A stretch of DNA of 64,000 nucleotides, taken from Histomonas meleagridis 2922-C6/04-290x (Eukaryota > Protista > Parabasalia). The notes beneath the pieces are model-generated. The model was not told the DNA's origin and did not search any database. It was given only the letters and a program-made list of their open reading frames with translations. The translations under genes were made by a program, and so were the position numbers. Location: the NCBI GenBank assembly GCA_020184695.1, contig JAANOX010000227.1, positions 62,001 through 126,000 on the forward strand, given 5' to 3'. Below, piece after piece: positions 1 through 64,000 of the stretch. Positions within the stretch are counted from its first letter, which is position 1, and each line of letters starts with the position of its first letter.

Positions 1-8
1 CTAATTGG

Positions 9-13
<5 letters not shown>

Positions 14-70
<57 letters not shown>
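14..70. repeat. (TG)n microsatellite
   Basis: Uninterrupted TG dinucleotide run. Confidence 0.98.
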
Positions 71-74
<4 letters not shown>

Positions 75-245
75 ATGCAAAACAAACAGTTTTAGTTAAA
101 AAAACTATAGAAGTCATTGTGTTATTGATCAAAAATAAAAAAGTAAAGATTTTTGATATCGAGAAATTGAACGTTGAATTGTTCTTTATTCTATACTTTA
201 TAAAATTCCCGATCAAAACGCATTGAATTTTATTTCAATGGGTTA

Positions 246-3200
246 ATGCGTTCCTCAGATTTATCCCCTCTTCAAACATTATCAGAAAATACAGATAGCT
301 TTATTTATTCGGGATGCTCTTATTCATATTCGTCTGAGCAAGAAGAAGAGGAATTTACTTTTGAGCGATTATCACAAGATTTAGATTTATCTTTTTTAGA
401 TAAAGTAAAACAGAACCAACCACTATTTACAGACTATGATTTTAACATTGATATATCAAGAAAAAGAAAATATGGCTCACATAATTCAAGTAATAATAGA
501 CCTGTTCAATGTATTATTACAATAGTTCAACATGCTCTTAATTTTCCTCATGTGAAATCCGAGTATTTCAAAGACAAACCTATTATTTACGCATTTAAGA
601 ACACGCAAACCATGGATCAAATCGAATTTTCCAATAATGTCAATGAATTTTATAAAAATGAATATCAAAAAGTTTGTCCACAACTTAAGCTTTATCAATA
701 TGTATCACCCAATAATACGAAGCTTGATTTTTTTGGAGATCTTCGACGAAACATGCCTTTTGGACGGATATCATTTCATTATGTAGGCTATGGTGCCGAT
801 GACATCCATGGGGATAATCTACCGATTAATGAAAATGAGACTTATAGTTTGTCAACCATCTTTTCCAAAATTGTATGTCCTTCATGTTATGTCTTTGATT
901 GTAACAATGCTGGTTCTGTCATTCCCATCTTTGAAAAGCAAATGAAAGCGAATCATTCTCGACTTACAAATTTATTATCACAATATGATCTTAAACCTCC
1001 AGACCTTGGAGATTGGACAGTGTTTTGTCTCACCTCTGAGGGAGAGAAATTGCCCATTATCCCATATTTACCACGAGATTTTCTTTCTTCATGTATTTTC
1101 CGGCCGATAGAAACCTCCGTCATTTGCCACCTCTATCATTATTACAAAGGGGACATTCCAAAGAATTTTTTAGAGACCTTTAAAATCGATTCCAAAGAAA
1201 AACATACTGTTTCCATCTTATTAAACACTATTATTGATTCCATAGCATCGGATTATTTAAGTCCAGAATTGTTTACTGAATTTTTCCAAAAGGATAAAAT
1301 CATAACAATTTATACACGTGCATTTGTTTTAAGTGAATTTTTATTGTCGCCATTTAATATTCATCCAATTTCTCGACCAGTTTTACCAACCATGAAAAGT
1401 AATCCATTATGGAACTATTGGAAATCAATGATTAATACATTTATAATGCGAAGGTCTAAATCGAAATATATGTTTCGAGATTCATTATTAAAGAATGCTA
1501 TATCATCCTTTAATATATATGAAAACACTAATTCATTATTATCAATTATTACACATATACCATATAATGAAACTAAAGAATATGATGAATCATTAATATT
1601 ATTAACAAAATTTGCTAAAAATGATAACAAAAATCAAATTTTAATGTTTTCACCAATATTTCCAATATTATTTGAACGAATGATTAATGATATTGGAAAC
1701 ACTAAAATCTTTAAATCATTATGTTATTTAATATTAATTTTTATTGAAGATAATCCAAGTTTAATATTTTCATTAAACAAAGATATTAATTTTACTGAAT
1801 TATTTAATATAATTTTAAATGATAATATTAAGCCATCAATTAAAATATATGTAACAGCATTATTTTGTTCATTAATACCTTATATAACTAATACACATTT
1901 ATGGAATCTTTCATCATATATTGAGAAACAAAAATTTGCGTTAAAAGAATTAAACAATGAATTATTATTATGGAATTTATTATTATTTAAACGAATACTT
2001 CAACATTCGATTAATCAAATTAGTACAAAAGATCAAAAAAATATATATTTAAATATATCATTATTATTATATCATCCTTCATCTTATATTAGATCAGCAT
2101 CTTTATCATGTTTAACATTATTTATACAAAAGAATGAAACTATTACAAACATAGAATTGTTATTATTAGCTATACCTGTTAGTATTGATATGTCATATTT
2201 AGTACGATATTATTTTATAATATTTTTAACACGTTTAATTAAACGATTAATGATAGTATTAGTTTCATCATTAATTAAAAATGAATTAGTTAATGTTCAT
2301 TCGACATTTTCTGATTTAGTATCTTATTGGTATGAAAATAAAATTAAATTATTTTCTATCCAAAATAATTTTAAAGAATTTTTGAAGTTTATTAATAACT
2401 TATTAAATAATAAAGGTAACTTTAAATATTATTATAATGTAATATATTCATTAATCGAATATTTCTGTTTCGATCCTCATCCATTTATACGGAAAACAGC
2501 AATTTCGATTAAAGTTTTCTTACAACATAAGAAACAAGAAGACATTTGTCAATTATCGAATTCGATGTCTTATTCATATGAATCTTATGAAAGTTGGAAA
2601 TCGGATCCATTAGATGAAGCATTATTTAATATTAAAGAAGATAAACCAATTGAATCATCGATTTCACTTGAAGATGAATCAGATTCCATTTATAACATAT
2701 CATTAAAACATTTATTACATGATAAAACTAATGAAAACAATGAAAATTTAAACATAAAGAAAATAGAAACAAATGAATTATTATTAAATAATAACATTGA
2801 ATTAGAATTAAAATCGAAAATTTCATTTCATTCGAATATTAATAATTTATCATTTTCTAATGATTCGGAAAAATTAATAATTTCATCCGATAATAAGTTT
2901 TATCAACTTGATGATAACTTTAATATTATATATGAAAATCAAATGAATTCTACAATATCCGATATACATTATATATCTGATGATAAAATTATTATCTCAA
3001 CAACTGATGGTTGTGTATCATTATGGAATTCAACTAATTTAAACCCATCGATTATCTTTCGATCTGATTCTAATTTCCGTTGTACAGATATTTCACAATT
3101 TGTTACTATTATACCAAATACTAATCGTATTGCGACTTCACGAGGTAATTCTGGTTTAAGTATTTGGGATATTAATACACAAAAGTTAATCGGCGAATGG

Positions 3201-3683
3201 AATTTCATGGAACAACACATTGTTACTGCTTTAAATTGTTTCGAAAAAGATTTAAATATTTGTATAACTGGTTATAATAATGGAAAATTAGGTGTATTCG
3301 ATATAAGAGAGCCAATCGTTAAAGAGATTTTTAGCGTTTCATTAAATTCAGCTATTATTAATATTAAAACTTATTCGGATTTAATATACGCTGCAACGTA
3401 TGACGGAAATTTGTTTAGTTGGAACTCAGTAACAAATAAAACATCGACATCAAATGTTAATAACAAATTAAATTCATTCGATTTGTTCGGTATGTTAAAA
3501 ATAGGTTTATATACGCCATCAAAGAAATGCCCTTTCATTTATGACCTGGAAAACTCAAAGTATTTGGCACAAGTGGACGTAGAAGATTGTAAAGTGTCAA
3601 AGTTTCATAAGAATTATCCGGTGTTCGCTTGTGGAACTAAAAACGGAGAGTGCATAAAGTTCAAGATGAAAACGAAAAAATAA
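246..3683 (+). CDS. RPTOR: Raptor/KOG1-like TORC1 scaffold (RNC domain, armadillo/HEAT region, C-terminal WD40)
   Basis: RNC motifs SFHYVGYG, PSCYVFDCNNAG and EKLPIIPYLPRDFLSSCIFRP; helical middle region; WD-type repeats (GCVSLWN, GLSIWD, GKLGVFD) at the C-terminus; 1145 aa intact. Confidence 0.88.
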   Translation: MRSSDLSPLQTLSENTDSFIYSGCSYSYSSEQEEEEFTFERLSQDLDLSFLDKVKQNQPLFTDYDFNIDISRKRKYGSHNSSNNRPVQCIITIVQHALNFPHVKSEYFKDKPIIYAFKNTQTMDQIEFSNNVNEFYKNEYQKVCPQLKLYQYVSPNNTKLDFFGDLRRNMPFGRISFHYVGYGADDIHGDNLPINENETYSLSTIFSKIVCPSCYVFDCNNAGSVIPIFEKQMKANHSRLTNLLSQYDLKPPDLGDWTVFCLTSEGEKLPIIPYLPRDFLSSCIFRPIETSVICHLYHYYKGDIPKNFLETFKIDSKEKHTVSILLNTIIDSIASDYLSPELFTEFFQKDKIITIYTRAFVLSEFLLSPFNIHPISRPVLPTMKSNPLWNYWKSMINTFIMRRSKSKYMFRDSLLKNAISSFNIYENTNSLLSIITHIPYNETKEYDESLILLTKFAKNDNKNQILMFSPIFPILFERMINDIGNTKIFKSLCYLILIFIEDNPSLIFSLNKDINFTELFNIILNDNIKPSIKIYVTALFCSLIPYITNTHLWNLSSYIEKQKFALKELNNELLLWNLLLFKRILQHSINQISTKDQKNIYLNISLLLYHPSSYIRSASLSCLTLFIQKNETITNIELLLLAIPVSIDMSYLVRYYFIIFLTRLIKRLMIVLVSSLIKNELVNVHSTFSDLVSYWYENKIKLFSIQNNFKEFLKFINNLLNNKGNFKYYYNVIYSLIEYFCFDPHPFIRKTAISIKVFLQHKKQEDICQLSNSMSYSYESYESWKSDPLDEALFNIKEDKPIESSISLEDESDSIYNISLKHLLHDKTNENNENLNIKKIETNELLLNNNIELELKSKISFHSNINNLSFSNDSEKLIISSDNKFYQLDDNFNIIYENQMNSTISDIHYISDDKIIISTTDGCVSLWNSTNLNPSIIFRSDSNFRCTDISQFVTIIPNTNRIATSRGNSGLSIWDINTQKLIGEWNFMEQHIVTALNCFEKDLNICITGYNNGKLGVFDIREPIVKEIFSVSLNSAIINIKTYSDLIYAATYDGNLFSWNSVTNKTSTSNVNNKLNSFDLFGMLKIGLYTPSKKCPFIYDLENSKYLAQVDVEDCKVSKFHKNYPVFACGTKNGECIKFKMKTKK

Positions 3684-4339
3684 AATAATGTTTAAAAATC
3701 CAATAAAATTGACGGTTTAATGATTTTTTTTTTTTGGTATCGGGTGTTTGTCTTATCCCAAGAAAAGTTTACGTATTCATAATGTCTTCAATAAATTGTT
3801 CAGGAAATGGGACAACAAATCCGGATTTTGTTGTGAAAAAACGATACAGTGATTTCTAAACATTGACGATTATTTTCTTAAAACGATCATGACGGTTTCG
3901 TATATTCAATTTTGCCTATCGTAAATATAACCGTTGCAACTGGACGATAGATTTTTTTCTGTAGATTAACGATCATTTGTCAAAAGAATTAATCAAAGGA
4001 AACGTCCAATCATTGTTCGCTTCAGAATTATTGTTTTAGAGGGATTTAATAGTTTTTTGTGTACGACTGGAGCTGGAATCGGTATCAAAGGGAAATCCTT
4101 TAGTAATTGAATTGGAAATGATTAAAAATAATTCAATTTGTATGTCTCAGCATAACTGGAAGAAGACCGAATTTATGAATAAAAACACATATTAAATCGC
4201 GCACAATAATGAACAAGTGTCTCGTATATTAAGATTTAAAAAATTTAAAGAATCAAAATATATTTTGAAATTTATAAAAAAAAATTTTTTTTATTGAAAA
4301 TATGTTATTTGGTACACCAAAAGAAAGAAAATAAAAATT

Positions 4340-4852
4340 TTAAAGGGAATGCGAACGAACCAAATCTGATGAAATAACAGCAAGTGTTGTAAGAACAATT
4401 TCTTCATATGTATAAGCTTGAAGCATTTCATCATTTATTTGAAAGATTTCTCTAAGATGTGGATAATCAATAAAATGTGTTGAAAAAAATGTATTTAATT
4501 CGACTTCTTCGCCAATACCCGGAATGGTTGGTATACCATCTTCAAATGTAACAACTATAATTTCTTTAGTTGCATCTGTAATAATAAGATGCTTTAAAGC
4601 ACCTGATAAACGACCATCTGGTGAAAGACATCGAAGAATTTCCATATAAATACTTTTACTGCGCATTAGCCCTAATTTTTCAGTTGAAATTGCATTAAGA
4701 ATTGCTGAAGAAAGTTGAGAAATTGAAACTATGAGTGAACCATCTAATGCACAAAGTTTTGGTTGATTGGTTTTAATATAATTATTTACTTCTTGCGGTG
4801 AGGTGACATTTTGAAAACAATAAATTTGATATTTAATTCCACATTCTTCCAT
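4340..4852 (-). CDS. CGI121: KEOPS complex subunit Cgi121/TPRKB
   Basis: 170 aa; LCALDGSLIVS..QL..AILNA...MRSKSIYMEILRCLSPDGRLSGALKHL matches the Cgi121 pattern. Confidence 0.8.
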   Translation of the reverse strand: MEECGIKYQIYCFQNVTSPQEVNNYIKTNQPKLCALDGSLIVSISQLSSAILNAISTEKLGLMRSKSIYMEILRCLSPDGRLSGALKHLIITDATKEIIVVTFEDGIPTIPGIGEEVELNTFFSTHFIDYPHLREIFQINDEMLQAYTYEEIVLTTLAVISSDLVRSHSL

Positions 4853-5250
4853 GTTTTGTTCGCCAAATAATATTTGGCATAAATTTTTGAATCAAAATAA
4901 TTTGACATATTTTTTTCAAGAATGTTCCACCACCTTTCGTCCCCCCCCCCCCCAAAAAAAAAAAACGCTACAGGTATACACTGATATAACTTTTTGAACG
5001 CTTAGAGGAGGGCCATTTTATTTAGATAATGACAATTTTATTTACTCACAAATATTTCGAATTGGGAAAGATTCTGTTTACACAACAATGATTCACAAAT
5101 ATCTGAAAAAGTCACTAAATGGTCAAAATCAATCGATTTTTCAACGTCAAAAAAAAAACCGTGTTGTATACAATACAATTGTAGCAGCTTGCCATTCCCG
5201 CAAACGAAGAAGCAGCATTCAATATTTGATTTGTTATAAATCTATGAAAA

Positions 5251-7392
5251 ATGTGGGTTGACATATTTAAAATTCCTACAATGAATCAATGTTATCTCTT
5301 ACTATTGATACCAACACATATATGTTGCACTACAATTAATTCGCAAAGAAAATCAATGTTGGTAAATAATATTATTGACCACGTTTCAAATATGTTGACA
5401 TATCGAGATCTTAATTTTTTTGTTTTTCAAAATATTTCAAAATATTTATATTTTATTCACCAATTTTCATTTACAAATAAATTGCATTTATCTCGTTTTC
5501 ATCCAAAATGTTGTTTTACCTTGTTACAACAATTTTCTTTTAGAAAAAATCTTAAGGATTTTTATTTGCTTTCTTCTGGATTTTGTTTTGTTAAAAATTT
5601 GGCAATACATTCATCTATATCAAATAATTGTATAATAGAAATTACTTTTCTTGTATTTATTTTATTCTTCATTAAAAATTCATTTTTAAAACAATATTTT
5701 ATCAAAAATATCTTTGTTGAAAAATATTCAAATAAAACTCAAATCATTTTATTTATTTTCTTTTTTATCCAAACATTTGAAATATATGATACAACTAATC
5801 AAACACTTATCATAAAAACATTAAAAGAATATCAAGATAGAAATTACAACAAAAATGCAGTACATGTTGTGATTTATGATGGTGTTGAAGAATTAGATTC
5901 ATCTGCATTTTATGAATGGCCTAATTTATTATCAGTTAATATTGGGAATTCAGTTACTTTGATTGGAACTCAAGCATTTTCAACGTGCACGTACCTTGAA
6001 ACAGTCACGATTGGTAATAATGTTAAAACTATTGGAACTCAAGCATTTTATCTTTGTATAGGATTAGAAACGATAAATTTTGGAAAAAATATTACATCAA
6101 TTGGTAGATCAGCTTTTTATTCATGTTCATCCTTGATAACCATAACAATACCTTGTTTAGTAACAGTAATTGAAAATAATTTATGTGAGGAATGTACTTG
6201 TTTAGAAATAGTAAATTTTGGAGAAAATGTAACAACTATTAAAAGTTCAGCATTTCAATCATGCACATCAATAAAGAACATCACAGTACCAAAATCAGTG
6301 AAATTAATTGAAGCAGGTGCTTTTACTGGTTGTCATCATATTTTTTTCACCATATCAACTGAAAATGAACATTATTCAGAAAGTAATGGAATTCTTTATA
6401 ACAAAAACAAAACAACATTAATATGTTATCCTGATAAAATTCATTCTAATAAATTTGAAATTCCAAATTATGTTACAACAATTGGAAGTTTTGCATTTTA
6501 TGATTCCTCTTTTATAAATATTACAATTCCCAATTCAATTACAATAATTGAGAATTTTGCATTTCAATCATCAAAATATTTAGAAACACTTTATATTGGT
6601 GAAAATGTTGCTTTAATTGGTAACTTTGCATTTAGTGATTGTATTCATCTCAGATGTGTTTATTTTATTGGATATAATGAACCAAATGTATCTGCAGGTG
6701 CATTTTATCAAGTAGACATTAAAATTGTTATGACATCTCATCAATATCAAAGCTCAAAATTTGGTTTGCTTAATGTATTAAAAGGTACTACATTTGACGA
6801 ATGTATTCAATATCCTTGGCCAACAGATACATTTACATTCACAGCATCAAATACATTTACTAAATCTAAATCATTTACTGAATCCAATCAACTTGAATAT
6901 TCTTCGAATTCATTAATATATACCAAATCAAACACATTTGAATTTTCAAATATAGATTCAAACTTTTCATATGTTTTAACATGTACCTTATCCTATACTC
7001 GTTCATTTACAATTTCTGTGTATTTATCAAATTCTTTGTCTCTTACAATAATTAACTCAAAGACCACTTTCATTTTTTATGAACGTTCATATTTTTTCTA
7101 TTCAATTTCTTATTATCCTTCATATTATATTTTATATTCCTTAATTTCATTCAACAATAACCAGTCAAACAATACTATTAACAAAGGTGTTTTATCGGGA
7201 ATTATATGTGGTGCTGTTATATTAGTTCTTTTGATTATTGGTATCATTATTTTGGTATTTCGGAATACCAAAGGAAAAATTTCGAATGTTACAGAATTTG
7301 TTTCAAGTTCATCAGGAGAAGCAGTGCATTTAAACAAAGAAGTGAGTGAATTTGTACATAATGATGCTGATAATTGGTTGGTATCTAAATAA
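5251..7392 (+). CDS. BspA-like (TpLRR/LRR_5) surface protein with C-terminal transmembrane helix; true start uncertain
   Basis: Repeats of L.xIxIGxxVTxIGxxAFxxCxxL, a Ser/Thr-rich stalk, TM segment GVLSGIICGAVILVLLIIGIIILVF and a short cytoplasmic tail. Confidence 0.88.
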   Translation: MWVDIFKIPTMNQCYLLLLIPTHICCTTINSQRKSMLVNNIIDHVSNMLTYRDLNFFVFQNISKYLYFIHQFSFTNKLHLSRFHPKCCFTLLQQFSFRKNLKDFYLLSSGFCFVKNLAIHSSISNNCIIEITFLVFILFFIKNSFLKQYFIKNIFVEKYSNKTQIILFIFFFIQTFEIYDTTNQTLIIKTLKEYQDRNYNKNAVHVVIYDGVEELDSSAFYEWPNLLSVNIGNSVTLIGTQAFSTCTYLETVTIGNNVKTIGTQAFYLCIGLETINFGKNITSIGRSAFYSCSSLITITIPCLVTVIENNLCEECTCLEIVNFGENVTTIKSSAFQSCTSIKNITVPKSVKLIEAGAFTGCHHIFFTISTENEHYSESNGILYNKNKTTLICYPDKIHSNKFEIPNYVTTIGSFAFYDSSFINITIPNSITIIENFAFQSSKYLETLYIGENVALIGNFAFSDCIHLRCVYFIGYNEPNVSAGAFYQVDIKIVMTSHQYQSSKFGLLNVLKGTTFDECIQYPWPTDTFTFTASNTFTKSKSFTESNQLEYSSNSLIYTKSNTFEFSNIDSNFSYVLTCTLSYTRSFTISVYLSNSLSLTIINSKTTFIFYERSYFFYSISYYPSYYILYSLISFNNNQSNNTINKGVLSGIICGAVILVLLIIGIIILVFRNTKGKISNVTEFVSSSSGEAVHLNKEVSEFVHNDADNWLVSK

Positions 7393-7650
7393 ATTTTCAA
7401 AAATAGAGACAGGCTTTGATAAAAAAGATTTCTATTGTAATAAACTTAAACTAAACATTTTTTTGATATAATAACTGTATAATCAAAATATACAATGAAT
7501 GTACAAATACACAGGATTGTTGCTATTTATTCATACTTTATTTGATTTTGTTTTAAGATATTATGAGACGAAATATTAATTTTAAATTTAGATATGTTAC
7601 AATTAATTTCAGTTTACTGAAAAAAGTGTATAAATTTTTTGGAATTACTA

Positions 7651-7898
7651 TTAATTCCGATTTGGCTGCTGAAGCAAATTAACTATTTTAGTATGCTTAT
7701 GCTTGGATGCAAAATCAAGTGCTGTTTCAAACAATATAAATAATTTCCAAATATTATTTTGAGATCCAAAATTAATAAAACAAATTATATTTAAAATAAA
7801 TTAACATTTTCAGCATTAATATCAATTCCTTTTTGCTTTAGAAGTAATTTGACTATTTTTAAATGACCATTTTCAGATGCATACATAAGTGCTGTAAA
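7651..7898 (-). pseudogene. Two ankyrin-repeat modules separated by an 80-bp AT-rich spacer (3' end of an ankyrin gene or remnant)
   Basis: Minus strand reads FTALMYASENGHLKIVKLLLKQKGIDINAE, then a spacer (7729-7808), then ETALDFASKHKHTKIVNLLQQPNRN*. Confidence 0.7.
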
Positions 7899-9011
7899 AA
7901 ACAATTTAAATATTTAAGTTAAGTTAAAAAATATCCCAAAATCATTTGAGATTTCTGTAAACAAATGTGGTGTGTCAAAAAACGTTAATGGTACCTGACG
8001 AATATTTCTTCAATAAAAAGTTTAAATATTATATGAATATATAACACTATATATGTAATATTTAAAAACATTGTTTTATTATGTTTGAATATATTATATA
8101 TTGAGATTTTTTGAATTTTTTTTTGATTTTTAATTCAATAGTTTATGTAACTTTTGAGTATAAAGTGATCGACTTCTTTCATATACGACTGTTAATATCT
8201 ATTGGGAAATATGTTATAATTCCTTTAATTTTGATTACTATAATTTCAAGTAATGATGTTATTTTGAAATTATGGATTGATCTTTAAATTTTTGAGTTGC
8301 CAAATCCGAAATTTATAATAATGAAATGATCAAATTTGCAAATTTTTTAGTGTAATTAACGAATTAAACATTATAATTTTGGTATGACTGTCATATGTCA
8401 TACGTTTTGATGAAATTAATTAGTATAATAAGTTGAGTGTTACAGATAATTCGTTTGGTGGTATGATGGTAAATTTCAATATCATTCAATTACCCCATAT
8501 CGTTGCCCAAGCGGCTGTATTCGAATTTGAATTATAATACGTTTAAAAACCACTCAATTAGCCCATATCGTTATCCAAGGTGGTTTTATTCAGAAAATCA
8601 TTTCCGATACGGAAAAAACCGCTTTTAGGTTATTGTTGCGAAAAGCATTGGGTTGGGTTTTCATCATCTATGTAGAATTGGGAAAAACGAGCATCATTAT
8701 TAAAACTGTTGAGAATTTAAATTAACATCAAAGAAAAGAAAATAAAGTTTTCAACATAAATAAATTGAATAATTTCCAAATTTGGAATTTTAATCTCAAA
8801 TCATAATAATAGATTTTGATTATAGCAAATAAATATCAATGTTTTTTGTTGAATTTTCGAACGATCCAAATATTTCGAAAAATAAGGAAATTGTAAACTT
8901 CGGAAATTCGACTTTTTCAATTTATTTTCATCTGCCATTTGAATTTATTCTTCAATGGAAAAACGAATCCGAATTTAAAGAAAGAAAGGTTCAATTGAAT
9001 TTATTATACTT

Positions 9012-10166
9012 TTAGAACATGTGCAGCATTGGCAAAAGGTCATCTCGTAAATGCAAAACCGACAATGCATTCCCAATCGATATAATTGATACAGATGGCG
9101 GATCCAAGAACAAACTTCCCATTGTACAAACTAACGCTCTTTTAGCAGCAGAGAACGCCAGTGACCCCGAATATTGCCTTGGCAGCTTGAATAAACCAGC
9201 TTTTGTGATAAATCCATCTGTCAATAGTGTTGAATCATTATCCGGCATCACGTAAAATGCAAACCATTGTTGATCGTCAAGATTTACAGCGTATAAATAT
9301 GTGTAATCCGAATCAATTTGTCCTCCGATGACAAATAAATAATGACATGCAACTACGCACATCGCGTCAGTAAGTTCTGGTGGTGGAGCTGTGCCTCCAC
9401 AGCGCATTATCTCAAAGGTTCCAAGCTCGCGATCAAATTTGGCAAGTGGATGTCCACGTGTAGATCCAAAAACATAACTGAATCGACTGCCAAGTTCATC
9501 ACAATAAACAGCGGCACGCCGACCACTGATTTCGACTTCTTTGGCTTGACAACTGCCATCACTAAAATTATATTCATACATATCGTTAAGAATTACCCCG
9601 TTAAAGCCGCTCCAGACAAAGAGTGTGGATGATGATCCTAAAAATAGAATACATTTTTCACGAGGTGGAATTTGACAGTCAAATCTGGTAATTTGTAAAG
9701 TTTCAAGATTAATAGAATGCAAATCAGAAAGATAACCACGCGGATCAGTGCCACCAAAAATTATCATTTCACGACCATATAAGATTGCAGAGCAGTTGGT
9801 ACGTGGAGATAAAATTGAGTCTGAAATCTTTCGCCAAAGAAGAGTTTTAAGGTCAAGTGCCCACATGTCATTAAGGTGGTGACCATGAGCATCAATACCA
9901 TAACAAATTATTAAGCAGTCTGTTACTGGATCATAAACATGGCATTGACCTGTACGTGCAATAGGTGATTCACATGGTGGTAGATACATTGACCAAACCC
10001 CATTAAATGGTGGTCTAGCAATAGTTGTTTTAAGTGAATAAACATTTTTATTTGATCCAATTGCTTGTGAATATTCACTTTGCTTAGATCGTTTTACTGG
10101 CATCATTGGTGGGGCTCCAACGGATTTAAGATATTCAATGTTGTTTCTGCTTGTTGTATTTCCCAT
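9012..10166 (-). CDS. Kelch-repeat beta-propeller protein with possible N-myristoylation (MGNTTS)
   Basis: Kelch motifs LIICYG..LNDMWALD..W, MIIFGG..LSDLHSIN, LFVWSG..LNDMYEY and LFVIGG. Confidence 0.85.
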   Translation of the reverse strand: MGNTTSRNNIEYLKSVGAPPMMPVKRSKQSEYSQAIGSNKNVYSLKTTIARPPFNGVWSMYLPPCESPIARTGQCHVYDPVTDCLIICYGIDAHGHHLNDMWALDLKTLLWRKISDSILSPRTNCSAILYGREMIIFGGTDPRGYLSDLHSINLETLQITRFDCQIPPREKCILFLGSSSTLFVWSGFNGVILNDMYEYNFSDGSCQAKEVEISGRRAAVYCDELGSRFSYVFGSTRGHPLAKFDRELGTFEIMRCGGTAPPPELTDAMCVVACHYLFVIGGQIDSDYTYLYAVNLDDQQWFAFYVMPDNDSTLLTDGFITKAGLFKLPRQYSGSLAFSAAKRALVCTMGSLFLDPPSVSIISIGNALSVLHLRDDLLPMLHMF

Positions 10167-10454
10167 TTTGCCGGTGAAAATATGATAACCGAAAAAACCG
10201 AAAATAAACTTATCAATAATCTGAGTATAATGTAACCAACTTCTTCCAGAATGCGAGTTTAAAGTGAAAAACTAAAGTTAATAGCAAAGAATAAAAGACA
10301 TGTTTACAATCCTTTAAGATATTGATTATTATATAAGTTTTCATTTAATCCGTATTAAATTAGAAGTTTTTTTGGCCAAAAAGAAGTAGAGAATAATATT
10401 GTTTGAATTAGTAATGATACGTTTTATTTTATGAGATTCTTTAACAAACATTTA

Positions 10455-10766
10455 TTAATAAAGTCTTAAAAATGGAAGTGTCAATTTTGGTTCCTCATCA
10501 AGTGGATCTGCATTTTCCTCTGGCGCAAACTCCGGTAATTGATTCTTAGGCTCAATTTGTTCATTTGAATCTTCATCATCTTCTTCATTATCATGTTCAT
10601 TCGTAGATAGATTGCTACTATTTACTACAGGCTCATTTGAATCTTCATCATCTTCTTCATTATCATGTTCATTCGTAGATAGATTACTACTATTTACTAC
10701 AGGCTCATTTTCATTTTCTTCTTCTCTGTTTTCATTGTTTTGATCGAATTGTGTGGTTTCTTCCAT
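10455..10766 (-). CDS. Small acidic low-complexity protein containing a 24-aa tandem duplication
   Basis: ORF of 103 aa with EPVVNSSNLSTNEHDNEEDDEDSN present twice; no recognisable domain. Confidence 0.4.
   Translation of the reverse strand: MEETTQFDQNNENREEENENEPVVNSSNLSTNEHDNEEDDEDSNEPVVNSSNLSTNEHDNEEDDEDSNEQIEPKNQLPEFAPEENADPLDEEPKLTLPFLRLY
10561..10710. repeat. 72-bp tandem duplication
   Basis: 10561-10632 is repeated at 10633-10704 with one mismatch. Confidence 0.9.
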
Positions 10767-10861
10767 TTATGTAACACTACATAAAATTTGACGACAAAAA
10801 GCACTTAAATTTTTTTTTAAAAAATGTGATTTTCGATTGTTGTGCTATCTGCAATAAATTA

Positions 10862-13800
10862 ATGGAATATATTCAAGATTACAACATGATCTCATTTCCA
10901 AAAGAATGGGGAAGAAAAGAAATCACTCAAATTCCAAAAGAAATTACTTGTTGTGTTATTGATTTAAGTTTTATAGTTTCTTCAAAACTTGATCCAAAGT
11001 TAGATATTCATTCAAATGGAGATGTTACTATAATGGATCTTCATTGCGTTGATGAAATTGAGCATAGTTTATGCATACATGTCCATAACTTTGAACCATA
11101 TTTTTATATTTCTATTCCAAATGATTTTAATGAAACAAAGTTAAAATCCTTTCAAAGTAAAATAAATTTTTTAATCGGATCAAAAATACCTGTGATTAGT
11201 AAACTTGAAATTGTAACAAAAATAAAATTTATGTATTATCACCCTGAAAAAGAACGATTTTTAAAAATTACAACAAGAACACCAAATCAAATATTACAAA
11301 TATGTCGAATATTTGAAGAAAAGAAATTTGTCTTTCCTAATTTTGATATAGAAATATTTGAAGCTAATGTTAATTATATAATTCGATTTATGAGTGATAT
11401 TCATATTAGTGGGTGTTCATGGATAACAATAAACAATTTTTTTGAAACACCGTTAAAAGATTATAACACAATATCACAAATAGAAATTGATGTTTCATAT
11501 GAAAATATCAAGCCAATAAATGAACTTACATATCCACAATTTAGAATTATGTCATTTGATATTGAAGTTTTTAGTGAGGATTCTCATTTTACAGAAGGAA
11601 ATCAAGTTATTCAAATTTGTGGTCATTTAAAAACTTGTAATCATTTATCATCATTTGCTTTAACATTAGGTACATGCTTACCTATAATTGGAACAAACGT
11701 ATATCAATTCGACGATGAAAAAACATTATTATTAAGTTTTCAAAAATTAATTCGATTTTTTGATCCAGATATTATTATAGGATACAATATTATTAATTAT
11801 AAATTACCACATTTAATCAAAAGAAGTAAATTCATTGGATGTAATGAATTTTGTGCCTTAAGTAAATATAAAAGTAAATATTGTAAATTAAAAAAGGTAA
11901 GAAGGTTTATCAAAGCACTTGGAAGAAGAGATTTTGAAGAAGTTAAAATTGAAGGAATCATTGTTTATGATATGCTTATATCAATTCAACTTGAACATAA
12001 ATTACGATCTTATTCACTTAATTCAGTTTCAATTCATTTTTTAAATGAACAAAAAGAAGAATTACATTATATAACTATATCAAAATTATTTAAAGGTAAT
12101 TCATTAGATCGACATCGTATTGGAATTTATTGTATAAAAAACTCTTTGTTGTCATTAAAATTAATGGAAAAATTATTGTCAATTATTAATTCGATTGAAT
12201 TATCACGAATTTGTCATGTTCCTATAAATTATTTATTAAATAAAGGACAACAAATTCGAGTTTTTTCTCAAATACTAAGAAAAGCTAATGAACATGAAAT
12301 GATAATACCATATTATAAAATAGACAAAACTGATATACAATTTAAAGGTGCAATGGTTATTGAGCCTAAAATTGGATTATATACAAATCCAATTATATCA
12401 TTAGATTTTGCTTCTTTATATCCATCAATAATGATTTCATATAATATATGTTATTCAACAATTCTCTTATCTAGCAAAAATTTAAAAAAAGAATATATAG
12501 TTTCACCAAATAATGTTATATTCATAAAAGAAAGAATTGGAATTTTACCTGAAATACTTATTGAATTATTAAATGAAAGAAAAAAAGTAATGGAATTAAT
12601 TAAAACTGAAACTGATCCAAATTTAATTAATATTTATAAATGTCGTCAATTAGCTTTAAAAATTTCTGCAAACTCTGTTTATGGATTTACTGGTTCATCA
12701 ACTGGTAGACTTTCATTAATACAACTCTCAGAAGCTATTACAAGTTTTGGTAGAAGTATAATACAAAAAACTAAAAATGAAACAGAAACTAATATGAATA
12801 AAAATGTGATTTATGGCGATACTGATTCAATTATGATTGATATAGGTAAAGAATCTATTAAAAACGCAATAAAAATTGGTGAAAATATTTCTTCTTTTGT
12901 TTCAAATTTATTTGTTGAACCAATTCAACTTCAATTCGAAGGTATATATCAGCCATTAATTTTAATGTCAAAAAAACATTATGTTGGAATTATTCATAAA
13001 ACGTTAAATGATGATGGTATAATTGTGACAAAAGGAATTGAAACTATTCGAAGAGATAATTGTTTACTTGTACAGCAAATGTTACACTATTTAATAAAGT
13101 TTTTATTGATTGAAAATGATATTTTAAAAGCAAAAAATTTTGTTTACTCAATTATTAAAGATCTTTTTAACCAAAAAATTGATTATTCATTTTTAGTTAT
13201 CTCAAAAACATTTGGTAAAAATGAAGAAGAATATAAAAACAAGCAACCTCATATCCAATTATTAAATCGTATTAAAAGAAGAGGATTAGAATTTATACCA
13301 AGAATTGGAGATAGAATTCCATATTTAATAATACAAAAGAAAACATATAATATTTATGATAGAAGTGAAGATCCGATTTATACACTAAAAAATGGATTAC
13401 AAATTGATGCAAAATATTATTTAGAAAATCAATTAAAAAAACCTTTAATTCGTCTTTTAAAATCATTTATTAACGAAAATGACATTAATGACCTATTTAA
13501 AGTTTCACATATAAAAAACAAATCTTCAAAAATTCAAAACTTATTGCAGAAAAAAGATTCAATTATTACTTATATGAAACATGAAGAAACATGTATTTGT
13601 GGAAATAAAATCATTGAACAGAACAAAAAACCAATTTGTAATAAATGTGAAAATTTAATTGATGAAATTTATCAAGAGAAAATAAAATTATACAAACATG
13701 CAGAAATCGATCAAAGTAAGCTCTGGACACAATGCCAAAGATGTCAAAAGTCATTTACATTTCATAATTTTTGTGTTGCAAATGAATGCCCAATTTTTTA

Positions 13801-13876
13801 TAGAAGAACAAGTGCACAAATTGATTTAGAAGACATCTATAAAATACTTTGTAAATTTGATACATTTATATCATAA
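10862..13876 (+). CDS. POLD1: DNA polymerase delta catalytic subunit-like (family B), divergent, ExoII/ExoIII aspartates substituted
   Basis: DFASLYPSIM, QLALKISANSVYGFTG and YGDTDS; C-terminal CysA and CysB (LWTQCQRCQ...CVANECPIFYRR). First ATG is at 10862; the ORF track starts at a GTG at 10826. Confidence 0.88.
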   Translation: MEYIQDYNMISFPKEWGRKEITQIPKEITCCVIDLSFIVSSKLDPKLDIHSNGDVTIMDLHCVDEIEHSLCIHVHNFEPYFYISIPNDFNETKLKSFQSKINFLIGSKIPVISKLEIVTKIKFMYYHPEKERFLKITTRTPNQILQICRIFEEKKFVFPNFDIEIFEANVNYIIRFMSDIHISGCSWITINNFFETPLKDYNTISQIEIDVSYENIKPINELTYPQFRIMSFDIEVFSEDSHFTEGNQVIQICGHLKTCNHLSSFALTLGTCLPIIGTNVYQFDDEKTLLLSFQKLIRFFDPDIIIGYNIINYKLPHLIKRSKFIGCNEFCALSKYKSKYCKLKKVRRFIKALGRRDFEEVKIEGIIVYDMLISIQLEHKLRSYSLNSVSIHFLNEQKEELHYITISKLFKGNSLDRHRIGIYCIKNSLLSLKLMEKLLSIINSIELSRICHVPINYLLNKGQQIRVFSQILRKANEHEMIIPYYKIDKTDIQFKGAMVIEPKIGLYTNPIISLDFASLYPSIMISYNICYSTILLSSKNLKKEYIVSPNNVIFIKERIGILPEILIELLNERKKVMELIKTETDPNLINIYKCRQLALKISANSVYGFTGSSTGRLSLIQLSEAITSFGRSIIQKTKNETETNMNKNVIYGDTDSIMIDIGKESIKNAIKIGENISSFVSNLFVEPIQLQFEGIYQPLILMSKKHYVGIIHKTLNDDGIIVTKGIETIRRDNCLLVQQMLHYLIKFLLIENDILKAKNFVYSIIKDLFNQKIDYSFLVISKTFGKNEEEYKNKQPHIQLLNRIKRRGLEFIPRIGDRIPYLIIQKKTYNIYDRSEDPIYTLKNGLQIDAKYYLENQLKKPLIRLLKSFINENDINDLFKVSHIKNKSSKIQNLLQKKDSIITYMKHEETCICGNKIIEQNKKPICNKCENLIDEIYQEKIKLYKHAEIDQSKLWTQCQRCQKSFTFHNFCVANECPIFYRRTSAQIDLEDIYKILCKFDTFIS

Positions 13877-14252
13877 ATTTATATATGGCAGTAAAAAAAT
13901 TTTTCATTTAAAATACCTTGGCAATAAAAATTTATATCAGATGATGTAAGTACAACATTTTCAAAAAACAATGAATCAACGTCTAATAAGAATTTAAAAT
14001 CAAAGGCATAAGATATCTTTTAAAATAAGTCTAAAAAAAAAATGTCAACCAAAAAATTTTTAATAGGATGGAATGAATTTAGAAGAAGTAATTATTTTTT
14101 TTAAAAAATGTATTAATAAAAATATTTTTTTTTCACAATATAAAATTGGTTGTAGTTGCATCATTTCATAGATATAATGAATAATCACATTTAGGTTGAC
14201 ACCTTTAGAAAATGATGAAAACTAATTTTTATAAAACATCAATAAAATACTA

Positions 14253-15904
14253 CAGATTCCAATCCAAATGGGTTTAACCGTTTTTTCCCCGCCATTTTTT
14301 AATGAAATCAAACTCATCTAAATCCATAAAAGAGTTATCAAAACCAATTCCCACTGGAGATTTAATGAAAGGATTACTCAAATTTTATTCTCCAACAACT
14401 TCAAGACATATTATCAGAGTACTCGCAGGATTCAATTATAAAATGCGTTACCAGCAAATTAGATATTTGAAGATGACGACAATCGAGCTAGATGATCTTA
14501 GGCCTGTGACATGTATAAAGCTAGGTGACATTTGTAATTTAAAGCCTCAGATTATTACAAAAGCACTAAAGAAATTTAGTAAACATAGAAATCCAATAGG
14601 TAATAAGAAAAAATTAACTGATGAACAAGAAGAAACAGTAATTCAGCATATTTGTGCTAAGTGCAATGACCACATGCCTCTCTCTTCAAAAGAAATTCTA
14701 GATTTTTGTTTGAAACAACTCAAAATAGAATTAACAGATGGGTGGCTTCAAAAATTTATAAAGCGACATTCTAATCGAATTCAGAGGGCTGTTTCATACC
14801 CCCAATAAGATAAGCGTTTATGAATAACAAAAGAACATTGTTATTATTATCTATACATCTTAAAAAATGAAGTGAATGGAAAATTCGCCGAAATAGTATT
14901 TAATGATGATGAAACGGGTTCATCTGAATGGATAGACAAAAAAATACGAAATGTTATTGTGTAATGTCATGGTGAAGACGTACGTATTACTCACAAAGTT
15001 AGAAGATCTACAAAATTACAAACAATGTTAGGATGCATTTCAGCTGCAGGTGATGTATTAACACCTGTTTTGATCCATTCAAGGAAAACAGTAGACAATG
15101 AATTATATGCAAAAGGTTTAAGGGAAGGAACCGACGTTATTCTGAAGTATTCAGAATCTGGGTATATTAATTCGTTAATCTTTGAGGAATGGATCGAACA
15201 TTTTTCTGTCACTTTTGTGAATGACACAAGAAAATCATTAAATTTACAGAATGAAGAGGCAATTTTATTTCTTGATGGATGTAGTTCGCATATATCAGAT
15301 AAGGTGAAAACAATATTGGGTCTGAACAAAATTAAAATGATCACGTTCCCGCCACATGCTACCTATATTTTCCAAATGCTTGATTTAGTCACTTTTGGCG
15401 TTTTAAAGCATATTAAACCAAGTATCACTTCACCATTCTTAAAAAATTCGCAAGCACACAATATATATAAATATTTGGGGGCGTTTGAGATTGCTACAAT
15501 CTCTTCTAACAATAGATCTGCATTTTTTAATGCAGGTTTCATTTTTGATACGTCTATACATCCCTATAAAATCATGATAAACGAAAATCAAATTAAGGAA
15601 AGATAGAGGGACTTAACTTAATATCAGAGGTAGAATTTCAAAGCAATTTCCCCGGAGCAAGAAGGAAAGAGTTTGGATTCATTTATAAACAATTTTTCTA
15701 ATTTTTTGATTCTCTCTTTAAATTTTAAAAATAATATTTTAATATAAAATTATATATCTATTTGCATAATAAATATATTTATAACTTTTAAAAAATATTG
15801 TATATTAATGAAGATATTTTTGTTTTATTTTGAGTTTCCACCACTTTTTCATGAAAACGGTTAAGCCCATTTGGATTGGATAACCCCATTTAGATTGGAA
15901 TCTG
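14253..15904 (+). mobile_element. pogo/Tc1-mariner superfamily DNA transposon, 1652 bp, TA target duplication
   Basis: Left end TA|CAGATTCCAATCCAAATGGG and right end CCCATTTAGATTGGAATCTG|TA (19/20 inverted match) enclose a DDE_1-type transposase. Confidence 0.9.
14302..15606 (+). pseudogene. pogo-type (CENP-B HTH + DD35D) transposase with three in-frame stops
   Basis: One reading frame throughout: HTH region (GWLQKFIKRH), NDDETG, FLDGCSSH and FQMLD with 35 residues between D2 and D3; stops at 14806, 14821 and about 14962. Confidence 0.88.
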
Positions 15905-16078
15905 TATATTCAAATAATAATTAAAATTGTATAATTATGATTTTTAATTTATTTTTGGTTTATTAAATGAAAAGACATTTGATATATATAACCTCCTGAA
16001 TATTATAGGAATAAGCAAAGTAACAATTGCTAATCATTCAATGAGAATGAATTAAATCTTAATATCGGAATACCACAA

Positions 16079-16291
16079 ATGCATGATTCATATGGAGCAG
16101 TTATTGCACAAGAATTAGAAAAAGAACTTAACAAAGTAAAAATAATCAATGATAATGAAGGAGAATTTGTTGGAACCTCATTCCAATGTTATCATAAAGT
16201 ACGGTGTGAAAAATGAAGAATTCAACCATACAATCCAGAACAAAATAGGAAAATGAAAAAGTGGTGGCAAACTTATGAAGATCGAAAATGA
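16079..16291 (+). pseudogene. rve-type integrase core remnant (IS481/Ginger/Maverick-like)
   Basis: Translation gives KIINDNEGEFVG...*RIQPYNPEQNRKMKKWWQT, resembling the xDNGxEF and PxxPxQNGxxER motifs of retroviral-type integrases. Confidence 0.55.
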
Positions 16292-17068
16292 AAAGCCACT
16301 CTTTGGTGATATATGGTTTCCCACTTTTCCGTAGAATCTCGATGTATAAAAGAAATCAGTAAAATTGCATTATCAATTAATTTTTTTAATAAATTGTCTT
16401 TAATATGCTTTGATTATAATTTTGTAATTTTTATTGTATATTGAGAAAATGTACATCTTTAAAAATTTTTAAATTTCGTACAACGAACGTTAGGGGGACA
16501 CCCTATAAAATCAATGCTAAAAAAATTTAGCAAATAATTTTTTTAAGTGGTTTTTATCAGGCTTTTCCAAACAAATCATGGTATTCGATCAACTGATCGA
16601 TTGGTCAACACCAACTGACCTCTTGCTCTATATTGTATATATCAGATCAATCTGTACTGCACATACTTTGTGCGTTTAGTTAAAGAACAACCGTTTAATT
16701 CTAAACACCCACAGAGCCTATCGCAAAGAGCAAAAACTTATAGATCTGCGTTAATTTCATTTTAAAAGTTGTCTTATAATCGAAAGACACTTCGAATAAT
16801 TTATAAAAAAGTCATCAAAATCATTTTTTTTCATTATGGAAACCTCCTTGGGGAAGAATTGCTGTTACATTCGTTGAATGAGCTCCAAATATAGGGTACT
16901 CGGTTAATTCGTGCAATTCTTATGATAATAATATCTTATAAGATATTAATGAAATTTTCTCACTACAAATCAGTTGCTGCTCAAAAAGTGGATGAGTTTC
17001 ACTATCAATTGAGCATGCTAATCCAATATCATATATATATAAAAATTAATCTAAAAAGTTTATCGAAA

Positions 17069-17140
17069 GGGTGTGTAGCTCAGTGGTAGAGCGCTACATT
17101 TGCATTGTAGAGGCCTGGGGTTCGATCCCCCACACATCCA
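17069..17140 (+). tRNA. tRNA-Ala(UGC)
   Basis: Cloverleaf: acceptor GGGTGTG/CACATCC, D arm GCTC/GAGC, anticodon stem CTACA/TGTAG with loop TT-TGC-AT, T loop TTCGATC; followed by a T7 Pol III terminator. Confidence 0.97.
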
Positions 17141-17149
17141 TTTTTTTCT

Positions 17150-18331
17150 GATCAGGTATATTGATATTTGCTAATGATGAACACCGATAAAATAAATAAT
17201 TTCCAATCGTTGTGACTGAATTTAAGAGTGTAATATTTTTTAATGCTGAACAATAAGAAAATCAATAATTACCAATTAAAGTTACTGAATTAGGAATAAT
17301 TATGCTATCTAAAGACTCACATTTACAAAATAAACAATTTTAAATTGAATCAACTAATTCATGAATTTCAATATATATTAATTTGTAATAATGATATTTG
17401 TTAAATGATGATGAACAATAATAAAATGAATAATTTCCAATTGTTGTCACAGAATTTAAAATTTCATATGTAGTGTCGGTTATACCATTTGGATAGCAAG
17501 GAATTGTTGTACAATCTTTATTATAAAGAATTCCATCCTTTCCATTACAATAATCAGCATTTTGATCAGATACAGTAATAAATTGAAGTTTGGGACAATC
17601 TGAAAAAGCACGATTACCAATTAATTTGACTGATTTTGGAACAGTATTTGTTATTGATGAACACTGATAAATAATAAATTTCCTATTATTTCCACATTTT
17701 ACCCAATTGTTAATGTTGTCAAATTAGAACAATCAGAAAATACAGAATTCCCAATTGAATTTGGAATTACAATATTTACAAATGAACATTCTTCAAACGC
17801 ATAATTTTCAATTGTTTCAACATTGTCCCCAAGCGTAATTGCTTTCAATGCACAACATGAAAATACATAATTTCCATTAATATAACAGAATTTGGAATTA
17901 TGATATTTGAAAATGAATTCATTCAGTGAACGCATAGCAATTGATTGTTTTTATTACCTAAGTTAACTGTTCTCGAATCATAACAACTATTAAATGAATA
18001 ATTTCCAATAGTTTCAACTGAATTTGGAATTGAAATCGAAATTAATGCTGAACAATAATAAAACGAATAACTTTCAATGGTTGTAACTGTATTTGGGATT
18101 TCAAATATTTTATTGGTCATACTCATTGGATACCAAACAATTGTGAAATCTTTGCTATTAAGAATTCCATTATCTCCATTACAATATCAACTTTAATTAA
18201 TGTTTTTCATTGGTAAAACGATTTAGATTCAATCTCGTTAATTCGACCACTTATTGTTAGATGAATTGTTAAACTTCATATGTTTCAAGTGATTTCATAA
18301 AAAAATAAGAAAAATAAAAACGGAAGAGCAT
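17150..18331 (-). pseudogene. BspA-like LRR pseudogene (many stops and frameshifts)
   Basis: Fragments ITLGDNVETIENYAFEEC and ISIPNSVETIGNYSFNSC; signal-like start MLFRFYFSYFF at 18331. Confidence 0.8.
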
Positions 18332-19468
18332 TACAATTTGAATTTTTATTTTTTGATTTTTTTGATACACTAATTTCGATGAAAAACTAAGAATTTTAAC
18401 AAAAAATATCATGAGAATAATTGAAATTCGTAAAGTGGTCAATGAAATGATGTTAAATTTATCTAACTTTATGTTTATAAATAATAGATATTTTAAAAAA
18501 TTTGCCAAAAAACTGAATTTACCAGCAAAGATTTTATTGGGAAATACTTTGTGATATCGACAAAATAATTGTTACTAAAATTTAGTATGGAAGAGAAATT
18601 CATATAGTATACTTTTCAGAGGTTTTATTTTTTCTTGATTTTTCTGAAAGATAGTTTTTTGAGTCAAAAATTAAGTACAGGGGTACTTTTACTTAAGGTA
18701 TAAAGTTAACTTTATTCAAATAAGAAATTAAAATTAATGCAATATTATTATTATTATTTTCATATAATGCAATCACTTATGAAAAGAAATTTAAAGCATT
18801 TCATATGGTTGTTCGATGGTTTTATTTTTTCTTTGATTTGATAATTTCTAATAGCATATAATCACAAAGATAGTTGTTAATCAAAAAATATATTAAATAT
18901 ATTAAATTATTATCAAAAAACTCATATTTACTTTGGTACATTCTAATAGAATATTTATTTAATGTGTTTCCAAGCATGTCAATGTCAAAAAGTTATTTGT
19001 AATTACATTTTGTAAAATGGAAATTAAACTGTTTCATTTTCGAAACGATGATACAACCAATATAATTATTATTAAATAATGAAGAAATACCTTAAGAAGA
19101 ACTTCAGATGTCAAAAAATGATTTTCATTGAACTCAAAGCGTTTATTATAAAATAGTTATGCATGATCTTTGTAATGTTGTTTCCAAAATATTTTTGTTG
19201 AAGTTTTTCTTACAATGCACTTTATAATATTGATGTTTTTATGTATTTACATTTTGCTTTGTGAATATATTTGTTATAATGTATATTGCTATTTTGATGA
19301 TTTTCATATGTTTGTGTGTTTATATAAACTTTTGTTTTGATACAATTATTTCGATTGTTTTATGCGAACATTTGATCTTTGAGTTGATTTTGATTATTAG
19401 GAATGTGCGCTTCATTTCCATTTTTAATTGAAAATGAAGATTTGATATTTGTAGAAGAGGAATATGAA

Positions 19469-22400
19469 TTAGAATTTTGGTTTGTACTTTTTTTCAAGGA
19501 GTAAATTTACTATTTCTGTGTATCCTTTCTTTTGTGCAATTTGAAGTGCTGTTTCAAATTATTAAAACACATTTCAAATTGTTAAAACATATTCTAAATT
19601 ATTAAAACATATTATAAATTATTCAAATGAATGTCTTTTACATTAACATCAATTCCTTTTTGTTCTAAAAGTAATTTTACTATTTCTATATTATTATTTC
19701 TAACTGCTATATGAAGTGCTGTTTCAAATTATTAAAAAATATTCCAAATTATTAAAACATATATAAAATTATTAAAACATATTTCAAATTATTAAAACAT
19801 ATTTCAAATTATTAAAATGAATATTTTTTGCATTATCATCAATTCCTTTATCTAAAAGTAATTTTACTATTTCTATATTATTATTTCTAACTGCTATATG
19901 AAGTGCTGTTTCAAATTATTAAAAAATATTCCAAATCATTAAAACATATATAAAATTATTAAAACATATTATAAATTATTAAAACATATTCCAAATTATT
20001 AAAACATATTCCAAATCATTAAAACATATTTTAAATTATAAAAACATATTTTAAATTATTAAAACATATTTCAAATTATTCAAATGAATATTTATTGCAT
20101 TAACATCAATTCCTTTTTCTAAAAGTAATTTTACTATTTCTATATTATTATTTCTAACTGCTATATGAAGTGCTGTTTCAAATTATTAAAAAATATTCCA
20201 AATCATTAAAACATATATAAAATTATTAAAACATATTATAAATTATTAAAACATATTCCAAATTATTAAAACATATTTTAAATTATAAAAACATATTTTA
20301 AATTATTAAAACATATTTCAAATTATTCAAATGAATATTTATTGCATTAACATCAATTCCTTTTTCTAAAAGTAATTTTACTATTTCTATATTATTATTT
20401 CTAACTGCTATATGAAGTGCTGTTTCAAATTATTAAAAAATATTCCAAATCATTAAAACATATATAAAATTATTAAAACATATTATAAATTATTAAAACA
20501 TATTCCAAATCATTAAAACATATTTTAAATTATAAAAACATATTTTAAATTATTAAAACATATTTCAAATTATTCAAATGAATGTCTTTTACATTAACAT
20601 CAATTCCTTTTTCTAAAAGTAATTTTACTATTTCTATATTATTATTTCTAACTGCTATATGAAGTGCTGTTTCAAATTATTAAAAAATATTCCAAATCAT
20701 TAAAACATATATAAAATTATTAAAACATATTTCAAATTATTAAAACATATTTTAAATTATAAAAACATATTCTAAATTATTAAAACATATTCCAAATTAT
20801 TCAAATGAATGTCTTTTACATTAACATTAATTCCTTTTTGATCTAAAAGTAATTTTACTATTTCTATATTATTATTTCTAACTGCTATATGAAGTGCTGT
20901 TTCAAATTATTAAAACATATTCTAAATTATTAAAACAGATTATAAATTATTAAAACATATATAAAATTATTAAAACATATATAAAATTATTAAAATATAT
21001 CCTAAATTATTAAAGCATATTCTAAATTACTAAAACATATTCCAAATTATTTAAATGAATATCTTTTGCATTAACATCAATTCCTTTTTGTTCTAAAAGT
21101 AATTTTACTATTTCTATATTATTATTTCTAACTGCTATATGAAGTGCTGTTTCAAATTATTAAAAAATATTCCAAATTATTAAAACATATTTCAAATTAT
21201 TCAAATAAATATGAAAATATTCAAATGAATATTTATTGCATTAACATCAATTCCTTTTTCTAAAAGTAATTTTACTATTTCTATGTTATTATTTCTAACT
21301 GCTATATGAAGTGCTGTTTCAAATTATTAAAAAATATTCCAAATTATTAAAAAATATTCCAAATTATTAAAACATATATAAAATTATTAAAACATATATA
21401 AAATTATTAAAACATATATAAAATTATTAAAATATATCCTAAATTATTAAAGCATATTTGAAATTCTTAAAACATATTCCAAATTATTCAAATGAATGTC
21501 TTTTACATTAACATCAATTCCTTTATCTAAAAGTAATTTTACTATTTCTACATTATTATTTTTAACTGCTATATGAAGTGCTGTTCCAAATTATTAAAAC
21601 ATATTACAAATTATTAAAACATATATAAAATTATTAAAACATATTCCAAATTATTTAAATGAATATCTTTTGCATTAACACTAATTCCTTTTTGATCTAA
21701 AAGTAATTTTACTATTTCTATATTATTATTTCTAACTGCTATATGAAGTGCTGTTCCAAATTACTAAAACATATTCTAAATTATTAAAATAAATATATTT
21801 TGCATTAACATCAATTCCTTCTTTATCTAAAAGTAATTTTACTATTTCTATATTATTATTTCTAACTGCTATATGAAGTGCTGTTTCAAATTATTAAAAA
21901 ATATTCCAAATTATTAACACAAATATTTTTTGCATTAACACCAATTCCTTTTTGATCTAAAAGTAATTTTACTATTTCTATATTATTATTTCTAACTGCT
22001 ATATGAAGTGCTGTTTCAAATTATTAAAACATATTCTAAATTATTAAAACACACTCCAAATTATTAAAACATATTTCAAATTATTAAAACATGTTACAAA
22101 TTATTAAAACATATATAAAATTAATAAAACATATTCTAAATTATTAAAATAAATATATTTTGCATTAACATTAATTCCTTTTTGATCTAAAAGTAATTTT
22201 ACTATTTCTATATTATTATTTCTAACTGCTATATGAAGTGCTGTTTCAAATTATTAAAAAATATTCCAAATTATTAAAAAATATTCCAAATTATTAAAAC
22301 ATATTATAAATTATCAAAACATATTCTAAATTATTCAAATGAATCGTTTTTGCATTAACATCAATTCCTTTTTGTTCGAAAACATATTTCACAAGTTCAA

Positions 22401-23598
22401 TATTTGCTGATTCTGAAGCAAATGACAAAATATTTTTTGGAATTTGATTATTTTGAAGGAAATTTTTCAAGAGAAATAAATTTCCATTTCTTGCTGATTC
22501 GTTTATATTATCAGCATTAACATTAATTCCTTTTTCTTCTAAAAATGCTAAAATTTCATAATTATCTTTTTTAATACAAAAACTTACTAAATCATTAGTT
22601 TTATCTTCAGACATTTTTGGCGTTGATTGTATTTTTTCTAATTTATTTTCATAAATGTATTTAAAGACATCATTTTGATGATATTCAATTGCTGTTTCAG
22701 ATGCTTTATCAAATGATGAATGATTTTGTTCACATAAATGAATGATTTCTTCATTTCCACCTGCAACTGCATATTTACCCGTGTTTAATACATTTGAACC
22801 ATTCATAAGTAAATATTTAAAACATTTTATAGAAGAAAAAAATGCTGCATAATCAATTAATGTAACATCTTCTTCGTTAATAAAAGAACATCTTTCATAA
22901 AGTGATGGCTCAATTGTTTGGTTAAAATCAAAATTAATTTGTGATGATATTTCTTGAAGTTTTTCTATTTCATCATTTCGAATTATTTTTGCAATTTCAT
23001 TTGGATTATGTCCAATTTTAATTAATTTTTTATGAAGTTCAAAATCATTCTTCGAAAGTTCTTCATAATTTTTAAAAAAGTATTTTTCTATTGGATCATT
23101 TTCATTAAACCCAAATGAAAAATGGTTTTGGTTTTCTTTTTCTGTTTTATAATGAGAAAAATATTTTGAATTAATATTTTTAGTGATATTTTTATCAATT
23201 AAATTTTGTTCAATCATTTGTTCGATTAAATAATATGATTCTTGTGTGCTGAATGTAGATATACGTTTGATAAAAATTGAAATTAGTTTGTCGACACTTT
23301 GATTATTTTCTTCTTCTTTAGATTGAAGTGTTTTTAAAAAAATTAAGTAAGCATCAAATACATGCTTTTGTGATGAAAATGCATTATAAACGATGTTACT
23401 TATAATAATATTGAATGTATTTGGGAAATTTCCATCGAATAATTCCAAGACTTTATTTGCAGATGCCTGGAAGTTTCCTTGAGTTAGACTGAATATAGTT
23501 TTCTCAAGCTCAACTAGGAATTTCAAGCATGTTGATAAATTATTCATATTTTGATCTCCTGTGTTTATGGTGGTATCATCATTAAGCATGTGCTCCAA
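19469..23598 (-). CDS. DUF3447-type ankyrin-repeat gene: 434-aa ORF followed by 14 further ankyrin modules separated by minisatellite spacers; coding status of the modules unresolved
   Basis: N-terminal ORF 22294-23598 (IIRNDEIEKL, TLIDYAAFFSSIKCFKYL, AVAGGNEEIIHLC); 13 internal modules ETALHIAVRNNNIEIVKLLL(D/E)(Q)KGIDVNAK; terminal module ETALQIAQKKGYTEIVNLLLEKKYKPKF* with stop at 19469-19471. Confidence 0.75.
19556..22347. repeat. Compound tandem array: 87-90-bp ankyrin module alternating with 2-9 copies of a 20-bp minisatellite (AAATTATTAAAACATATTCC-like)
   Basis: 14 spacers counted by hand, from the 5' end of the gene: 100, 140, 40, 40, 80, 180, 80, 160, 140, 160, 160, 180, 100 and 80 bp. 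Confidence 0.93.
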
Positions 23599-24568
23599 GT
23601 AACGATTGTATTAAATTTTATTCTATTATGAGTTCATTGAAAAAAATTTCTGAGAGATCGCTAGCGATTCGAGTAAACCAAAGAAAAATTGTCATCTCAA
23701 TACAAGTTGTTTTTTCGGATGTTGTTTATTAGAATGTTGTTTTTTTATAATTCGAAGAATATTTATATAAAAAAATTGTGTTCTGAATTCAAAATCTTAA
23801 TTAATTTTGAAAAATTATCTAAAATCAAAGTTGATCCCAAAATAAAATTCATTAAATGCTATCTACATCTGATGTACTATTAGTACAGTACTAATGAGCC
23901 CTTTCTGTCTGAGCTTTACATGGTTTTTTATATCAATTCCTTTATATGTTTTTTATATCTGTATATTCGGATATACAAAAAAAACTATACATGACACTCT
24001 TCATCTTGGTTTATTTATATAGTAGATTTTTACCAAAATCCCAAAAGCATAATGTTCAGTCATCTCAAGTTAATCTTCGAATTATGAAAAAACTTCTTCA
24101 CATTGGAATCCATAATACATACAAATTTACAACTGATATTTATAAAAGCAGAACTTAATGGTAATGACAATTGGACATTTGATAGTCAAATTGTCATTAC
24201 CATTAACGGTCAACCAGTATTTTGCTATCGTTCAACAACTTGCCAACATTGAAATCGATCTTTCCTTCATTAAAAATGCAAATTTCATGAGGCAATATCG
24301 ACGCGATGGGAAACAAAATGTTGAAGTGCCAATTGGATTTGCTGTTTTTATTCCAAAATCAGATGAATATGTTTGACTTCATTTAAGACGTGAAGCTCAA
24401 TTATCTCCACTTTGTGTATCTCCATCGAAATTAATAGAAAAGTAACATAAATTGAGGTTGATATTAGATAATGTTATCAAAAAATAATTTATCCTTTAAA
24501 ATTGAAATATATTCAAGATCAAATTAAAATCGAAGCATCTAAAAAGTCATAAAGAAATAGTTAATGGA

Positions 24569-26051
24569 TAATGTATAATATATAATGTAATGTATAATAT
24601 ATAATGTAATGTATAATATATAATGTAATGTATAATATATAATGTAATGTATAATGTATAATGGATAATATATAATGTAAAATGGATAATTAATAATAAC
24701 TAATGTATATCAACTATTTATATTATATATTACATTGTCTATTATGTATTGCATTGTCTATTATACATTAAATTATATATTATACATTATACATTACATT
24801 ATATATTATACATTATATATTATACATTATATATTATACATTATATATTATACATTATATATTATACATTATATATTATACATTATATATTATACATTAT
24901 ATATTATACATTATATATTATACATTATATATTATACATTATATATTATACATTATATATTATACATTATATATTATACATTATATATTATACATTATAT
25001 ATTATACATTATATATTATACATTATATATTATACATTATATATTATACATTATATATTATACATTATATATTATACATTATATATTATACATTATATAT
25101 TATACATTATATATTATACATTATACATTATACATTATACATTATACATTATACATTATACATTATACATTATACATTATACATTATACATTATATATTA
25201 TACATTATATATTATACATTATATATTATACATTATATATTATACATTATATATTATACATTATATATTATACATTATATATTATACATTATATATTATA
25301 CATTATACATTATACATTATACATTATACATTATACATTATACATTATACATTATACATTATATATTATACATTATATATTATACATTATATATTATACA
25401 TTATATATTATACATTATACATTATACATTATACATTATACATTATACATTATACATTATACATTATACATTATACATTATACATTATACATTATACATT
25501 ATACATTATACATTATACATTATACATTATACATTATACATTATACATTATACATTACATTATATATTATACATTATACATTACATTATATATTATACAT
25601 TATACATTATACATTATACATTATACATTATACATTATACATTACATTATACATTATACATTATACATTATACATTATACATTATACATTATACATTACA
25701 TTATATATTATACATTACATTATATATTATACATTATATATTATACATTATATATTATACATTATATATTATACATTACATTATACATTATACATTATAT
25801 ATTATACATTATATATTATACATTACATTATACATTATACATTATATATTATACATTACATTATACATTATATATTATACATTACATTATATATTATACA
25901 TTACAATGTCTAAAATACATTACATTATATATTATACATTACATTATATATTATACATTATATTATATATTATACATTACATTATATATTATACATTACA
26001 ATGTCTAAAATACATTACATTATATGTTATACATTACATTATATATTATAC
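24569..26051. repeat. (ATTATAC/ATTATAT)n 7-bp satellite with TACAT variants; short inverted block at 24569-24680
   Basis: About 1.3 kb of heptamer repeats from about 24772; the left block is the reverse complement of the same motif. Confidence 0.97.
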
Positions 26052-27313
26052 GTTTCATTTTATAAAGTGTGTTAAATAAACAAAAGTTATTAATATAAAA
26101 TTAAAATTAAATCATTATTCGCTTACAAAATTCAAGTATTATTTTTCGTTAATCTGACATTTTATATTTTATCAGAATTATCCTGACAAAAATAGGAAGT
26201 ATCCAAAAAAAATTGAATAGGTGATATTATCTCACAATTCCTAGTAATTTGTATACTCATTCAAAAATGGCATCATGAAAAAGAAAAATTTTTTAAATAA
26301 AATCATATACATAGAATATTTTAATAAAAATAATATACCACCATATGTTTTAACATATGGAGAATTTGATTATGATATTTATTTTTTGAAATTTTTTTAC
26401 TTTTATTAATCTGCATTAATTACATCAAAAATTATTTTTTCTTCATTATATGCCATAAAATATATTTTCTACTTATATATATTATGTTTTTGATGTTATT
26501 ATTTTAAAATAAATAATTTTATTTTTTCGAGAATTTTTTAATTTTAAAATTTTTGATTTTTTTCTTGTTGTAATTATACAACAGTTCAAAAAGTCAAAAA
26601 TTGAGTCGATAACCGTCCAAAAGTGTGTATGTTTTGGGTATTTTTTAAGTCACCTACTCTCTATCAAAAGCAGGTTTGGAAAATTGGGACGGGATTCCTT
26701 CCATCGCAGACGTAATTATGACATGTTAACATCATTATAAAAAATGGTAACAGTTTAAAAGTGGAAAACAGAACAACTGATATCATTAAATAAAGACTTC
26801 TTTGAAAAATGCTTATTTTAGCAAAAAACAGAAAACATGTTTCAAACAGACAATGTTATGAATTGAATACTAATTCCGGAATAAGTCTGTTTCGGAATAA
26901 ATCTATTCTGAAATAAAACTTATTCCGAAATAAGTCACTATTACATGAAAAAGTCACTATTTCCCAAACGAAATTTTTTTCCAGAAATAGTATATAAATT
27001 CCATCAAAACCAATAAAATCTTCGATTGATATTGTTGAATTATTAGAGGTATTTCGAAAAAAGTCGTTTGTTTCGGAAGAATAAAATTTTTTTTGAAAAA
27101 ACGCTGAAAATCGAAAAATTGTTTAATCACGAAAAGCAGTCGAAAATCGAAATAACATGCACCCAAAACAGTTTTATCGAAAAAGCTTGACTTTTTCAGA
27201 TGAAAATCGAATGAATTACGGTTATAATTTTTCATGATGTTATCAAAATGTTAGATTTTGAATAGTAATTAGTTTTGTTTCAATTCAAAAATTATCACTT
27301 TACATAAATGAAC

Positions 27314-28245
27314 ATGGCTTTGCAGCAATAATATCAAAATAGGGTTATCACTTTTAATGACGATGACAATATCAATGAAGACAATGATGAGAACGAATTT
27401 CAAAAAAGGAGCATATTTGAAGAATTGATCAATACCAACAGAGAAGTTTCATTGATAACATCAACCAGGTTTAATATAAATGAATTTAACAAAATTTGTG
27501 AAGCATGTCAATTAGTTTTTGAAAGTACTGGACAAGGCAGAAAACATATTCTGGCATCAAAAAGTATGCTTTTGAATACATCAACATATCTTGCATCTGA
27601 TTCTAAGTTCAGTTTAATTGGTCAAATTTCCAACATTGCAGAATCTCTTGTATATAACGATACATTTCACGATCCAAAGAATCGCGCGATGCTAACGTTA
27701 GTCGCGAAATTCTGTGTAATACCTATACAAACTAACCTTAGAAGAACGACATTTTCAAAACTTCCCAAATGCATTTGGTGCTATTGACACCACATTTATT
27801 TATATAAATAAGCCAGATTTAAAAGAAGAACAAAAACGTAATTGATCCTTTAAACATGGTATGTGCGGAGTGAAGATACGAGCTCTCGTTCGTCCAAACG
27901 GTCTCTGTACACTTTTTTCTGTCGGTATCCCTGGTTCAGTTCATGATTTGTGGCTGAAAAATTTCTATATATACACTTGACAATGCAAAATGGTACACAA
28001 ATTGAAGGTCATTTTCGACTACTTTTCGATAAACGGTATACGGGCCTGAATTTATAGGGATACCCGGAAGCATTCACTATCGAAAAGTCAAAAGGAAGAG
28101 ACCTGACACAATAAGAAATAGCTACCAATACACGAATCGAAAAAGTTCGTGTAATAGTGGAAAACTATTTTGGTAGGCTAAAAGCTAATTTTGACATCTT
28201 GGGACAAGAAATCAATATATCTCAGGAAATCGATAAATTTCAATG
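27314..28245 (+). pseudogene. IS5-like DDE_Tnp_4 transposase remnant (PIF/Harbinger or ISL2EU)
   Basis: Across broken frames: NFPNAFGAIDTT, PGSVHD, LLFDKRY and RVIVENYFGRLK. Confidence 0.75.
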
Positions 28246-28299
28246 AATCTCGAGTAATCAAAAAATTTTAGGAAATAAATCTTTTTTACATTAAAAAAA

Positions 28300-28371
28300 T
28301 GGATGTGTGGGGGATCGAACCCCAGGCCTCTACAATGCAAATGTAGCGCTCTACCACTGAGCTACACACCC
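28300..28371 (-). tRNA. tRNA-Ala(UGC), identical to the copy at 17069
   Basis: Exact reverse complement of 17069-17140; oligo-T terminator downstream. Confidence 0.97.
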
Positions 28372-28663
28372 TTTACATATATTTAAATATGATGGATATT
28401 TAAATTAATATAATTGAGATGAACAACATATTCATATAATATCAATCATGAAAACACTGTAGATAGAAATAACGATACAGCTGATGAATTAAACTATAAT
28501 GCGGAATAATCACAGACTTTCAAGATATTTGAAAATTATAACTGTTTAGTTCTAATATATTATTTAAAGTTCAATCTTTTTCTAAAAAAAATTAATGAAA
28601 AATAATAATAAAAAGGAATGAAACACAATAAATAAGTATATTTTAAGCAGTAATAATCAAATA

Positions 28664-29827
28664 TCATTTACTGAGTGGTTTTGGGTGTATTGAACTCAGG
28701 AAATCAATAAATTGTTGATCAGATACTGAACTTCCTTTGTCTTCCTCGAATTCGAACCCTTCATTTTTTTGATGGCGTTTGTGCTTTTGTTGGTTCTTAC
28801 GCTGAGTTCCTTTGTGAGATGGCGGTTGTGAAGTGTATTGCGGTTGTGGCGGTTGTTGTGGTTGATGCTGAGATGAGTTTTGTGGCATTGAAGGTTCTTG
28901 ACGCTTTGGTAAGAGATCAAGGAGGTCAAGGAGATCGTCTGTGTTGGATGTTTCCTGTTGTGCAGGTTGTGGGGAACTCTGTTTTGGCGGGGGCATTTGT
29001 GGAGTTCCGATCAAGTCAAGAAGATCATCTGCGTTTTTCTTTTTAGTGGTCTTTTTCTTTGGTTTCTTTTGTTCTCTCTGTGGTATTCCTTGGGCTTCGA
29101 TTTCCCTTAGAGCATCAACATCAAATGATCCCTTTTTGAGGAATTTATTGTATGATGCCTTATATAACTTACAGAATTCAATTAAATAATTGATGATTGA
29201 TTTGACATATTCATCACTCATTGTTGGAAGAAGTTTAATAAGCCTTTGATGGACTTCGTTGACATTTGGAAGGATTTCTTGAAGGGTTTTATCTTCTGCT
29301 CCCGCTCCAGAATTAAGAGCAGTGATAATTGCTTGATTGAACATCTTAAGTAATTCATATGACGCTGAAAAGTCACTGATAAATTTGTTGGCTGTTTCCG
29401 GTGTCATTACGTATTTGTATGTATAAGATTTGATATTTTTTACCCATTCAACAAAATCTTTATGAAGAACATTATTCTTTTTACATTCTTCAACCCATGA
29501 ATCTACAAGATCATAGAGAGCTTTGTGAACTGCAGGATCTTTCGTAACAGGATCTACACCAATTTTTTTAATTGATTTTGATGATTGAAGAGATTTGAGT
29601 AATTGGGCACTTCCGTTTTTAAAAAGGAAATCAACGAGAGATATACAATTCAATTTATCTAAAAGTTCACTTGATATCATTATTTCTTCTATTGTCTCAA
29701 AAATATTTGATTGATCTGTGACGCTTTTATTAGCAATATCAACAATATGAAAGGCATGAGAGTAATCAATTGTATCTTTGCCTGTTCGAATTGTTTTTGA
29801 AACCAATTCGAAAATATTTCGGTGCAT
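28664..29827 (-). CDS. VHS-domain (TOM1/GGA-like) trafficking adaptor with helical GAT-like region and Pro/Gln-rich tail
   Basis: VHS-like N-terminus (LNCISLVDFLFKNGS), helical middle region, and DDLLDL/DLLDLL clathrin-box-like motifs. Confidence 0.65.
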   Translation of the reverse strand: MHRNIFELVSKTIRTGKDTIDYSHAFHIVDIANKSVTDQSNIFETIEEIMISSELLDKLNCISLVDFLFKNGSAQLLKSLQSSKSIKKIGVDPVTKDPAVHKALYDLVDSWVEECKKNNVLHKDFVEWVKNIKSYTYKYVMTPETANKFISDFSASYELLKMFNQAIITALNSGAGAEDKTLQEILPNVNEVHQRLIKLLPTMSDEYVKSIINYLIEFCKLYKASYNKFLKKGSFDVDALREIEAQGIPQREQKKPKKKTTKKKNADDLLDLIGTPQMPPPKQSSPQPAQQETSNTDDLLDLLDLLPKRQEPSMPQNSSQHQPQQPPQPQYTSQPPSHKGTQRKNQQKHKRHQKNEGFEFEEDKGSSVSDQQFIDFLSSIHPKPLSK

Positions 29828-30249
29828 TTTGTTATTTTAACGGTTATTTTTAATGTCAGTTTTTTGTGCGATCATCTAAAGTATTGAAAAAGTTTAATGA
29901 AAATTCTGAACGTTCTTTTTTTTTAAATTTTTGTTGGCACAAAGTGTAAAATTAACAGTATCCATTACATGTTTCTCCTCCATTACTTTGAGTTTAAAAA
30001 TAGTTGTGTTTGGTTTATTAAATTAACTTTGCTATTTACATGTAAATTGAATCGAATCTTCAATAATCTATTTTCATCCACATAAACTTAATTTCACATA
30101 TTCTGGATGTAACAGTGTTAACAAATATTGTAATGGTAGAGAAAAATGGATTCTTCAAGAATTTTCGAAAATTTCGTACAAAACGGTTTATAACAGCTGT
30201 CACATTTTGTATAAAAACTTTGGACATTTAAAAGCAGTGTATCAATATT

Positions 30250-31419
30250 TTATTCATTTGTTTCGGGGTTTTCCTCATCATCCTCTTCTTCTTCTTCCAT
30301 GATTTCTCCGAGCAGTTCTTCATCTATTGCCAAAGGATTTCCCTCATTTAAGTGGATATATTCCTGTCCACTAAGCTCCAATGGCAATGATGCCTCCAAA
30401 GCAACTTGCTGTGATTGCATTATGTTTGTTAAATTTGCATCTGGTGGTACAGTGAAATATTTATATCTTCCATTCCAGAGTTCATCCATGATCAATTTTG
30501 CCGCATTCCTAATGTTTGTACCATACTTTTGTCCGTATGCTCTAAAGAACTCTTTAGGATCTTCCACTGGTGGGATTTCCAAGGTAAGGAAAATGTTATC
30601 ATCATTACGACGTAAGAAAGTTTCAGTAGCAAGTTCATGAATTGGGTCAACAAAGTCAGCTCCTTGTAGAAGTCCCATTTCTGGTGTTGGGACAAGGAAT
30701 GAATATGATTCAACTTCAAGAAGAAGACCACTGTTAAACTGGCAAATTGTTGATTTTCCAACTCCTCTAATTCCAATGACACCGACTTTTTGTGCATTGG
30801 GTGCAACTTGTGCTATGATATCTCTGACTGCTGGAAGTGATAGTTGAGTATTAATAGCTGAAATAGCAACGGTTGGAGCAACTTCGATAAGCTTAGCAAG
30901 CCATCTGATTGCAGCTTCACGTGGAATAAGATCTATCTTATTAAGGATAATGATAAGTGGTTTTTTCTTATTCTGTAAAACTTCGGTCTCTGCTTCAAGA
31001 AGTCTGCATGCAGTTGGATCACGTGCATCTAATACTTCTATGATTGTATCTGCTTCTTCAACTGCTGCCAAAAGTTGCTGATATGAATTTGTAGCATTTT
31101 GTATTTTTTGTTTATGAGCTTGTGCAAGTTGTTTTTTCACATTTTCGAGTTGAATTTCAAATGGTTTTCTCTTTTCTTTAACACGTGTAGATTCTACTTG
31201 TCGAATAACATCATTTAAGAAAGCTGAACCCTCATGAACTTGAGCTGCAATTGCTTCTCGATTTGGAAGTGATTGTGGAGGATTTAAAATCTTCTTTGAT
31301 CTCTTTGGGAATTTCTTTGTTTTGGCTTCCTTCCTTTCACGTTCTCTCTTGGCTTTGGCCTTTTTACGAATAACAGCAGCCATTTTAAGGGAAGGACGTC
31401 GGGATAACTTTTTCCCCAT
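30250..31419 (-). CDS. Nucleostemin/GNL3/Nug1-like circularly permuted GTPase, divergent
   Basis: Basic N-terminus, ADTIIEVLDARDP, ILNKIDL (G4), VGVIGIRGVGKST (G1) and an acidic tail. Confidence 0.8.
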   Translation of the reverse strand: MGKKLSRRPSLKMAAVIRKKAKAKRERERKEAKTKKFPKRSKKILNPPQSLPNREAIAAQVHEGSAFLNDVIRQVESTRVKEKRKPFEIQLENVKKQLAQAHKQKIQNATNSYQQLLAAVEEADTIIEVLDARDPTACRLLEAETEVLQNKKKPLIIILNKIDLIPREAAIRWLAKLIEVAPTVAISAINTQLSLPAVRDIIAQVAPNAQKVGVIGIRGVGKSTICQFNSGLLLEVESYSFLVPTPEMGLLQGADFVDPIHELATETFLRRNDDNIFLTLEIPPVEDPKEFFRAYGQKYGTNIRNAAKLIMDELWNGRYKYFTVPPDANLTNIMQSQQVALEASLPLELSGQEYIHLNEGNPLAIDEELLGEIMEEEEEDDEENPETNE

Positions 31420-31882
31420 TAAAATTATGGCTTCTTACTCGACCACGAAATCTTTCAAAACTTTATGCGTAGCGGTTTAAACGGCTGCCTTCTTTCACAT
31501 AAATTTTTAGAATTTAAGTATATCTATCTTAATCCATAATACTAGTTGGTTTGATAGTTGATAACGCTTTTCGTAAACCGACAAATAGTAATCATTGATC
31601 AAAAAATCGTAACTACTTTTCTAAATTTTAAACTTTTTTTCCTCCTACTGACTCTGAATGATAAGTATTTTTTTTTTAATTACAGAATTCAAAAATCAAA
31701 TAAAGAAATTTTAGAGAGCTCCTAAAACGCAAAAAATTTTCGGTGTTATTTAATTCATACTGTACAACTAATAAAATCTTTATTATTGCAATATGTATTG
31801 TGTATCTTTTTAAACGCTGATTTACAATCAAATTTGATTTCTCTAAATCAGAAAATTAATTTATATTTATTTATTTATTTAT

Positions 31883-34800
31883 TCACTCAAACGGTACCAT
31901 AATTTCGCACAAACCGGAGCCTGCATTCACCACATTACCCACTGACAAACACGCGGAAGGTGACTTCATATTGTCCTTACTTCCATGTAACGATGCGTAA
32001 GATAAGAATTGCGTTGTTGTTTTCGAAAGACATTTGTTGGAAAGGCGAAGGGCAGCACTTCATTGAGTGTCTGCTCATTCCCAACCATTCACCAGTGTTT
32101 GTTACGTAATCAGCGATTAATTGCAAATGTCTTTTATCGATTGATATCGAATAAGCATTAAATACATTTTGTACTTCTTTAATTATTGCATTTCTTGCAG
32201 CTTCTATACCGAAATGTTCCAATATACCATAGATATGATTTGTATAGAAGTGATTTATATCGACTAAATCATTTTCGATAATTTCATCGAAGTTATAACC
32301 TTCTGTGTTTATTACAACTTGACCATTCTTATTGAAAGTATAATTAGCTTTAGTTACGCCTTTAATTTCTTGGATTTTAATTTCATTTAATACATTTTCG
32401 ATGATTGAATCCAATAATATTTTAATGTTTACATTTGAGATATTAAATCGTACAAACATTGATAGTTCTTCTAAATTAATATCTAATTCCATTTTGTCTT
32501 CATCATTTTTAGGTTCTTCTTCATCATTATCATTTGACTTTTTCTTTTTATTATTTTTACTTTTATTTGTTTCACCAATTTCATCGTCATCTGCTTCATA
32601 TGAATTTTGTTCATTTTTACGTGTGTTCTTTTTACTTAAATCGGCACCCATTTCTTCATAACGTTGATTAGAATTCGCATTTAATGTTAAGTCGTCATTA
32701 TTCACTTCATTAATTTTAATTCCTGTCGACTTAAGTATTGAATTAATTTTCTTTTTAAGTAATGATGAGAATTTACGTTTTAATGTTAATAACTTTTCAT
32801 CTTCATATAAATTCCATTTATTAAATTGTTCTTCATTAAATTTTAATATGATTGTAATGATTCGATTCCGTTTAACTTCATTTTTAACATTAAAGTCTTC
32901 AATGATTTTATATGACTTAATAATTTCTTTCAGTGAAACTCGTTTGAATTTAGAAACAAATTTTTCTGCTTCTTCTTTATCATTTTGAATCTTTAATGGT
33001 ATAGACATTGTCGGTGTAATTGGTGAATGTGTAGCAACAACTAAAATTTCACGTAAACGTGGAATACCTAATGTAACATTAGCGCCACCATAACCGGCTA
33101 AGTGAAAAGTATTTAATGTCATTTGTGTAGCTGGTTCACCTATAGCTTGTGCAGCTATAATTCCTACAATTTCACCTGGTTGAATTTGTGACTTAAAATA
33201 ATTAAATAATGCTATAGCTTTAAGTTTTTCGGGATCAATTTTATGTTCTATATTTTCATTTTCACAATATGAATTTAATGATTTCTCAAATGATTCACTA
33301 ATAGAACCGACATGAATATGTGGTGGATATATTGATTGGATTGGATTAGTACGTTCTTCTTTTCGAATCAAGTAAATTCATCGCTTCTTCACATTCTGCT
33401 TTTTCCATTAATTCACTAATATTTAATTTGCTTAAATATGCATTATAATTATCTTCCATGAACTCAAATTTTTCGATATATTTGTTATTCATTGGATCAA
33501 TTCCATCTTCGCCATATAAGAATTGGATAATATTATCATCACTATTACGGACTGTACCATCATATGCTACACGAATTCCTTCCATATGTTTAATGATACA
33601 TCGTTGTAAATATCCAGTGTTAGCTGTCTTAACTGCAGTATCTGTAAGTCCTTCACGTCCTGCCATACAATGGAAGTAATATTCTTGTGGCTTTAAACCT
33701 GTTAAGAATCGACTACTAATAAACCCACCTGCTATAGGCGCTAATTTCATTGGTTTAAATGATGGTAATGATTTACCTGATGACATAAATGGTACACGTT
33801 TACCTTCAAGTTCTTGTTGTCCTAATAAACATGCCATTTGTGATAAGTTAACGACTGATCCTTTAGCTCCGGATTGTGTCATTGTAATTAAACAATTCTT
33901 TGGAAATCTTTTCGATAATTGTAATGGAAAGATGGCGGAAATAATCTCTGTGGCTATTGGATTAATTGCATTCTTCATATGATTATCAAAACGTTCCTTT
34001 AAGTCCGGCTTCATAACTAATTCAAGAAGTTGTTGCTTAAATGGTAAATGTGATTTTGCTGGTGATCCATATTCTTTAACAAAGCTTTGACCTGCTTCTT
34101 TTGCTGCTTCTTTCATTTTTTGATTCATTTCATTACGAATATGTTCAGCTCTATGTGTAATTACCATATCATCTATACCACATGTAAATCCATGTGTTTG
34201 TAAATAATATGTAAATAAACATGATAACATTGTAAGAAATCGACCAGCTAATTGACTTCCATAAAGCTCAAAAAGACTATGAACTAAACCATATGTAGAT
34301 GCACCATATTGTGCTTTATCCATGATACCATACATTAATTCAGAATCAAAGAAACAAACATTACATTCTTCTGGATCACTACGTAAAAGTTGATTAGTGA
34401 ACTTGCTTTTTGATGTGAGCATTAACGGTTCCTTGTCTTTTGTAAGGTTTATCAAAATTGTCGATATAACTTGTTTACCTGTCCAAAGTTGTTTTGGATA
34501 AATAATTGCTGGTTGAAGTAATATTAAACGACAATTAGGTTCATTACCAAAGGCAGAAAATACAAGTTGTGAATATTGGGAATATGTAAAGAACTTATCT
34601 TTCATTGTAAGTAAAGCACCTGAATCTACATGATCTTGAATTAAACCTCGAATTGGATTTCCTGCTGTAGGTGTTACATAATGAATTGATGATAATGATA
34701 AATGCTTTGCTTCAGATCTTCCTAATTCATTTTGTAAAAGATGTAAATTGATTTCATCACCATCAAAATCTGCATTAAATGAGGCACAATTACTATAATG

Positions 34801-36267
34801 CATACGTAATGTTTTTTGATTTGGTAAAACACGTGCTTTCATACCTAAAATTGAAACACGATGAAGAGTTGGTTGACGATTAATTAAAACAAAATCACCA
34901 TCTTGAACATGTCGACCAACAATAATTGGCATAGAACCATCATTAGAATAAATCATCTTTGCAAATTTATTTCTTTCTTGATCGGTCATGTTTGCTAACC
35001 TATAAGTACGTCCTTCACCATTTGTTATAAAGTTTGCTCCAGGATAAACATCGGGACCGTTTAAAATCAGTTTTGACAGTTTATCTTTGTTGAATTCTGT
35101 GACTTTTTCTGGGTACGATAGAGTTTTGGCAAAAATTTCGGGTACCCCAATTTCATCTGTTGAAATATATGGATCTGGTGTAATAACTGAACGTGCAGAA
35201 AAGTTTACACGTTTACCCATAAGATTTTTACGAAAGAGTCCTTCTTTCTTTTCAAGAATTTGACGAATACCATGTGGAAGTTTCTTATTACTTTTAACAA
35301 GAGTATTATCAAAAAATGCATTAACGCTTGATTGAAGACGAGAATGGTTATTATTAATTCCATCTTTGTCATCGTCAGCTATAGATTTTGCAAGTGATAT
35401 TTCAGATTTAACAATATCTGCTAACGCAGATGATGATGGATGAGCATTGATTTTATCTCCTAAAACACTTGCTGGACGGAACTTTGAAGGTGTGACACAT
35501 ACTGTTTCAATGAAAAATTGACTTGGGCCAATATCAGAAAAGAATTCATTGTAGAAAGATTGATTTTTTTCATAAAATTTGTAAAGTAATTCTTTGATGT
35601 TTTCGATTGGAACAAAAGATGCATCGTTATTATTAACAAATTGAAAATGAAATGAATCGAATTTGAGTTCAGAACAACCACTTTGGCAATTTGAACATAT
35701 TTTCTTATACGTTGCAATCTTAGAAAGAAAAGTTTTGATGACCGTTGAACGCATTGAAGATGTATAAGAGTTTGGTGGAATAACTGGAGTAGAATGAATT
35801 ACTTCTTCCATAACTCTTATCTTTTCTTTAAGCTGTTGTTCACCATCATCAACAAAATTCATAAAATCATGTTCGATAACAAAACCACGAGCAACAAGTT
35901 TAAGAGCCATTTCAACTTGGATTACAATTTGTTCTGGAATTCTTAGCATGTTGCAATGTGGACACATGCCACAAATTAATTGCCTCAAATTTTTTATATA
36001 AAAAGGATGATAAACTGGTCTTGATAAATGAATATGACCAAAGTGGCCATTACAATTCCAAGCATTTTGACCACATATTTCACATTTTTGACTATTTTCT
36101 GTGGCACCTAAACGAGGATCATAAACACCTTCTTTAATTGGATTTCCAGAATGATCAAAAATACCACTTCCAGTAATTGGGAGTACACTAAAAGATTCTA
36201 TATCTTCTTTTGTGTAAGAGGTGAATTTAACTGAAGAAATGGGAGAACGAACTTCTTGGAACTCCAT
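31883..36267 (-). CDS. RPA1: RNA polymerase I largest subunit; two apparent +1 frameshifts (about 33360 and about 32022)
   Basis: CxxC/GHFGHI zinc site, GKRVNFSARSVI, RQPTLH, NADFDGD, and Pol I-type TLNTFHLAG.GGANVTLGIPRLREI. Removing one A at each A4 run joins the two ORFs and restores the C-terminus ETTTQFLSYASLHG..SPSACL..G.....GSG, ending at TGA 31883-31885. Confidence 0.93.
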
Positions 36268-36357
36268 GTTGAGCTTTAGGCAAAGTTCAACTCAACCCGT
36301 TCAATTTTGATATCACACGACCAGAGGCATTAACGGTCTATCAGAAGGAGTTCTTCC

Positions 36358-36684
36358 ATGGAAGTAAGGAAAAATGTAATTGTACCAAATGAATCGAACT
36401 ATATCGAATTATTCGATGACAATACATTGACAAAAGGAGATATTATGCAAATATCAGTTTCTATTATATTATCAAACCAATCTGTTGAAAAACATAAACA
36501 TTACGATATGAACGAAATATTTATTGTTGAAGAAGGAGAACTTGATATTACTGTTGATGATAATATTGTCCATATGTGCAAAGGCGATGCTGTCCTAGTT
36601 CGTCCAGGTCATTATCATGGCTTGTTTAATAGTTCACCAGAAACTTGCAAAGTTCTTATTATAGCAATAGCTTGTCCTCTTTAA
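36358..36684 (+). CDS. Single-domain cupin (Cupin_2-like) protein
   Basis: HKH....EIFIVEEG and GDAVLVRPGHYHGLFN cupin motifs 1 and 2. Confidence 0.85.
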   Translation: MEVRKNVIVPNESNYIELFDDNTLTKGDIMQISVSIILSNQSVEKHKHYDMNEIFIVEEGELDITVDDNIVHMCKGDAVLVRPGHYHGLFNSSPETCKVLIIAIACPL

Positions 36685-37015
36685 AATTTATGTTAAGAAA
36701 ATGCCACTTCTAAATATATTTTTAATAAAATTTATTCTTTTCTTAAAAAATGTTGTTTGACTTTAACTCGTTATGCAACATTGAAATTATCTAAGATAAA
36801 TTTTAATTGCAGTCACGGACAAGAAAAAATCCTCATCAGCTGAAAAACTCATTAAATTAAAATGGATCTCGTGTCTCAGGGTCAACAGATGTTTTTAATG
36901 AGTCGTTCCAAAGCCCTGTCTCATCCATCATTGAGTGTTCAATGGAAGAATGTTATTTTGAAAATAATTCATATCCAATAATAATTCATTAATATTGTAA
37001 TAAAAAAATCCAGAA

Positions 37016-37088
37016 GTACCACTGGCCCAATGGATAAGGCGTGTGCCTACGGAGCATGAGATTCCAGGTTCGAGTCCTGGGTGGTACA
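37016..37088 (+). tRNA. tRNA-Arg(ACG), copy 1
   Basis: Acceptor GTACCAC/GTGGTAC, anticodon loop CT-ACG-GA, T arm CCAGG-TTCGAGT-CCTGG, T7 terminator. Confidence 0.97.
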
Positions 37089-37129
37089 TTTTTTTGATTT
37101 TTTAGATGCAAGTATTTTTAAGTCGAGAA
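37073..37129 (+). repeat. Left copy of the 57-bp target-site duplication (tRNA 3' 16 nt + terminator + flank)
   Basis: Identical to 54949-55005. Confidence 0.93.
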
Positions 37130-37181
37130 AATGATACTACCGGAATCAGCACCCCTGATAACCTTATTAAGATTTCTTTTT

Positions 37182-37375
37182 GGTACTCTCCAAGCAAAAG
37201 GGAAAATTTGAATACCTTCCTCTCAAAAAGTGGAAATGCCTTTCAATTATGCGTGATTTTTTGAATAGCATTGAAAAATTTTCATTCAAAATATTTTTGT
37301 GAGAAAATATTCCTTCTCAAATTCGATTTCTATGTTCTACATTTTTTGACATAAAAATTTCTGAAAATTTATAAA
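37182..37375 (+). repeat. Left terminal inverted repeat of the 11-kb element
   Basis: Reverse complement of 47996-48189 at 185/194. Confidence 0.95.
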
Positions 37376-38822
37376 TTGCCATTGTATTTTTTAAATAATT
37401 TTAAATTATTCGATATTTTCAATTTTAATATGACAAATATGCACTGACACGCAACATTCTCAGATATAATATATTTATCGAACTCAATATTTATAATGAT
37501 AATATATATTAAATTCGTTTCCGAAATTCGGTCATAGGTATACTGGGAAGATATAAGAACTAGCCATTAAAAATACATAATATATGCACATAATTGAGGA
37601 TATTAATTAATATAAATATGAAATAATATTCATGATAAGTCAAGATAAATTTTTTTTCATTTTTAAAAGTGACAAATATCACTTTTGTATGGTTTATTTT
37701 CGTCGGTGCGCCGATGGTAAACGATATGACCAATAGATGCAAGATAAATGAGCAATAAATAAACATATTTCTTGATCAATTCATTGCAAATAAAGAAAAA
37801 AATACCAAAAAATATCATTAATCATTATTTGAAATAAAAATATATGAGGAGGGGGGTGGGGGTAAAAAAAGAACGACCCTTTTATCTCGACTTCTATTCA
37901 ATAAAAATTATTTTTAAATTATATCATATTTAAATATTCATTATTAAATCTAAATATGTGAGCATTATGTTCATCATGTCCAAATGCAATTGTTTTCAAT
38001 CATTAAATTTTTCTTTATAGACATTTAGAAATATTGCCAAATTGCATAATTATTGGTAGAGGAATGACATTAAATTCGATGAAGAAGTTATGTTTATATT
38101 AGATATATTAAATATACTATTAGTTAAAAAACCAATTTGTTACACTATCTATTGCATAATTCGAAGAATTGAGAATTTTCACCTTATTTAGAATATTTAT
38201 GTTCATTTGATTAATATTTGAAACTAATAATTTATCGTATTTCATAAAGAATATTGAAATATTATCAAGTTTTTTAAGCACAAAATATAATATCTTATAT
38301 ACTCAGTACCAAACAAATAAAGATCATGAAACTGGATTCTGCAATATATTTATTAATATATTACCACATATAAGTAAAAAAATGCAAACGAATTAGATAA
38401 ATCGAGAATAATAATAAGAGTAATTAAAGATTACATTAATATTTTATTTATTTTTTTAATATCATAATTTAAATTCCATTGAAAACAAAAAATCGGAAGA
38501 TATAATCAAGAATAAAAAAAATGTATATAAATATCTACAACAAAGAACAAATATAAAATATTATATAACGAGTTAAATATTACTAAAATACATCAGATAA
38601 TGAGATAACTCATTATTATAATAATTAATACAATGAACAACACATGTGTTGATAATTTAATTTATTATTGTTGATGATGCGAAATCATTTATTGTAAGTC
38701 ATAATAAATCAAAAAGATACAACAATTTTTATGCAACAAATTATTATCAAAAACCAATTTATCACTGAAATGATTCATTAATAAATTATGATTCATTATT
38801 GCATTAATGGAATAATCTTCTA

Positions 38823-40494
38823 TTATAATAATTCCAAGAACAGTGAAACTATGGCAATAACAATTCCTGTAATTGCACTTGGATGAAGCTTTGTACCATT
38901 ACTATGGCTCAATGGGCATACATCGCTTATTTTGTTACCCTTGGTAACATTGATCTCTGCAAAAGTGCTTTTAGAATATTCATTTGTTACATAAATAGTT
39001 GGACTATCAAATGTTGTATTATAACACGATGGTTCATTCTTACCATAGAAGCAAACAATTTCAAGACTCATGCATGAACTAAAAGCATAGTTATCTATCA
39101 CATTAATGTTCTCTGGAATGATAACTTTCTTAATGCTATTGCAATTGATAAATGCGCCTAATCCAATCGTTCTTACTGAGCTGGGAATATCAATACTAGA
39201 AATCAAAGAACAACCTTCAAATGCATATTCTTGGATTGCTAATATGGTTTTTTTGGAATTACAACATCACCTGATTTTTCCAGAAGGGCAAAAATATTAA
39301 TTTAGTAATATTTTTTTGTTATATACAATTCCGTCATTGTTATAATTGGAGTAATATACATTATTTAGTGAGATGGTTACAGATACTAAATTTGGACAAT
39401 TTTGAAATGCAAATAGACCAATTGAAACCACTGAGTCTGGAATATTGACATTGTGGAACAAACATCCATAAAACTGGAAGTCTTGTAATACTGTGATTGA
39501 ATTGGGAATACTTAAATTTGTCAACAAAGAACAATTAATGAACGAAAAAAGACACCAATTGATTTTTACAGAATTGGGGATATTTATATTTGTAATAAGA
39601 AAACAATCCTCAAATGCATAATCTTCAATTAATTGAACAGAACTAGGAATATTAACAATACCTTCTACTGCTGGTGGACATAATATTACTTTTTGATATG
39701 TTTTTTTATCATAAACAATTCCATCATTATTATAATTCGAATAGATTTCATTATTTTTCAGAGATTTTAATTGCCTTTAATTTTGTGCATGCATCAAATG
39801 CAGATTCATTAATTAGGGAAACTGAAGAAGAAATTTCAATTTGCTCTAAATTTAAACACCTATAAAACGCAAATTCTTGAATTTTTTCAACAGAATCTGG
39901 AATTATAACATTTGTTATCTGCCTGCAATCAGAAAAAAAGAGGAATATCCTATTGATTTTACAGAATTGGGGATATTTATATTTGTAATAAGAAAACAAT
40001 CCTCAAATGCATAATCTTCAATTAATTGAACAGAACTAGGAATATTGACAATACCTTCTACTGCTGATGGACATAATATTACTTTTGATATGTTTTTTTA
40101 TCATAAACAATTCCATCATTATTATAATTCGAATAGATTTCATTATTTTTCAGAGATTTTTAATTGCCTTTAATTTTGTGCATGCATCAAATGCAGATTC
40201 ATTAATTAAGGAAATTGATATAGGAATAATAAGCTGGTCCATAGAACAACCATAAAATGCATAATCTTTAATCGTTGTAACAGATTCACCGATTACTACA
40301 TTTGTTAATTTGCTCTGATTATAAAAAAAGCATGGCTATCAATCACAAATACATTGCTCCCAATTTGCAGTTTTGAAAAATGACCAATGGTTTCAATATC
40401 ATCTCGTGTAATAGTTGAAACATTAAAGACTTTAAGAGTATCATTTTCGAGAATAAAGTTACAGCATGTGAAAATAGGAAGAAGGTAAAAACAT
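38823..40494 (-). pseudogene. BspA-like LRR surface protein gene, frameshifted in this assembly, inside the 11-kb element
   Basis: Signal-like start at 40494; LRR_5 fragments (VIIPDSVEKIQEFAFYRC, IPSSVRTIGLGAFINC); TM-like C-terminus SAITGIVIAIVSLF; about 260-bp internal direct repeat with 394-bp offset (from 39558 and 39952). Confidence 0.8.
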
Positions 40495-40546
40495 GTATAA
40501 AAAAATAAATGCCATCTTTGGCAAATTTAAAAATTCAATTGTTCAA

Positions 40547-40942
40547 ATGTTTTTCTTGATCCCTATTATCATTGTTGCCAGACAATCAACAGAAAATAAT
40601 GAGGAAAACAGTGCTAAGCCAGGACTTTTAGTTAATGTTAAAGGAGATCTTGATTTCAACGAATTAATAGATCAAATCAGCAAAATAGTAGGTTTCTTGC
40701 TAACAGCAAAAAATGAAATTCCAACAAATGGAGGTGGTAGATTTATTACAGGTGTTGATTCCGGTAATGTTTATGCATTTTATTACCATCCGTCAAAGAG
40801 ACACAGAGTTTCATGTAGACCAGGACATGGCCAAAGAATTCAACCAAAAGATCCAGTATGGTTTGAGGCAAATGAATGGGCCTATGTTATTCTTAAATCA
40901 GCCTGGTATGGAGGTAATCGATGCTGGTATGATGATGAATAA
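40547..40942 (+). CDS. Secreted lactococcin-972-like bacteriocin-family protein
   Basis: Hydrophobic N-terminus MFFLIPIIIVA; C-terminal GGGRFITGV...VYAFYYHPSKRHRVS...ANEWAYV...GGNRCWY resembles the Lactococcin_972 family pattern, recognised by eye. The ORF track extends upstream to 40493. Confidence 0.62.
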   Translation: MFFLIPIIIVARQSTENNEENSAKPGLLVNVKGDLDFNELIDQISKIVGFLLTAKNEIPTNGGGRFITGVDSGNVYAFYYHPSKRHRVSCRPGHGQRIQPKDPVWFEANEWAYVILKSAWYGGNRCWYDDE

Positions 40943-43561
40943 ATCTAGATTAAGTGTAAGAACTTCAATCGATTTATTTAATTTTTAATAATTAAATAAT
41001 TTTTTAAATATATTTTAAAAAAATTTTTAATATTATTTTTATATTATTTAATGTTTTTTTATAATGTTTTTATGTTATTACCATATAATAATTTAGCTAT
41101 TTAAAAATATATTATTCGATTTTTTGATAAAAAAATGCCATTTTTTTGCTAAAAATGCCATTATAATCCAAAATTTCATCAAAATATTTGCATGTAGGAA
41201 TACAACAGATTATTTTTAAAATGTATATTGTTGATTGAAAACATGTGTTTTGATCAGAATTATTCTAATATTGAATAAAAAATATTATTTTTTTTTTTTT
41301 TTTTATGGAATTGTATGAGAAAATAATATAATGATAGCCTAACATAAATTTATGTTATGTACATGCATACAGCTTCATCAAATTTGTGTATTTTCACTTG
41401 TTTATTCATGCTTTTTTTTATTATCAAATGTTTTATCATGTTCATTCATGTTGTTCTATCTTATCTTGTGCTTATTCATGTTTTTTCTCATTATAAAACT
41501 TTTTTTCATATTATCTCATTTTGTATTAATAATTTTTTATGTTTGTTCACATAATTTCATATTTATTCGTGTTATATAATGTTTATAAATTAATTTTTGA
41601 ATGTTATCTCATGATTTTTCTATGTTATCTCATGTTATATCATATTTATTAATGTTTTTTTCATATTATCTCATGATTTAATATGTTGATTCATGTTTAT
41701 TCATGTTTTTCATTTTATCTGATATTTATTTATGATTTTTTTATGTTATCTCATGTTTATTCATTTATATTCTTTTTTTTTCTTGTCATAAAATGTTTAT
41801 TTATTAATTTTAATATTATCTCATGTTTGATTTGTTGTTCATTGTTTATTTTCAATGTATTATCTCCATGTTATTCATAATACATGTCATAATAACATAT
41901 AGTGAAATTTTTTATATTTTTCTATGAATTGTGTGACATTTTACACTTAATAATTCCATGAAAATCCATTTTGTTTATCAATATCAATAGATTTCAAGTT
42001 ATAACATTCGTCAAATGAAGTTCCATCAATGAAAATTACAGAATTAGATACTTATACTGTTGTTAATGCACTTTGTTCATTAAAAGAAAGTTCTTCTATT
42101 TCTTAAACAGTATCCCCTATAATTACTTATGTAAAATAATGATTAATAAATAGCAATTAATATATATAATAATTTATCATTTTTATGTTTCATTATGTTG
42201 TCTTCATTTGATTTTTGGTTTATTATATATTGTATATAATAGAAAAAGCAAATGAACAGGAAAAACTATATATATTTCATAAGAATATCAAATAACATAT
42301 GAAAAACACATTTGAACACCATAAATAACATAAGAATATGAATATTTACATTCGTAAACATATTGACTATGTAATTTACAATATATTATGAGGCTTGTTT
42401 TTATTGTAAGCTTTGCCGAATAATAACCCAATTTTTTGGGCAAGAAAAATAAATTATATATAAATAAAACTATAATATGCTGATGCATTAAATGTCAATA
42501 TACATATTCTACATAATAAGATAATATTTTAAAACTTTTTTCTTACTAACCAGAAATTAGGGTATTTAGATCAATTTATATTTACCCCCTATTCATATAT
42601 CAATAATATATATTTCGATTTTATGAATATATAAATATCTTATTTTTATCATAATATAATTGAATTTATATAAAACACCTTAAAGTTAATGTATCGATTT
42701 TTTTGTATAAGAAATTCTCTTAAATGATTATATTTTTTTAGATAATTTATGACTATTTACTCAAACAAGTGAAATAACTGCAGTTATAATGTGAAATAAA
42801 AAGGGTATTTTTCATCAAGTAGAGTTGCAAACATAAATTGTTATATAAAAATTAACATTGAGTTACGGATGAGAACCTTATTAGCTGACAACATAATTTA
42901 ATAACTTTCATACTTTAAATATAACATTAGACTTTCATTTGTTATAATATAAATAAAAAACTTCTTTCTAACTTTCATCAATATTTCTCAAAAATTCATT
43001 TGAATGTTGTACCATTTCATTTCTTCTAACAACAGTTAATTTATATGGGATCAGCTTTCGAACATATTCCATATAGTACAAAGCATACTTGAAAACTTTT
43101 AAATATATTTTATGTATTGCCTAATATTTAAATAATATGTTTTTTGTACTTGCATATGAATATTTTGGAAGGATCTATGTAAATGACTCAATTAAGTTAC
43201 TGTCGTCCATTTCATTAGTATATCGGAATAAGTATGATAAATTCACTTTTTTTGCATTTTTTACAAATCATTTTTACTAGATATCAATGATCATAATTTA
43301 TTCGATTACAAATATATTTAAACAAATTATTTTTTTATAAAAATTTAATTGGATTTAAATGATATATATAATCTTTAATTTAATGAGCTATTTATGAAAT
43401 ATTATATGAATTAATTGATTTTGCTGATTATAATATTTGATTAATATCGAATTAAACTAATAAATTAAATTTCTTTTTTTATGTATACGCTTTTATTTAT
43501 TATTCATATTAATAATAATTCAATATTGTATGCATTATGCGTTTAATATTTATTTGTTATT

Positions 43562-44521
43562 ATGAATTACAATCAGCCTCAACAATTATCTTTCCCGTTT
43601 ATCGATAATACTCTCTCTTATTTTTTTTTTTTTTTTAATGAAGACGCAGCTATTCAATTCGCATTACAGAATGGAGTTATTTATAATCAAATGATGTGTG
43701 AAGAATGTAATTTCTATATGCAGATCTACAGGGATTCTTCAAAAAGGATTTGGATACAAATGGATATGCACAAGATGCCACAAATCAAAAAGTATTTTAT
43801 ATGGAAGTATTTTTTACTCAGCAAAAATATCACTTTCTAAGATTTTTTATTTATTATATTGTTGGGTATATAAATATTCATGTAAAGATACTGCGAGAGA
43901 AGTAGGAGTGAGCAGAAACACAGTAACTTATTATTTTACTTTATTTAGAAATGCATGTGATGCATATGTTTTATCTTTAGAAGGTCTTGTTGTTGGCGGT
44001 CCTGATAAAACTGTTCAAATAGATGAAACTTTAATGTGTCGAAGAAAATATAATGTTGGACGATGTTTAAATCAAGTGTGGATCTTTGGGGGAATTTGTG
44101 TGGAAGATAGACAATTCTTTTGTCTTGTTGTACCTGATCGAACAAGAGAAACATTAGAAGAAGAGATTCGTAATCATATATTACCTGAAACAAAAATAAT
44201 TTCTGATTGCTGGAAAGCGTATGACTTTCTTGATGATGACAATGATTACGAGCATGAAACTGTTAATCATTCATGTAATTTTGTTGATCCTGAAACTAAA
44301 GCGCACACTCAAATGATAGAAAGACTTTGGAGGGAACTATTAATAAAAGATATGAAGGAATCCCAGAAAATAAAGTCAATGAACATATATCAGAGTTCAT
44401 GTGGAGATGGAATGTTATTCACAATAAGGATCAAATGTTTAGGGCCGCCGTTCAATTAATTGCAGACACAAAGTTTACAAAAGTAATTGATTGCGATGAA
44501 GAAGAAGAAAAGTTGGAATAA
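43562..44521 (+). pseudogene. Merlin/IS1595(ISXO2)-type DDE transposase with two frameshifts
   Basis: Zinc ribbon CEEC...WICTRC, VQIDET, WIFGG, ISDCWKAY, HETVNHS, HTQMIERLW and EFMWR; frameshifts near 43745 and 44340. Confidence 0.9.
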
Positions 44522-44589
44522 GTAAAAAAATCATATCTTCGATTGTTATGATCATTTTTATTTCTAGAAAATTGAGGATAGAAATATAA

Positions 44590-45140
44590 ATGATATTTTA
44601 TTATGTTATTTAAATATCGATTTGTGAAGATTTATGTTACAAATTTCGAAATTTCGAAAATTTAATTTTTTAAAAAAATATGTATATATTATCTTTATTT
44701 GATGACATATTTTATTATATTATTTAAATATTGATTTGTTTTAAATTTTTTTGTTACAAATTTTCGAAATTTTGAAAAATTTAATTTTTTTAAAAAAATC
44801 TGTATATATTATCTTTATTTGATAACATATCTTGTTATATTGTTTAGATTTTGTTTTTGTTTAAATTTTTTTGTTACAAATTTTCGAAAATTTTTGAAAA
44901 ATTTAATTTTTTTAAAAAAATCTGTATATATTATCTTTATTTGATAACATATCTTTTTATATTGTTTAGATTTTGTTTTGTTTAAATTTTTTGTTACAAA
45001 TTTCGAAATTTTGAAAATTTAATTTTTTAAAAATCTGTATATATTATCTTTATTTGATAACATATCTTGTTATATTGTTTAGATTTTTTTTTGTTTAAAT
45101 ATTTTGTTACAAATTTAGAAATTTTGAAAATTTAATTTTC
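44590..45140. repeat. About 113-120-bp tandem repeat, about 5 copies, just downstream of the transposase
   Basis: GTTACAAA anchor recurs at about 44636, 44753, 44873, 44993 and 45106. Confidence 0.9.
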
Positions 45141-47995
45141 GAAAAAGATCGTCATTAATAAATCCTATATCGTGGTAAACATTAATGTATTATATACACT
45201 TTAGTCCTATTAATTGTTTACATTAATTTCATATGTAAAAAATCTTCTCAATTTTTAAAAAAATCAAATAAATTCATTAATATAGCTCATTAATAAACTT
45301 GACATATGTTAAAAAAACTTCGATAAAATCTTATTCTATACATAAAAAATCGGCTTTTTCAGGAATAATTAAATTTATAAATTTTTTTCTGATTTCAGAT
45401 TTCAATCACATTTCTCATGTTTAGTAATGTATACATATTTAATCCCTCGAATTTTGTCCAACCAAACATATTGCAATCTTGAAAAATATAATAATTTTCG
45501 GTAAAATGATGTTCATTCAATTATTGAATGATAATTCAATATTTATACAGAAAATTCTGCGTAAAAAGCAGTTAATTCCAAACATTTATTCAAAAAGTGA
45601 ACATTTTTTTTGAAGAATTAATTATTACACACATTCATTTATGAGCGATAATATTATTTTATCTGGTAAATTTTTCATTTTTGTATGAAAAAAATAGTGA
45701 AATAATCTATTCTATTTTTAAAAAATGTTAGAATATTTTTTGAAATATAAATCTAATGAAATATATAATTTTTAATGACAAAAATTGATATAATTTTAAT
45801 TTGATAATAATCTTTTTTAAAATCTTACCAAAAACACACGGGGATTCAACTTATTTAAAGTCTTATATGTACATGACTGTATATCTTATAATTTTTTCTT
45901 AGTTAGCGAGAAAATAAGTGTATAAAGTTATTGTCATGATGCTAATTGATTTTTATGGCAAATATGAATTTATCGATCATTTGTTGATATGATTAAAATT
46001 AGTTCATTTTTTAATCATATTTATAATTAATAATCATTAATAAACAGTATATTAATCTTGAAATAGTTCAACATGAAAACATTTTTATTTTAGATCTTAA
46101 AAGTCTTCTTTGTAATTATAAATCACTTATATATATATATCCATTGAAATTTAACATTATTAAAGATTTTTATAGGTGATTTCACGAACCTTGATCCAGA
46201 AAATAATTGTAATTTACAATTTTCATAATTGTAGCATAAATATAATTTTCCGAAAAAATCATTTCTAAATATTTTATAGTTTCCCCTCTATAATAATGAA
46301 TGAAATCTACGCTCTCTTATATATTTTATTTCAAATTCATTAAGTACAATTACTTTTTATTACATTTCGAGTTACTACTATTTCTTATGCATAATATAAA
46401 GAATAAGTTAGGTATCATAATAATTCATATAATTATATTAAATTTATACATTTTGTTCATTGATAGATCAAGATAACTTAGAATATTTGAAAAAATTTCA
46501 TTATTTAAATCATAAGAGAGAGACTAAATTAAGGTAGAGAAGTCATAATTTATTATAATAAACAAATTAATATAATATTCATATTTAAAAAAAACATATA
46601 TACTCATTTTTATTAATTTAATTCATGCTTTGTTATATTTTTTAATTGACATGTATATTAAGTGTTTTTTTCAATGTTTTCCTATGTTTTTTTTTTTTTC
46701 CCCCCCCCCCCCCCAGTTCTTTATGTTATCTCAACTTTATTCATTTTTATTCTATATTTGATGATGCTATTTCATGCTTATCAAAAAATTAATATATTCC
46801 ATTCTTTTTTTATCTTGTTAAATTAAGCTTATTTATGCTTATTCATTTTAATTATGTGTTTTTCTCCTTGCATGTGGTATGAGTGTTATATGTGTTTATG
46901 TGCCGGATGATATATATTAAAGAAAATAGCTAGGAGATTTGCATAATACTTATTATATGATATTTATATTTAAATAATCTTGGAATAATATATTATTTCT
47001 CAAGGAAAATTTTAGTATTACCAAAATTGTTTGTAAAAACTAGTCTTTTACGATTATGGAATCGTAAATGGAGCTTTATAGATATTCATTAACATGTTAA
47101 TATTATTATAAATGATTAAAGGAATAAAAAAAAGCTAATAAAATTATAATTTTATATACAAATGTCATTAATAAATCTTGTTTTTTTATGAACACAGCCA
47201 AATAAGAAATGTTGAAATACCTAATTCTCTTTATTACAATAGAATAACTTATTTTATAGAATATTATTACATGAAATTATAATACCAAAATCAGCGATGT
47301 CAATTTCTCCAAAATATTTTTATCTCATATTGTATTATGTTCATATATGTTAAAACCATGCGATTTTTTTCGTGTTGTATTTCATTCGAATAATAGTAAG
47401 GAGGGATTTTTAATTATTCTATTTATTCACAATAAAGTAAGGACACTTAGTTTGAATAAACTTTATACAGTATTGAATCGAAAATTACTTTAAATGAATT
47501 CAAATAATATTGTTATTTCATTTGATCTATTATATCTTGTAGCTTATTCACTCATGATTCTTCATGTTTACTTATGTTAATTCAAATTCATTTGTGTTTG
47601 TATATATACCTACTCATGTTCATTAATGAATGCTATAGTTAATTCATGTTTATTTATTATTCTTTATGTTGTTTTTTTAATAAAAATCTTGACAATTGTT
47701 TTTAAAATGAAAAAATCTCAATATTAACTGAATATAAAGAAAAATTAATGAAACTTTTAATATATCATATAATTTTAATAAATGTGATAAAGATATTTTT
47801 CAACTATTTAATTTTAAGTGAAAATGATTATCTATAATAAAAAAAATTCGAATATTTTAATATTTAACAAAAAGCATTAATTATTATATATGTTTTTTGG
47901 TTTACAGATCAAAATTATGAATGTGTACTGATTTATCAACAAAGCAATATTTTTTTGGTGGCGACCGTTCAAAGTAAAAATCTATTTGGTGACAT

Positions 47996-48189
47996 TTTAT
48001 AAATTTTCAGAAATTTTTATGTCAAAAAATGTAGAACATAGAAATCAAATTTGAGAAGGAATATTTTCTCACAAAAATATTATGAATGGGAATTTTTCAA
48101 TGCTATTCAAAAAATCACGCATAATTGAAAGGCATTTCCACTTTTTGAAAGGAAGGTATTCAAATTCTCCCATTAGGTTGGAGAGTACC
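47996..48189 (-). repeat. Right terminal inverted repeat of the 11-kb element
   Basis: Reverse complement of 37182-37375 at 185/194. Confidence 0.95.
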
Positions 48190-48325
48190 TTCTTTTTGGA
48201 CGGAAAAAATTTTTTCGGAGATAAATAATTTCGAGATAATTTCTCCAGAAATCATCGATAGTCTATACAGAACACAGCAGGAACACCTCCAGAACGACCA
48301 CAACACATCTAGAGGTATCATTAGT

Positions 48326-51300
48326 TTGAACGGAGAAATTTCGAAAAATGTGATAAATTCACCCATCACAGAATTACTTCAATTTAGCACCTACAACCTT
48401 ATTCCACCACAAAACACATTCCCATGTTTGTTTTATCCACTTTGTCAACGAATTTTTTATACATTTTCAGAATGCATCAAACATGCATATATGGAAGAAG
48501 AGCATGAACCACAAGAAATCAACCAACTAAAACGTTTCTTACCTCACGAACTCACATTATACGCTTGTTTATATGAAAGATTCAAATTCCAAGTCCCAAA
48601 TATTATCAACAATTTAATACCATTTTTCATTTTATACTCATGAAGAAGGTTTTGTTATACGTAAATGTCCTTTACCAAATTGTAATTATTTTATTAAAAA
48701 AACCCTGATGATTTTTCGGCAGCATTTCGCCGATCACATAAACCAGTTAAAAATCCTAGATCAATCATTTGCCACTAACGGTTATATTTGGTCGATAATT
48801 ATTAGTCATGTTAAAATTCGTAACAAAATCCCTACAGTTAGAGAATTTCTTGGAATTCCTGATACAAATATTTTAATACCAAGAAATGTTATTAGTAACA
48901 ACTCTAACATTCCAATTTTAATTTTATTAAGAAACATTGATTTTAATTTTAATAACTCCCCACCTTGGTTAGGATTAATTAATAGAAACATGGGTTTAAC
49001 AGTTCCAGTTCTACCAATTCAATTTATAGATGGTGGTTTAATTATAGATAATATTGACTTAAACAATATCAATAATATTCCCCAAATTCCTCTGAATAAT
49101 GACCCTAGAGTCAAAGAAATTACAAATAATGGGGAACTAATCAACTGTGAAATATGTGATACGATTCCAATTATTGAAGAAGTAAGTGATGAGTTAATGA
49201 TTAGAAATGATAAAATAAATGAGTTAAGAAATAGATTATTATCTTTTATTCTACACATATTAGAGAATAACTTTAGAAACAATTCTGGAAACTATAATCA
49301 AGTTCATACAAATGAAGAAGAAGTTAAAAATCAAAATACCAGAAGTTTCTATTGAGCGTGAAATAATTCCTATTAAAATCCCGGAAACTAAAATTACATT
49401 ATTTAATCAAGAAATTAATATTCCTGCCTATTCTATGGCACAAGTGCCAGTTAATATAGAAATCCCTAATTATCAATTAATTCAACGTGACATAGAATAT
49501 CCCATAGATATACCGAATTATGTTAGAAATCCAACTACATTCGAAATAGGTATTCCAGACTATCATAAATATCAAGTACCAATTGAAAAACCAGAGTTTA
49601 ATATAGTTAAAAGTAAGATTGACGTCCCAGTTGATACACCTAATTTCGTATATAAACCTAAAGATATTTTAATACCTATCGAAAAGCCAAATTATCAATT
49701 AGTAGAAAGTAAAATTGATGTTCCAGTCGAAATCCCAAAGATAGATTTCTATGAAAATCGGATCAAAAATGGATATAGATGTCATGAAATATGATTTTAG
49801 AGATATTTCAGTTCCCATAGATATACCAAGACCTAATTTCAATATTATACCAAAACAAATCGACATTGAGATACCAGTTCCAAACTTTAGATTTAATAAT
49901 AATGTAAACTTACAACAACAACAACAAAATGATCAATTAACATATGAAGGGATTAATCAAGATATTCAAAATATTACTCAAAATTCAAATCATGATAATG
50001 AAAATAATGTAAATGTTACACAAGATACAAATAATAATAACAATAATGAAAGAAATAATCATGATAATGAAGAAAATAATAGAGAATTATTACACAAACC
50101 AGAAGATTTAATTGAAGAGTTAAGGAATGTGAACTCTGAAAAAGATTTAAAAGAAATAATCGATAAATGGACTTCTTATAATATTAATAATATTTCAGAT
50201 TGGATAGATGATAATAAACCCTTGGAAGAACATTATATTACAAACTTAATAGTTATTAAAAGGAAATGGCCAGGTGTGAATACATTTGTCTGTCCACATG
50301 CATGTGGTTTCGCAACACATTCTAATACATTATTAGATATACATCAAAGAGAAGTTCATAATAAAATATTAAAAGGGAATCAAATATTAGAAACAATTGG
50401 ATCAATTATTAATAAGAAAACATTTTGGAAAATTATCACATATGAAAGTAATGGTAATAAAAGGAAAACTTATCGGAAAACTTTATGGAATTGTCCTTGT
50501 CCAAGTTGTAAATATGTAGGTGACTTAAAAAAACAGGATTAGCTAATCATGTTCGAAAAGTTCATCCACAATACAACAAAGATAAGAACATTTATGGTTG
50601 GTTTTGGGCAATGATTTTACAATGGGTCAAGCATCCGTTGAAAAGGAACCCACCAACTATAAAGAAATTGTTCAAGTCCAAAAAGATTAAAGAATGTAAT
50701 TATTGCAGAGCCATTGGAACCTCAATAAATAATATAGGTTTACATGCTAAATCAATGCATGGTGCATCTAGAGTAGAAGGAAATCAAGGAAAATTTGAAG
50801 ATGCTATTGCTAAATCTTACATTAATAAAGAATTAACAGAAGATAAAATTAGATTTATCAAATCTAAATGTAAAGAGAATGAAGATGAAATGGAAAACAT
50901 TAGAGAAAGAATTAAAAAAGCTGAAGATGAACCTATCAATATACAACAACCAGTACAACAAAATCAAATAAATAATAATAATGATGATAATAATAATGAA
51001 GAAATAATTAATAGAAGAAGAAAAAGTGAAGAAAGACAAAGACTAAGAGATAGAAAAATGATTCAAAGAATTGAGAACAATATTATAATCAATCAACAAA
51101 TAGAAGAAGTTAATAATAATAATGAAGAAGAACAACAATCACAAAATCAAAATGAAGAAGAAGAAATTATTCCAAATATTATTATCATTAATAATAATAA
51201 TCAACCTAATAATTTAGAACAAGAAAATTTAGATAATTTATTAAATAAAGCAAAGAAATGAATCAAAAAATGTGAACGAGAAGAATCAAATGGAATCAGT

Positions 51301-54300
51301 GTACCTAAATGTACAGAGAAGATTAGAAGATCTTTAAGAAAACCTATAAGTAAATTATTAAAGAATAAAATTATTCCATTAATGAAGAAAATCAAAATTA
51401 AAAACAACTATCGAATTAATGATCAAAAATGGTTTATAATGGAAGTAATTATAGCAAAAATGATTATATCCATTAGAAAAACTATTCGAACAGTTTTAAA
51501 GATCCCAATTAACAAAATGTAAAGAAGACGACCAATTCTAAACAAAAACAATAATAACGAAGAAGAATTAAGAAGAGAAAGAATTAGTTATGAAGAAGAA
51601 AGACATATTACAAATCTCATTTCTAATATCGAGAAATATTTAGAATGAAATAATCGAGAACAAAATCAAAATATTTTAAATAGTATATCAATCATTAAAG
51701 ATAAATTAGTAGATATTTTACATAAATTAGATGATGATTTTATTAACAGAACATTCGGAGGAAGAAAAATTCAAGATATTAGATCTTTTATAAATGAAGA
51801 AGAAGAATTTCGAAATATGAAATTTAACTGGATTAAGAATACATTAGAAGATGAAATTGCTACCAGAAGTGGTATTTTAAGTGAAAAATATAAAGAAAAG
51901 ATTCAAAATTTATATCAAGAAGATTCTAGAAAATGTATTAATTGGCGTATCTGTAAAAATCCTACACCAGAATGTCCTTTAACTTTAAATCAATTTGAAG
52001 AATTCTTTAAAAATGAATGGAACTCTAAAATTGATTTTCATCCACCTAATAATGATTCTAAATGGAATTTAGATAATTGTTTTAAAAAAGAAGATAAAGA
52101 TTTATTTATTACTATGTTATTAGATAAAGATAGAATTAAAGAAGTCATTAGATCTAGACCAAATTTAAGTGCTCATGGTATCGACGGTATTTCTAACTCA
52201 ATTTGGAAATCTAATATTAATATTACATTCAAAATTATTAAATATATAGTTTCTTATATGATTTTATATGAAAGAATTTCAGAAAGTTGGAAATCATCAA
52301 AAACTATTTTATTATATAAGAAAGAAGCACCAGAAGAATTAAGATCTTGGAGACCAATTAGTATTTCTAATACTATATATCGAATTATCTTTTGTTTATT
52401 TTTAAAATGTATTCAAGATATCAATTATAAAATCAATATCATTAATAGAGTTCAAAAAGGATTTAAAGAAGGAATTAATGGAGCAGCAGAACATATTGAA
52501 ACAATTAATGAATTAATTTCTAATGCCAGAAGAAAGAAACAAAGTATTTATATTACAGCTTTAGATTTTACTAATGCTTTTGGTACAGTACCTCATGAAT
52601 TAATTACCTGGGCATTAAAAGCCAAAGGTTTTCCAGATAAGTTTATTGATATTATAAAAAATTCTTATAAGAATTCATACACGAAAATATTTTATAAAGG
52701 AAATAATTCTAGACCAATATTCGTCAAAAGAGGTGTAAAACAAGGATGTCCTTTATCACCTACATTATTTGATTTATGTTTAGAACCGCTATTAAAAGCA
52801 ATTCAAATTAAAAATAAAGATGATGGTATATTAATTGAAGACGAAATCAATAATGAAATACTTAGATTCAATATTCAAGCGTATGCAGACGATGTTATTT
52901 TAATGTCTAGTTCAGAAGAAGGTATGAATAATATGTTAAAGACAGTTGAAAAGTTTTGTAAATTTTCAGGAATGGAATTAGCAACTAAAAAATGTAAATC
53001 TCTATATTATACTTATACTGATAGAACAAGAAATACATTAAACATTAACTTTAATATTAACAATGAAATTATTCCACAAATTTCTTTATTTTCTTATATT
53101 GAAAATTTAGGAATCCCAATAGCTTGTAATAGAGCTATTAAGAAGAAACATTCTAGATTAATTATTAATGAAATAAAGAACCAAATTACTAAAATTATGG
53201 AATCTCCATTAAAGATTACTCAGAAGATAGATTGTATTAAAAGACTAATTACGCCAAAATTTGACTATATTCTATTAAATAGTGTTTGTCCGTTAAATGA
53301 ATTAAAAGAAATAGATAAATATATTAGAGGTTGGATTAATAAATTATGTAAATCTAAAGGTATTCCTATTAATTATTTTTATACGAATTGGAGATATGGA
53401 GGATTAGGTATGAAAAGTTTATATGAAAGATACCAAATTCTTACAATTAGAAATTACATTGCGATGAAATATTCTAAAGAAAATATTATTCGGAAATTTA
53501 CTAATCAAATGGAGAAAGATGAAATAGATTATAGAGGACTTATTAAAGATGGAGAAAGTCCTTATCTTAATTTTAGATTTGATGATCAAAACAATTTAAT
53601 GCAAACTAGAAGAAACAAAGAACATTGTTTATTTATTGAAACATTAAAAAGTTTATCAAACTTACAAATTATTTTTATTATTGACAAAAAAAATGAAAGT
53701 ATTAAATTAGGAGATTTTAAAGATGAGATAGTTGAACAAAATGTCGAATCAGACAAAATTCTAGAGCAATTGAACCAATTAATCTGTGTTAGACACAGAA
53801 ATGCTCTAATTTCATCTGATTTTAAAGGACATACGTTCAATACTCTCATTGATTCGAAGACTTCAAATTATTTCTTTACTCAATGCAAATACCCAATCAG
53901 TGATACTCTAGCAAAATTTGTAATATTAAGTAGAACCAATAATTTAAGCACTGGTGAAATATTACATAAAAATAAACCAGAAGTATTTGATGGTAAATGT
54001 CATAGATGTCATAGTAATTTAAATGATTCATTAATGCATAGATTAAATGGTTGTCATATAATTAAAAGTTGGTTTACACCTAGACATAATGCAATCTTAA
54101 AAGAAGTTATTAAAAGTATTAAAGAAAAAGATAGAGAAAATAAACTAATTATTAATTATGATAAACCTATTAAAAAGAATCAATTAAGATTACCAGAAAG
54201 ATCTAAAAGATTAAAACCAGATGCTTGGTTCTTCACAGATAATATATTAAATATTATTGAGGTTAATTGTCCTAATGGAAGTCTTAAAGATACAGATGAA

Positions 54301-54861
54301 GGTAAAATTAACTCATCAGTAATTAGAAGACAAGAAAAACTAGATAAATATAACAATCTAGTTGGAGATTGTAACAATACCTTCAATTGTACCACCAATA
54401 TTTATGTAATAATTGTCTCATCATTAGGTGCAATACCTAAAGAAACCTATAAAGATATTAAAATATTATTACATAACGACAAATATAAAGCAAAATTAAC
54501 AACATCCAAATGATGTTCAATGGTAGCTTTAAGAGAATCTCTTAAAATTTATCGAAAATGGGGTACATATAATATCAAGGATAATTTAACCAATGAAGAA
54601 AATATAGCAGAACAAATTGAAGAAGAAGTCGAACACAACGGTGACACGGATGATGGTTTCGACAATGATAACACTGACGAAGATCTGAACATTGAAGATG
54701 AAGATCTGAACATCGAAGATGAAGATTCGATTATTGAAGACGAAGATACGAATGAAGAAAATTTAGAAGATGAACAAGTACATGATACACACAGGACTCA
54801 TTTAACTCTTGAATATGGGGTCGGGTTCGAGAGTTTAGAAAGTAACGATGAATCACAATAA
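48326..54861 (+). pseudogene. Single long retrotransposon ORF (5 C2H2 fingers, Pro/Ile/Val-rich repeats, RT, CCHC knuckle, PD-(D/E)xK endonuclease) broken by about 4 frameshifts and 4 in-frame stops
   Basis: RT: WRPISISNTIYR, QKGF, LDFTNAFGTV, GVKQGCPLSP, YADD. Knuckle: CHRC..HRLNGC. RLE: RHN, KPDAW, IIEV. In-frame stops at 51259, 51520, 51646 and 54511. Confidence 0.92.
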
Positions 54862-54948
54862 TAATACTAATTAAGTATTAATTATGTTAAAGCGGGAGCG
54901 CTAAAATCATTTAAAAGTGACACTTTAATACTCGGTATGCTAATAAAC

Positions 54949-55005
54949 AGTCCTGGGTGGTACATTTTTTTGATTTTTTAGATGCAAGTATTTTTAAGTC
55001 GAGAA
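54949..55005 (+). repeat. Right copy of the 57-bp target-site duplication (begins with the 3' 16 nt of tRNA-Arg)
   Basis: AGTCCTGGGTGGTACATTTTTTTGATTTTTTAGATGCAAGTATTTTTAAGTCGAGAA, identical to 37073-37129. Confidence 0.93.
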
Positions 55006-55252
55006 GAATATTTTTTTTCGTTAGGTAATTTGATCAATAATTCTTGGCTTATATTTTTTTTAATTAGATTTAGTTGCAATAGTTAACAATGATTAATACT
55101 TTTAATTGAGTTTGATTAAGTATGCTTCTTTTTGAATGATGAGAAACTTTTTCAATGTGGATGATATTAATCGCAATAATGGAAATATACTATTTTAAGG
55201 TGAAGTATCAATTTATAGTACTTTCCCAATTTATAAAAAATAAAACTGAAAA

Positions 55253-55325
55253 GTACCACTGGCCCAATGGATAAGGCGTGTGCCTACGGAGCATGAGATT
55301 CCAGGTTCGAGTCCTGGGTGGTACA
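55253..55325 (+). tRNA. tRNA-Arg(ACG), copy 2
   Basis: Identical to 37016-37088; oligo-T terminator follows. Confidence 0.97.
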
Positions 55326-55371
55326 ATTTTTTTCATTTTTTGATGCGAAGTGTTTAATATCTTAAAATTTT

Positions 55372-56751
55372 GTACCACTGGAATCAACATCCCTGATAAC
55401 CTTATTAAGATTTCTTTTTGGTCGGAAAATTTTTTTTTCGGAGATAAATAATTTCGAGATAATTTCTCCTTGAATCATCGATACTCTATACAGAACACAA
55501 CAGGAACACCTCCAGAACGACCACAACACATCTAGATACCTCTAGAGGTATCATTAATTTTAACGGAGAATTTTTGAAAAATGTGATAAATTCACCCATC
55601 ACAGAATTACTTCAATTTAGCACCTACAACCTTATTCCACCACAAAACACATTCCCATGTTTGTTTTATCCACTTTGTCAACGAATTTTTTATACATTTT
55701 CAGAATGCATCAAACATGCATATATGGAAGAAGAGCATGAACCACAAGAAATCAACCAACTAAAACGTTTCTTACCTCACGAACTCACATTATACGCTTG
55801 TTTATATGAAAGATTCAAATTCCAAGTCCCAAATATTATCAACAATTTAATATCATTTTCGTTTCATTAAGAAACATCGATTTTGATTTTAACAACTTGC
55901 CACCTTGGTTAGGGCTAATTAATAAAAACATGGGTTTAGCAGTTCCAGTTCTACCAATTCAATTTATAAATGGTGACCTGATCAAAAATAATATTGACTT
56001 AAACAATATAAGTAATATTCCCCAAATCGATCTGAACAATGACCCTACAGTCAAGGAAATTACAAATAATGGGGAACTAATCAATTGTGAAATATGTGAT
56101 ACGATTCCAATTATTGAAGAAGTAAGTGATGAATTAATGACTAGAAATGATAAAATAAATGAGTTAAGAAATAGATTATTATCTTTTATTCTACACATAT
56201 TAGAGAATAACTTTAGAAACAATTCTGGAAACTATAATCAAGTTCATACAAATGAAGAAGAAGTTAAAATCAAAATACCAGAAGTTTCTATTGAGCGTGA
56301 AATAATTCCTATTAAAATCCCGGAAACTAAAATTACATTATTTAATCAAGAAATTAATATTCCTGCCTATTCTATGGCACAAGTGCCAGTTAATATAGAA
56401 ATCCCTAATTATCAATTAATTCAACGTGACATAGAATATCCCATAGATATACCGAATTATGTTAGAAATCCAACTACATTCGAAATAGGTATTCCAGACT
56501 ATCATAAATATCAAGTACCGATTGAAAAACCAAATTATCAATTAGTAGAGAGTAAAATCGATGTTCCAGTTGATACACCTAATTTCATATATAAACCAAA
56601 AGACATCCTAATACCTATTGAAAAACCAGAATATCAATTAGTGGAAAGTAAAATTGATGTCCCAGTTGAAACATCTAATTTTATATATGAATCGGAAGAC
56701 ATTTTAGTACCTATTGAAAGGCCAAACTATCACCTATTAGAGAGGAAATAA
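55372..56751 (+). mobile_element. 5' part of a second copy of the RLE retrotransposon (internal deletion of about 310 bp relative to copy 1)
   Basis: High similarity to 37135-37181 plus 48198-49740; ORFs 55574-55870 and 55897-56751 are near copies of the copy-1 ORFs. Confidence 0.92.
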
Positions 56752-57984
56752 AAAATGCATAACCAAAAATAACATCAAAATAGGGAAATTTTTTTGAAAT
56801 GCTTTTTGCAGGATTTTATTGAATTGGGTTTGTTTCAATATTTGATCTTGCTTGCATATTTTGCTTAACTTGTATTATTTGTATAGTGACGGTGCGTAAT
56901 TGACATTGTTGCCAACTGCTACATCCAGATTCTGAGCAATTCTAATTTGAAGATGAGTTTCGATATTCATTTTTTATCTATAGTTTCTGAACAAGTGCTT
57001 TTGTTATGATAAACCAATTTACAACATCTTCTTCATGTTCTTTTTTGCTTTGCAATTTCTTTTGGATGCTTATGCCTCTTAATTATTATAAGCAGGCCAG
57101 GGTGACTTTTATTCTTAAGAATAAAAATGTCATTTGCTTTCAAAATTCCCATACTTTGAATTTCAAAGTTATTTATATAAACATTCCTGATAATTTCATA
57201 GTGATTAAACGATGAGATGCTCTTTAATTTGCATCAACAAAGCTCTGTCTACATCTTTCATATCTTGATAAATCTTTTCGCGAAAATCTCTTTAGTCGCT
57301 TTTTATCGGGAAAAATTGAGTCCCATTCCGGTTTTGCTTTGTCTGATCAAAACCATTTGAAAAATTAATGTCACATTTTTTTGAAGAAAAGCACTCTGAA
57401 ATACTCAATAAATAATAGAAACAAAGACTTAAAATTGTTATTAATTTGGTATCATCATTTGAAATTTCATAGCATTCTCTGCCATATTTTTCATTATTTT
57501 TGTTGAAATAGGTTCCTTTGCATTTGAACTTTTTTATCCATGCATAACATTTATAAGACCTCGCATTAATTGTCTGAAACTTTGATCATGAACTGTAAAA
57601 TTATCGCATTTATCAATTATTCTGCACCTATATGAAAAGGCAAACACAAATTGACAAATGTATCCATAAGTTGTAGTAGGATGTTGACTCTTATAATATA
57701 CAATAAACGCACGTCTCTTTTTCGCAGCACATGGAAATGGATTTGGACCGGTCTCCAAATAAGTTGTTTCGTAAACATGCAATAGAGATTGATATGTTTT
57801 CTGTGTTACAAGTTATAACTTTTGAGAGCGAATGTTATTTTCTTTATTTAATTGTATTTTTTTTTTATCGCTCTCATAAAATTGAATAAAATGATAAGGT
57901 TCATTAATAATACAATATTTATAATATCAAAGTTATCGCAAAAAATATTTCACAGTTTTTGACATTTACAAATGAAGGTAAAAT

Positions 57985-60900
57985 CAAGACGTATCCGACT
58001 ACATAATTTTAAAATATTACTTAAAGATATTAATAACATATATATTACAATATATTGCATAATCAACAAGTCAATTTACTTCTCATGAAATCATACATAT
58101 TCAAAGATATTTATGTTTCAAAATGTGTTTACTATCAAAATTAAAAAGTTGAAACGACAATTTTATTTTGACCAATTAATGATTGAAAATGTGATAATGC
58201 TTAACGGTCGTTAAAGTGCTATTTTTCTTCATTTTATGAAGAAACTGTGTTATTATTAATTTTTTAATTACAAAACACAGTTTAGAAAAGCTAAAACGAA
58301 TAAACTCAAGCATAAAAGCTACCTGGATGGGATGAATTAATTTATTGAAAGGGTTTTGCGGAAGTAGCATATCTATTTCTGATATTTCTACCATATTCTT
58401 CATTCACACGATACTGTGCAGCATTAAGCGTCCAATGTTTCTTGGTTTCAGTTAATTCATTATAATTTTCTTTCTCAAGTAATTCTTTTTCCAAAGAATT
58501 AATATCGGAATATATTGGTTTCATCAAAAACCTATATATTTCGGTGTCAAAAGATCCTAAAAGTTGAACCTGATGAAACAAACTTTCTACAAAATCTCTG
58601 CATTTCAAAATTTCATCATTGTCAAATGAAATAATTCCTGATTCTACTACAGTAGTAGAGCGGATTCTAGCCTCCTTCTATGATTTGCATCATCAAAGTT
58701 AGTGTCTTTTCGATATGTATCAATAAATTGTATCTTATTAATGGCTGACCTAATAGCATCCATTGTTTGACAATTTTCGGCATTTCTTCTTATTCTCACA
58801 AAGAAATGTTCAGATAAAATTGATCCAACACGAGATAAAGGAAATGTGTCAGGTATTGATGTTAATGCTTTGATCATGCATGAAAAGAAATTTGCATAAT
58901 CAATGCATAAGATGGGACTTAAGATCATCTTGGAAATTGAAGATTTTGTTTTTGGATCCTTTTTACATTCATCTAAGAACATTTTATAGAAGACCACAAT
59001 AAATAAGCCAATATAACACATTTGACATCTTTTAAACCTTGTAAGATGCTTGCTTGCCGTCACACTTCTAGCCAATACACCAACCCATAAATAAAGAATT
59101 ACTGAATTATTTCCAGATTTGGATGCTTTTCTCAATGTTTTCCATCGAAGAAGTGCTGACGGATAATAATCATCCATACTCTGCAATGACCCATGTCTAA
59201 AGATACAATTTGGCAACGTTTTGTCAATCTGCTGAAGTGTACCTTAAGAAACACAATGAGATGAGTTTATATAATCTGGTTTGAGATATGAACTTTTGTT
59301 ATTTATCATTGCTTTTCTTAGGCGTTTTAAGCAATGATATGCATCATTTGAATACATCACTTCTTCGCTTGAAATTTCATCAAGATTTATTATGTTATTA
59401 TTCCATAGTGATGTAATTCTTTTATATTGCTTGTCGAAATTGTTTCTATAGCATTTATCCCCATCACTTCCAATAAATTTTATCTTCATTCCTTTTTTTT
59501 TTAAGTGATTGATAATATAATCAAGATCATTTCTGATATATTCTGTAGCAGATCCGGAGTTGGAAAATTTTATATAAATAGGATAAGACCTTTTTGGTGA
59601 CAATGGACATATTAATATGACAAAGATATGAGTAACAATCATTTTTCGATCTAATAACTCATTCCAAAGATTGCAATATAATTCACGATCTTCTTTGTAC
59701 TCTATTGGTTCCCTTGGAAGACTAATTTGTTCAATTGTTACTCTAACTTCACCATCCGAAGTTATTGTTAAATTTTCGTCTACTTTTGCAGCATCAATAC
59801 TTATTGTATAGAACTCATCACTCGAAAGGTGAAGCCTATTGGCCCAAAATTGAAAAATATTATCAACTTGATCTAAACTTTCTAAATTATTCCATTTTGG
59901 AATGCTTTTCTCATTTTTAACCCATTGATCAACAGTACTTTGACTCGGTCCATTTAGATAATCTTTCATCATCGCGAACGCTTTTCTGCTGTACATCATG
60001 AGTCTGACCCAAAATGCCTTGCTAGATTGTGAATACCTTTTGCCATTCTTTTTCCTAAAATTCTTTTCAGCTTCATTCAAGATATCATCAAATTCATTTA
60101 GAAAAATGAATTTGTTTTCCCGCAACTTTTTCTCGTTAATGTTGGAGCATGTTTTTAAAGTTCTGATCTTACGTGCATAAATAAGTTGCTGTCCTTTTAA
60201 TTTCCTTCTATTTCTGATATTATTCCATATAACGAGCTGTTTTGAAATATTTTTGCTATTGTCAAAATTATCATTGTTTGTTTTTCATCGTTATTTGAAA
60301 CAAAAATTAAAGGAGACTTGTCAATTATTTCATTATTTGCGATTTCTCGCGTAATAATTTTATTTTTGGATTTTTGTTTCGTTTCATATGAATCTCTGAT
60401 TCTGAACAGCTCCCTTCTGCAACCTTCACATGTTCTTAATGGAAGAATCGAACAAACCTTGTCAAAGCAACCAAATTTCACCCAACATGTCACAAGCAAG
60501 AGTTTTTCTTCTTTTGACCAAGAATTTTTCACAGTTGGGACAAGAAGGCCTGGACTATTCAATGCACAATCAAGAATTTCATTTGTTTGCCTAAGATCTA
60601 AACCCATAAAAACGAAAATTTGTGATAAATGATTAAATGTAATTTGCTGTTTTAGGAAAAGAAAATAAAGAAATTCAATCTCAATTTTGATTTCGTCTTC
60701 GTAGATATTCCAATCTGGAACAAAATTGTTTAGGAGATACCGAATTAGAATTTCTTCAGGCTGACACATGACCATAATGTCAAAACCACCAAAACCGTTA
60801 TCATTCTGAATTTGTCCTATCGTGGGCAACTCGATTCAATTTTTTGACTTTTTGATAAACCCTAAGCTTCTATCGTCGCCATTAAGTTTTCATTTAGCCG

Positions 60901-61387
60901 TTTTCTCACAATTCTTGGGCAAGTTTAACGTCCATTTTGTATTCAATTTTTTTGATGATTTGCGACAATAATATTAAAGTTTAATAAAAGACATTCAAAA
61001 TATATGTTTTAAGCATATGATAGAAAGAGTCTGTCAGACAGAATTTAAGAATATTATCTTAAAATAAAGTTCTAAAAAATCTCTAATATTTTATTTTTCA
61101 CCTAACATTCTATAAATATATTATACATATATAATATACAAATACTGCCATGTGAAAATATGAACAAAAACCACGAATTGCTCTATAGTATTTAAAGACA
61201 TCTGAATTTTTTTTAAATTGTCAAAATGATTAATACCTTATTAATCATAATATAATGCACATCCAATCATTGGAAAACAAATTATATTTTATTTACTAGC
61301 AAAAACAACCCATATATCCTTTTTGATGACTTAAATTAAAGAAATTATTTTATTCAACGACCGTTTATACAAGTCGGATACGTTCTG
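57985..61387 (-). mobile_element. P-superfamily DNA transposon, 3.4 kb, inserted in the endonuclease region of retrotransposon copy 2
   Basis: 16-bp TIRs CAAGACGTATCCGACT / AGTCGGATACGTTCTG (14/16); flanking duplication (G)TAAAAT; both flanks match copy 1 around 54296-54330 (GATGAAGGTAAAATTAAC). Confidence 0.75.
58342..60829 (-). pseudogene. P-element/THAP9-like transposase with an N-terminal Myb/SANT-like region; two frameshifts and one in-frame stop
   Basis: KRYS...SRKAFAMMKDYLNGPSQSTVDQW, ISIDAAKV, IGSDGD, NDAYHCLKRLR and SEHFFVRIR; upstream SWSKEEKLLL..W....KVCSILPLRTCEGCRRE. Confidence 0.72.
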
Positions 61388-61810
61388 TAAAATTACCTTA
61401 TTAGTGATTAGAAGAAAAAAAAATTAGATAAATATAATAATTTAATTGAATATTGTAATAATACCTTTAATTGTACCACCAATCTTTTTGAAATAATTGT
61501 TTCATCATTAGGTGCAATACCTAAAGTAACCTATAAAGATATCAAAATATTATTACATAATGACAAATATAAAGCGAAATTAATATCCAAAAGATGTTCA
61601 ATGTTGGCTTTAAGATAATCATTAAAAATTTATCGAAAATGGGGTACATATAATATCAGGGACAATTTAGTTAATGAAGAAGATACAGCCGCACAGATCG
61701 AAGAGGAAGTTGAACACAATGGAGACAGAGATGATGATTTGAATAATGATAGTAGTGAGAACAATAGTAATGAAGAAGATTTGAACATTGAAGATTAAGA
61801 GTCGATCATT
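61388..61810 (+). mobile_element. 3' remnant of retrotransposon copy 2
   Basis: Aligns with about 54302-54740 (IIVSSLGAIPK, KIYRKWGTYNI). It has AGA where copy 1 has the TGA at 54511. Confidence 0.85.
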
Positions 61811-62371
61811 GAAAAACTCTCATTTATTATTATTTTCTTATTAATCCTTTATGCATTATAACGAGTAAGTCAATTTTTGAAAGGGTGTTTACTGAAATAT
61901 TCAAAAAGTAGGTAAACATACAAAAATATGCTTGCCTAAGAAATTATTGTTAAAATCACTGATCAATATGGAATATCATATTATTGACATCGTAGGACAC
62001 TTCTGGACATGAGATGGATTATTGTATTTCAGCTGACAATGGGTTAAAGGCACAGTCACGGATGAACCCTTCCAAAATCTAACAAATTGTAGTGACTTAC
62101 TTCTGATCTAAATCGGAACACCATCAAGCAGTGGAGCAAATGTTGCAACATTTGAGTTATTCAACGTGTTTTTCCATTCCATATACATACTAGTAGCGGG
62201 GATGGTCATTAAATTAAAAAATATTTTACATAGTTATTTGTTTAATTGAACCAAGTTTTTCCATTTCTACTATTAAATGGAGTGAATAGTGTTTTGTCAT
62301 TTTTGAAAAAATTAGCACAAAATGCTGCTTTTACGTAAAAAAAGTAGTGTTATACAAATAGTGATATTTGG

Positions 62372-63476
62372 AATTCTCATCAAGCCACTTTTTGAGATGA
62401 AAAAATTAAAAAAAATAATTTCGTTCACAATTTTCAATTCGATTTAAAATTGCAAAAATTTCATTGTTTATTCAGAGAGTGCATATGAAATTTCCATACT
62501 AGCTCTGCTCATGTCTACTGAAACATATCGAGTATATGCAGAACTTTTCCACCTTCCATGGGCTTTTATGATACAATCATTAACATTTTTTAGTGAGGCA
62601 TAATATGCTGCTTCTCTACGAAAACTATGAAATTCATAATTTTGATATTCTTCAACTCCAATAGTCCTAAGTACATAAAGAAGATGAGCTCTGAGTGTGG
62701 ATTGAGTTCGAGATTCTATGTGATCATTACTAAAAATTAAGTTCAAATAATTTATAAATCTGAATGGGCTATAATCTGTCTTATTATCATAAATATATGT
62801 AAACGAATACCATTCCCGAACTGATCTGTTTTAGAAGTCTGTATGTTTAGTTTTATTAAGTTTTCGCCTTCAATTACAATATCGCTTTTTTTAAGGTTTA
62901 GCGCTTCACTTATTCTGAGAAATGCTGCAAACATTAACGATATCAAGAATATAAACTTCAAATTATCAATATTTGTTGGTGGAAATTTTTCAATTATTTT
63001 CGAAAAGCATTTTGGATCAAACGGTAACTTTGCATTCGGACAAAAACCTGAATATAGTGACCTCCTTATTCCACTCTTAAATATTTTGAATTTTATTGAA
63101 TGTGTTAATATTTCCAAGTCATTATGTTGAAAATAATGTGTAAAACTATTAATGTAAGCTAGTAACGTACAACATTTCATATTCTGATTCTTTTTGAATA
63201 TAATGAATGCAACAATTTTGTCATGAGTAATAGGAAATGGTTCTTCGTGTATTAGATTTATCATCACTTTGGCATAAGCATGAATCAGCCTATCATATGT
63301 ACTTTTCGTTTATGTTGAAACATTTGCGGCTGATATTGTATCAGCTTCAGCAAGTAATTGCTCCATCAATGACATTTTAAATATGATTCATAAAAAAAAC
63401 TTAAGAACAATATTGAAAATTGTGAGCGAAATTACTTTTTTTTATTTTTTCATTTCAAAAAGTGTCGATGAGAATT
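62372..63476 (-). mobile_element. About 1.1-kb element: tyrosine recombinase gene bracketed by about 66-bp inverted repeats
   Basis: 62372-62438 is the reverse complement of 63412-63476 at about 60/67. Confidence 0.7.
62468..63375 (-). pseudogene. Tyrosine recombinase (DIRS/Crypton-type YR); one in-frame stop and one frameshift
   Basis: Catalytic set R (FLRISEAL), K (SKTDQ), HxxR (HSFRR), HGRW and Y (AYTRY); ATG at 63375, stop at about 63310, frameshift at about 62780. Confidence 0.85.
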
Positions 63477-63480
63477 ACAC

Positions 63481-63545
63481 ATAATAAAGGCAACTTTTTA
63501 AGACGATGAACTCTGGTCATCGTCTTAAAAAGTTGCCTTTATTAT
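63481..63545. repeat. Perfect 29-bp inverted repeat with a 7-nt spacer
   Basis: ATAATAAAGGCAACTTTTTAAGACGATGA-ACTCTGG-TCATCGTCTTAAAAAGTTGCCTTTATTAT. Confidence 0.97.
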
Positions 63546-63690
63546 TTGTGAATTAATCCTATTATTGAAGAAATAAGTGATGATTTAATTATCATGAATT
63601 AGAGTATATTTGATTTAAAAAACAGATAATTATCCCTTATTATACATGTCATCGAGAATAATTTTTGAAATAATGCTAGATATTATAGGA
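63544..63690 (+). mobile_element. Older, more diverged fragment of the same retrotransposon family
   Basis: Aligns by eye, with many substitutions, to about 49150-49300 (IPIIEE.SD.L...LFIL..IENNF). Confidence 0.6.
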
Positions 63691-64000
63691 TGTCTCACAA
63701 TCTATACTGGGAAGGAAAATCATTCAATAAAATTAGTAGAAAAGAAAAAAAGCAGTTTGGTGAGCCAGCATGAAAGCGTTCGGTTATGCACAAATGGATA
63801 TAGAGAGCCAAATTAAGTCAATATTCTGAGGAAACAGAAGTAATGAAAGAAAATATAGAAAATAGGATTAATTAACCAATATATTATCATATTGTGAGAC
63901 AAAATTTAAATATGTCATGATTATCTACATTCAATTTGATGAAAAATTTTTGCTGTGTCTTATAATAAGTAAATTTGTTGATAGCAGCCAATGTCCACCT

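What the first reader, a model, noticed from the sequence alone, without database searches (positions are those of the whole stretch)
37016..55005. tRNA-Arg(ACG)-targeting RLE retrotransposon whose 57-bp TSD rebuilds the target gene
Seen: an intact tRNA-Arg and its terminator precede the element. The element's 3' end (…TAATAAAC, no poly-A) joins AGTCCTGGGTGGTACA, i.e. the tRNA T-loop at TTCG^AGT. The 57 bp from that point are duplicated perfectly on both sides. The ORF has five C2H2 fingers, RT, a CCHC knuckle and a PD-(D/E)xK endonuclease. Established: R2-superfamily RLE elements insert by target-primed reverse transcription into multicopy RNA genes (R2/R4 in rDNA, CRE/SLACS and NeSL in spliced-leader genes, Utopia in U2); CRE-type TSDs can be tens of bp. 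Inference: the first nick is inside the conserved T-arm (B-box) and the second cut is 57 bp downstream, beyond the Pol III terminator. The upstream tRNA is therefore regenerated and the insertion would be nearly neutral, a self-made safe harbour. I do not know whether this exact family is catalogued.
Basis: partly seen in the sequence, partly recalled or inferred. Interest (0 to 1): 0.9.

Follow-up and report, generated by a model that had tools for sequence, protein, structure and literature searches.

The report
Retrotransposon family targeting tRNA-Arg genes
A broken copy of an R2/NeSL-type retrotransposon sits just behind an intact tRNA-Arg gene of a parabasalid protist; it belongs to a set of sister families, each tied to one tRNA gene type, a kind already reported from Trichomonas, and the striking 57-bp repeat is mostly the element's own leader rather than duplicated target DNA.

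Summary
The 57-bp perfect repeat (37073-37129 = 54949-55005), the intact tRNA-Arg(ACG) and the poly-A-less 3' end (...AATAAAC) are real. The 17.9 kb between the repeats is composite. It holds a 6.8-kb RLE non-LTR retrotransposon (37089-37181 + 48198-54948) split by an 11-kb Merlin transposon. Its ORF carries a frameshift and four in-frame stops.

Targeting is strongly supported. Seven of 11 tRNA-Arg(ACG) genes in the genome are followed at base +1 by this element, and their upstream flanks are unrelated. Sister families sit the same way behind tRNA-Lys, Ile, Met and Cys genes, often as head-to-tail stacks.

The "57-bp TSD" is not supported. The 41 nt after the tRNA travel with the element in every occupied locus and are missing from the four empty ones. 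A first-time insertion in the Lys family repeats only the last ~16 nt of the tRNA. So the element supplies the terminator-bearing trailer, and only 14-16 nt of tRNA are duplicated or mimicked. How the second 41-nt leader copy arose is unresolved.

tRNA-specific RLE elements are published (NeSL-1_TV, tRNA-Pro, Trichomonas; Kojima & Jurka 2015). This is a new member of a known kind. Other first-stage notes flagged sister elements elsewhere in this genome.

The parts
37016..37088 (+). tRNA-Arg(ACG) gene #1. It is intact and identical to the copies at empty loci.
   Evidence: ARAGORN; identical 73-nt sequence at 11 loci
37073..37129 (+). Left copy of the 57-bp repeat: the last 16 nt of the tRNA (37073-37088) plus the 41-nt element leader (37089-37129).
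   Evidence: leader conserved in all occupied loci
37089..37181 (+). 5' end of retrotransposon copy E1. The leader starts with T7-GA-T6 (Pol III terminator-like) and holds the conserved AATGATAC motif at 37130-37137. It is cut off by the Merlin insertion.
   Evidence: homology with six other copies starts at base +1 after the tRNA
37182..48189 (.). Nested 11,008-bp Merlin-type DNA transposon. TIRs lie at 37182-37381 and 47990-48189; the 8-bp TSD TTCTTTTT lies at 37174-37181 and 48190-48197; a DDE_Tnp_IS1595 ORF lies at 43698-44459. It is not part of the retrotransposon.
48198..54948 (+). Body of E1. E1 totals 6,844 bp without Merlin and ends ...GCTAATAAAC.
48425..50760 (+). N-terminal region with four complete C2H2-like fingers (48425-48505, 48666-48737, 50291-50359, 50695-50760) spread over three reading frames. 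A frameshift lies near 50542-50611.
51817..54513 (+). 898-aa open stretch holding the RT (RVT_1, about 52327-53007), the CCHC motif (about 53998-54054) and the RLE motif PD...E...K (from about 54217). TGA at 54511 is AGA in copy E2, so the frame originally ran to about 54861. In-frame stops upstream lie at 51259, 51520 and 51646.
54949..55005 (+). Right copy of the 57-bp repeat: a 16-nt tRNA 3' fragment plus a solitary 41-nt leader. It is followed by non-element DNA that begins like a native tRNA trailer (GAATA + T8).
55253..55325 (+). tRNA-Arg(ACG) gene #2, intact.
55326..61813 (+). Second, degenerate copy E2. It has its own diverged leader and 5' 1.35 kb (55326-56671). The RT region is replaced by unrelated DNA. 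A 3' fragment lies at 61387-61813, and the 3' junction is lost.

Best explanation
E1 is a dead copy of a site-specific, R2/NeSL-type non-LTR retrotransposon. It encodes N-terminal C2H2 fingers, an RT, a CCHC motif and a restriction-like endonuclease, and its family inserts only into tRNA-Arg(ACG) genes.

Shown: every 5' end of the family abuts base 73 of an intact tRNA-Arg. The one preserved 3' end joins the last 16 nt of the tRNA. Sister families do the same at tRNA-Lys(UUU), Ile(GAU), Met(CAU) and Cys(GCA) genes.

Inferred mechanism: target-primed reverse transcription starts from a bottom-strand nick in the T loop (about N59^T60). The top strand is cut at, or very near, the tRNA 3' end. Only about 14-16 nt of tRNA are therefore present on both sides. 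The element's own 5' leader, which begins with two T-runs, becomes the new trailer and Pol III terminator of the rebuilt gene.

Because the tRNA is rebuilt, it stays a target. New copies stack in front of old ones, giving head-to-tail arrays separated by 16-nt tRNA fragments.

The 57-bp repeat of E1 is the 16-nt tRNA fragment plus a second copy of the 41-nt leader. That second copy is either left from an earlier occupant or copied from a read-through donor transcript. It is not duplicated native target DNA.
For: Specificity: 11 tRNA-Arg(ACG) genes were found and 7 are followed by the element. All family 5' ends start at base +1 after a tRNA-Arg or are cut by a contig end. Upstream flanks are unrelated, apart from 156 bp shared by two neighbouring loci on the same contig and one 27-bp match.

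Element-borne leader: it is 88-100% identical in six occupied loci, more diverged in E2, and absent from the 4 empty loci. The same pattern holds for Lys (6 of 8 genes occupied), Ile (5-6 of 15) and Met (5 of the 6 loci read).

Short duplication: in the Lys copy on C61, an unrelated trailer follows directly after the 17-nt tRNA fragment.

3' junctions lie at the same tRNA position in four families.

Stacks occur on C269 (Ile, three leaders), C14 (Lys) and C19 (Cys).

Protein type: RVT_1 E 2e-34. R2 proteins are the best PDB hits, with two matched stretches against one for L1 ORF2. The CCHC and PD..E..K residues are invariant.

RT tree: copies cluster by associated tRNA with 100/100 support.

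Precedent: NeSL-1_TV of Trichomonas is tRNA-Pro-specific (PMC4640811).
Against: Only one 3' junction survives in the Arg family itself, so the short-duplication rule is borrowed from the Lys family (about 50% RT identity).

The solitary 41-nt leader lies exactly between the tRNA fragment and a native-looking trailer, and it is 100% identical to E1's own leader. An 'older occupant later deleted' would need an oddly precise deletion.

The nick positions are inferred from junctions only. No RNA ends or biochemistry are available, and the read data were uninformative.

How an RNA beginning with a T-run directly after a tRNA is transcribed is unknown.
Confidence: 0.6

Rival explanations
1. Same family and same specificity, but a different cut geometry. 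Both strands are cut at the tRNA/trailer boundary (after base 73). The 16-17 nt after ...AATAAAC are not duplicated target. They are a tRNA-3'-end mimic forming the element's own 3' tail. E1's extra 41-nt leader was copied from a donor transcript that read through its 3' end into the leader of the next element in a stack (3' transduction), and TPRT started at the very end of that RNA.
For: In one event this gives exactly the observed order ...AATAAAC / 16 nt / 41-nt leader / native-type trailer. Bases 58-59 at the junction differ from the local tRNA in 5 of 9 junctions, and the variants are shared within subfamilies as if templated: Lys AAG on C29 and C14 versus AAA on C153 and C61; Ile AA/AT versus tRNA AG. 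Stacked donors that would yield such read-through RNAs exist. The element ends in AATAAA(C), so RNA 3' ends downstream of it are plausible; this last point is inference from my knowledge of parabasalid poly(A) signals.
Against: Positions 60-73 are never mutated in any of the 9 junctions, which is what real target DNA would give. In the stacks the 16 nt are followed by a single leader, not two. No known RLE element works this way.
Confidence: 0.22
2. The bottom strand is nicked at TTCG^AGT and the top strand 57 bp downstream. The 57 bp are a genuine duplication of the local tRNA 3' end plus its native trailer and terminator.
For: The two 57-bp copies are perfect and end sharply. Long TSDs are reported in some RLE lineages, e.g. 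20 bp for reptile Utopia. An empty tRNA-Arg locus (L045) has a trailer weakly similar to the 41 nt, so the leader may ultimately derive from a native trailer.
Against: The same 41 nt follow the tRNA at six other loci with unrelated upstream flanks and are absent from four empty loci. In four sister families no locus-specific sequence ever lies between tRNA and element. The Lys C61 copy shows a duplication of at most 17-18 nt. A 57-bp stagger is still possible for this one event if the target already carried a solitary leader, but the duplicated trailer was then element-derived, not native.
Confidence: 0.1
3. The copies spread as DNA, by segmental duplication or gene conversion of tRNA+element units, rather than by repeated site-specific retrotransposition. 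The 57-bp repeat is then a recombination product.
For: tRNA #2 and tRNA #3 on the same contig share 156 bp of upstream flank. E1 and E3 are 100% identical over the first 527 nt. Two inverted tRNA pairs with identical upstream flanks, one occupied and one empty, exist on C79 and C191.
Against: Upstream flanks of the other occupied loci are unrelated right up to the tRNA. The loci lie on five contigs. The flank shared by tRNA #2 and #3 is discordant with element relatedness, since E3 resembles E1, not E2. Four to five families show the same precise junctions.
Confidence: 0.05

Closest known systems
NeSL-1_TV of Trichomonas vaginalis (Repbase; Kojima & Jurka 2015, PMC4640811)
   Same: It is an RLE-bearing non-LTR retrotransposon of a parabasalid reported as specific for one tRNA gene (tRNA-Pro). 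The nearest named relative of the present RT is a Tritrichomonas foetus protein (48% identity).
   Different: The target tRNA differs. The insertion position, TSD and leader of NeSL-1_TV could not be read (supplementary figure illegible). No sequence of it was available, so relatedness is untested. Here at least five to seven sister families with different tRNA targets coexist.
LIN15_SM (tRNA-Arg) and LIN25_SM (tRNA-Glu) of the planarian Schmidtea mediterranea (same paper)
   Same: They are NeSL-related RLE elements with tRNA-gene specificity, including a tRNA-Arg target.
   Different: In the readable part of S6 Fig their 3' junctions lie further 5' in the tRNA, around the anticodon arm. About half of the tRNA follows the element there, not 16 nt. 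They are in animals and are only distantly related at best.
R2 (28S rDNA) and the wider R2/NeSL/R4/CRE group of RLE elements
   Same: The domain order is the same: N-terminal zinc fingers, RT, CCHC, PD-(D/E)xK endonuclease. The 3' junction is precise and lacks poly-A, and insertion is into a multicopy RNA gene. R2 proteins are the best structural-database matches.
   Different: R2 inactivates the 28S unit it enters. Here the target gene is rebuilt, and its terminator is supplied by the element. No Myb domain was detected. No ribozyme was looked for.
Utopia (U2 snRNA gene-specific NeSL-like elements)
   Same: It is site-specific in a small Pol II/III RNA gene, with precise 3' and variable 5' boundaries. 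The TSD is 0-20 bp depending on lineage.
   Different: The target and clade differ. Utopia is not reported to restore the target gene.
Dictyostelium TRE5/TRE3, yeast Ty1/Ty3, and Dada DNA transposons
   Same: They use tRNA genes as safe-harbour landmarks.
   Different: TRE and Ty integrate at a distance upstream or downstream through Pol III factors and carry APE or integrase, not RLE. Dada elements are DNA transposons (otherwise my own knowledge).
Phage and ICE integration into bacterial tRNA gene 3' ends
   Same: The functional logic is the same: the incoming element carries or recreates the 3' end of the tRNA gene, so the gene survives integration (established knowledge).
   Different: That is tyrosine-recombinase site-specific recombination in bacteria, not TPRT. 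The analogy is functional only.

Membership tests
RLE-bearing non-LTR retrotransposons (R2/NeSL/R4/CRE group) | LINE-type reverse transcriptase domain | tested here: met
   RVT_1 E 2.4e-34. R2 and L1 ORF2 structures are the top PDB hits.
RLE-bearing non-LTR retrotransposons (R2/NeSL/R4/CRE group) | C-terminal CCHC motif followed by a PD-(D/E)xK restriction-like endonuclease; no N-terminal APE endonuclease | tested here: met
   C728, C731, H741, C746, P801, D802, E815 and K841 are invariant in 15 relatives. The HMMER alignment places the CCHC and KPD motifs on those of R2. The profile matches R2 in two stretches, E 1e-106. No Exo_endo_phos hit. No fold comparison of the RLE domain was run.
RLE-bearing non-LTR retrotransposons (R2/NeSL/R4/CRE group) | N-terminal C2H2 zinc fingers | tested here: met
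   Four complete C-x2-5-C-x10-14-H-x3-6-H motifs and one split motif. Only one weak Pfam hit (zf-C2H2_ZN142, E 2e-4, below cutoff).
RLE-bearing non-LTR retrotransposons (R2/NeSL/R4/CRE group) | Sequence-specific insertion into a multicopy gene with a fixed 3' junction | tested here: met
   7 of 11 tRNA-Arg(ACG) genes are occupied. Junctions lie at the same tRNA position in the Arg, Lys, Ile and Cys families.
NeSL clade (as used by Repbase / Kojima & Jurka 2015) | RT phylogeny placing the element with NeSL-1, NeSL-1_TV and Utopia rather than with R2, R4 or CRE | not testable with these tools
   No Repbase or named NeSL/R4/CRE reference sequences were available. The tree shows only that all genome copies, Tritrichomonas and metagenomic relatives form one clade apart from four animal and Acanthamoeba sequences.
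Autonomous (active) element | Uninterrupted coding capacity | tested here: not met
   E1 has a frameshift, four in-frame stops and an 11-kb Merlin insertion. Some sister-family copies do have long open frames, e.g. 1461 aa on C20.
Merlin / IS1595 DNA transposons (nested insert) | TIRs, 8-9-bp TSD, IS1595-type DDE transposase | tested here: met
   ~200-bp TIRs at 94.5%, 8-bp TSD TTCTTTTT, DDE_Tnp_IS1595 E 5e-11.

The most novel reading that the evidence does not exclude
The genome holds a radiation of at least five to seven sister RLE retrotransposon families. Each is locked to a different tRNA isoacceptor gene, and each rebuilds its target by supplying a terminator-bearing leader. In the most novel reading, the 16-17 nt tRNA-like tail and leader carried in the element RNA, rather than the zinc fingers alone, guide or template the choice and repair of the target. 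That would be an RNA-assisted, retargetable form of site-specific retrotransposition.
Probability: 0.12. Interest if true: 0.85.

Novelty: new member of a known kind. Interest (0 to 1): 0.45.

Why it matters
Site-specific RLE retrotransposons are being developed as templates for safe-harbour gene insertion. They are also textbook cases of 'symbiotic' transposon strategies.

This genome offers a natural comparative series. Several related proteins each recognise a different tRNA gene at the same structural position, and occupancy is very high (64-75% of the Arg-ACG and Lys-UUU genes). That occupancy is tolerated because the gene is rebuilt with an element-supplied terminator.

The series could show how target specificity is switched in this enzyme class. 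It could also show how an insertion inside a gene can be made neutral.

For this particular finding the main value is corrective. The eye-catching 57-bp 'TSD' is not what makes the insertion harmless.

Tried and rejected
1. The ATG inside the conserved AATGATAC leader motif as the ORF start. It opens no long ORF in any copy. I dropped it, together with the idea that a UTR/CDS boundary explains the end of the 57-bp repeat.

2. A sharp divergence boundary at +41 between E1 and E2 as evidence for a real TSD edge. On inspection, E2's leader is homologous throughout, with a local ~20-nt variable patch.

3. The 247 bp after the right repeat as a decayed older element. Local alignment scores no better than shuffles.

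4. An empty paralogue test. The trailer of the empty tRNA-Lys on C79, which shares its upstream flank with an occupied gene, was searched genome-wide to find the occupied copy's downstream flank. Only the self hit came back.

5. The C60 Arg-family copy as a possible 5'-truncated junction. It is cut by the contig end, and its 3' end is replaced by unrelated DNA.

6. Sequencing runs. Four small runs of uncertain kind ('RNA?'), available only as contigs, cover parts of the element body but not the tRNA, leader or junction. They say nothing about transcription or RNA ends.

I replaced them with a coordinate-only tRNA list and about 350-nt fetches.

8. Pfam finds no zinc-finger or protease domains in the N-terminal halves of intact relatives.

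9. The family {C56, C1, C251} has a 3' end ...AAATAAAC followed by sequence with no T-run. Its target was not identified.

Full report
WHAT IS IN THE SEQUENCE

ARAGORN finds tRNA-Arg(ACG) at 37016-37088 and a second identical gene at 55253-55325. A perfect 57-bp direct repeat lies at 37073-37129 and 54949-55005 (sequences). It starts at AGTCC in the T loop, runs through the last 16 nt of the tRNA, and continues 41 nt further. The 16-mer occurs three times in the window against none expected. Left of the second copy the sequence ends ...GCTAATAAAC with no A-run.

The 17.9 kb between the repeats is not one element. A self-comparison shows that 37182-37381 is the inverted complement of 47990-48189 (94.5%). 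An ORF at 43698-44459 carries a DDE_Tnp_IS1595 domain. The insert is flanked by an 8-bp duplication TTCTTTTT that is single in an uninterrupted copy. This is an 11,008-bp Merlin-type DNA transposon nested 93 nt into the retrotransposon.

The retrotransposon copy, E1, is therefore 37089-37181 plus 48198-54948, or 6,844 bp. A second degenerate copy, E2, follows tRNA #2. It has a 5' 1.35 kb and a 3' 430-nt fragment, the RT region is replaced, and the 3' junction is lost. A third tRNA-Arg with a third copy, E3, lies 2.2 kb past the window end.

CODING CAPACITY

The 898-aa open stretch at 51817-54513 has RVT_1 (E 2e-34). Its best matches among solved structures are R2 proteins: E 1e-42 for the single sequence, and 1e-106 with two matched stretches for a 15-sequence profile. 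L1 ORF2 scores 1e-21 and 1e-50 with one stretch. In that alignment C728, C731, H741, C746 and P801, D802, E815, K841 are invariant, and HMMER lays the CCHC and KPD motifs on those of R2.

Upstream are four complete C2H2-like fingers and one split finger.

The gene is broken, however. Alignment to intact relatives of 1,430-1,560 aa shows a frameshift near 50542-50611 and in-frame stops at 51259, 51520, 51646 and 54511. The last stop is AGA in E2.

IS IT TARGETED TO tRNA-Arg? YES

The genome is 43.1 Mb in 281 contigs. It belongs to a parabasalid: the nearest named protein is from Tritrichomonas foetus at 48% identity. The assembly size fits Histomonas meleagridis as I remember it, but I did not verify this.

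The genome has 11 tRNA-Arg(ACG) genes. Seven are followed by the element and four are empty. A search with the element's first 527 nt finds every family 5' end either starting at base +1 after a tRNA-Arg or cut by a contig end. Upstream flanks of the occupied genes are unrelated, apart from 156 bp shared by tRNA #2 and #3 on this contig and one 27-bp match. These are therefore separate loci, not copies of one duplicated segment.

An RT search finds more than 30 related loci at 36-76% identity. Even a partial tRNA list (top 63 hits only) puts a same-strand tRNA 1.2-5.4 kb upstream of the RT at 14 or more of them.

Reading about 350 nt at those tRNAs gives these counts:
- tRNA-Lys(UUU): 6 of 8 occupied.
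- tRNA-Ile(GAU): 5-6 of 15 occupied.
- tRNA-Met(CAU): 5 of the 6 loci read are occupied (a seventh candidate, on C245, was not fetched).
- tRNA-Cys(GCA): occupied copies present.

An RT tree groups the copies by their tRNA with 100/100 support. It also shows two further groups. One of them ends ...AATAAAC followed by a different tRNA-like 14-mer and a T-run. Other first-stage notes on this genome report Met, Lys, Tyr and Asn elements. I confirmed Met and Lys and did not check Tyr or Asn.

THE JUNCTIONS

3' junctions were recovered for four families:
- Arg: E1.
- Lys: C153, C61, C29 and C14.
- Ile: C11 and C269 (twice).
- Cys: C19.

In all of them ...(A/T)AAAC is followed by one to three bases and then T60-N73 of the cognate tRNA. 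Positions 60-73 always match the tRNA. Positions 58-59 do not match in five of nine junctions: Ile has AA or AT where the tRNA has AG, and Lys C29 and C14 have AAG where the tRNA has GAA. For Arg alone the two positions cannot be told apart.

THE 57 BP ARE NOT A DUPLICATION OF NATIVE TARGET

Five observations bear on this.

1. The 41 nt after the tRNA are 88-100% identical at six occupied Arg loci and recognisably homologous at the seventh, E2. The four empty loci have other trailers; one of them, L045, is weakly similar.

2. In the Lys, Ile and Met families too, homology between copies starts at the first base after the tRNA. No locus-specific sequence lies in between.

3. The Lys copy on C61 spans 6.7 kb from tRNA to 3' junction. 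It has the family leader at its 5' side. At its 3' side, directly after the 17-nt tRNA fragment, it has an unrelated trailer of native type. At a naive site only the tRNA end is repeated, and the leader comes with the element.

4. Where 3' flanks do look like leaders, they are whole downstream elements. C269 is tRNA-Ile / element / 16 nt / element / 16 nt / leader, and C14 (Lys) and C19 (Cys) are built the same way. Because the tRNA is rebuilt, it is hit again, and copies stack.

5. The leaders of different families share a T7-NN-T6 start, like native trailers here, and an AATGATAC motif 40-80 nt in.

The terminator that keeps the tRNA functional is therefore supplied by the element.

WHAT THE RIGHT-HAND 41 nt ARE REMAINS OPEN

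The right-hand leader copy is 100% identical to E1's and E3's leaders. It is the only solitary leader of the Arg family found in the genome. The next 247 bp are not element-derived and begin GAATA + T8, like a native trailer. I see three possibilities:

(a) An earlier occupant was reduced to its first 41 nt. Arg-family copies do form a series that keeps the 5' end and loses the 3' end (E3, C279, C259, C48, E2). This would need a remarkably precise deletion.

(b) A long staggered cut was made in a site that already carried such a solitary leader.

(c) E1 was copied from a donor transcript that read through ...AATAAAC into the 16 nt and leader of the next element in a stack, with priming at the tRNA/trailer boundary. 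In that case the 16 nt are an element-borne tRNA mimic and there is no TSD at all.

Option (c) explains the order of the parts in one step, and also the apparently templated 58-59 variants. It is unprecedented, and the single leaders seen in stacks do not fit it easily. I rank it second.

MECHANISM (INFERRED)

1. The zinc fingers and RLE recognise the tRNA gene.
2. The bottom strand is nicked in the T loop, and TPRT copies the RNA from ...AATAAAC(A/N).
3. The top strand is cut at or near base 73. The upstream half therefore keeps a whole tRNA, and the 14-16 nt appear on both sides.
4. Second-strand synthesis copies the leader first.

How an RNA that starts with a T-run right after a tRNA is made is unknown. 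RNase Z processing of a tRNA-element co-transcript would give exactly this 5' end, but nothing here tests that. The sequencing runs found are contigs of uncertain kind and do not cover the junction.

COMPARISON WITH WHAT IS KNOWN

Kojima and Jurka (2015, PMC4640811) state that NeSL-1_TV of Trichomonas vaginalis is tRNA-Pro-specific. They also report that planarian LIN15_SM and LIN25_SM target tRNA-Arg and tRNA-Glu genes. Their supplementary junction figure is only partly legible.

tRNA-gene-specific RLE retrotransposons, including one in a parabasalid, are therefore an established kind. I found no paper describing such elements in this organism, a multi-tRNA radiation, the element-supplied terminator, or the stacking. 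Repbase could not be consulted. NeSL-clade membership is plausible but untested.

VERDICT

The targeting and safe-harbour idea is supported. The 57-bp TSD mechanism is not supported. This is a new member, in fact a set of new members, of a known kind. It is of moderate interest, chiefly as a natural series for studying how target specificity switches and how a target gene is repaired.

Noticed in passing
window 37182-48189: An 11-kb Merlin/IS1595-type DNA transposon with ~200-bp TIRs and an 8-bp TSD TTCTTTTT is nested 93 nt into the retrotransposon. Besides the transposase ORF (43698-44459) it carries several kb of repeats and other ORFs. Other first-stage notes mention BspA-like and bacteriocin-like genes at 38776-40942.
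   Followed up: partly
window 56671-61387: In copy E2 the whole RT region is replaced by about 4.7 kb of unrelated DNA with minus-strand ORFs (58345-60835; 111-346 aa). I did not determine whether this is another mobile element or a rearrangement.
   Followed up: no
G000 C79:113642-113714(-) / 127387-127459(+), and C191:217848-217920(+) / 230442-230514(-) (loci L060/L061, L075/L076): Two pairs of inverted identical tRNA genes (Lys and Ile) have identical upstream flanks for at least 25-50 nt. In each pair one gene is occupied by the retrotransposon and the other is empty, and the shared sequence stops at the tRNA. This suggests tRNA- or element-mediated rearrangements, or large inverted duplications ending at tRNA genes.
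   Followed up: partly
leaders: window 37130-37137; L056, L065, L032 and others: A conserved AATGAT(A/T)C motif lies 40-110 nt downstream of the tRNA in the leaders of the Arg, Lys, Ile and Met families. It is not the start of a long ORF, and its function is unknown.
   Followed up: partly
L009 (G000 C56) about 4480-4700; L014 (C1): A further RT family (C56, C1, C251) ends ...AAATAAAC, followed by sequence without a T-run and then a ~100-bp tandem repeat. Its insertion target is not a recognisable tRNA 3' end.
   Followed up: no
L017 (G000 C175, minus strand) and L021 (C20): Another family ends ...AATAAA(AA)C followed by CACACGGGAGGAGA, a T-run and a leader with AATGATAC. This is a stacked copy at a tRNA I did not identify. 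The C20 copy has an uninterrupted 1,461-aa frame.
   Followed up: partly
window 17069-17140 (+) and 28300-28371 (-): Two tRNA-Ala(UGC) genes lie in convergent orientation 11 kb apart. No RT hit lies between them, and I did not examine them for element remnants.
   Followed up: no
window 33346-36267 (-): A 973-aa ORF with RNA polymerase Rpb1 domains 1-5 (largest-subunit gene) ends about 750 bp upstream of tRNA-Arg #1. It is an ordinary host gene next to the insertion site.
   Followed up: no

Follow-up and report, generated by a model that had tools for sequence, protein, structure and literature searches.

Merlin elements are usually regarded as small transposons that encode a transposase only, and they are usually smaller than 7–11 kb. 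The bacterial IS1595 members, insertion sequences of prokaryotes, measure a few kb and make 8-bp duplications, and Siguier, Gagnevin and Chandler reportedly described in 2009 that some of them carry passenger genes with no role in transposition between their ends. Gene-carrying elements of other kinds include Pack-MULEs, which belong to the Mutator superfamily, are non-autonomous and usually carry gene fragments, and Starships, which are 20–700 kb long and driven by a tyrosine recombinase. In Merlin elements, the termini are GG, the duplications measure 8–9 bp and the inverted repeats 24–462 bp (Feschotte 2004, summarised in PMC8101967), and tandem repeats inside the element have been reported for some families (PMC8101967). 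A 2021 survey of 24 metamonad genomes recorded Merlin only in Preaxostyla, not in Parabasalia (PMC8101967), and our literature search found no description of Merlin in Histomonas. As for possible cargo, AMP-Lcn972 of Trichomonas is part of a laterally acquired antibacterial toolkit, and Histomonas meleagridis homologues are given in Table S2 of the same study (PMC12612818).

Here we describe a Merlin-type transposon of ~11 kb in the poultry parasite Histomonas meleagridis, spanning positions 37182–48189 of the window, that is, the whole 64,000-nt stretch of DNA that was analysed. With a probability of roughly 85%, it represents the long form of a Merlin family (eukaryotic, IS1595/IS1016-related) present in multiple copies, carries a two-gene module and is likely mobilised in trans. 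The family shares with described Merlin elements a DDE_Tnp_IS1595 domain with the DDE triad, GG ends, 200-nt terminal inverted repeats (TIRs) within the known range, 8-bp target-site duplications (TSDs) and tandem repeats, but at 7–11 kb and with extra genes it departs from the single-transposase layout of the surveyed elements. Similarly, it resembles the bacterial IS1595 members in its transposase family, its 8-bp duplications and the presence of passenger genes between the ends, whereas its eukaryotic host, its 200-bp ends and a eukaryote-style gene pair as cargo set it apart. The features of the locus are as follows.

37174–37181 (left) and 48190–48197 (right), unstranded: perfect 8-bp target-site duplication TTCTTTTT
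37182–37381, plus strand: left TIR, 200 nt, GG terminus, starts GGTACTCTCC
37382–37937, unstranded: left arm, common to long and short forms; breakpoint relative to the short form after ...TTTAAATAT
37938–42219, unstranded: 4.3-kb cargo module, long form only, replacing ~900 bp of the short form
38823–40494, minus strand: BspA-like leucine-rich-repeat surface-protein gene, reading frame interrupted right behind the start and at additional points
40547–40942, plus strand: lactococcin-972-family gene, intact, 131 aa from the annotated start; ORF open upstream to 40493
41590–41830, unstranded: low-complexity, AT-rich short tandem repeats in the cargo module
42220–43276, unstranded: core segment 5' of the transposase, also found in the short form
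43562–44497, plus strand: IS1595/Merlin-type DDE transposase gene, frameshifted, C-terminal ~20 aa unmatched
44631–45139, unstranded: tandem repeat, 113–120-bp unit, 4.3 copies, directly 3' of the transposase
45140–47989, unstranded: right arm, AT-rich, without ORFs of at least 70 aa, 90–96% conserved among family copies
47990–48189, minus strand: right TIR, 200 nt, ends GGAGAGTACC
48198–54677, plus strand: rest of the interrupted host repeat, whose first ~200 bp are 36978–37181
55407–55429, plus strand: empty target site in a paralogous copy of the host repeat, with a single TTCTTTTT

The two TIR arms are 95% complementary over 200 nt, essentially the same as the 194 bp with nine mismatches and a GG start proposed in the initial annotation, and its 8-bp TSD is the one given above. 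It had further placed the element in the 5' end of a retrotransposon and held that removing it restores the uninterrupted repeat, and both proposals are borne out. The insertion point lies in the 5' part of a repeat that bears a reverse transcriptase ORF (51817–54513; RVT_1, E 2.4e-34) and whose 5' region occurs in at least seven places in the genome. The empty-site sequence AAGATTTCTTTTTGGTCGGAAAA is found once, at 55407–55429, with 0 occurrences expected by chance, and the flanks joined with one TTCTTTTT align across the junction to this paralogous copy at 87.5% identity over ~530 columns. The near-identity of the TIRs had also been read as a sign of recent insertion. Because the mismatches between the arms are largely common to other copies, they do not date the insertion; however, the left TIR matches the left ends of the C276, C205 and C69 copies at 100% identity, and this argues for a recent insertion.

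The published assembly of attenuated H. meleagridis (281 contigs, 43,133,364 bp) was searched, together with a second assembly, that of a virulent strain. The TIRs define a family with at least 40 ends in the genome, and nearly all recovered ends start with GGTACTCTCC, three being degenerate (GGCACT, AGTACT and GTTACT). Eight of the ten complete elements are flanked by perfect and distinct 8-bp duplications (TTCTTTTT, TGCAGTTG, CCATCTTG, TCATTTTG, TAGAATAA, ATTACAAA, AAGGGCGG and AACATGTC). The family transposes and makes 8-bp duplications. One could argue instead that the copies stem from segmental duplication or assembly artefact, given the 20% duplication level reported for the published assemblies (PMC8529796), the absence of a matching duplication at two long copies of the virulent-strain assembly (L052 and L053) and the differences in repeat interiors between the strain assemblies. 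We regard this as exceedingly improbable, since homology among copies ends exactly at the GG...CC termini with unrelated flanks beyond, the eight perfect duplications all differ, and the empty site is precise. The assemblies nevertheless differ in detail: between the orthologous C205 and L053 copies, 602 bp of flank show 0 differences, as against 164 within the element, of which 39 are homopolymer indels. Such divergence in the repeat interiors next to an identical flank means that any given frameshift may have arisen in assembly, and that the base-level sequence of repeats in the two strain assemblies is unreliable.

Inside the element, an IS1595/Merlin transposase with frameshifts at an A-run near 43745 and at ~44340 had been annotated. 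ORF 43698–44459 matches the IS1595 DDE domain (PF12762, E 4.6e-11), this central ORF keeps the DDE residues, with the motifs QIDET, SDCWKAY and IERLW recognised by eye, and the frame is broken at least twice, near 43737–43786 and near 44339. D154, D214 and E252 are invariant in an alignment of the transposase with 11 eukaryotic relatives. Among named proteins, those closest to it are IS1595-domain proteins of animals and microsporidia. The gene is disrupted in all long and short copies; the only intact ORF is that of a divergent member, C15 (C15:33999–34994, also indexed as L043:5200–6198; 332 aa, PF12762 E 6e-17). The transposase of the window copy is broken as assembled, and the copy is thus non-autonomous; since only the divergent C15 member is intact, the long form, window copy included, is most likely mobilised in trans. 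A DDE transposase would recognise the ~200-bp GG-terminated inverted repeats, and the element would be cut out and pasted at a new site, giving rise to the 8-bp duplication, if the cut-and-paste chemistry is that of its family. No closer inverted-repeat pair was found around the transposase, and the same ends enclose it in the 7-kb form that is free of cargo. Other transposase-type ORFs occur in the family: the C15 element contains one of the Tc1/mariner type (DDE_3), and another, of type DDE_1, falls within the stretch covered by the C54 element. The ~120-bp tandem repeats noted earlier are those directly 3' of the transposase.

The family occurs in two main forms, one of ~7 kb and one of ~11 kb with the 4.3-kb module. 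Because the basic element already measures ~7 kb, the cargo is this module and not the whole interior. The module lies between family ends at 96–98% identity in C205, C69, C276 and C187 and in L052 and L053 of the virulent strain, and has therefore been copied, as part of the element, to five or more loci; C276 and C69, for which both ends were recovered, have different perfect 8-bp duplications. The search for the same cargo with the same TIRs elsewhere thus had a positive outcome; neither of the two conditions that the initial annotation named as refuting it, a closer pair of ends around the transposase or cargo never associated with these TIRs at other loci, applies. Relative to the short form the breakpoints of the module are clean, and its borders have neither inverted repeat nor duplication. 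Part of the core segment 42220–43276 is also present in the short form as an inverted ~490-bp duplicate, and the window copy lacks, at 43276/43277, ~400 bp that the long and short copies compared with it contain (not all of them clearly).

How the module came to reside in the element can be viewed in several ways. Nesting is common in the family, as with the DDE_3 and DDE_1 ORFs above, and a separate mobile element might have brought the cargo into a 7-kb Merlin. However, besides the plain borders, the module replaces ~900 bp and is not purely added, it contains no second transposase, and no free-standing 4.3-kb module with its own ends and duplications was found in the genome search, so that we consider such a nest of two transposons very improbable. 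Another scenario, Pack-type, is that the 7-kb form is the original one and captured the module recently from a host locus. The long copies group in a young clade whose terminal branches measure 0–0.011, as compared with 0.012–0.026 for the short copies, and the BspA-like cargo gene resembles many host paralogues. Still, we lean against recent capture while regarding it as possible, for several reasons. The genome search yielded no donor locus that lies outside the transposon, and the only other cargo-like locus (C273:67.7–70.0 kb, 84–92%) has a family transposase fragment directly after it. BspA-like remnants occur in the same position and orientation in an ~85% subfamily (C231 and C79), the segment order is retained in a ~70%-diverged lineage represented by the right part of L034, and the inverted ~490-bp duplicate at the module position of the short form looks like a rearrangement scar. 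Moreover, the long and short forms are sisters in the tree, and the direction of change is therefore not polarised. The module may accordingly be ancestral to the family. With Pack-MULEs the Histomonas element shares its non-autonomy, its intact ends and the amplification of host-like gene sequence, the last seen here between the ends; unlike them, it is a Merlin, contains at least one complete small gene and has an association with its cargo that may be old.

The two cargo genes lie head-to-head on opposite strands, with start codons 52 bp apart, and the initial annotation had recognised both, as a BspA-like and a bacteriocin-like gene. The first is represented by LRR_5 (PF13306) matches in three minus-strand ORF fragments (38823–39206, 39297–39527 and 39751–39999; E 1e-11 to 1e-15), and has a hydrophobic stretch at the C-terminus as well as internal repeats of 393 bp. 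No intact BspA-like coding sequence was found in any copy examined, as assembled, the longest piece being an N-terminal ORF of 199 aa, out of an expected ~550 aa, in L052 (LRR_5 E 3.8e-31). The gene looks decayed. Many host BspA paralogues exist, at 64–75% DNA identity to it.

The second gene encodes a hydrophobic N-terminus followed by a beta-sandwich domain. ORF 40493–40942 scores 22.9 bits against Lactococcin_972 (PF09683; cut-off 22), and PF09683 is clearly present in all ten tested of its 27 HMMER relatives. A family profile search with the alignment retrieved PDB 2lgn (E 1.5e-7) and 9hkj (E 4.2e-5). The AF2 model of the domain has a pLDDT of 88–97, and Foldseek returned a probability of 1.00 for both structures (TM by target 0.79 for 2lgn and 0.66 for 9hkj), with E-values that are weak (2e-2 and 2e-3, respectively) because the domain is small. 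Two histidines are invariant, matching the description of metamonad homologues (PMC12612818). Judged by domain, profile and predicted fold, this is a bacteria-derived, putative antibacterial-peptide gene. Its product resembles AMP-Lcn972 in being short, in having the lactococcin-972 domain at the C-terminus and a signal-peptide-like extension at the N-terminus, and in its two conserved histidines; the difference is that PMC12612818 makes no mention of transposons, whereas every lactococcin-972 match found in the Histomonas genome falls within the Merlin family and has been multiplied by it.

It might be that the element is truly mobile and that both genes are neutral, decaying passengers without present function, a reading to which we give somewhat less than an even chance. 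The BspA-like gene is in pieces in all copies, and the lactococcin-972 ORF has stops or frameshifts in three of the five copies of the attenuated-strain assembly (C69, C187 and C276). Amino-acid identity is only 84–92% on C69 and C205 and 73% on C187 despite 96–98% DNA identity, the remnant in L034 is unrecognisable at the protein level, and there is no RNA run among the listed sequencing datasets that contain the sequence. On the other hand, the window and two virulent-strain copies have the 131-aa ORF without a single letter of difference, the domain is predicted to fold confidently, bacteria induce the Trichomonas homologues, which seem toxic to the E. coli expressing them (PMC12612818), and many of the apparent breaks may be long-read homopolymer errors. 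Of the cargo of the Merlin element, probably only the lactococcin-972 gene, which is intact in the window and in some other copies, could be functional.

The initial view of a giant cargo Merlin moving interaction genes thus stands in that cargo has been multiplied between the ends, but not in its full extent, as only the 4.3-kb module is cargo and the BspA-like gene is broken. Its loose analogy to Starships, fungal mobile elements that move accessory genes for interaction with host or environment, stays loose. Accessory genes are indeed moved; however, the element, which measures 11 kb, encodes a DDE transposase and is bounded by inverted repeats and an 8-bp duplication, is not a Starship, and no ORF for a tyrosine-recombinase 'captain' was found in it, the DDE transposase being its only mobility gene.

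Our results indicate that a 7–11-kb Merlin family is active, or was recently so, in an important poultry parasite, and that its long form has multiplied genes of kinds to which a role in contact with host cells (BspA) and bacteria (lactococcin-972-like) is ascribed. The copy number of such genes could change by this route. Large families are missed by the repeat annotation published for the genome (0.23% DNA transposons, made with a Trichomonas library), and the unreliable repeat interiors in both strain assemblies affect the comparison of virulent and attenuated strains. These findings link a concrete mobile vehicle to the antibacterial toolkit of trichomonads, which was described recently and acquired laterally. 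We speculate, while considering it unlikely, that the Merlin lineage is a long-standing vehicle of AMP-Lcn972 and BspA-type genes in gut parabasalids, which controls their copy number in Histomonas and could carry them from one protist to another where the two live together. If this were true, part of the metamonad 'laterally acquired antibacterial toolkit' would spread on a DNA transposon.

Our results show that a Merlin-family element with long ends inserted into the 5' part of a repeat that encodes a reverse transcriptase (RT) ORF (RVT_1, E 2.4e-34) and whose 5' region recurs at seven or more genomic places. The element is bordered by a 200-nt inverted repeat, the arms of which (37182-37381 and 47990-48189) are 95% complementary; its termini read GGTACTCTCC...GGAGAGTACC, and TTCTTTTT flanks it at both sides. 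When the two flanks are joined with one TTCTTTTT, they align through the junction with a second copy of the host repeat, and the empty site, the 23-mer AAGATTTCTTTTTGGTCGGAAAA with a single TTCTTTTT, was found once, at 55407-55429, where 0 occurrences are expected by chance. The contents that the initial annotation had assigned to the element are all there: domain search gave one IS1595 DDE domain, three BspA-type LRR_5 fragments and one Lactococcin_972-like ORF, and a tandem repeat is present as well. A search for inverted repeats inside the element, flanking either its transposase or its gene-carrying module, gave just short, AT-rich pairs at chance level.

Features of the element and of its host repeat in the window
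36978-37181 plus 48190-54677: host repeat, interrupted by the element
37182-48189: Merlin-type element
37938-42219: module (cargo) with the BspA-like and lactococcin-972-family genes
~40494 to 38823, minus strand: BspA-like gene with LRR_5 repeats, 393-bp internal repeats and a hydrophobic C-terminus
44631-45139: 113-120-bp tandem repeat
55215-61758: paralogue of the host repeat (copy 2)

At the expected RT position of copy 2 (58647-60829, minus strand) lie ORFs with a P-element-transposase HTH domain (PF12017, E 7e-8) in one of them and a weak Myb-like match in another, so that copy 2 would itself be interrupted or rearranged. Elsewhere in the window, two large satellite arrays occupy 19400-22500 and 24560-26010, one with units of ~20, 147 and 170-267 bp and the other with a 14-bp, very AT-rich unit (GC 11-14%) and strongly negative GC skew, and the nearest match of a kelch protein is a parabasalid cluster.

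With the left repeat arm as query, at least 40 ends were found in the genome, and 20 loci were compared with the window element; the C205 right end (this assembly), the old locus C273:67.7-70.7 kb and a C238 fragment were assessed by coordinates (C numbers denote contigs of the attenuated-strain assembly, L numbers the loci compared). Eight complete elements carry perfect, mutually different 8-bp duplications.

Complete elements, with length and 8-bp duplication
Window (C227): 11,008 bp, TTCTTTTT
C276: 11.2 kb, TGCAGTTG
C69: 10.8 kb, CCATCTTG
C273: 7.3 kb, TCATTTTG
C261: 6.8 kb, TAGAATAA
C250: 7.1 kb, ATTACAAA
C117: 7.3 kb, AAGGGCGG
C231: 8.8 kb, AACATGTC

The Merlin family has transposed repeatedly, making 8-bp duplications; segmental duplication as the origin of the copies is ruled out, because sequence homology among them ends at the termini and the eight duplications are distinct. 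A second assembly (GCA_020186115.1), probably that of the virulent strain, contains further family copies. Two long copies in the virulent-strain assembly, L052 and L053, have no matching duplication at their ends; reciprocal exchange between known copies was considered as an explanation and did not yield a clear arrangement. The octamer ATAATTAC is common to the flank of the L052 right end and that of the C3 copy, with a 156-bp match nearby. End positions 11-21 exist in two versions, AAGCAAAAGGG and AACCTAATGGG, whose left/right distribution varies by copy, some copies carrying a single version left and right and one having them swapped, and this mixed distribution suggests that exchange may have taken place between ends or between copies. 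Pox_A32-type packaging-ATPase ORFs (PF04665) lie beside family ends at L052:19076-19976 (E 2.4e-9) and L048:8167-8634 (E 2.4e-5), so that at least one long copy would lie within or next to a virus-like endogenous element. Other family members with ends of this kind, L043 (C15:28800-38799) and L040 (C54), differ in their contents; between their ends lie, among others, a Tc1/mariner-type DDE_3 transposase as a nested insertion, a fragment of a DDE_1 transposase, and ORFs that have segments resembling signal peptides or transmembrane stretches.

The family has a long form of ~11 kb and a short form of ~7 kb (C273, C261, C250, C117 and C3). Window segments 37182-37937, 42220-43276 and 43277-48189 are common to the short form at 90-97% identity, and the long form has the module, 4,282 bp, in place of ~900 bp of the short form that contain a ~490-bp inverted duplicate of the neighbouring segment. 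Nested insertion of the module is unlikely, since its breakpoints are clean, with neither inverted repeat nor duplication. The main test proposed in the initial annotation, whether the cargo moves with the same ends, had a positive outcome: the module is present on C205, C69, C276 and C187 at 96-98% identity and also in L052 and L053, and its occurrence between the same ends at other loci means that the cargo travels with them. Further matches are partial (C227:132.5 kb) or a fragment (C238). The BspA/lactococcin-972 pair has thus reached five loci or more by way of the long form. In a phylogenetic tree built on the transposase region, the long copies are monophyletic (support 98/95), with the short copies as their sister clade (87/90) and more divergent members outside both; the shorter branches of the long copies fit a more recent burst.

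The same tree leaves the direction of change between long and short forms unpolarised. We tend to regard the module as old and as probably lost from the short form, for the following reasons. No transposon-free donor locus for it was found in the genome. A single further cargo-like locus was seen, at C273:67.7-70.0 kb (84-92% identity); it is without element arms, and it was rejected as a donor candidate because a family transposase fragment (C273:70006-70731) follows it directly. An ~85% subfamily (C231, C79) has BspA-like remnants in equivalent position and orientation, and the right part of L034, ~70% diverged, keeps the segment order unchanged. The module may even be ancestral to the family.

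Aligned to the intact family protein, the window transposase is spread over three frames, with the last ~20 residues unmatched, and the frame breaks noticed initially were located near 43737-43786 and near 44339. A stretch of ~400 bp is absent from the window at 43276/43277; the remaining long and short copies under comparison have it wherever this stretch is resolved. The transposase is broken in all long and short copies, at different places in each; the only intact ORF of the family (C15:33999-34994, 332 aa; PF12762, E 6e-17) has D154, D214 and E252 invariant in an alignment with eleven relatives. Its nearest named relatives are animal proteins and one microsporidian protein, and closer unnamed ones, at 45-79% identity, come from metagenomes. 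The long form is thus probably mobilised in trans by the intact family transposase. With its GG termini, inverted repeats of 200 bp, 8-bp duplications and IS1595 transposase, the element shows all the features by which PMC8101967 defines Merlin. Genome-wide, the Merlin transposase has 82 or more matches. IS1595-type ORFs of greater divergence are numerous, and several of these have an open frame at only 28-41% identity (e.g. C52:140319-141161, C250:2692-3531 and C139:2918-3712), which indicates that several distinct Merlin lineages are probably present in Histomonas meleagridis. The published annotation of this genome gives DNA transposons only 0.23%.

Individual frameshifts in the element, and hence pseudogene calls, are provisional. 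The attenuated-strain assembly was built from nanopore and Illumina data (PMC8529796), and the virulent and attenuated strains come from one clone. Between the C205 copy (L033) and L053, its orthologue in the virulent strain, 0 differences were counted over 602 bp of flank and 164 inside the element (117 substitutions and 47 indels, 39 of the indels in homopolymers). Identical flanks and differing interiors within one clone point to repeat-specific consensus errors, from cross-talk between the copies during assembly and polishing, or else perhaps to gene conversion.

With respect to the cargo, the BspA-like frame in the window is broken just past its start and again further on, and no intact BspA-like gene was found among the copies examined. 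The BspA-like gene starts 52 bp away from where the lactococcin-972-like ORF is annotated to start (40547, plus strand). A word-based homologue search with this ORF gave no match beyond itself; an exhaustive HMMER search found 27 relatives, and PF09683 is present in 10/10 tested. The profile of the relatives has as matches 2lgn (solved Lactococcin 972; E 1.5e-7) and 9hkj (Formosin D), two histidines are invariant, and the AlphaFold model is a confident beta-sandwich (TM 0.79 by target on 2lgn). The window ORF is a genuine member of the lactococcin-972 family. PMC12612818 assigns AMP-Lcn972 genes of this sort to an antibacterial toolkit that Trichomonas gained by lateral transfer; two H. meleagridis homologues are listed in the same study, which makes no mention of transposons. 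Every lactococcin-972 homologue detectable in the H. meleagridis genome sits in this Merlin family; more distant homologues are on contigs of only 1.2-1.7 kb, too short to judge transposon linkage.

The window and two virulent-strain copies encode one and the same 131-aa product, and the copies on C69, C187 and C276 have stops or frameshifts. A Logan contig (L054, 2071 bp) from run ERR15966324, which lies outside the assembly records found for the sequence, covers window 40179-42263 at 97.6% identity and encodes a protein identical to this product. Sampled words of the sequence occur in four DNA runs of one study, probably the source of the assembly; possible RNA runs contain almost none of them, and none of the runs listed as containing the sequence is an RNA run.

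In summary, this is a large gene-carrying Merlin, from a superfamily without earlier report in the phylum in the literature searched. At most its peptide gene would still be functional, with a predicted secreted product that would target bacteria.

Follow-up and report, generated by a model that had tools for sequence, protein, structure and literature searches.

The window analysed here is a stretch of 64,000 nucleotides from JAANOX contig 227, which belongs to one of two published Histomonas meleagridis genomes (WSYJ00000000 and JAANOX000000000; Palmieri et al. 2021, PMC8529796). Locus L002 of that contig (JAANOX010000227.1, assembly GCA_020184695.1) and the window agree at 100% over 16.4 kb. 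On its forward strand, at 40547–40942 with the stop codon included, we found a gene encoding a lactococcin-972-like protein of 131 aa (P0001), recognised from the open reading frame (ORF) list, the sequence and a PF09683 match of 22.9 bits. The frame ending at 40942 has two possible starts in the window copy, 40493 (149 aa) and 40547 (131 aa). Only this copy has the ATG at 40493, which originated by a 3-bp insertion and four substitutions at 40490–40500, and the start in the other copies is the codon matching 40547. Since the upstream ATG is missing from those copies, it was dismissed and 40547–40942 was taken as the right coding sequence; the intact frame reported in the initial annotation is thus present, with its start confirmed. 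A run of 131–149 open codons greatly exceeds what chance would give at about 24% GC. An overlapping 91-aa ORF (40713–40988) and a 41-aa antisense ORF were regarded as by-products of the real frame.

The same protein, letter for letter, was called on four contigs. The contigs that carry the gene are 139 kb to 3 Mb long, and its neighbours there include Rpb1 and a TCP1 chaperonin gene; in the DNA runs of both samples, 0.92–1.00 of the words sampled from its coding sequence were present. Its GC3 was 0.22, against 0.11–0.27 in the large host ORFs of the window, indicating host-like codon use. It is a genuine nuclear gene of Histomonas meleagridis. The neighbouring gene for the largest subunit of RNA polymerase II (31977–36267, minus strand) comprised two ORFs in the window; one assembly annotates it as a single gene and the other as two, as would be expected from indel errors in the assemblies.

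The gene lies within an element of 11,008 bp (37182–48189) bounded by an inverted repeat of 200 nt that is 95% complementary. The left terminal inverted repeat (TIR, 37182–37381) starts with GGTACTCTCC and was defined by inverted repeat I1 and by the same end in three further copies (L001, L003 and L009, below); the right TIR covers 47990–48189. Directly outside the TIRs, an 8-bp direct repeat, TTCTTTTT, forms the left (37174–37181) and right (48190–48197) copies of a target-site duplication (TSD). Through joining the flanks with one TSD copy removed, we found that they match the sequence from 55378 onward at 41 of the first 45 bases, and that the same 8-bp target stands there uninterrupted (55412–55419) in a neighbouring paralogous repeat, which acts as an empty site. 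The element therefore interrupts one copy of a local repeat whose uninterrupted target copy lies 18 kb downstream, and a TSD together with an uninterrupted paralogous target is the classical signature of insertion. Two tRNA-Arg(ACG) genes followed by repeats were also observed (37016–37129, 54949–55005 and 55253–55366), and the 57 nt at 37073–37129 are exactly repeated at 54949–55005.

Two further genes were found within the element. A Merlin/IS1595-type DDE transposase gene occupies 43562–44521 on the forward strand in three frames, and was assigned through PF12762, NF033547, its relatives and frame maps. Its pieces matched PF12762 at 4.6e-11 (43.4 bits against 27) and NF033547 at 77.3 bits (cut-off 75). 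An intact transposase in relatives has about 320 aa. Sixty-six relatives were found; those of 300–320 aa are up to 85% identical, and the nearest named ones are animal ISXO2-like proteins, which we take to form the Merlin superfamily. TIRs and a TSD of 8–9 bp are hallmarks of Merlin/IS1595 elements. The other gene, on the minus strand at 38823–40470, encodes a BspA-type leucine-rich-repeat surface protein with a C-terminal membrane anchor (PF13306 LRR_5, 1e-11 to 1e-15; frame maps). It is divergent from the lactococcin-972 (Lcn972) gene, with the two starts about 75 bp apart, and in the window copy its coding sequence is scattered over several frames and lacks a start codon. The remainder of the element is AT-rich satellite. 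Inside the element, the regions 41400–41860 and 44590–45200 contained T-rich repeats spaced at about 10 or 40 nt, and also a tandem array of five units of about 115–120 nt. A literature search found no paper on this Histomonas element, and metagenome scans with P0001 and with the TIR end gave no match.

Copies that share the ends and the internal order of the element, 96–98% identical and in unrelated flanks, were present on WSYJ contigs 180 (L001) and 60 (L003); neither showed a clear target duplication. A further copy on WSYJ contig 147 (L009) is orthologous to the window locus. The element is thus present at no fewer than three loci per genome. Immediately 5′ of the transposase gene, both L001 and L003 have some 400 bp that are missing from the window copy (window 43182–43681). 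Together with the TIRs, the TSD, the unoccupied target copy and the Merlin/IS1595 transposase, these loci bear out the earlier statement that the gene sits on a mobile element. The accompanying idea that the transposon spread the gene is upheld as far as spread within the genome.

The transposase and BspA-like genes were broken at different places in each copy, as shown by frame maps of the window, L001 and L003, and no assembled copy contained an intact transposase such as an autonomous element would have. The two assemblies differed by 21,822 raw indels, and only 2 of these were true (PMC8529796), so many of these breaks may be nanopore homopolymer indel errors, especially in multi-copy DNA.

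Peptides of the lactococcin 972 family are secreted bacteriocins of Gram-positive bacteria; Lcn972 binds lipid II and blocks septum formation. The initial annotation had assigned the Histomonas protein to this family by eye. Taken alone, the single-sequence Pfam score of P0001 was marginal: PF09683 matched aa 62–122 with 22.9–23.3 bits (E 1.3e-4) against a gathering cut-off of 22, which is the weakest Pfam match of the family, and TIGR01653 gave 14.2, below its cut-off of 32.1. Single-sequence phmmer of P0001 against the PDB returned no match, and a word-indexed protein search returned only P0001 itself. When 1.84 billion representatives were searched exhaustively with phmmer, 28 proteins reached E ≤1e-3, and eleven of these reached E ≤1e-10. 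From these homologues we built alignment A1, composed of 29 domain units, and PF09683 matched every one of the 29, at best with 1e-15. The A1 family profile matched lactococcin 972 (2LGN) at 2.5e-7 and Formosin D (9HKJ) at 3.4e-5, and the Y-x-H-x4-H and W-A motifs aligned between the profile and the solved structures.

The structural comparison agreed with the profile. AlphaFold2 with A1 gave a mean pLDDT of 80.5, rising to 93–97 over residues 61–131, which were modelled as a six-stranded sandwich. The top two Foldseek matches in the PDB were 9HKJ (E 1.8e-3, TM by target 0.62) and then 2LGN (TM by target 0.79, rmsd 2.4 Å over 68 columns), both with a probability of 1.0. A feature search of the ESM Atlas (score 0.90) retrieved bacterial Lactococcin_972 clusters, the Atlas structure match was a Lactococcin 972 cluster (TM 0.54/0.64), and the nearest Atlas clusters were all bacterial. 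Judged by profile and predicted structure, P0001 is a member of the lactococcin-972 family, and the by-eye call was correct.

That the match arose by chance, or that the assembly contains bacterial contamination, could be suspected from a Pfam score only 0.9 bits over the cut-off, the TIGR01653 score below its threshold and the empty phmmer search of the PDB. However, both the profile built from the family and the structure bear out the family call, and the gene sits on large eukaryotic contigs of two independent assemblies, in a eukaryotic transposon and with host codon use. We consider such an artefact refuted by the family profile, the structure match and the contig context, and leave it practically no probability.

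No immunity or ABC-transporter ORF of the kind found in bacterial Lcn972 operons was detected within 37182–48189. This is expected in a eukaryote, because eukaryotes have no lipid II, and that gene context is a trait of the bacterial loci and not of the protein family.

Three parts can be distinguished in P0001. The first, aa 1–12 (40547–40582, plus strand), is a hydrophobic N-terminus and a probable signal peptide, judged by Kyte–Doolittle values and by likeness to relatives. It reads MFFLIPIIIVA, with a Kyte–Doolittle value of 3.1 over residues 1–9; the hydrophobic stretch is 11 aa long, without a charged n-region, and the N-termini of P0007, P0008 and P0004 resemble it. For two Trichomonas relatives of 136–137 aa, signal peptides were predicted (PMC12612818). 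The signal-like N-terminus described earlier is therefore real as a hydrophobic segment, and its signal function is putative.

The second part, aa 25–61 (40619–40729, plus strand), is a module of about 37 aa with the motif D.N.L.DQI, conserved among the eukaryotic relatives in A1 and modelled with a strand (27–29) and a helix (37–48) at pLDDT 70–83. Relatives with several domains have it ahead of each one (five units in P0002, two in P0005), and charge counts across the family revealed no consistent acidic charge. What had been called a pro-like segment is thus a conserved module, and the acidic-propeptide reading was dropped: a module repeated with every domain and lacking consistent acidic charge looks, from the family alignment, like an integral part of the folded unit, not a cleaved propeptide.

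The third part, aa 62–131 (40730–40939, plus strand), is the Lactococcin_972 domain, a predicted beta-sandwich supported by Pfam (aa 62–122), the family profile, the model and Foldseek. The C-terminal motif quoted earlier is present: three glycines, YYHPSKRH, EWAY and a final GN..WY. All 29 aligned sequences have H81 and H86, which aligned to the histidine motif of 2LGN; A112 of the W-A motif is kept, and N109 stands where more than 90% of members have glycine. The domain is mildly cationic (net +2, pI 8.7).

Named relatives were TRFO_19861 of T. foetus (P0011) and TVAG_097990 of T. vaginalis (P0019), the latter labelled 'bacteriocin (lactococcin 972) family' by one source. Most of the others came from metagenomes or sequencing runs, and only P0025 was clearly bacterial. 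In a tree inferred from the 29 units by maximum likelihood, with sparse bacterial sampling, P0001 and P0003 were sisters (support 95/91) within the clade holding the T. foetus and T. vaginalis proteins. P0001 was the most divergent member, with a branch length of 1.35 against 0.20 for P0003, and its weak single-sequence Pfam score is due to this long branch. Another protein of the Lcn972 type, P0021, was found in the MMETSP transcriptome of the foraminiferan Ammonia sp. and paired (support 100/99) with P0017, a metagenome protein of 190 aa with a cysteine-rich N-terminus; P0021 either shows that the family is present in a further eukaryotic lineage or is a contaminant.

A recent study (PMC12612818; Mol Biol Evol 2025, msaf276) described 'AMP-Lcn972' genes in T. 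vaginalis, T. gallinae and T. tenax as the first bacterial antimicrobial-peptide gene acquired laterally and conserved in Trichomonas and other Metamonada. Its authors noted the two invariant histidines and overlaid AlphaFold models on 2LGN; one T. gallinae gene was induced by co-culture with E. coli, and recombinant Trichomonas domains impaired E. coli growth. Table S2 of that paper lists two H. meleagridis homologues, KAH0788655.1 and XP_067770210.1. The only H. meleagridis sequence that our exhaustive phmmer search retrieved from the 1.84 billion representatives was P0001, so both accessions are very probably P0001. The Histomonas gene as such was therefore already known (PMC12612818), and neither 'transpos' nor 'mobile' occurs in that paper.

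The lateral bacterial acquisition proposed in the initial annotation agrees with these data. A bacterial origin fits the distribution of the family, the nearest Atlas clusters being bacterial, and PMC12612818 reached the same conclusion; the direction of transfer rests on that paper and on the family distribution. The T. foetus gene and the relatives from metagenomic protists sit among ordinary eukaryotic genes, so the transposon association of the Lcn972 gene looks, on these genomic neighbourhoods, specific to the Histomonas lineage.

Considering the architectures of the relatives, the Lcn972 fold might have been repurposed in metamonads, for example for another ligand or as a structural or adhesive module, and might not kill bacteria through lipid II. 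In eukaryotes the conserved module of some 37 aa makes the unit longer than its bacterial counterpart, and as many as five such units can stand in tandem. In P0002, P0005, P0011 and P0013, one to five Lcn972 units follow a common, uncharacterised N-terminal domain of about 100–150 aa, which has the motif SLFL.Y/CCFI and then a conserved C..F and gave no Pfam match. Several relatives have no signal peptide, as also in Table 1 of PMC12612818, and some of the domains are not cationic. On the other side, the histidine pair and the motif around it do not vary between Lactococcus and Histomonas, and Trichomonas members have been reported to be induced by and toxic to E. coli (PMC12612818). Such a change of function seems improbable to us. 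Lipid II binding, to our knowledge, is known only for Lcn972 itself, and a literature search found no paper on the mode of action of Formosin D.

We next consider how the gene has been kept. Four copies of the coding sequence (window, L001, L003 and L004, the last a contig from a further sequencing run) showed no difference over 396 nt, and the 450 bp directly downstream had 16 substitutions and 11 gap columns. No run of identity among the three aligned element copies was longer than the 452 bp at 40530–40981, within which the coding sequence lies. Windows of 396 bp free of any difference numbered 57 of 10,612 in the element (0.5%), and 13% were free of substitutions; elsewhere the copies differ by 0.9–1.7% in substitutions and by many indels. 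The Lcn972 coding sequence is thus the best-preserved stretch, which is suggestive of selection but is not proof. The identity spans synonymous sites, and it could have arisen without selection, through recent copying, through gene conversion or because homopolymer errors are fewer in coding DNA.

These observations bear on whether the gene is an inert passenger, captured by the transposon, no longer used by the parasite and intact since its copies are young. We regard this as rather unlikely, although several observations are in line with it. The RNA evidence that the initial annotation had suggested as a check came out negative: the four RNA runs on record for this species contained none (0.00) of the sampled coding-sequence words, which is weak negative evidence because the runs are small and kept as contigs. 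P0001 is set apart by its long branch and scores weakly against the profile, neither the BspA-like nor the transposase gene is intact in any assembled copy, and there are zero synonymous differences from which purifying selection could be shown. In the orthologous copy of the other strain (L009; WSYJ01000147.1, 543–887), an 85-bp gap at about window 40473–40557 removes the start codon and the hydrophobic N-terminus, and with one extra A besides, a 114-aa product was called; the gap may be an assembly artefact. Against disuse stand the position of the coding sequence as the longest identical stretch of an otherwise diverged element, and the retention of every family-defining residue save one glycine. 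Since the exhaustive search found no paralogue beyond the element copies, the element may be the only source of this protein in the species, and the breaks in the neighbouring genes may often be the nanopore indel errors mentioned above.

We prefer the reading of a gene in use. An ancestor of the parabasalids would have taken the Lcn972 gene from Gram-positive bacteria, and in the Histomonas lineage a Merlin element would then have captured it together with the neighbouring BspA-like gene. The short hydrophobic N-terminus may route the protein to the secretory or endolysosomal pathway, and its targets would be caecal bacteria outside the cell or bacteria ingested as food. An antibacterial function of the Histomonas protein is suggested by analogy with Trichomonas (PMC12612818). 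Taken as a whole, this account of a Merlin-borne Lcn972 gene of the metamonad branch, Gram-positive in origin, with a secreted product directed at bacteria, is probable in our estimation, with considerable room for doubt. For the family and fold, the eukaryotic host context, the location in an 11-kb Merlin-type element with copies at no fewer than three loci and the standing of the coding sequence as the best-preserved stretch, our confidence is very high. We might further speculate that the 11-kb element is a cargo-carrying Merlin whose bacterial-derived antibacterial gene and BspA-type gene have their copy number set by it, and which possibly moves between gut protists; this is an unlikely extension. 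If true, such an element would parallel, in a eukaryote, the bacterial transposons that carry bacteriocin genes, and it could be the first Merlin with cargo to be described.

Histomonas meleagridis is a gut parasite of poultry that depends on caecal bacteria, and we know of no licensed treatment against it; proteins with which it handles bacteria are therefore of practical interest. The Lcn972-type genes of metamonads are a recently published case of a eukaryote borrowing a bacterial weapon. New here is that, in one lineage, the borrowed gene is the cargo of a transposon and has been multiplied by it, which links lateral gene transfer, gene capture by transposons and change of copy number. The window adds a defined cargo-bearing Merlin element, its copy number, the preservation of its cargo and the middle segment of the protein as an integral module.

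Compared with lactococcin 972 of Lactococcus lactis (2LGN), the Histomonas protein shares the predicted beta-sandwich, the Y-x-H-x(4)-H motif and the W-A motif. The bacterial protein is exported via an N-terminal signal, to which the hydrophobic N-terminus of P0001 is a putative counterpart. The two are only about 19% identical, and the Histomonas protein adds the strand–helix module of about 37 aa; the mature lactococcin 972 is a bacterial peptide of 66 aa, whereas the Histomonas gene resides in a eukaryotic nucleus. Formosin D (9HKJ) was the best Foldseek match and was matched by the family profile as well, but it is bacterial and only 14% identical.

With the AMP-Lcn972 proteins of Trichomonas and other metamonads, P0001 shares the C-terminal Lcn972 domain and the two invariant histidines. 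Some of those proteins have a short signal peptide, and a bacterial lateral origin and a microbiota target have been proposed for them. The difference lies in the setting, since every Histomonas copy found is inside the 11-kb Merlin-type element. That element resembles Merlin/IS1595 (IS1016) elements in its DDE transposase (PF12762, NF033547), its 8-bp TSD and its TIRs starting with GG. It departs from them in its length of 11 kb, its 200-nt TIRs, its two host-type genes and its satellite arrays, whereas the close metagenomic relatives of its transposase were found on contigs of 1.3–2.5 kb.
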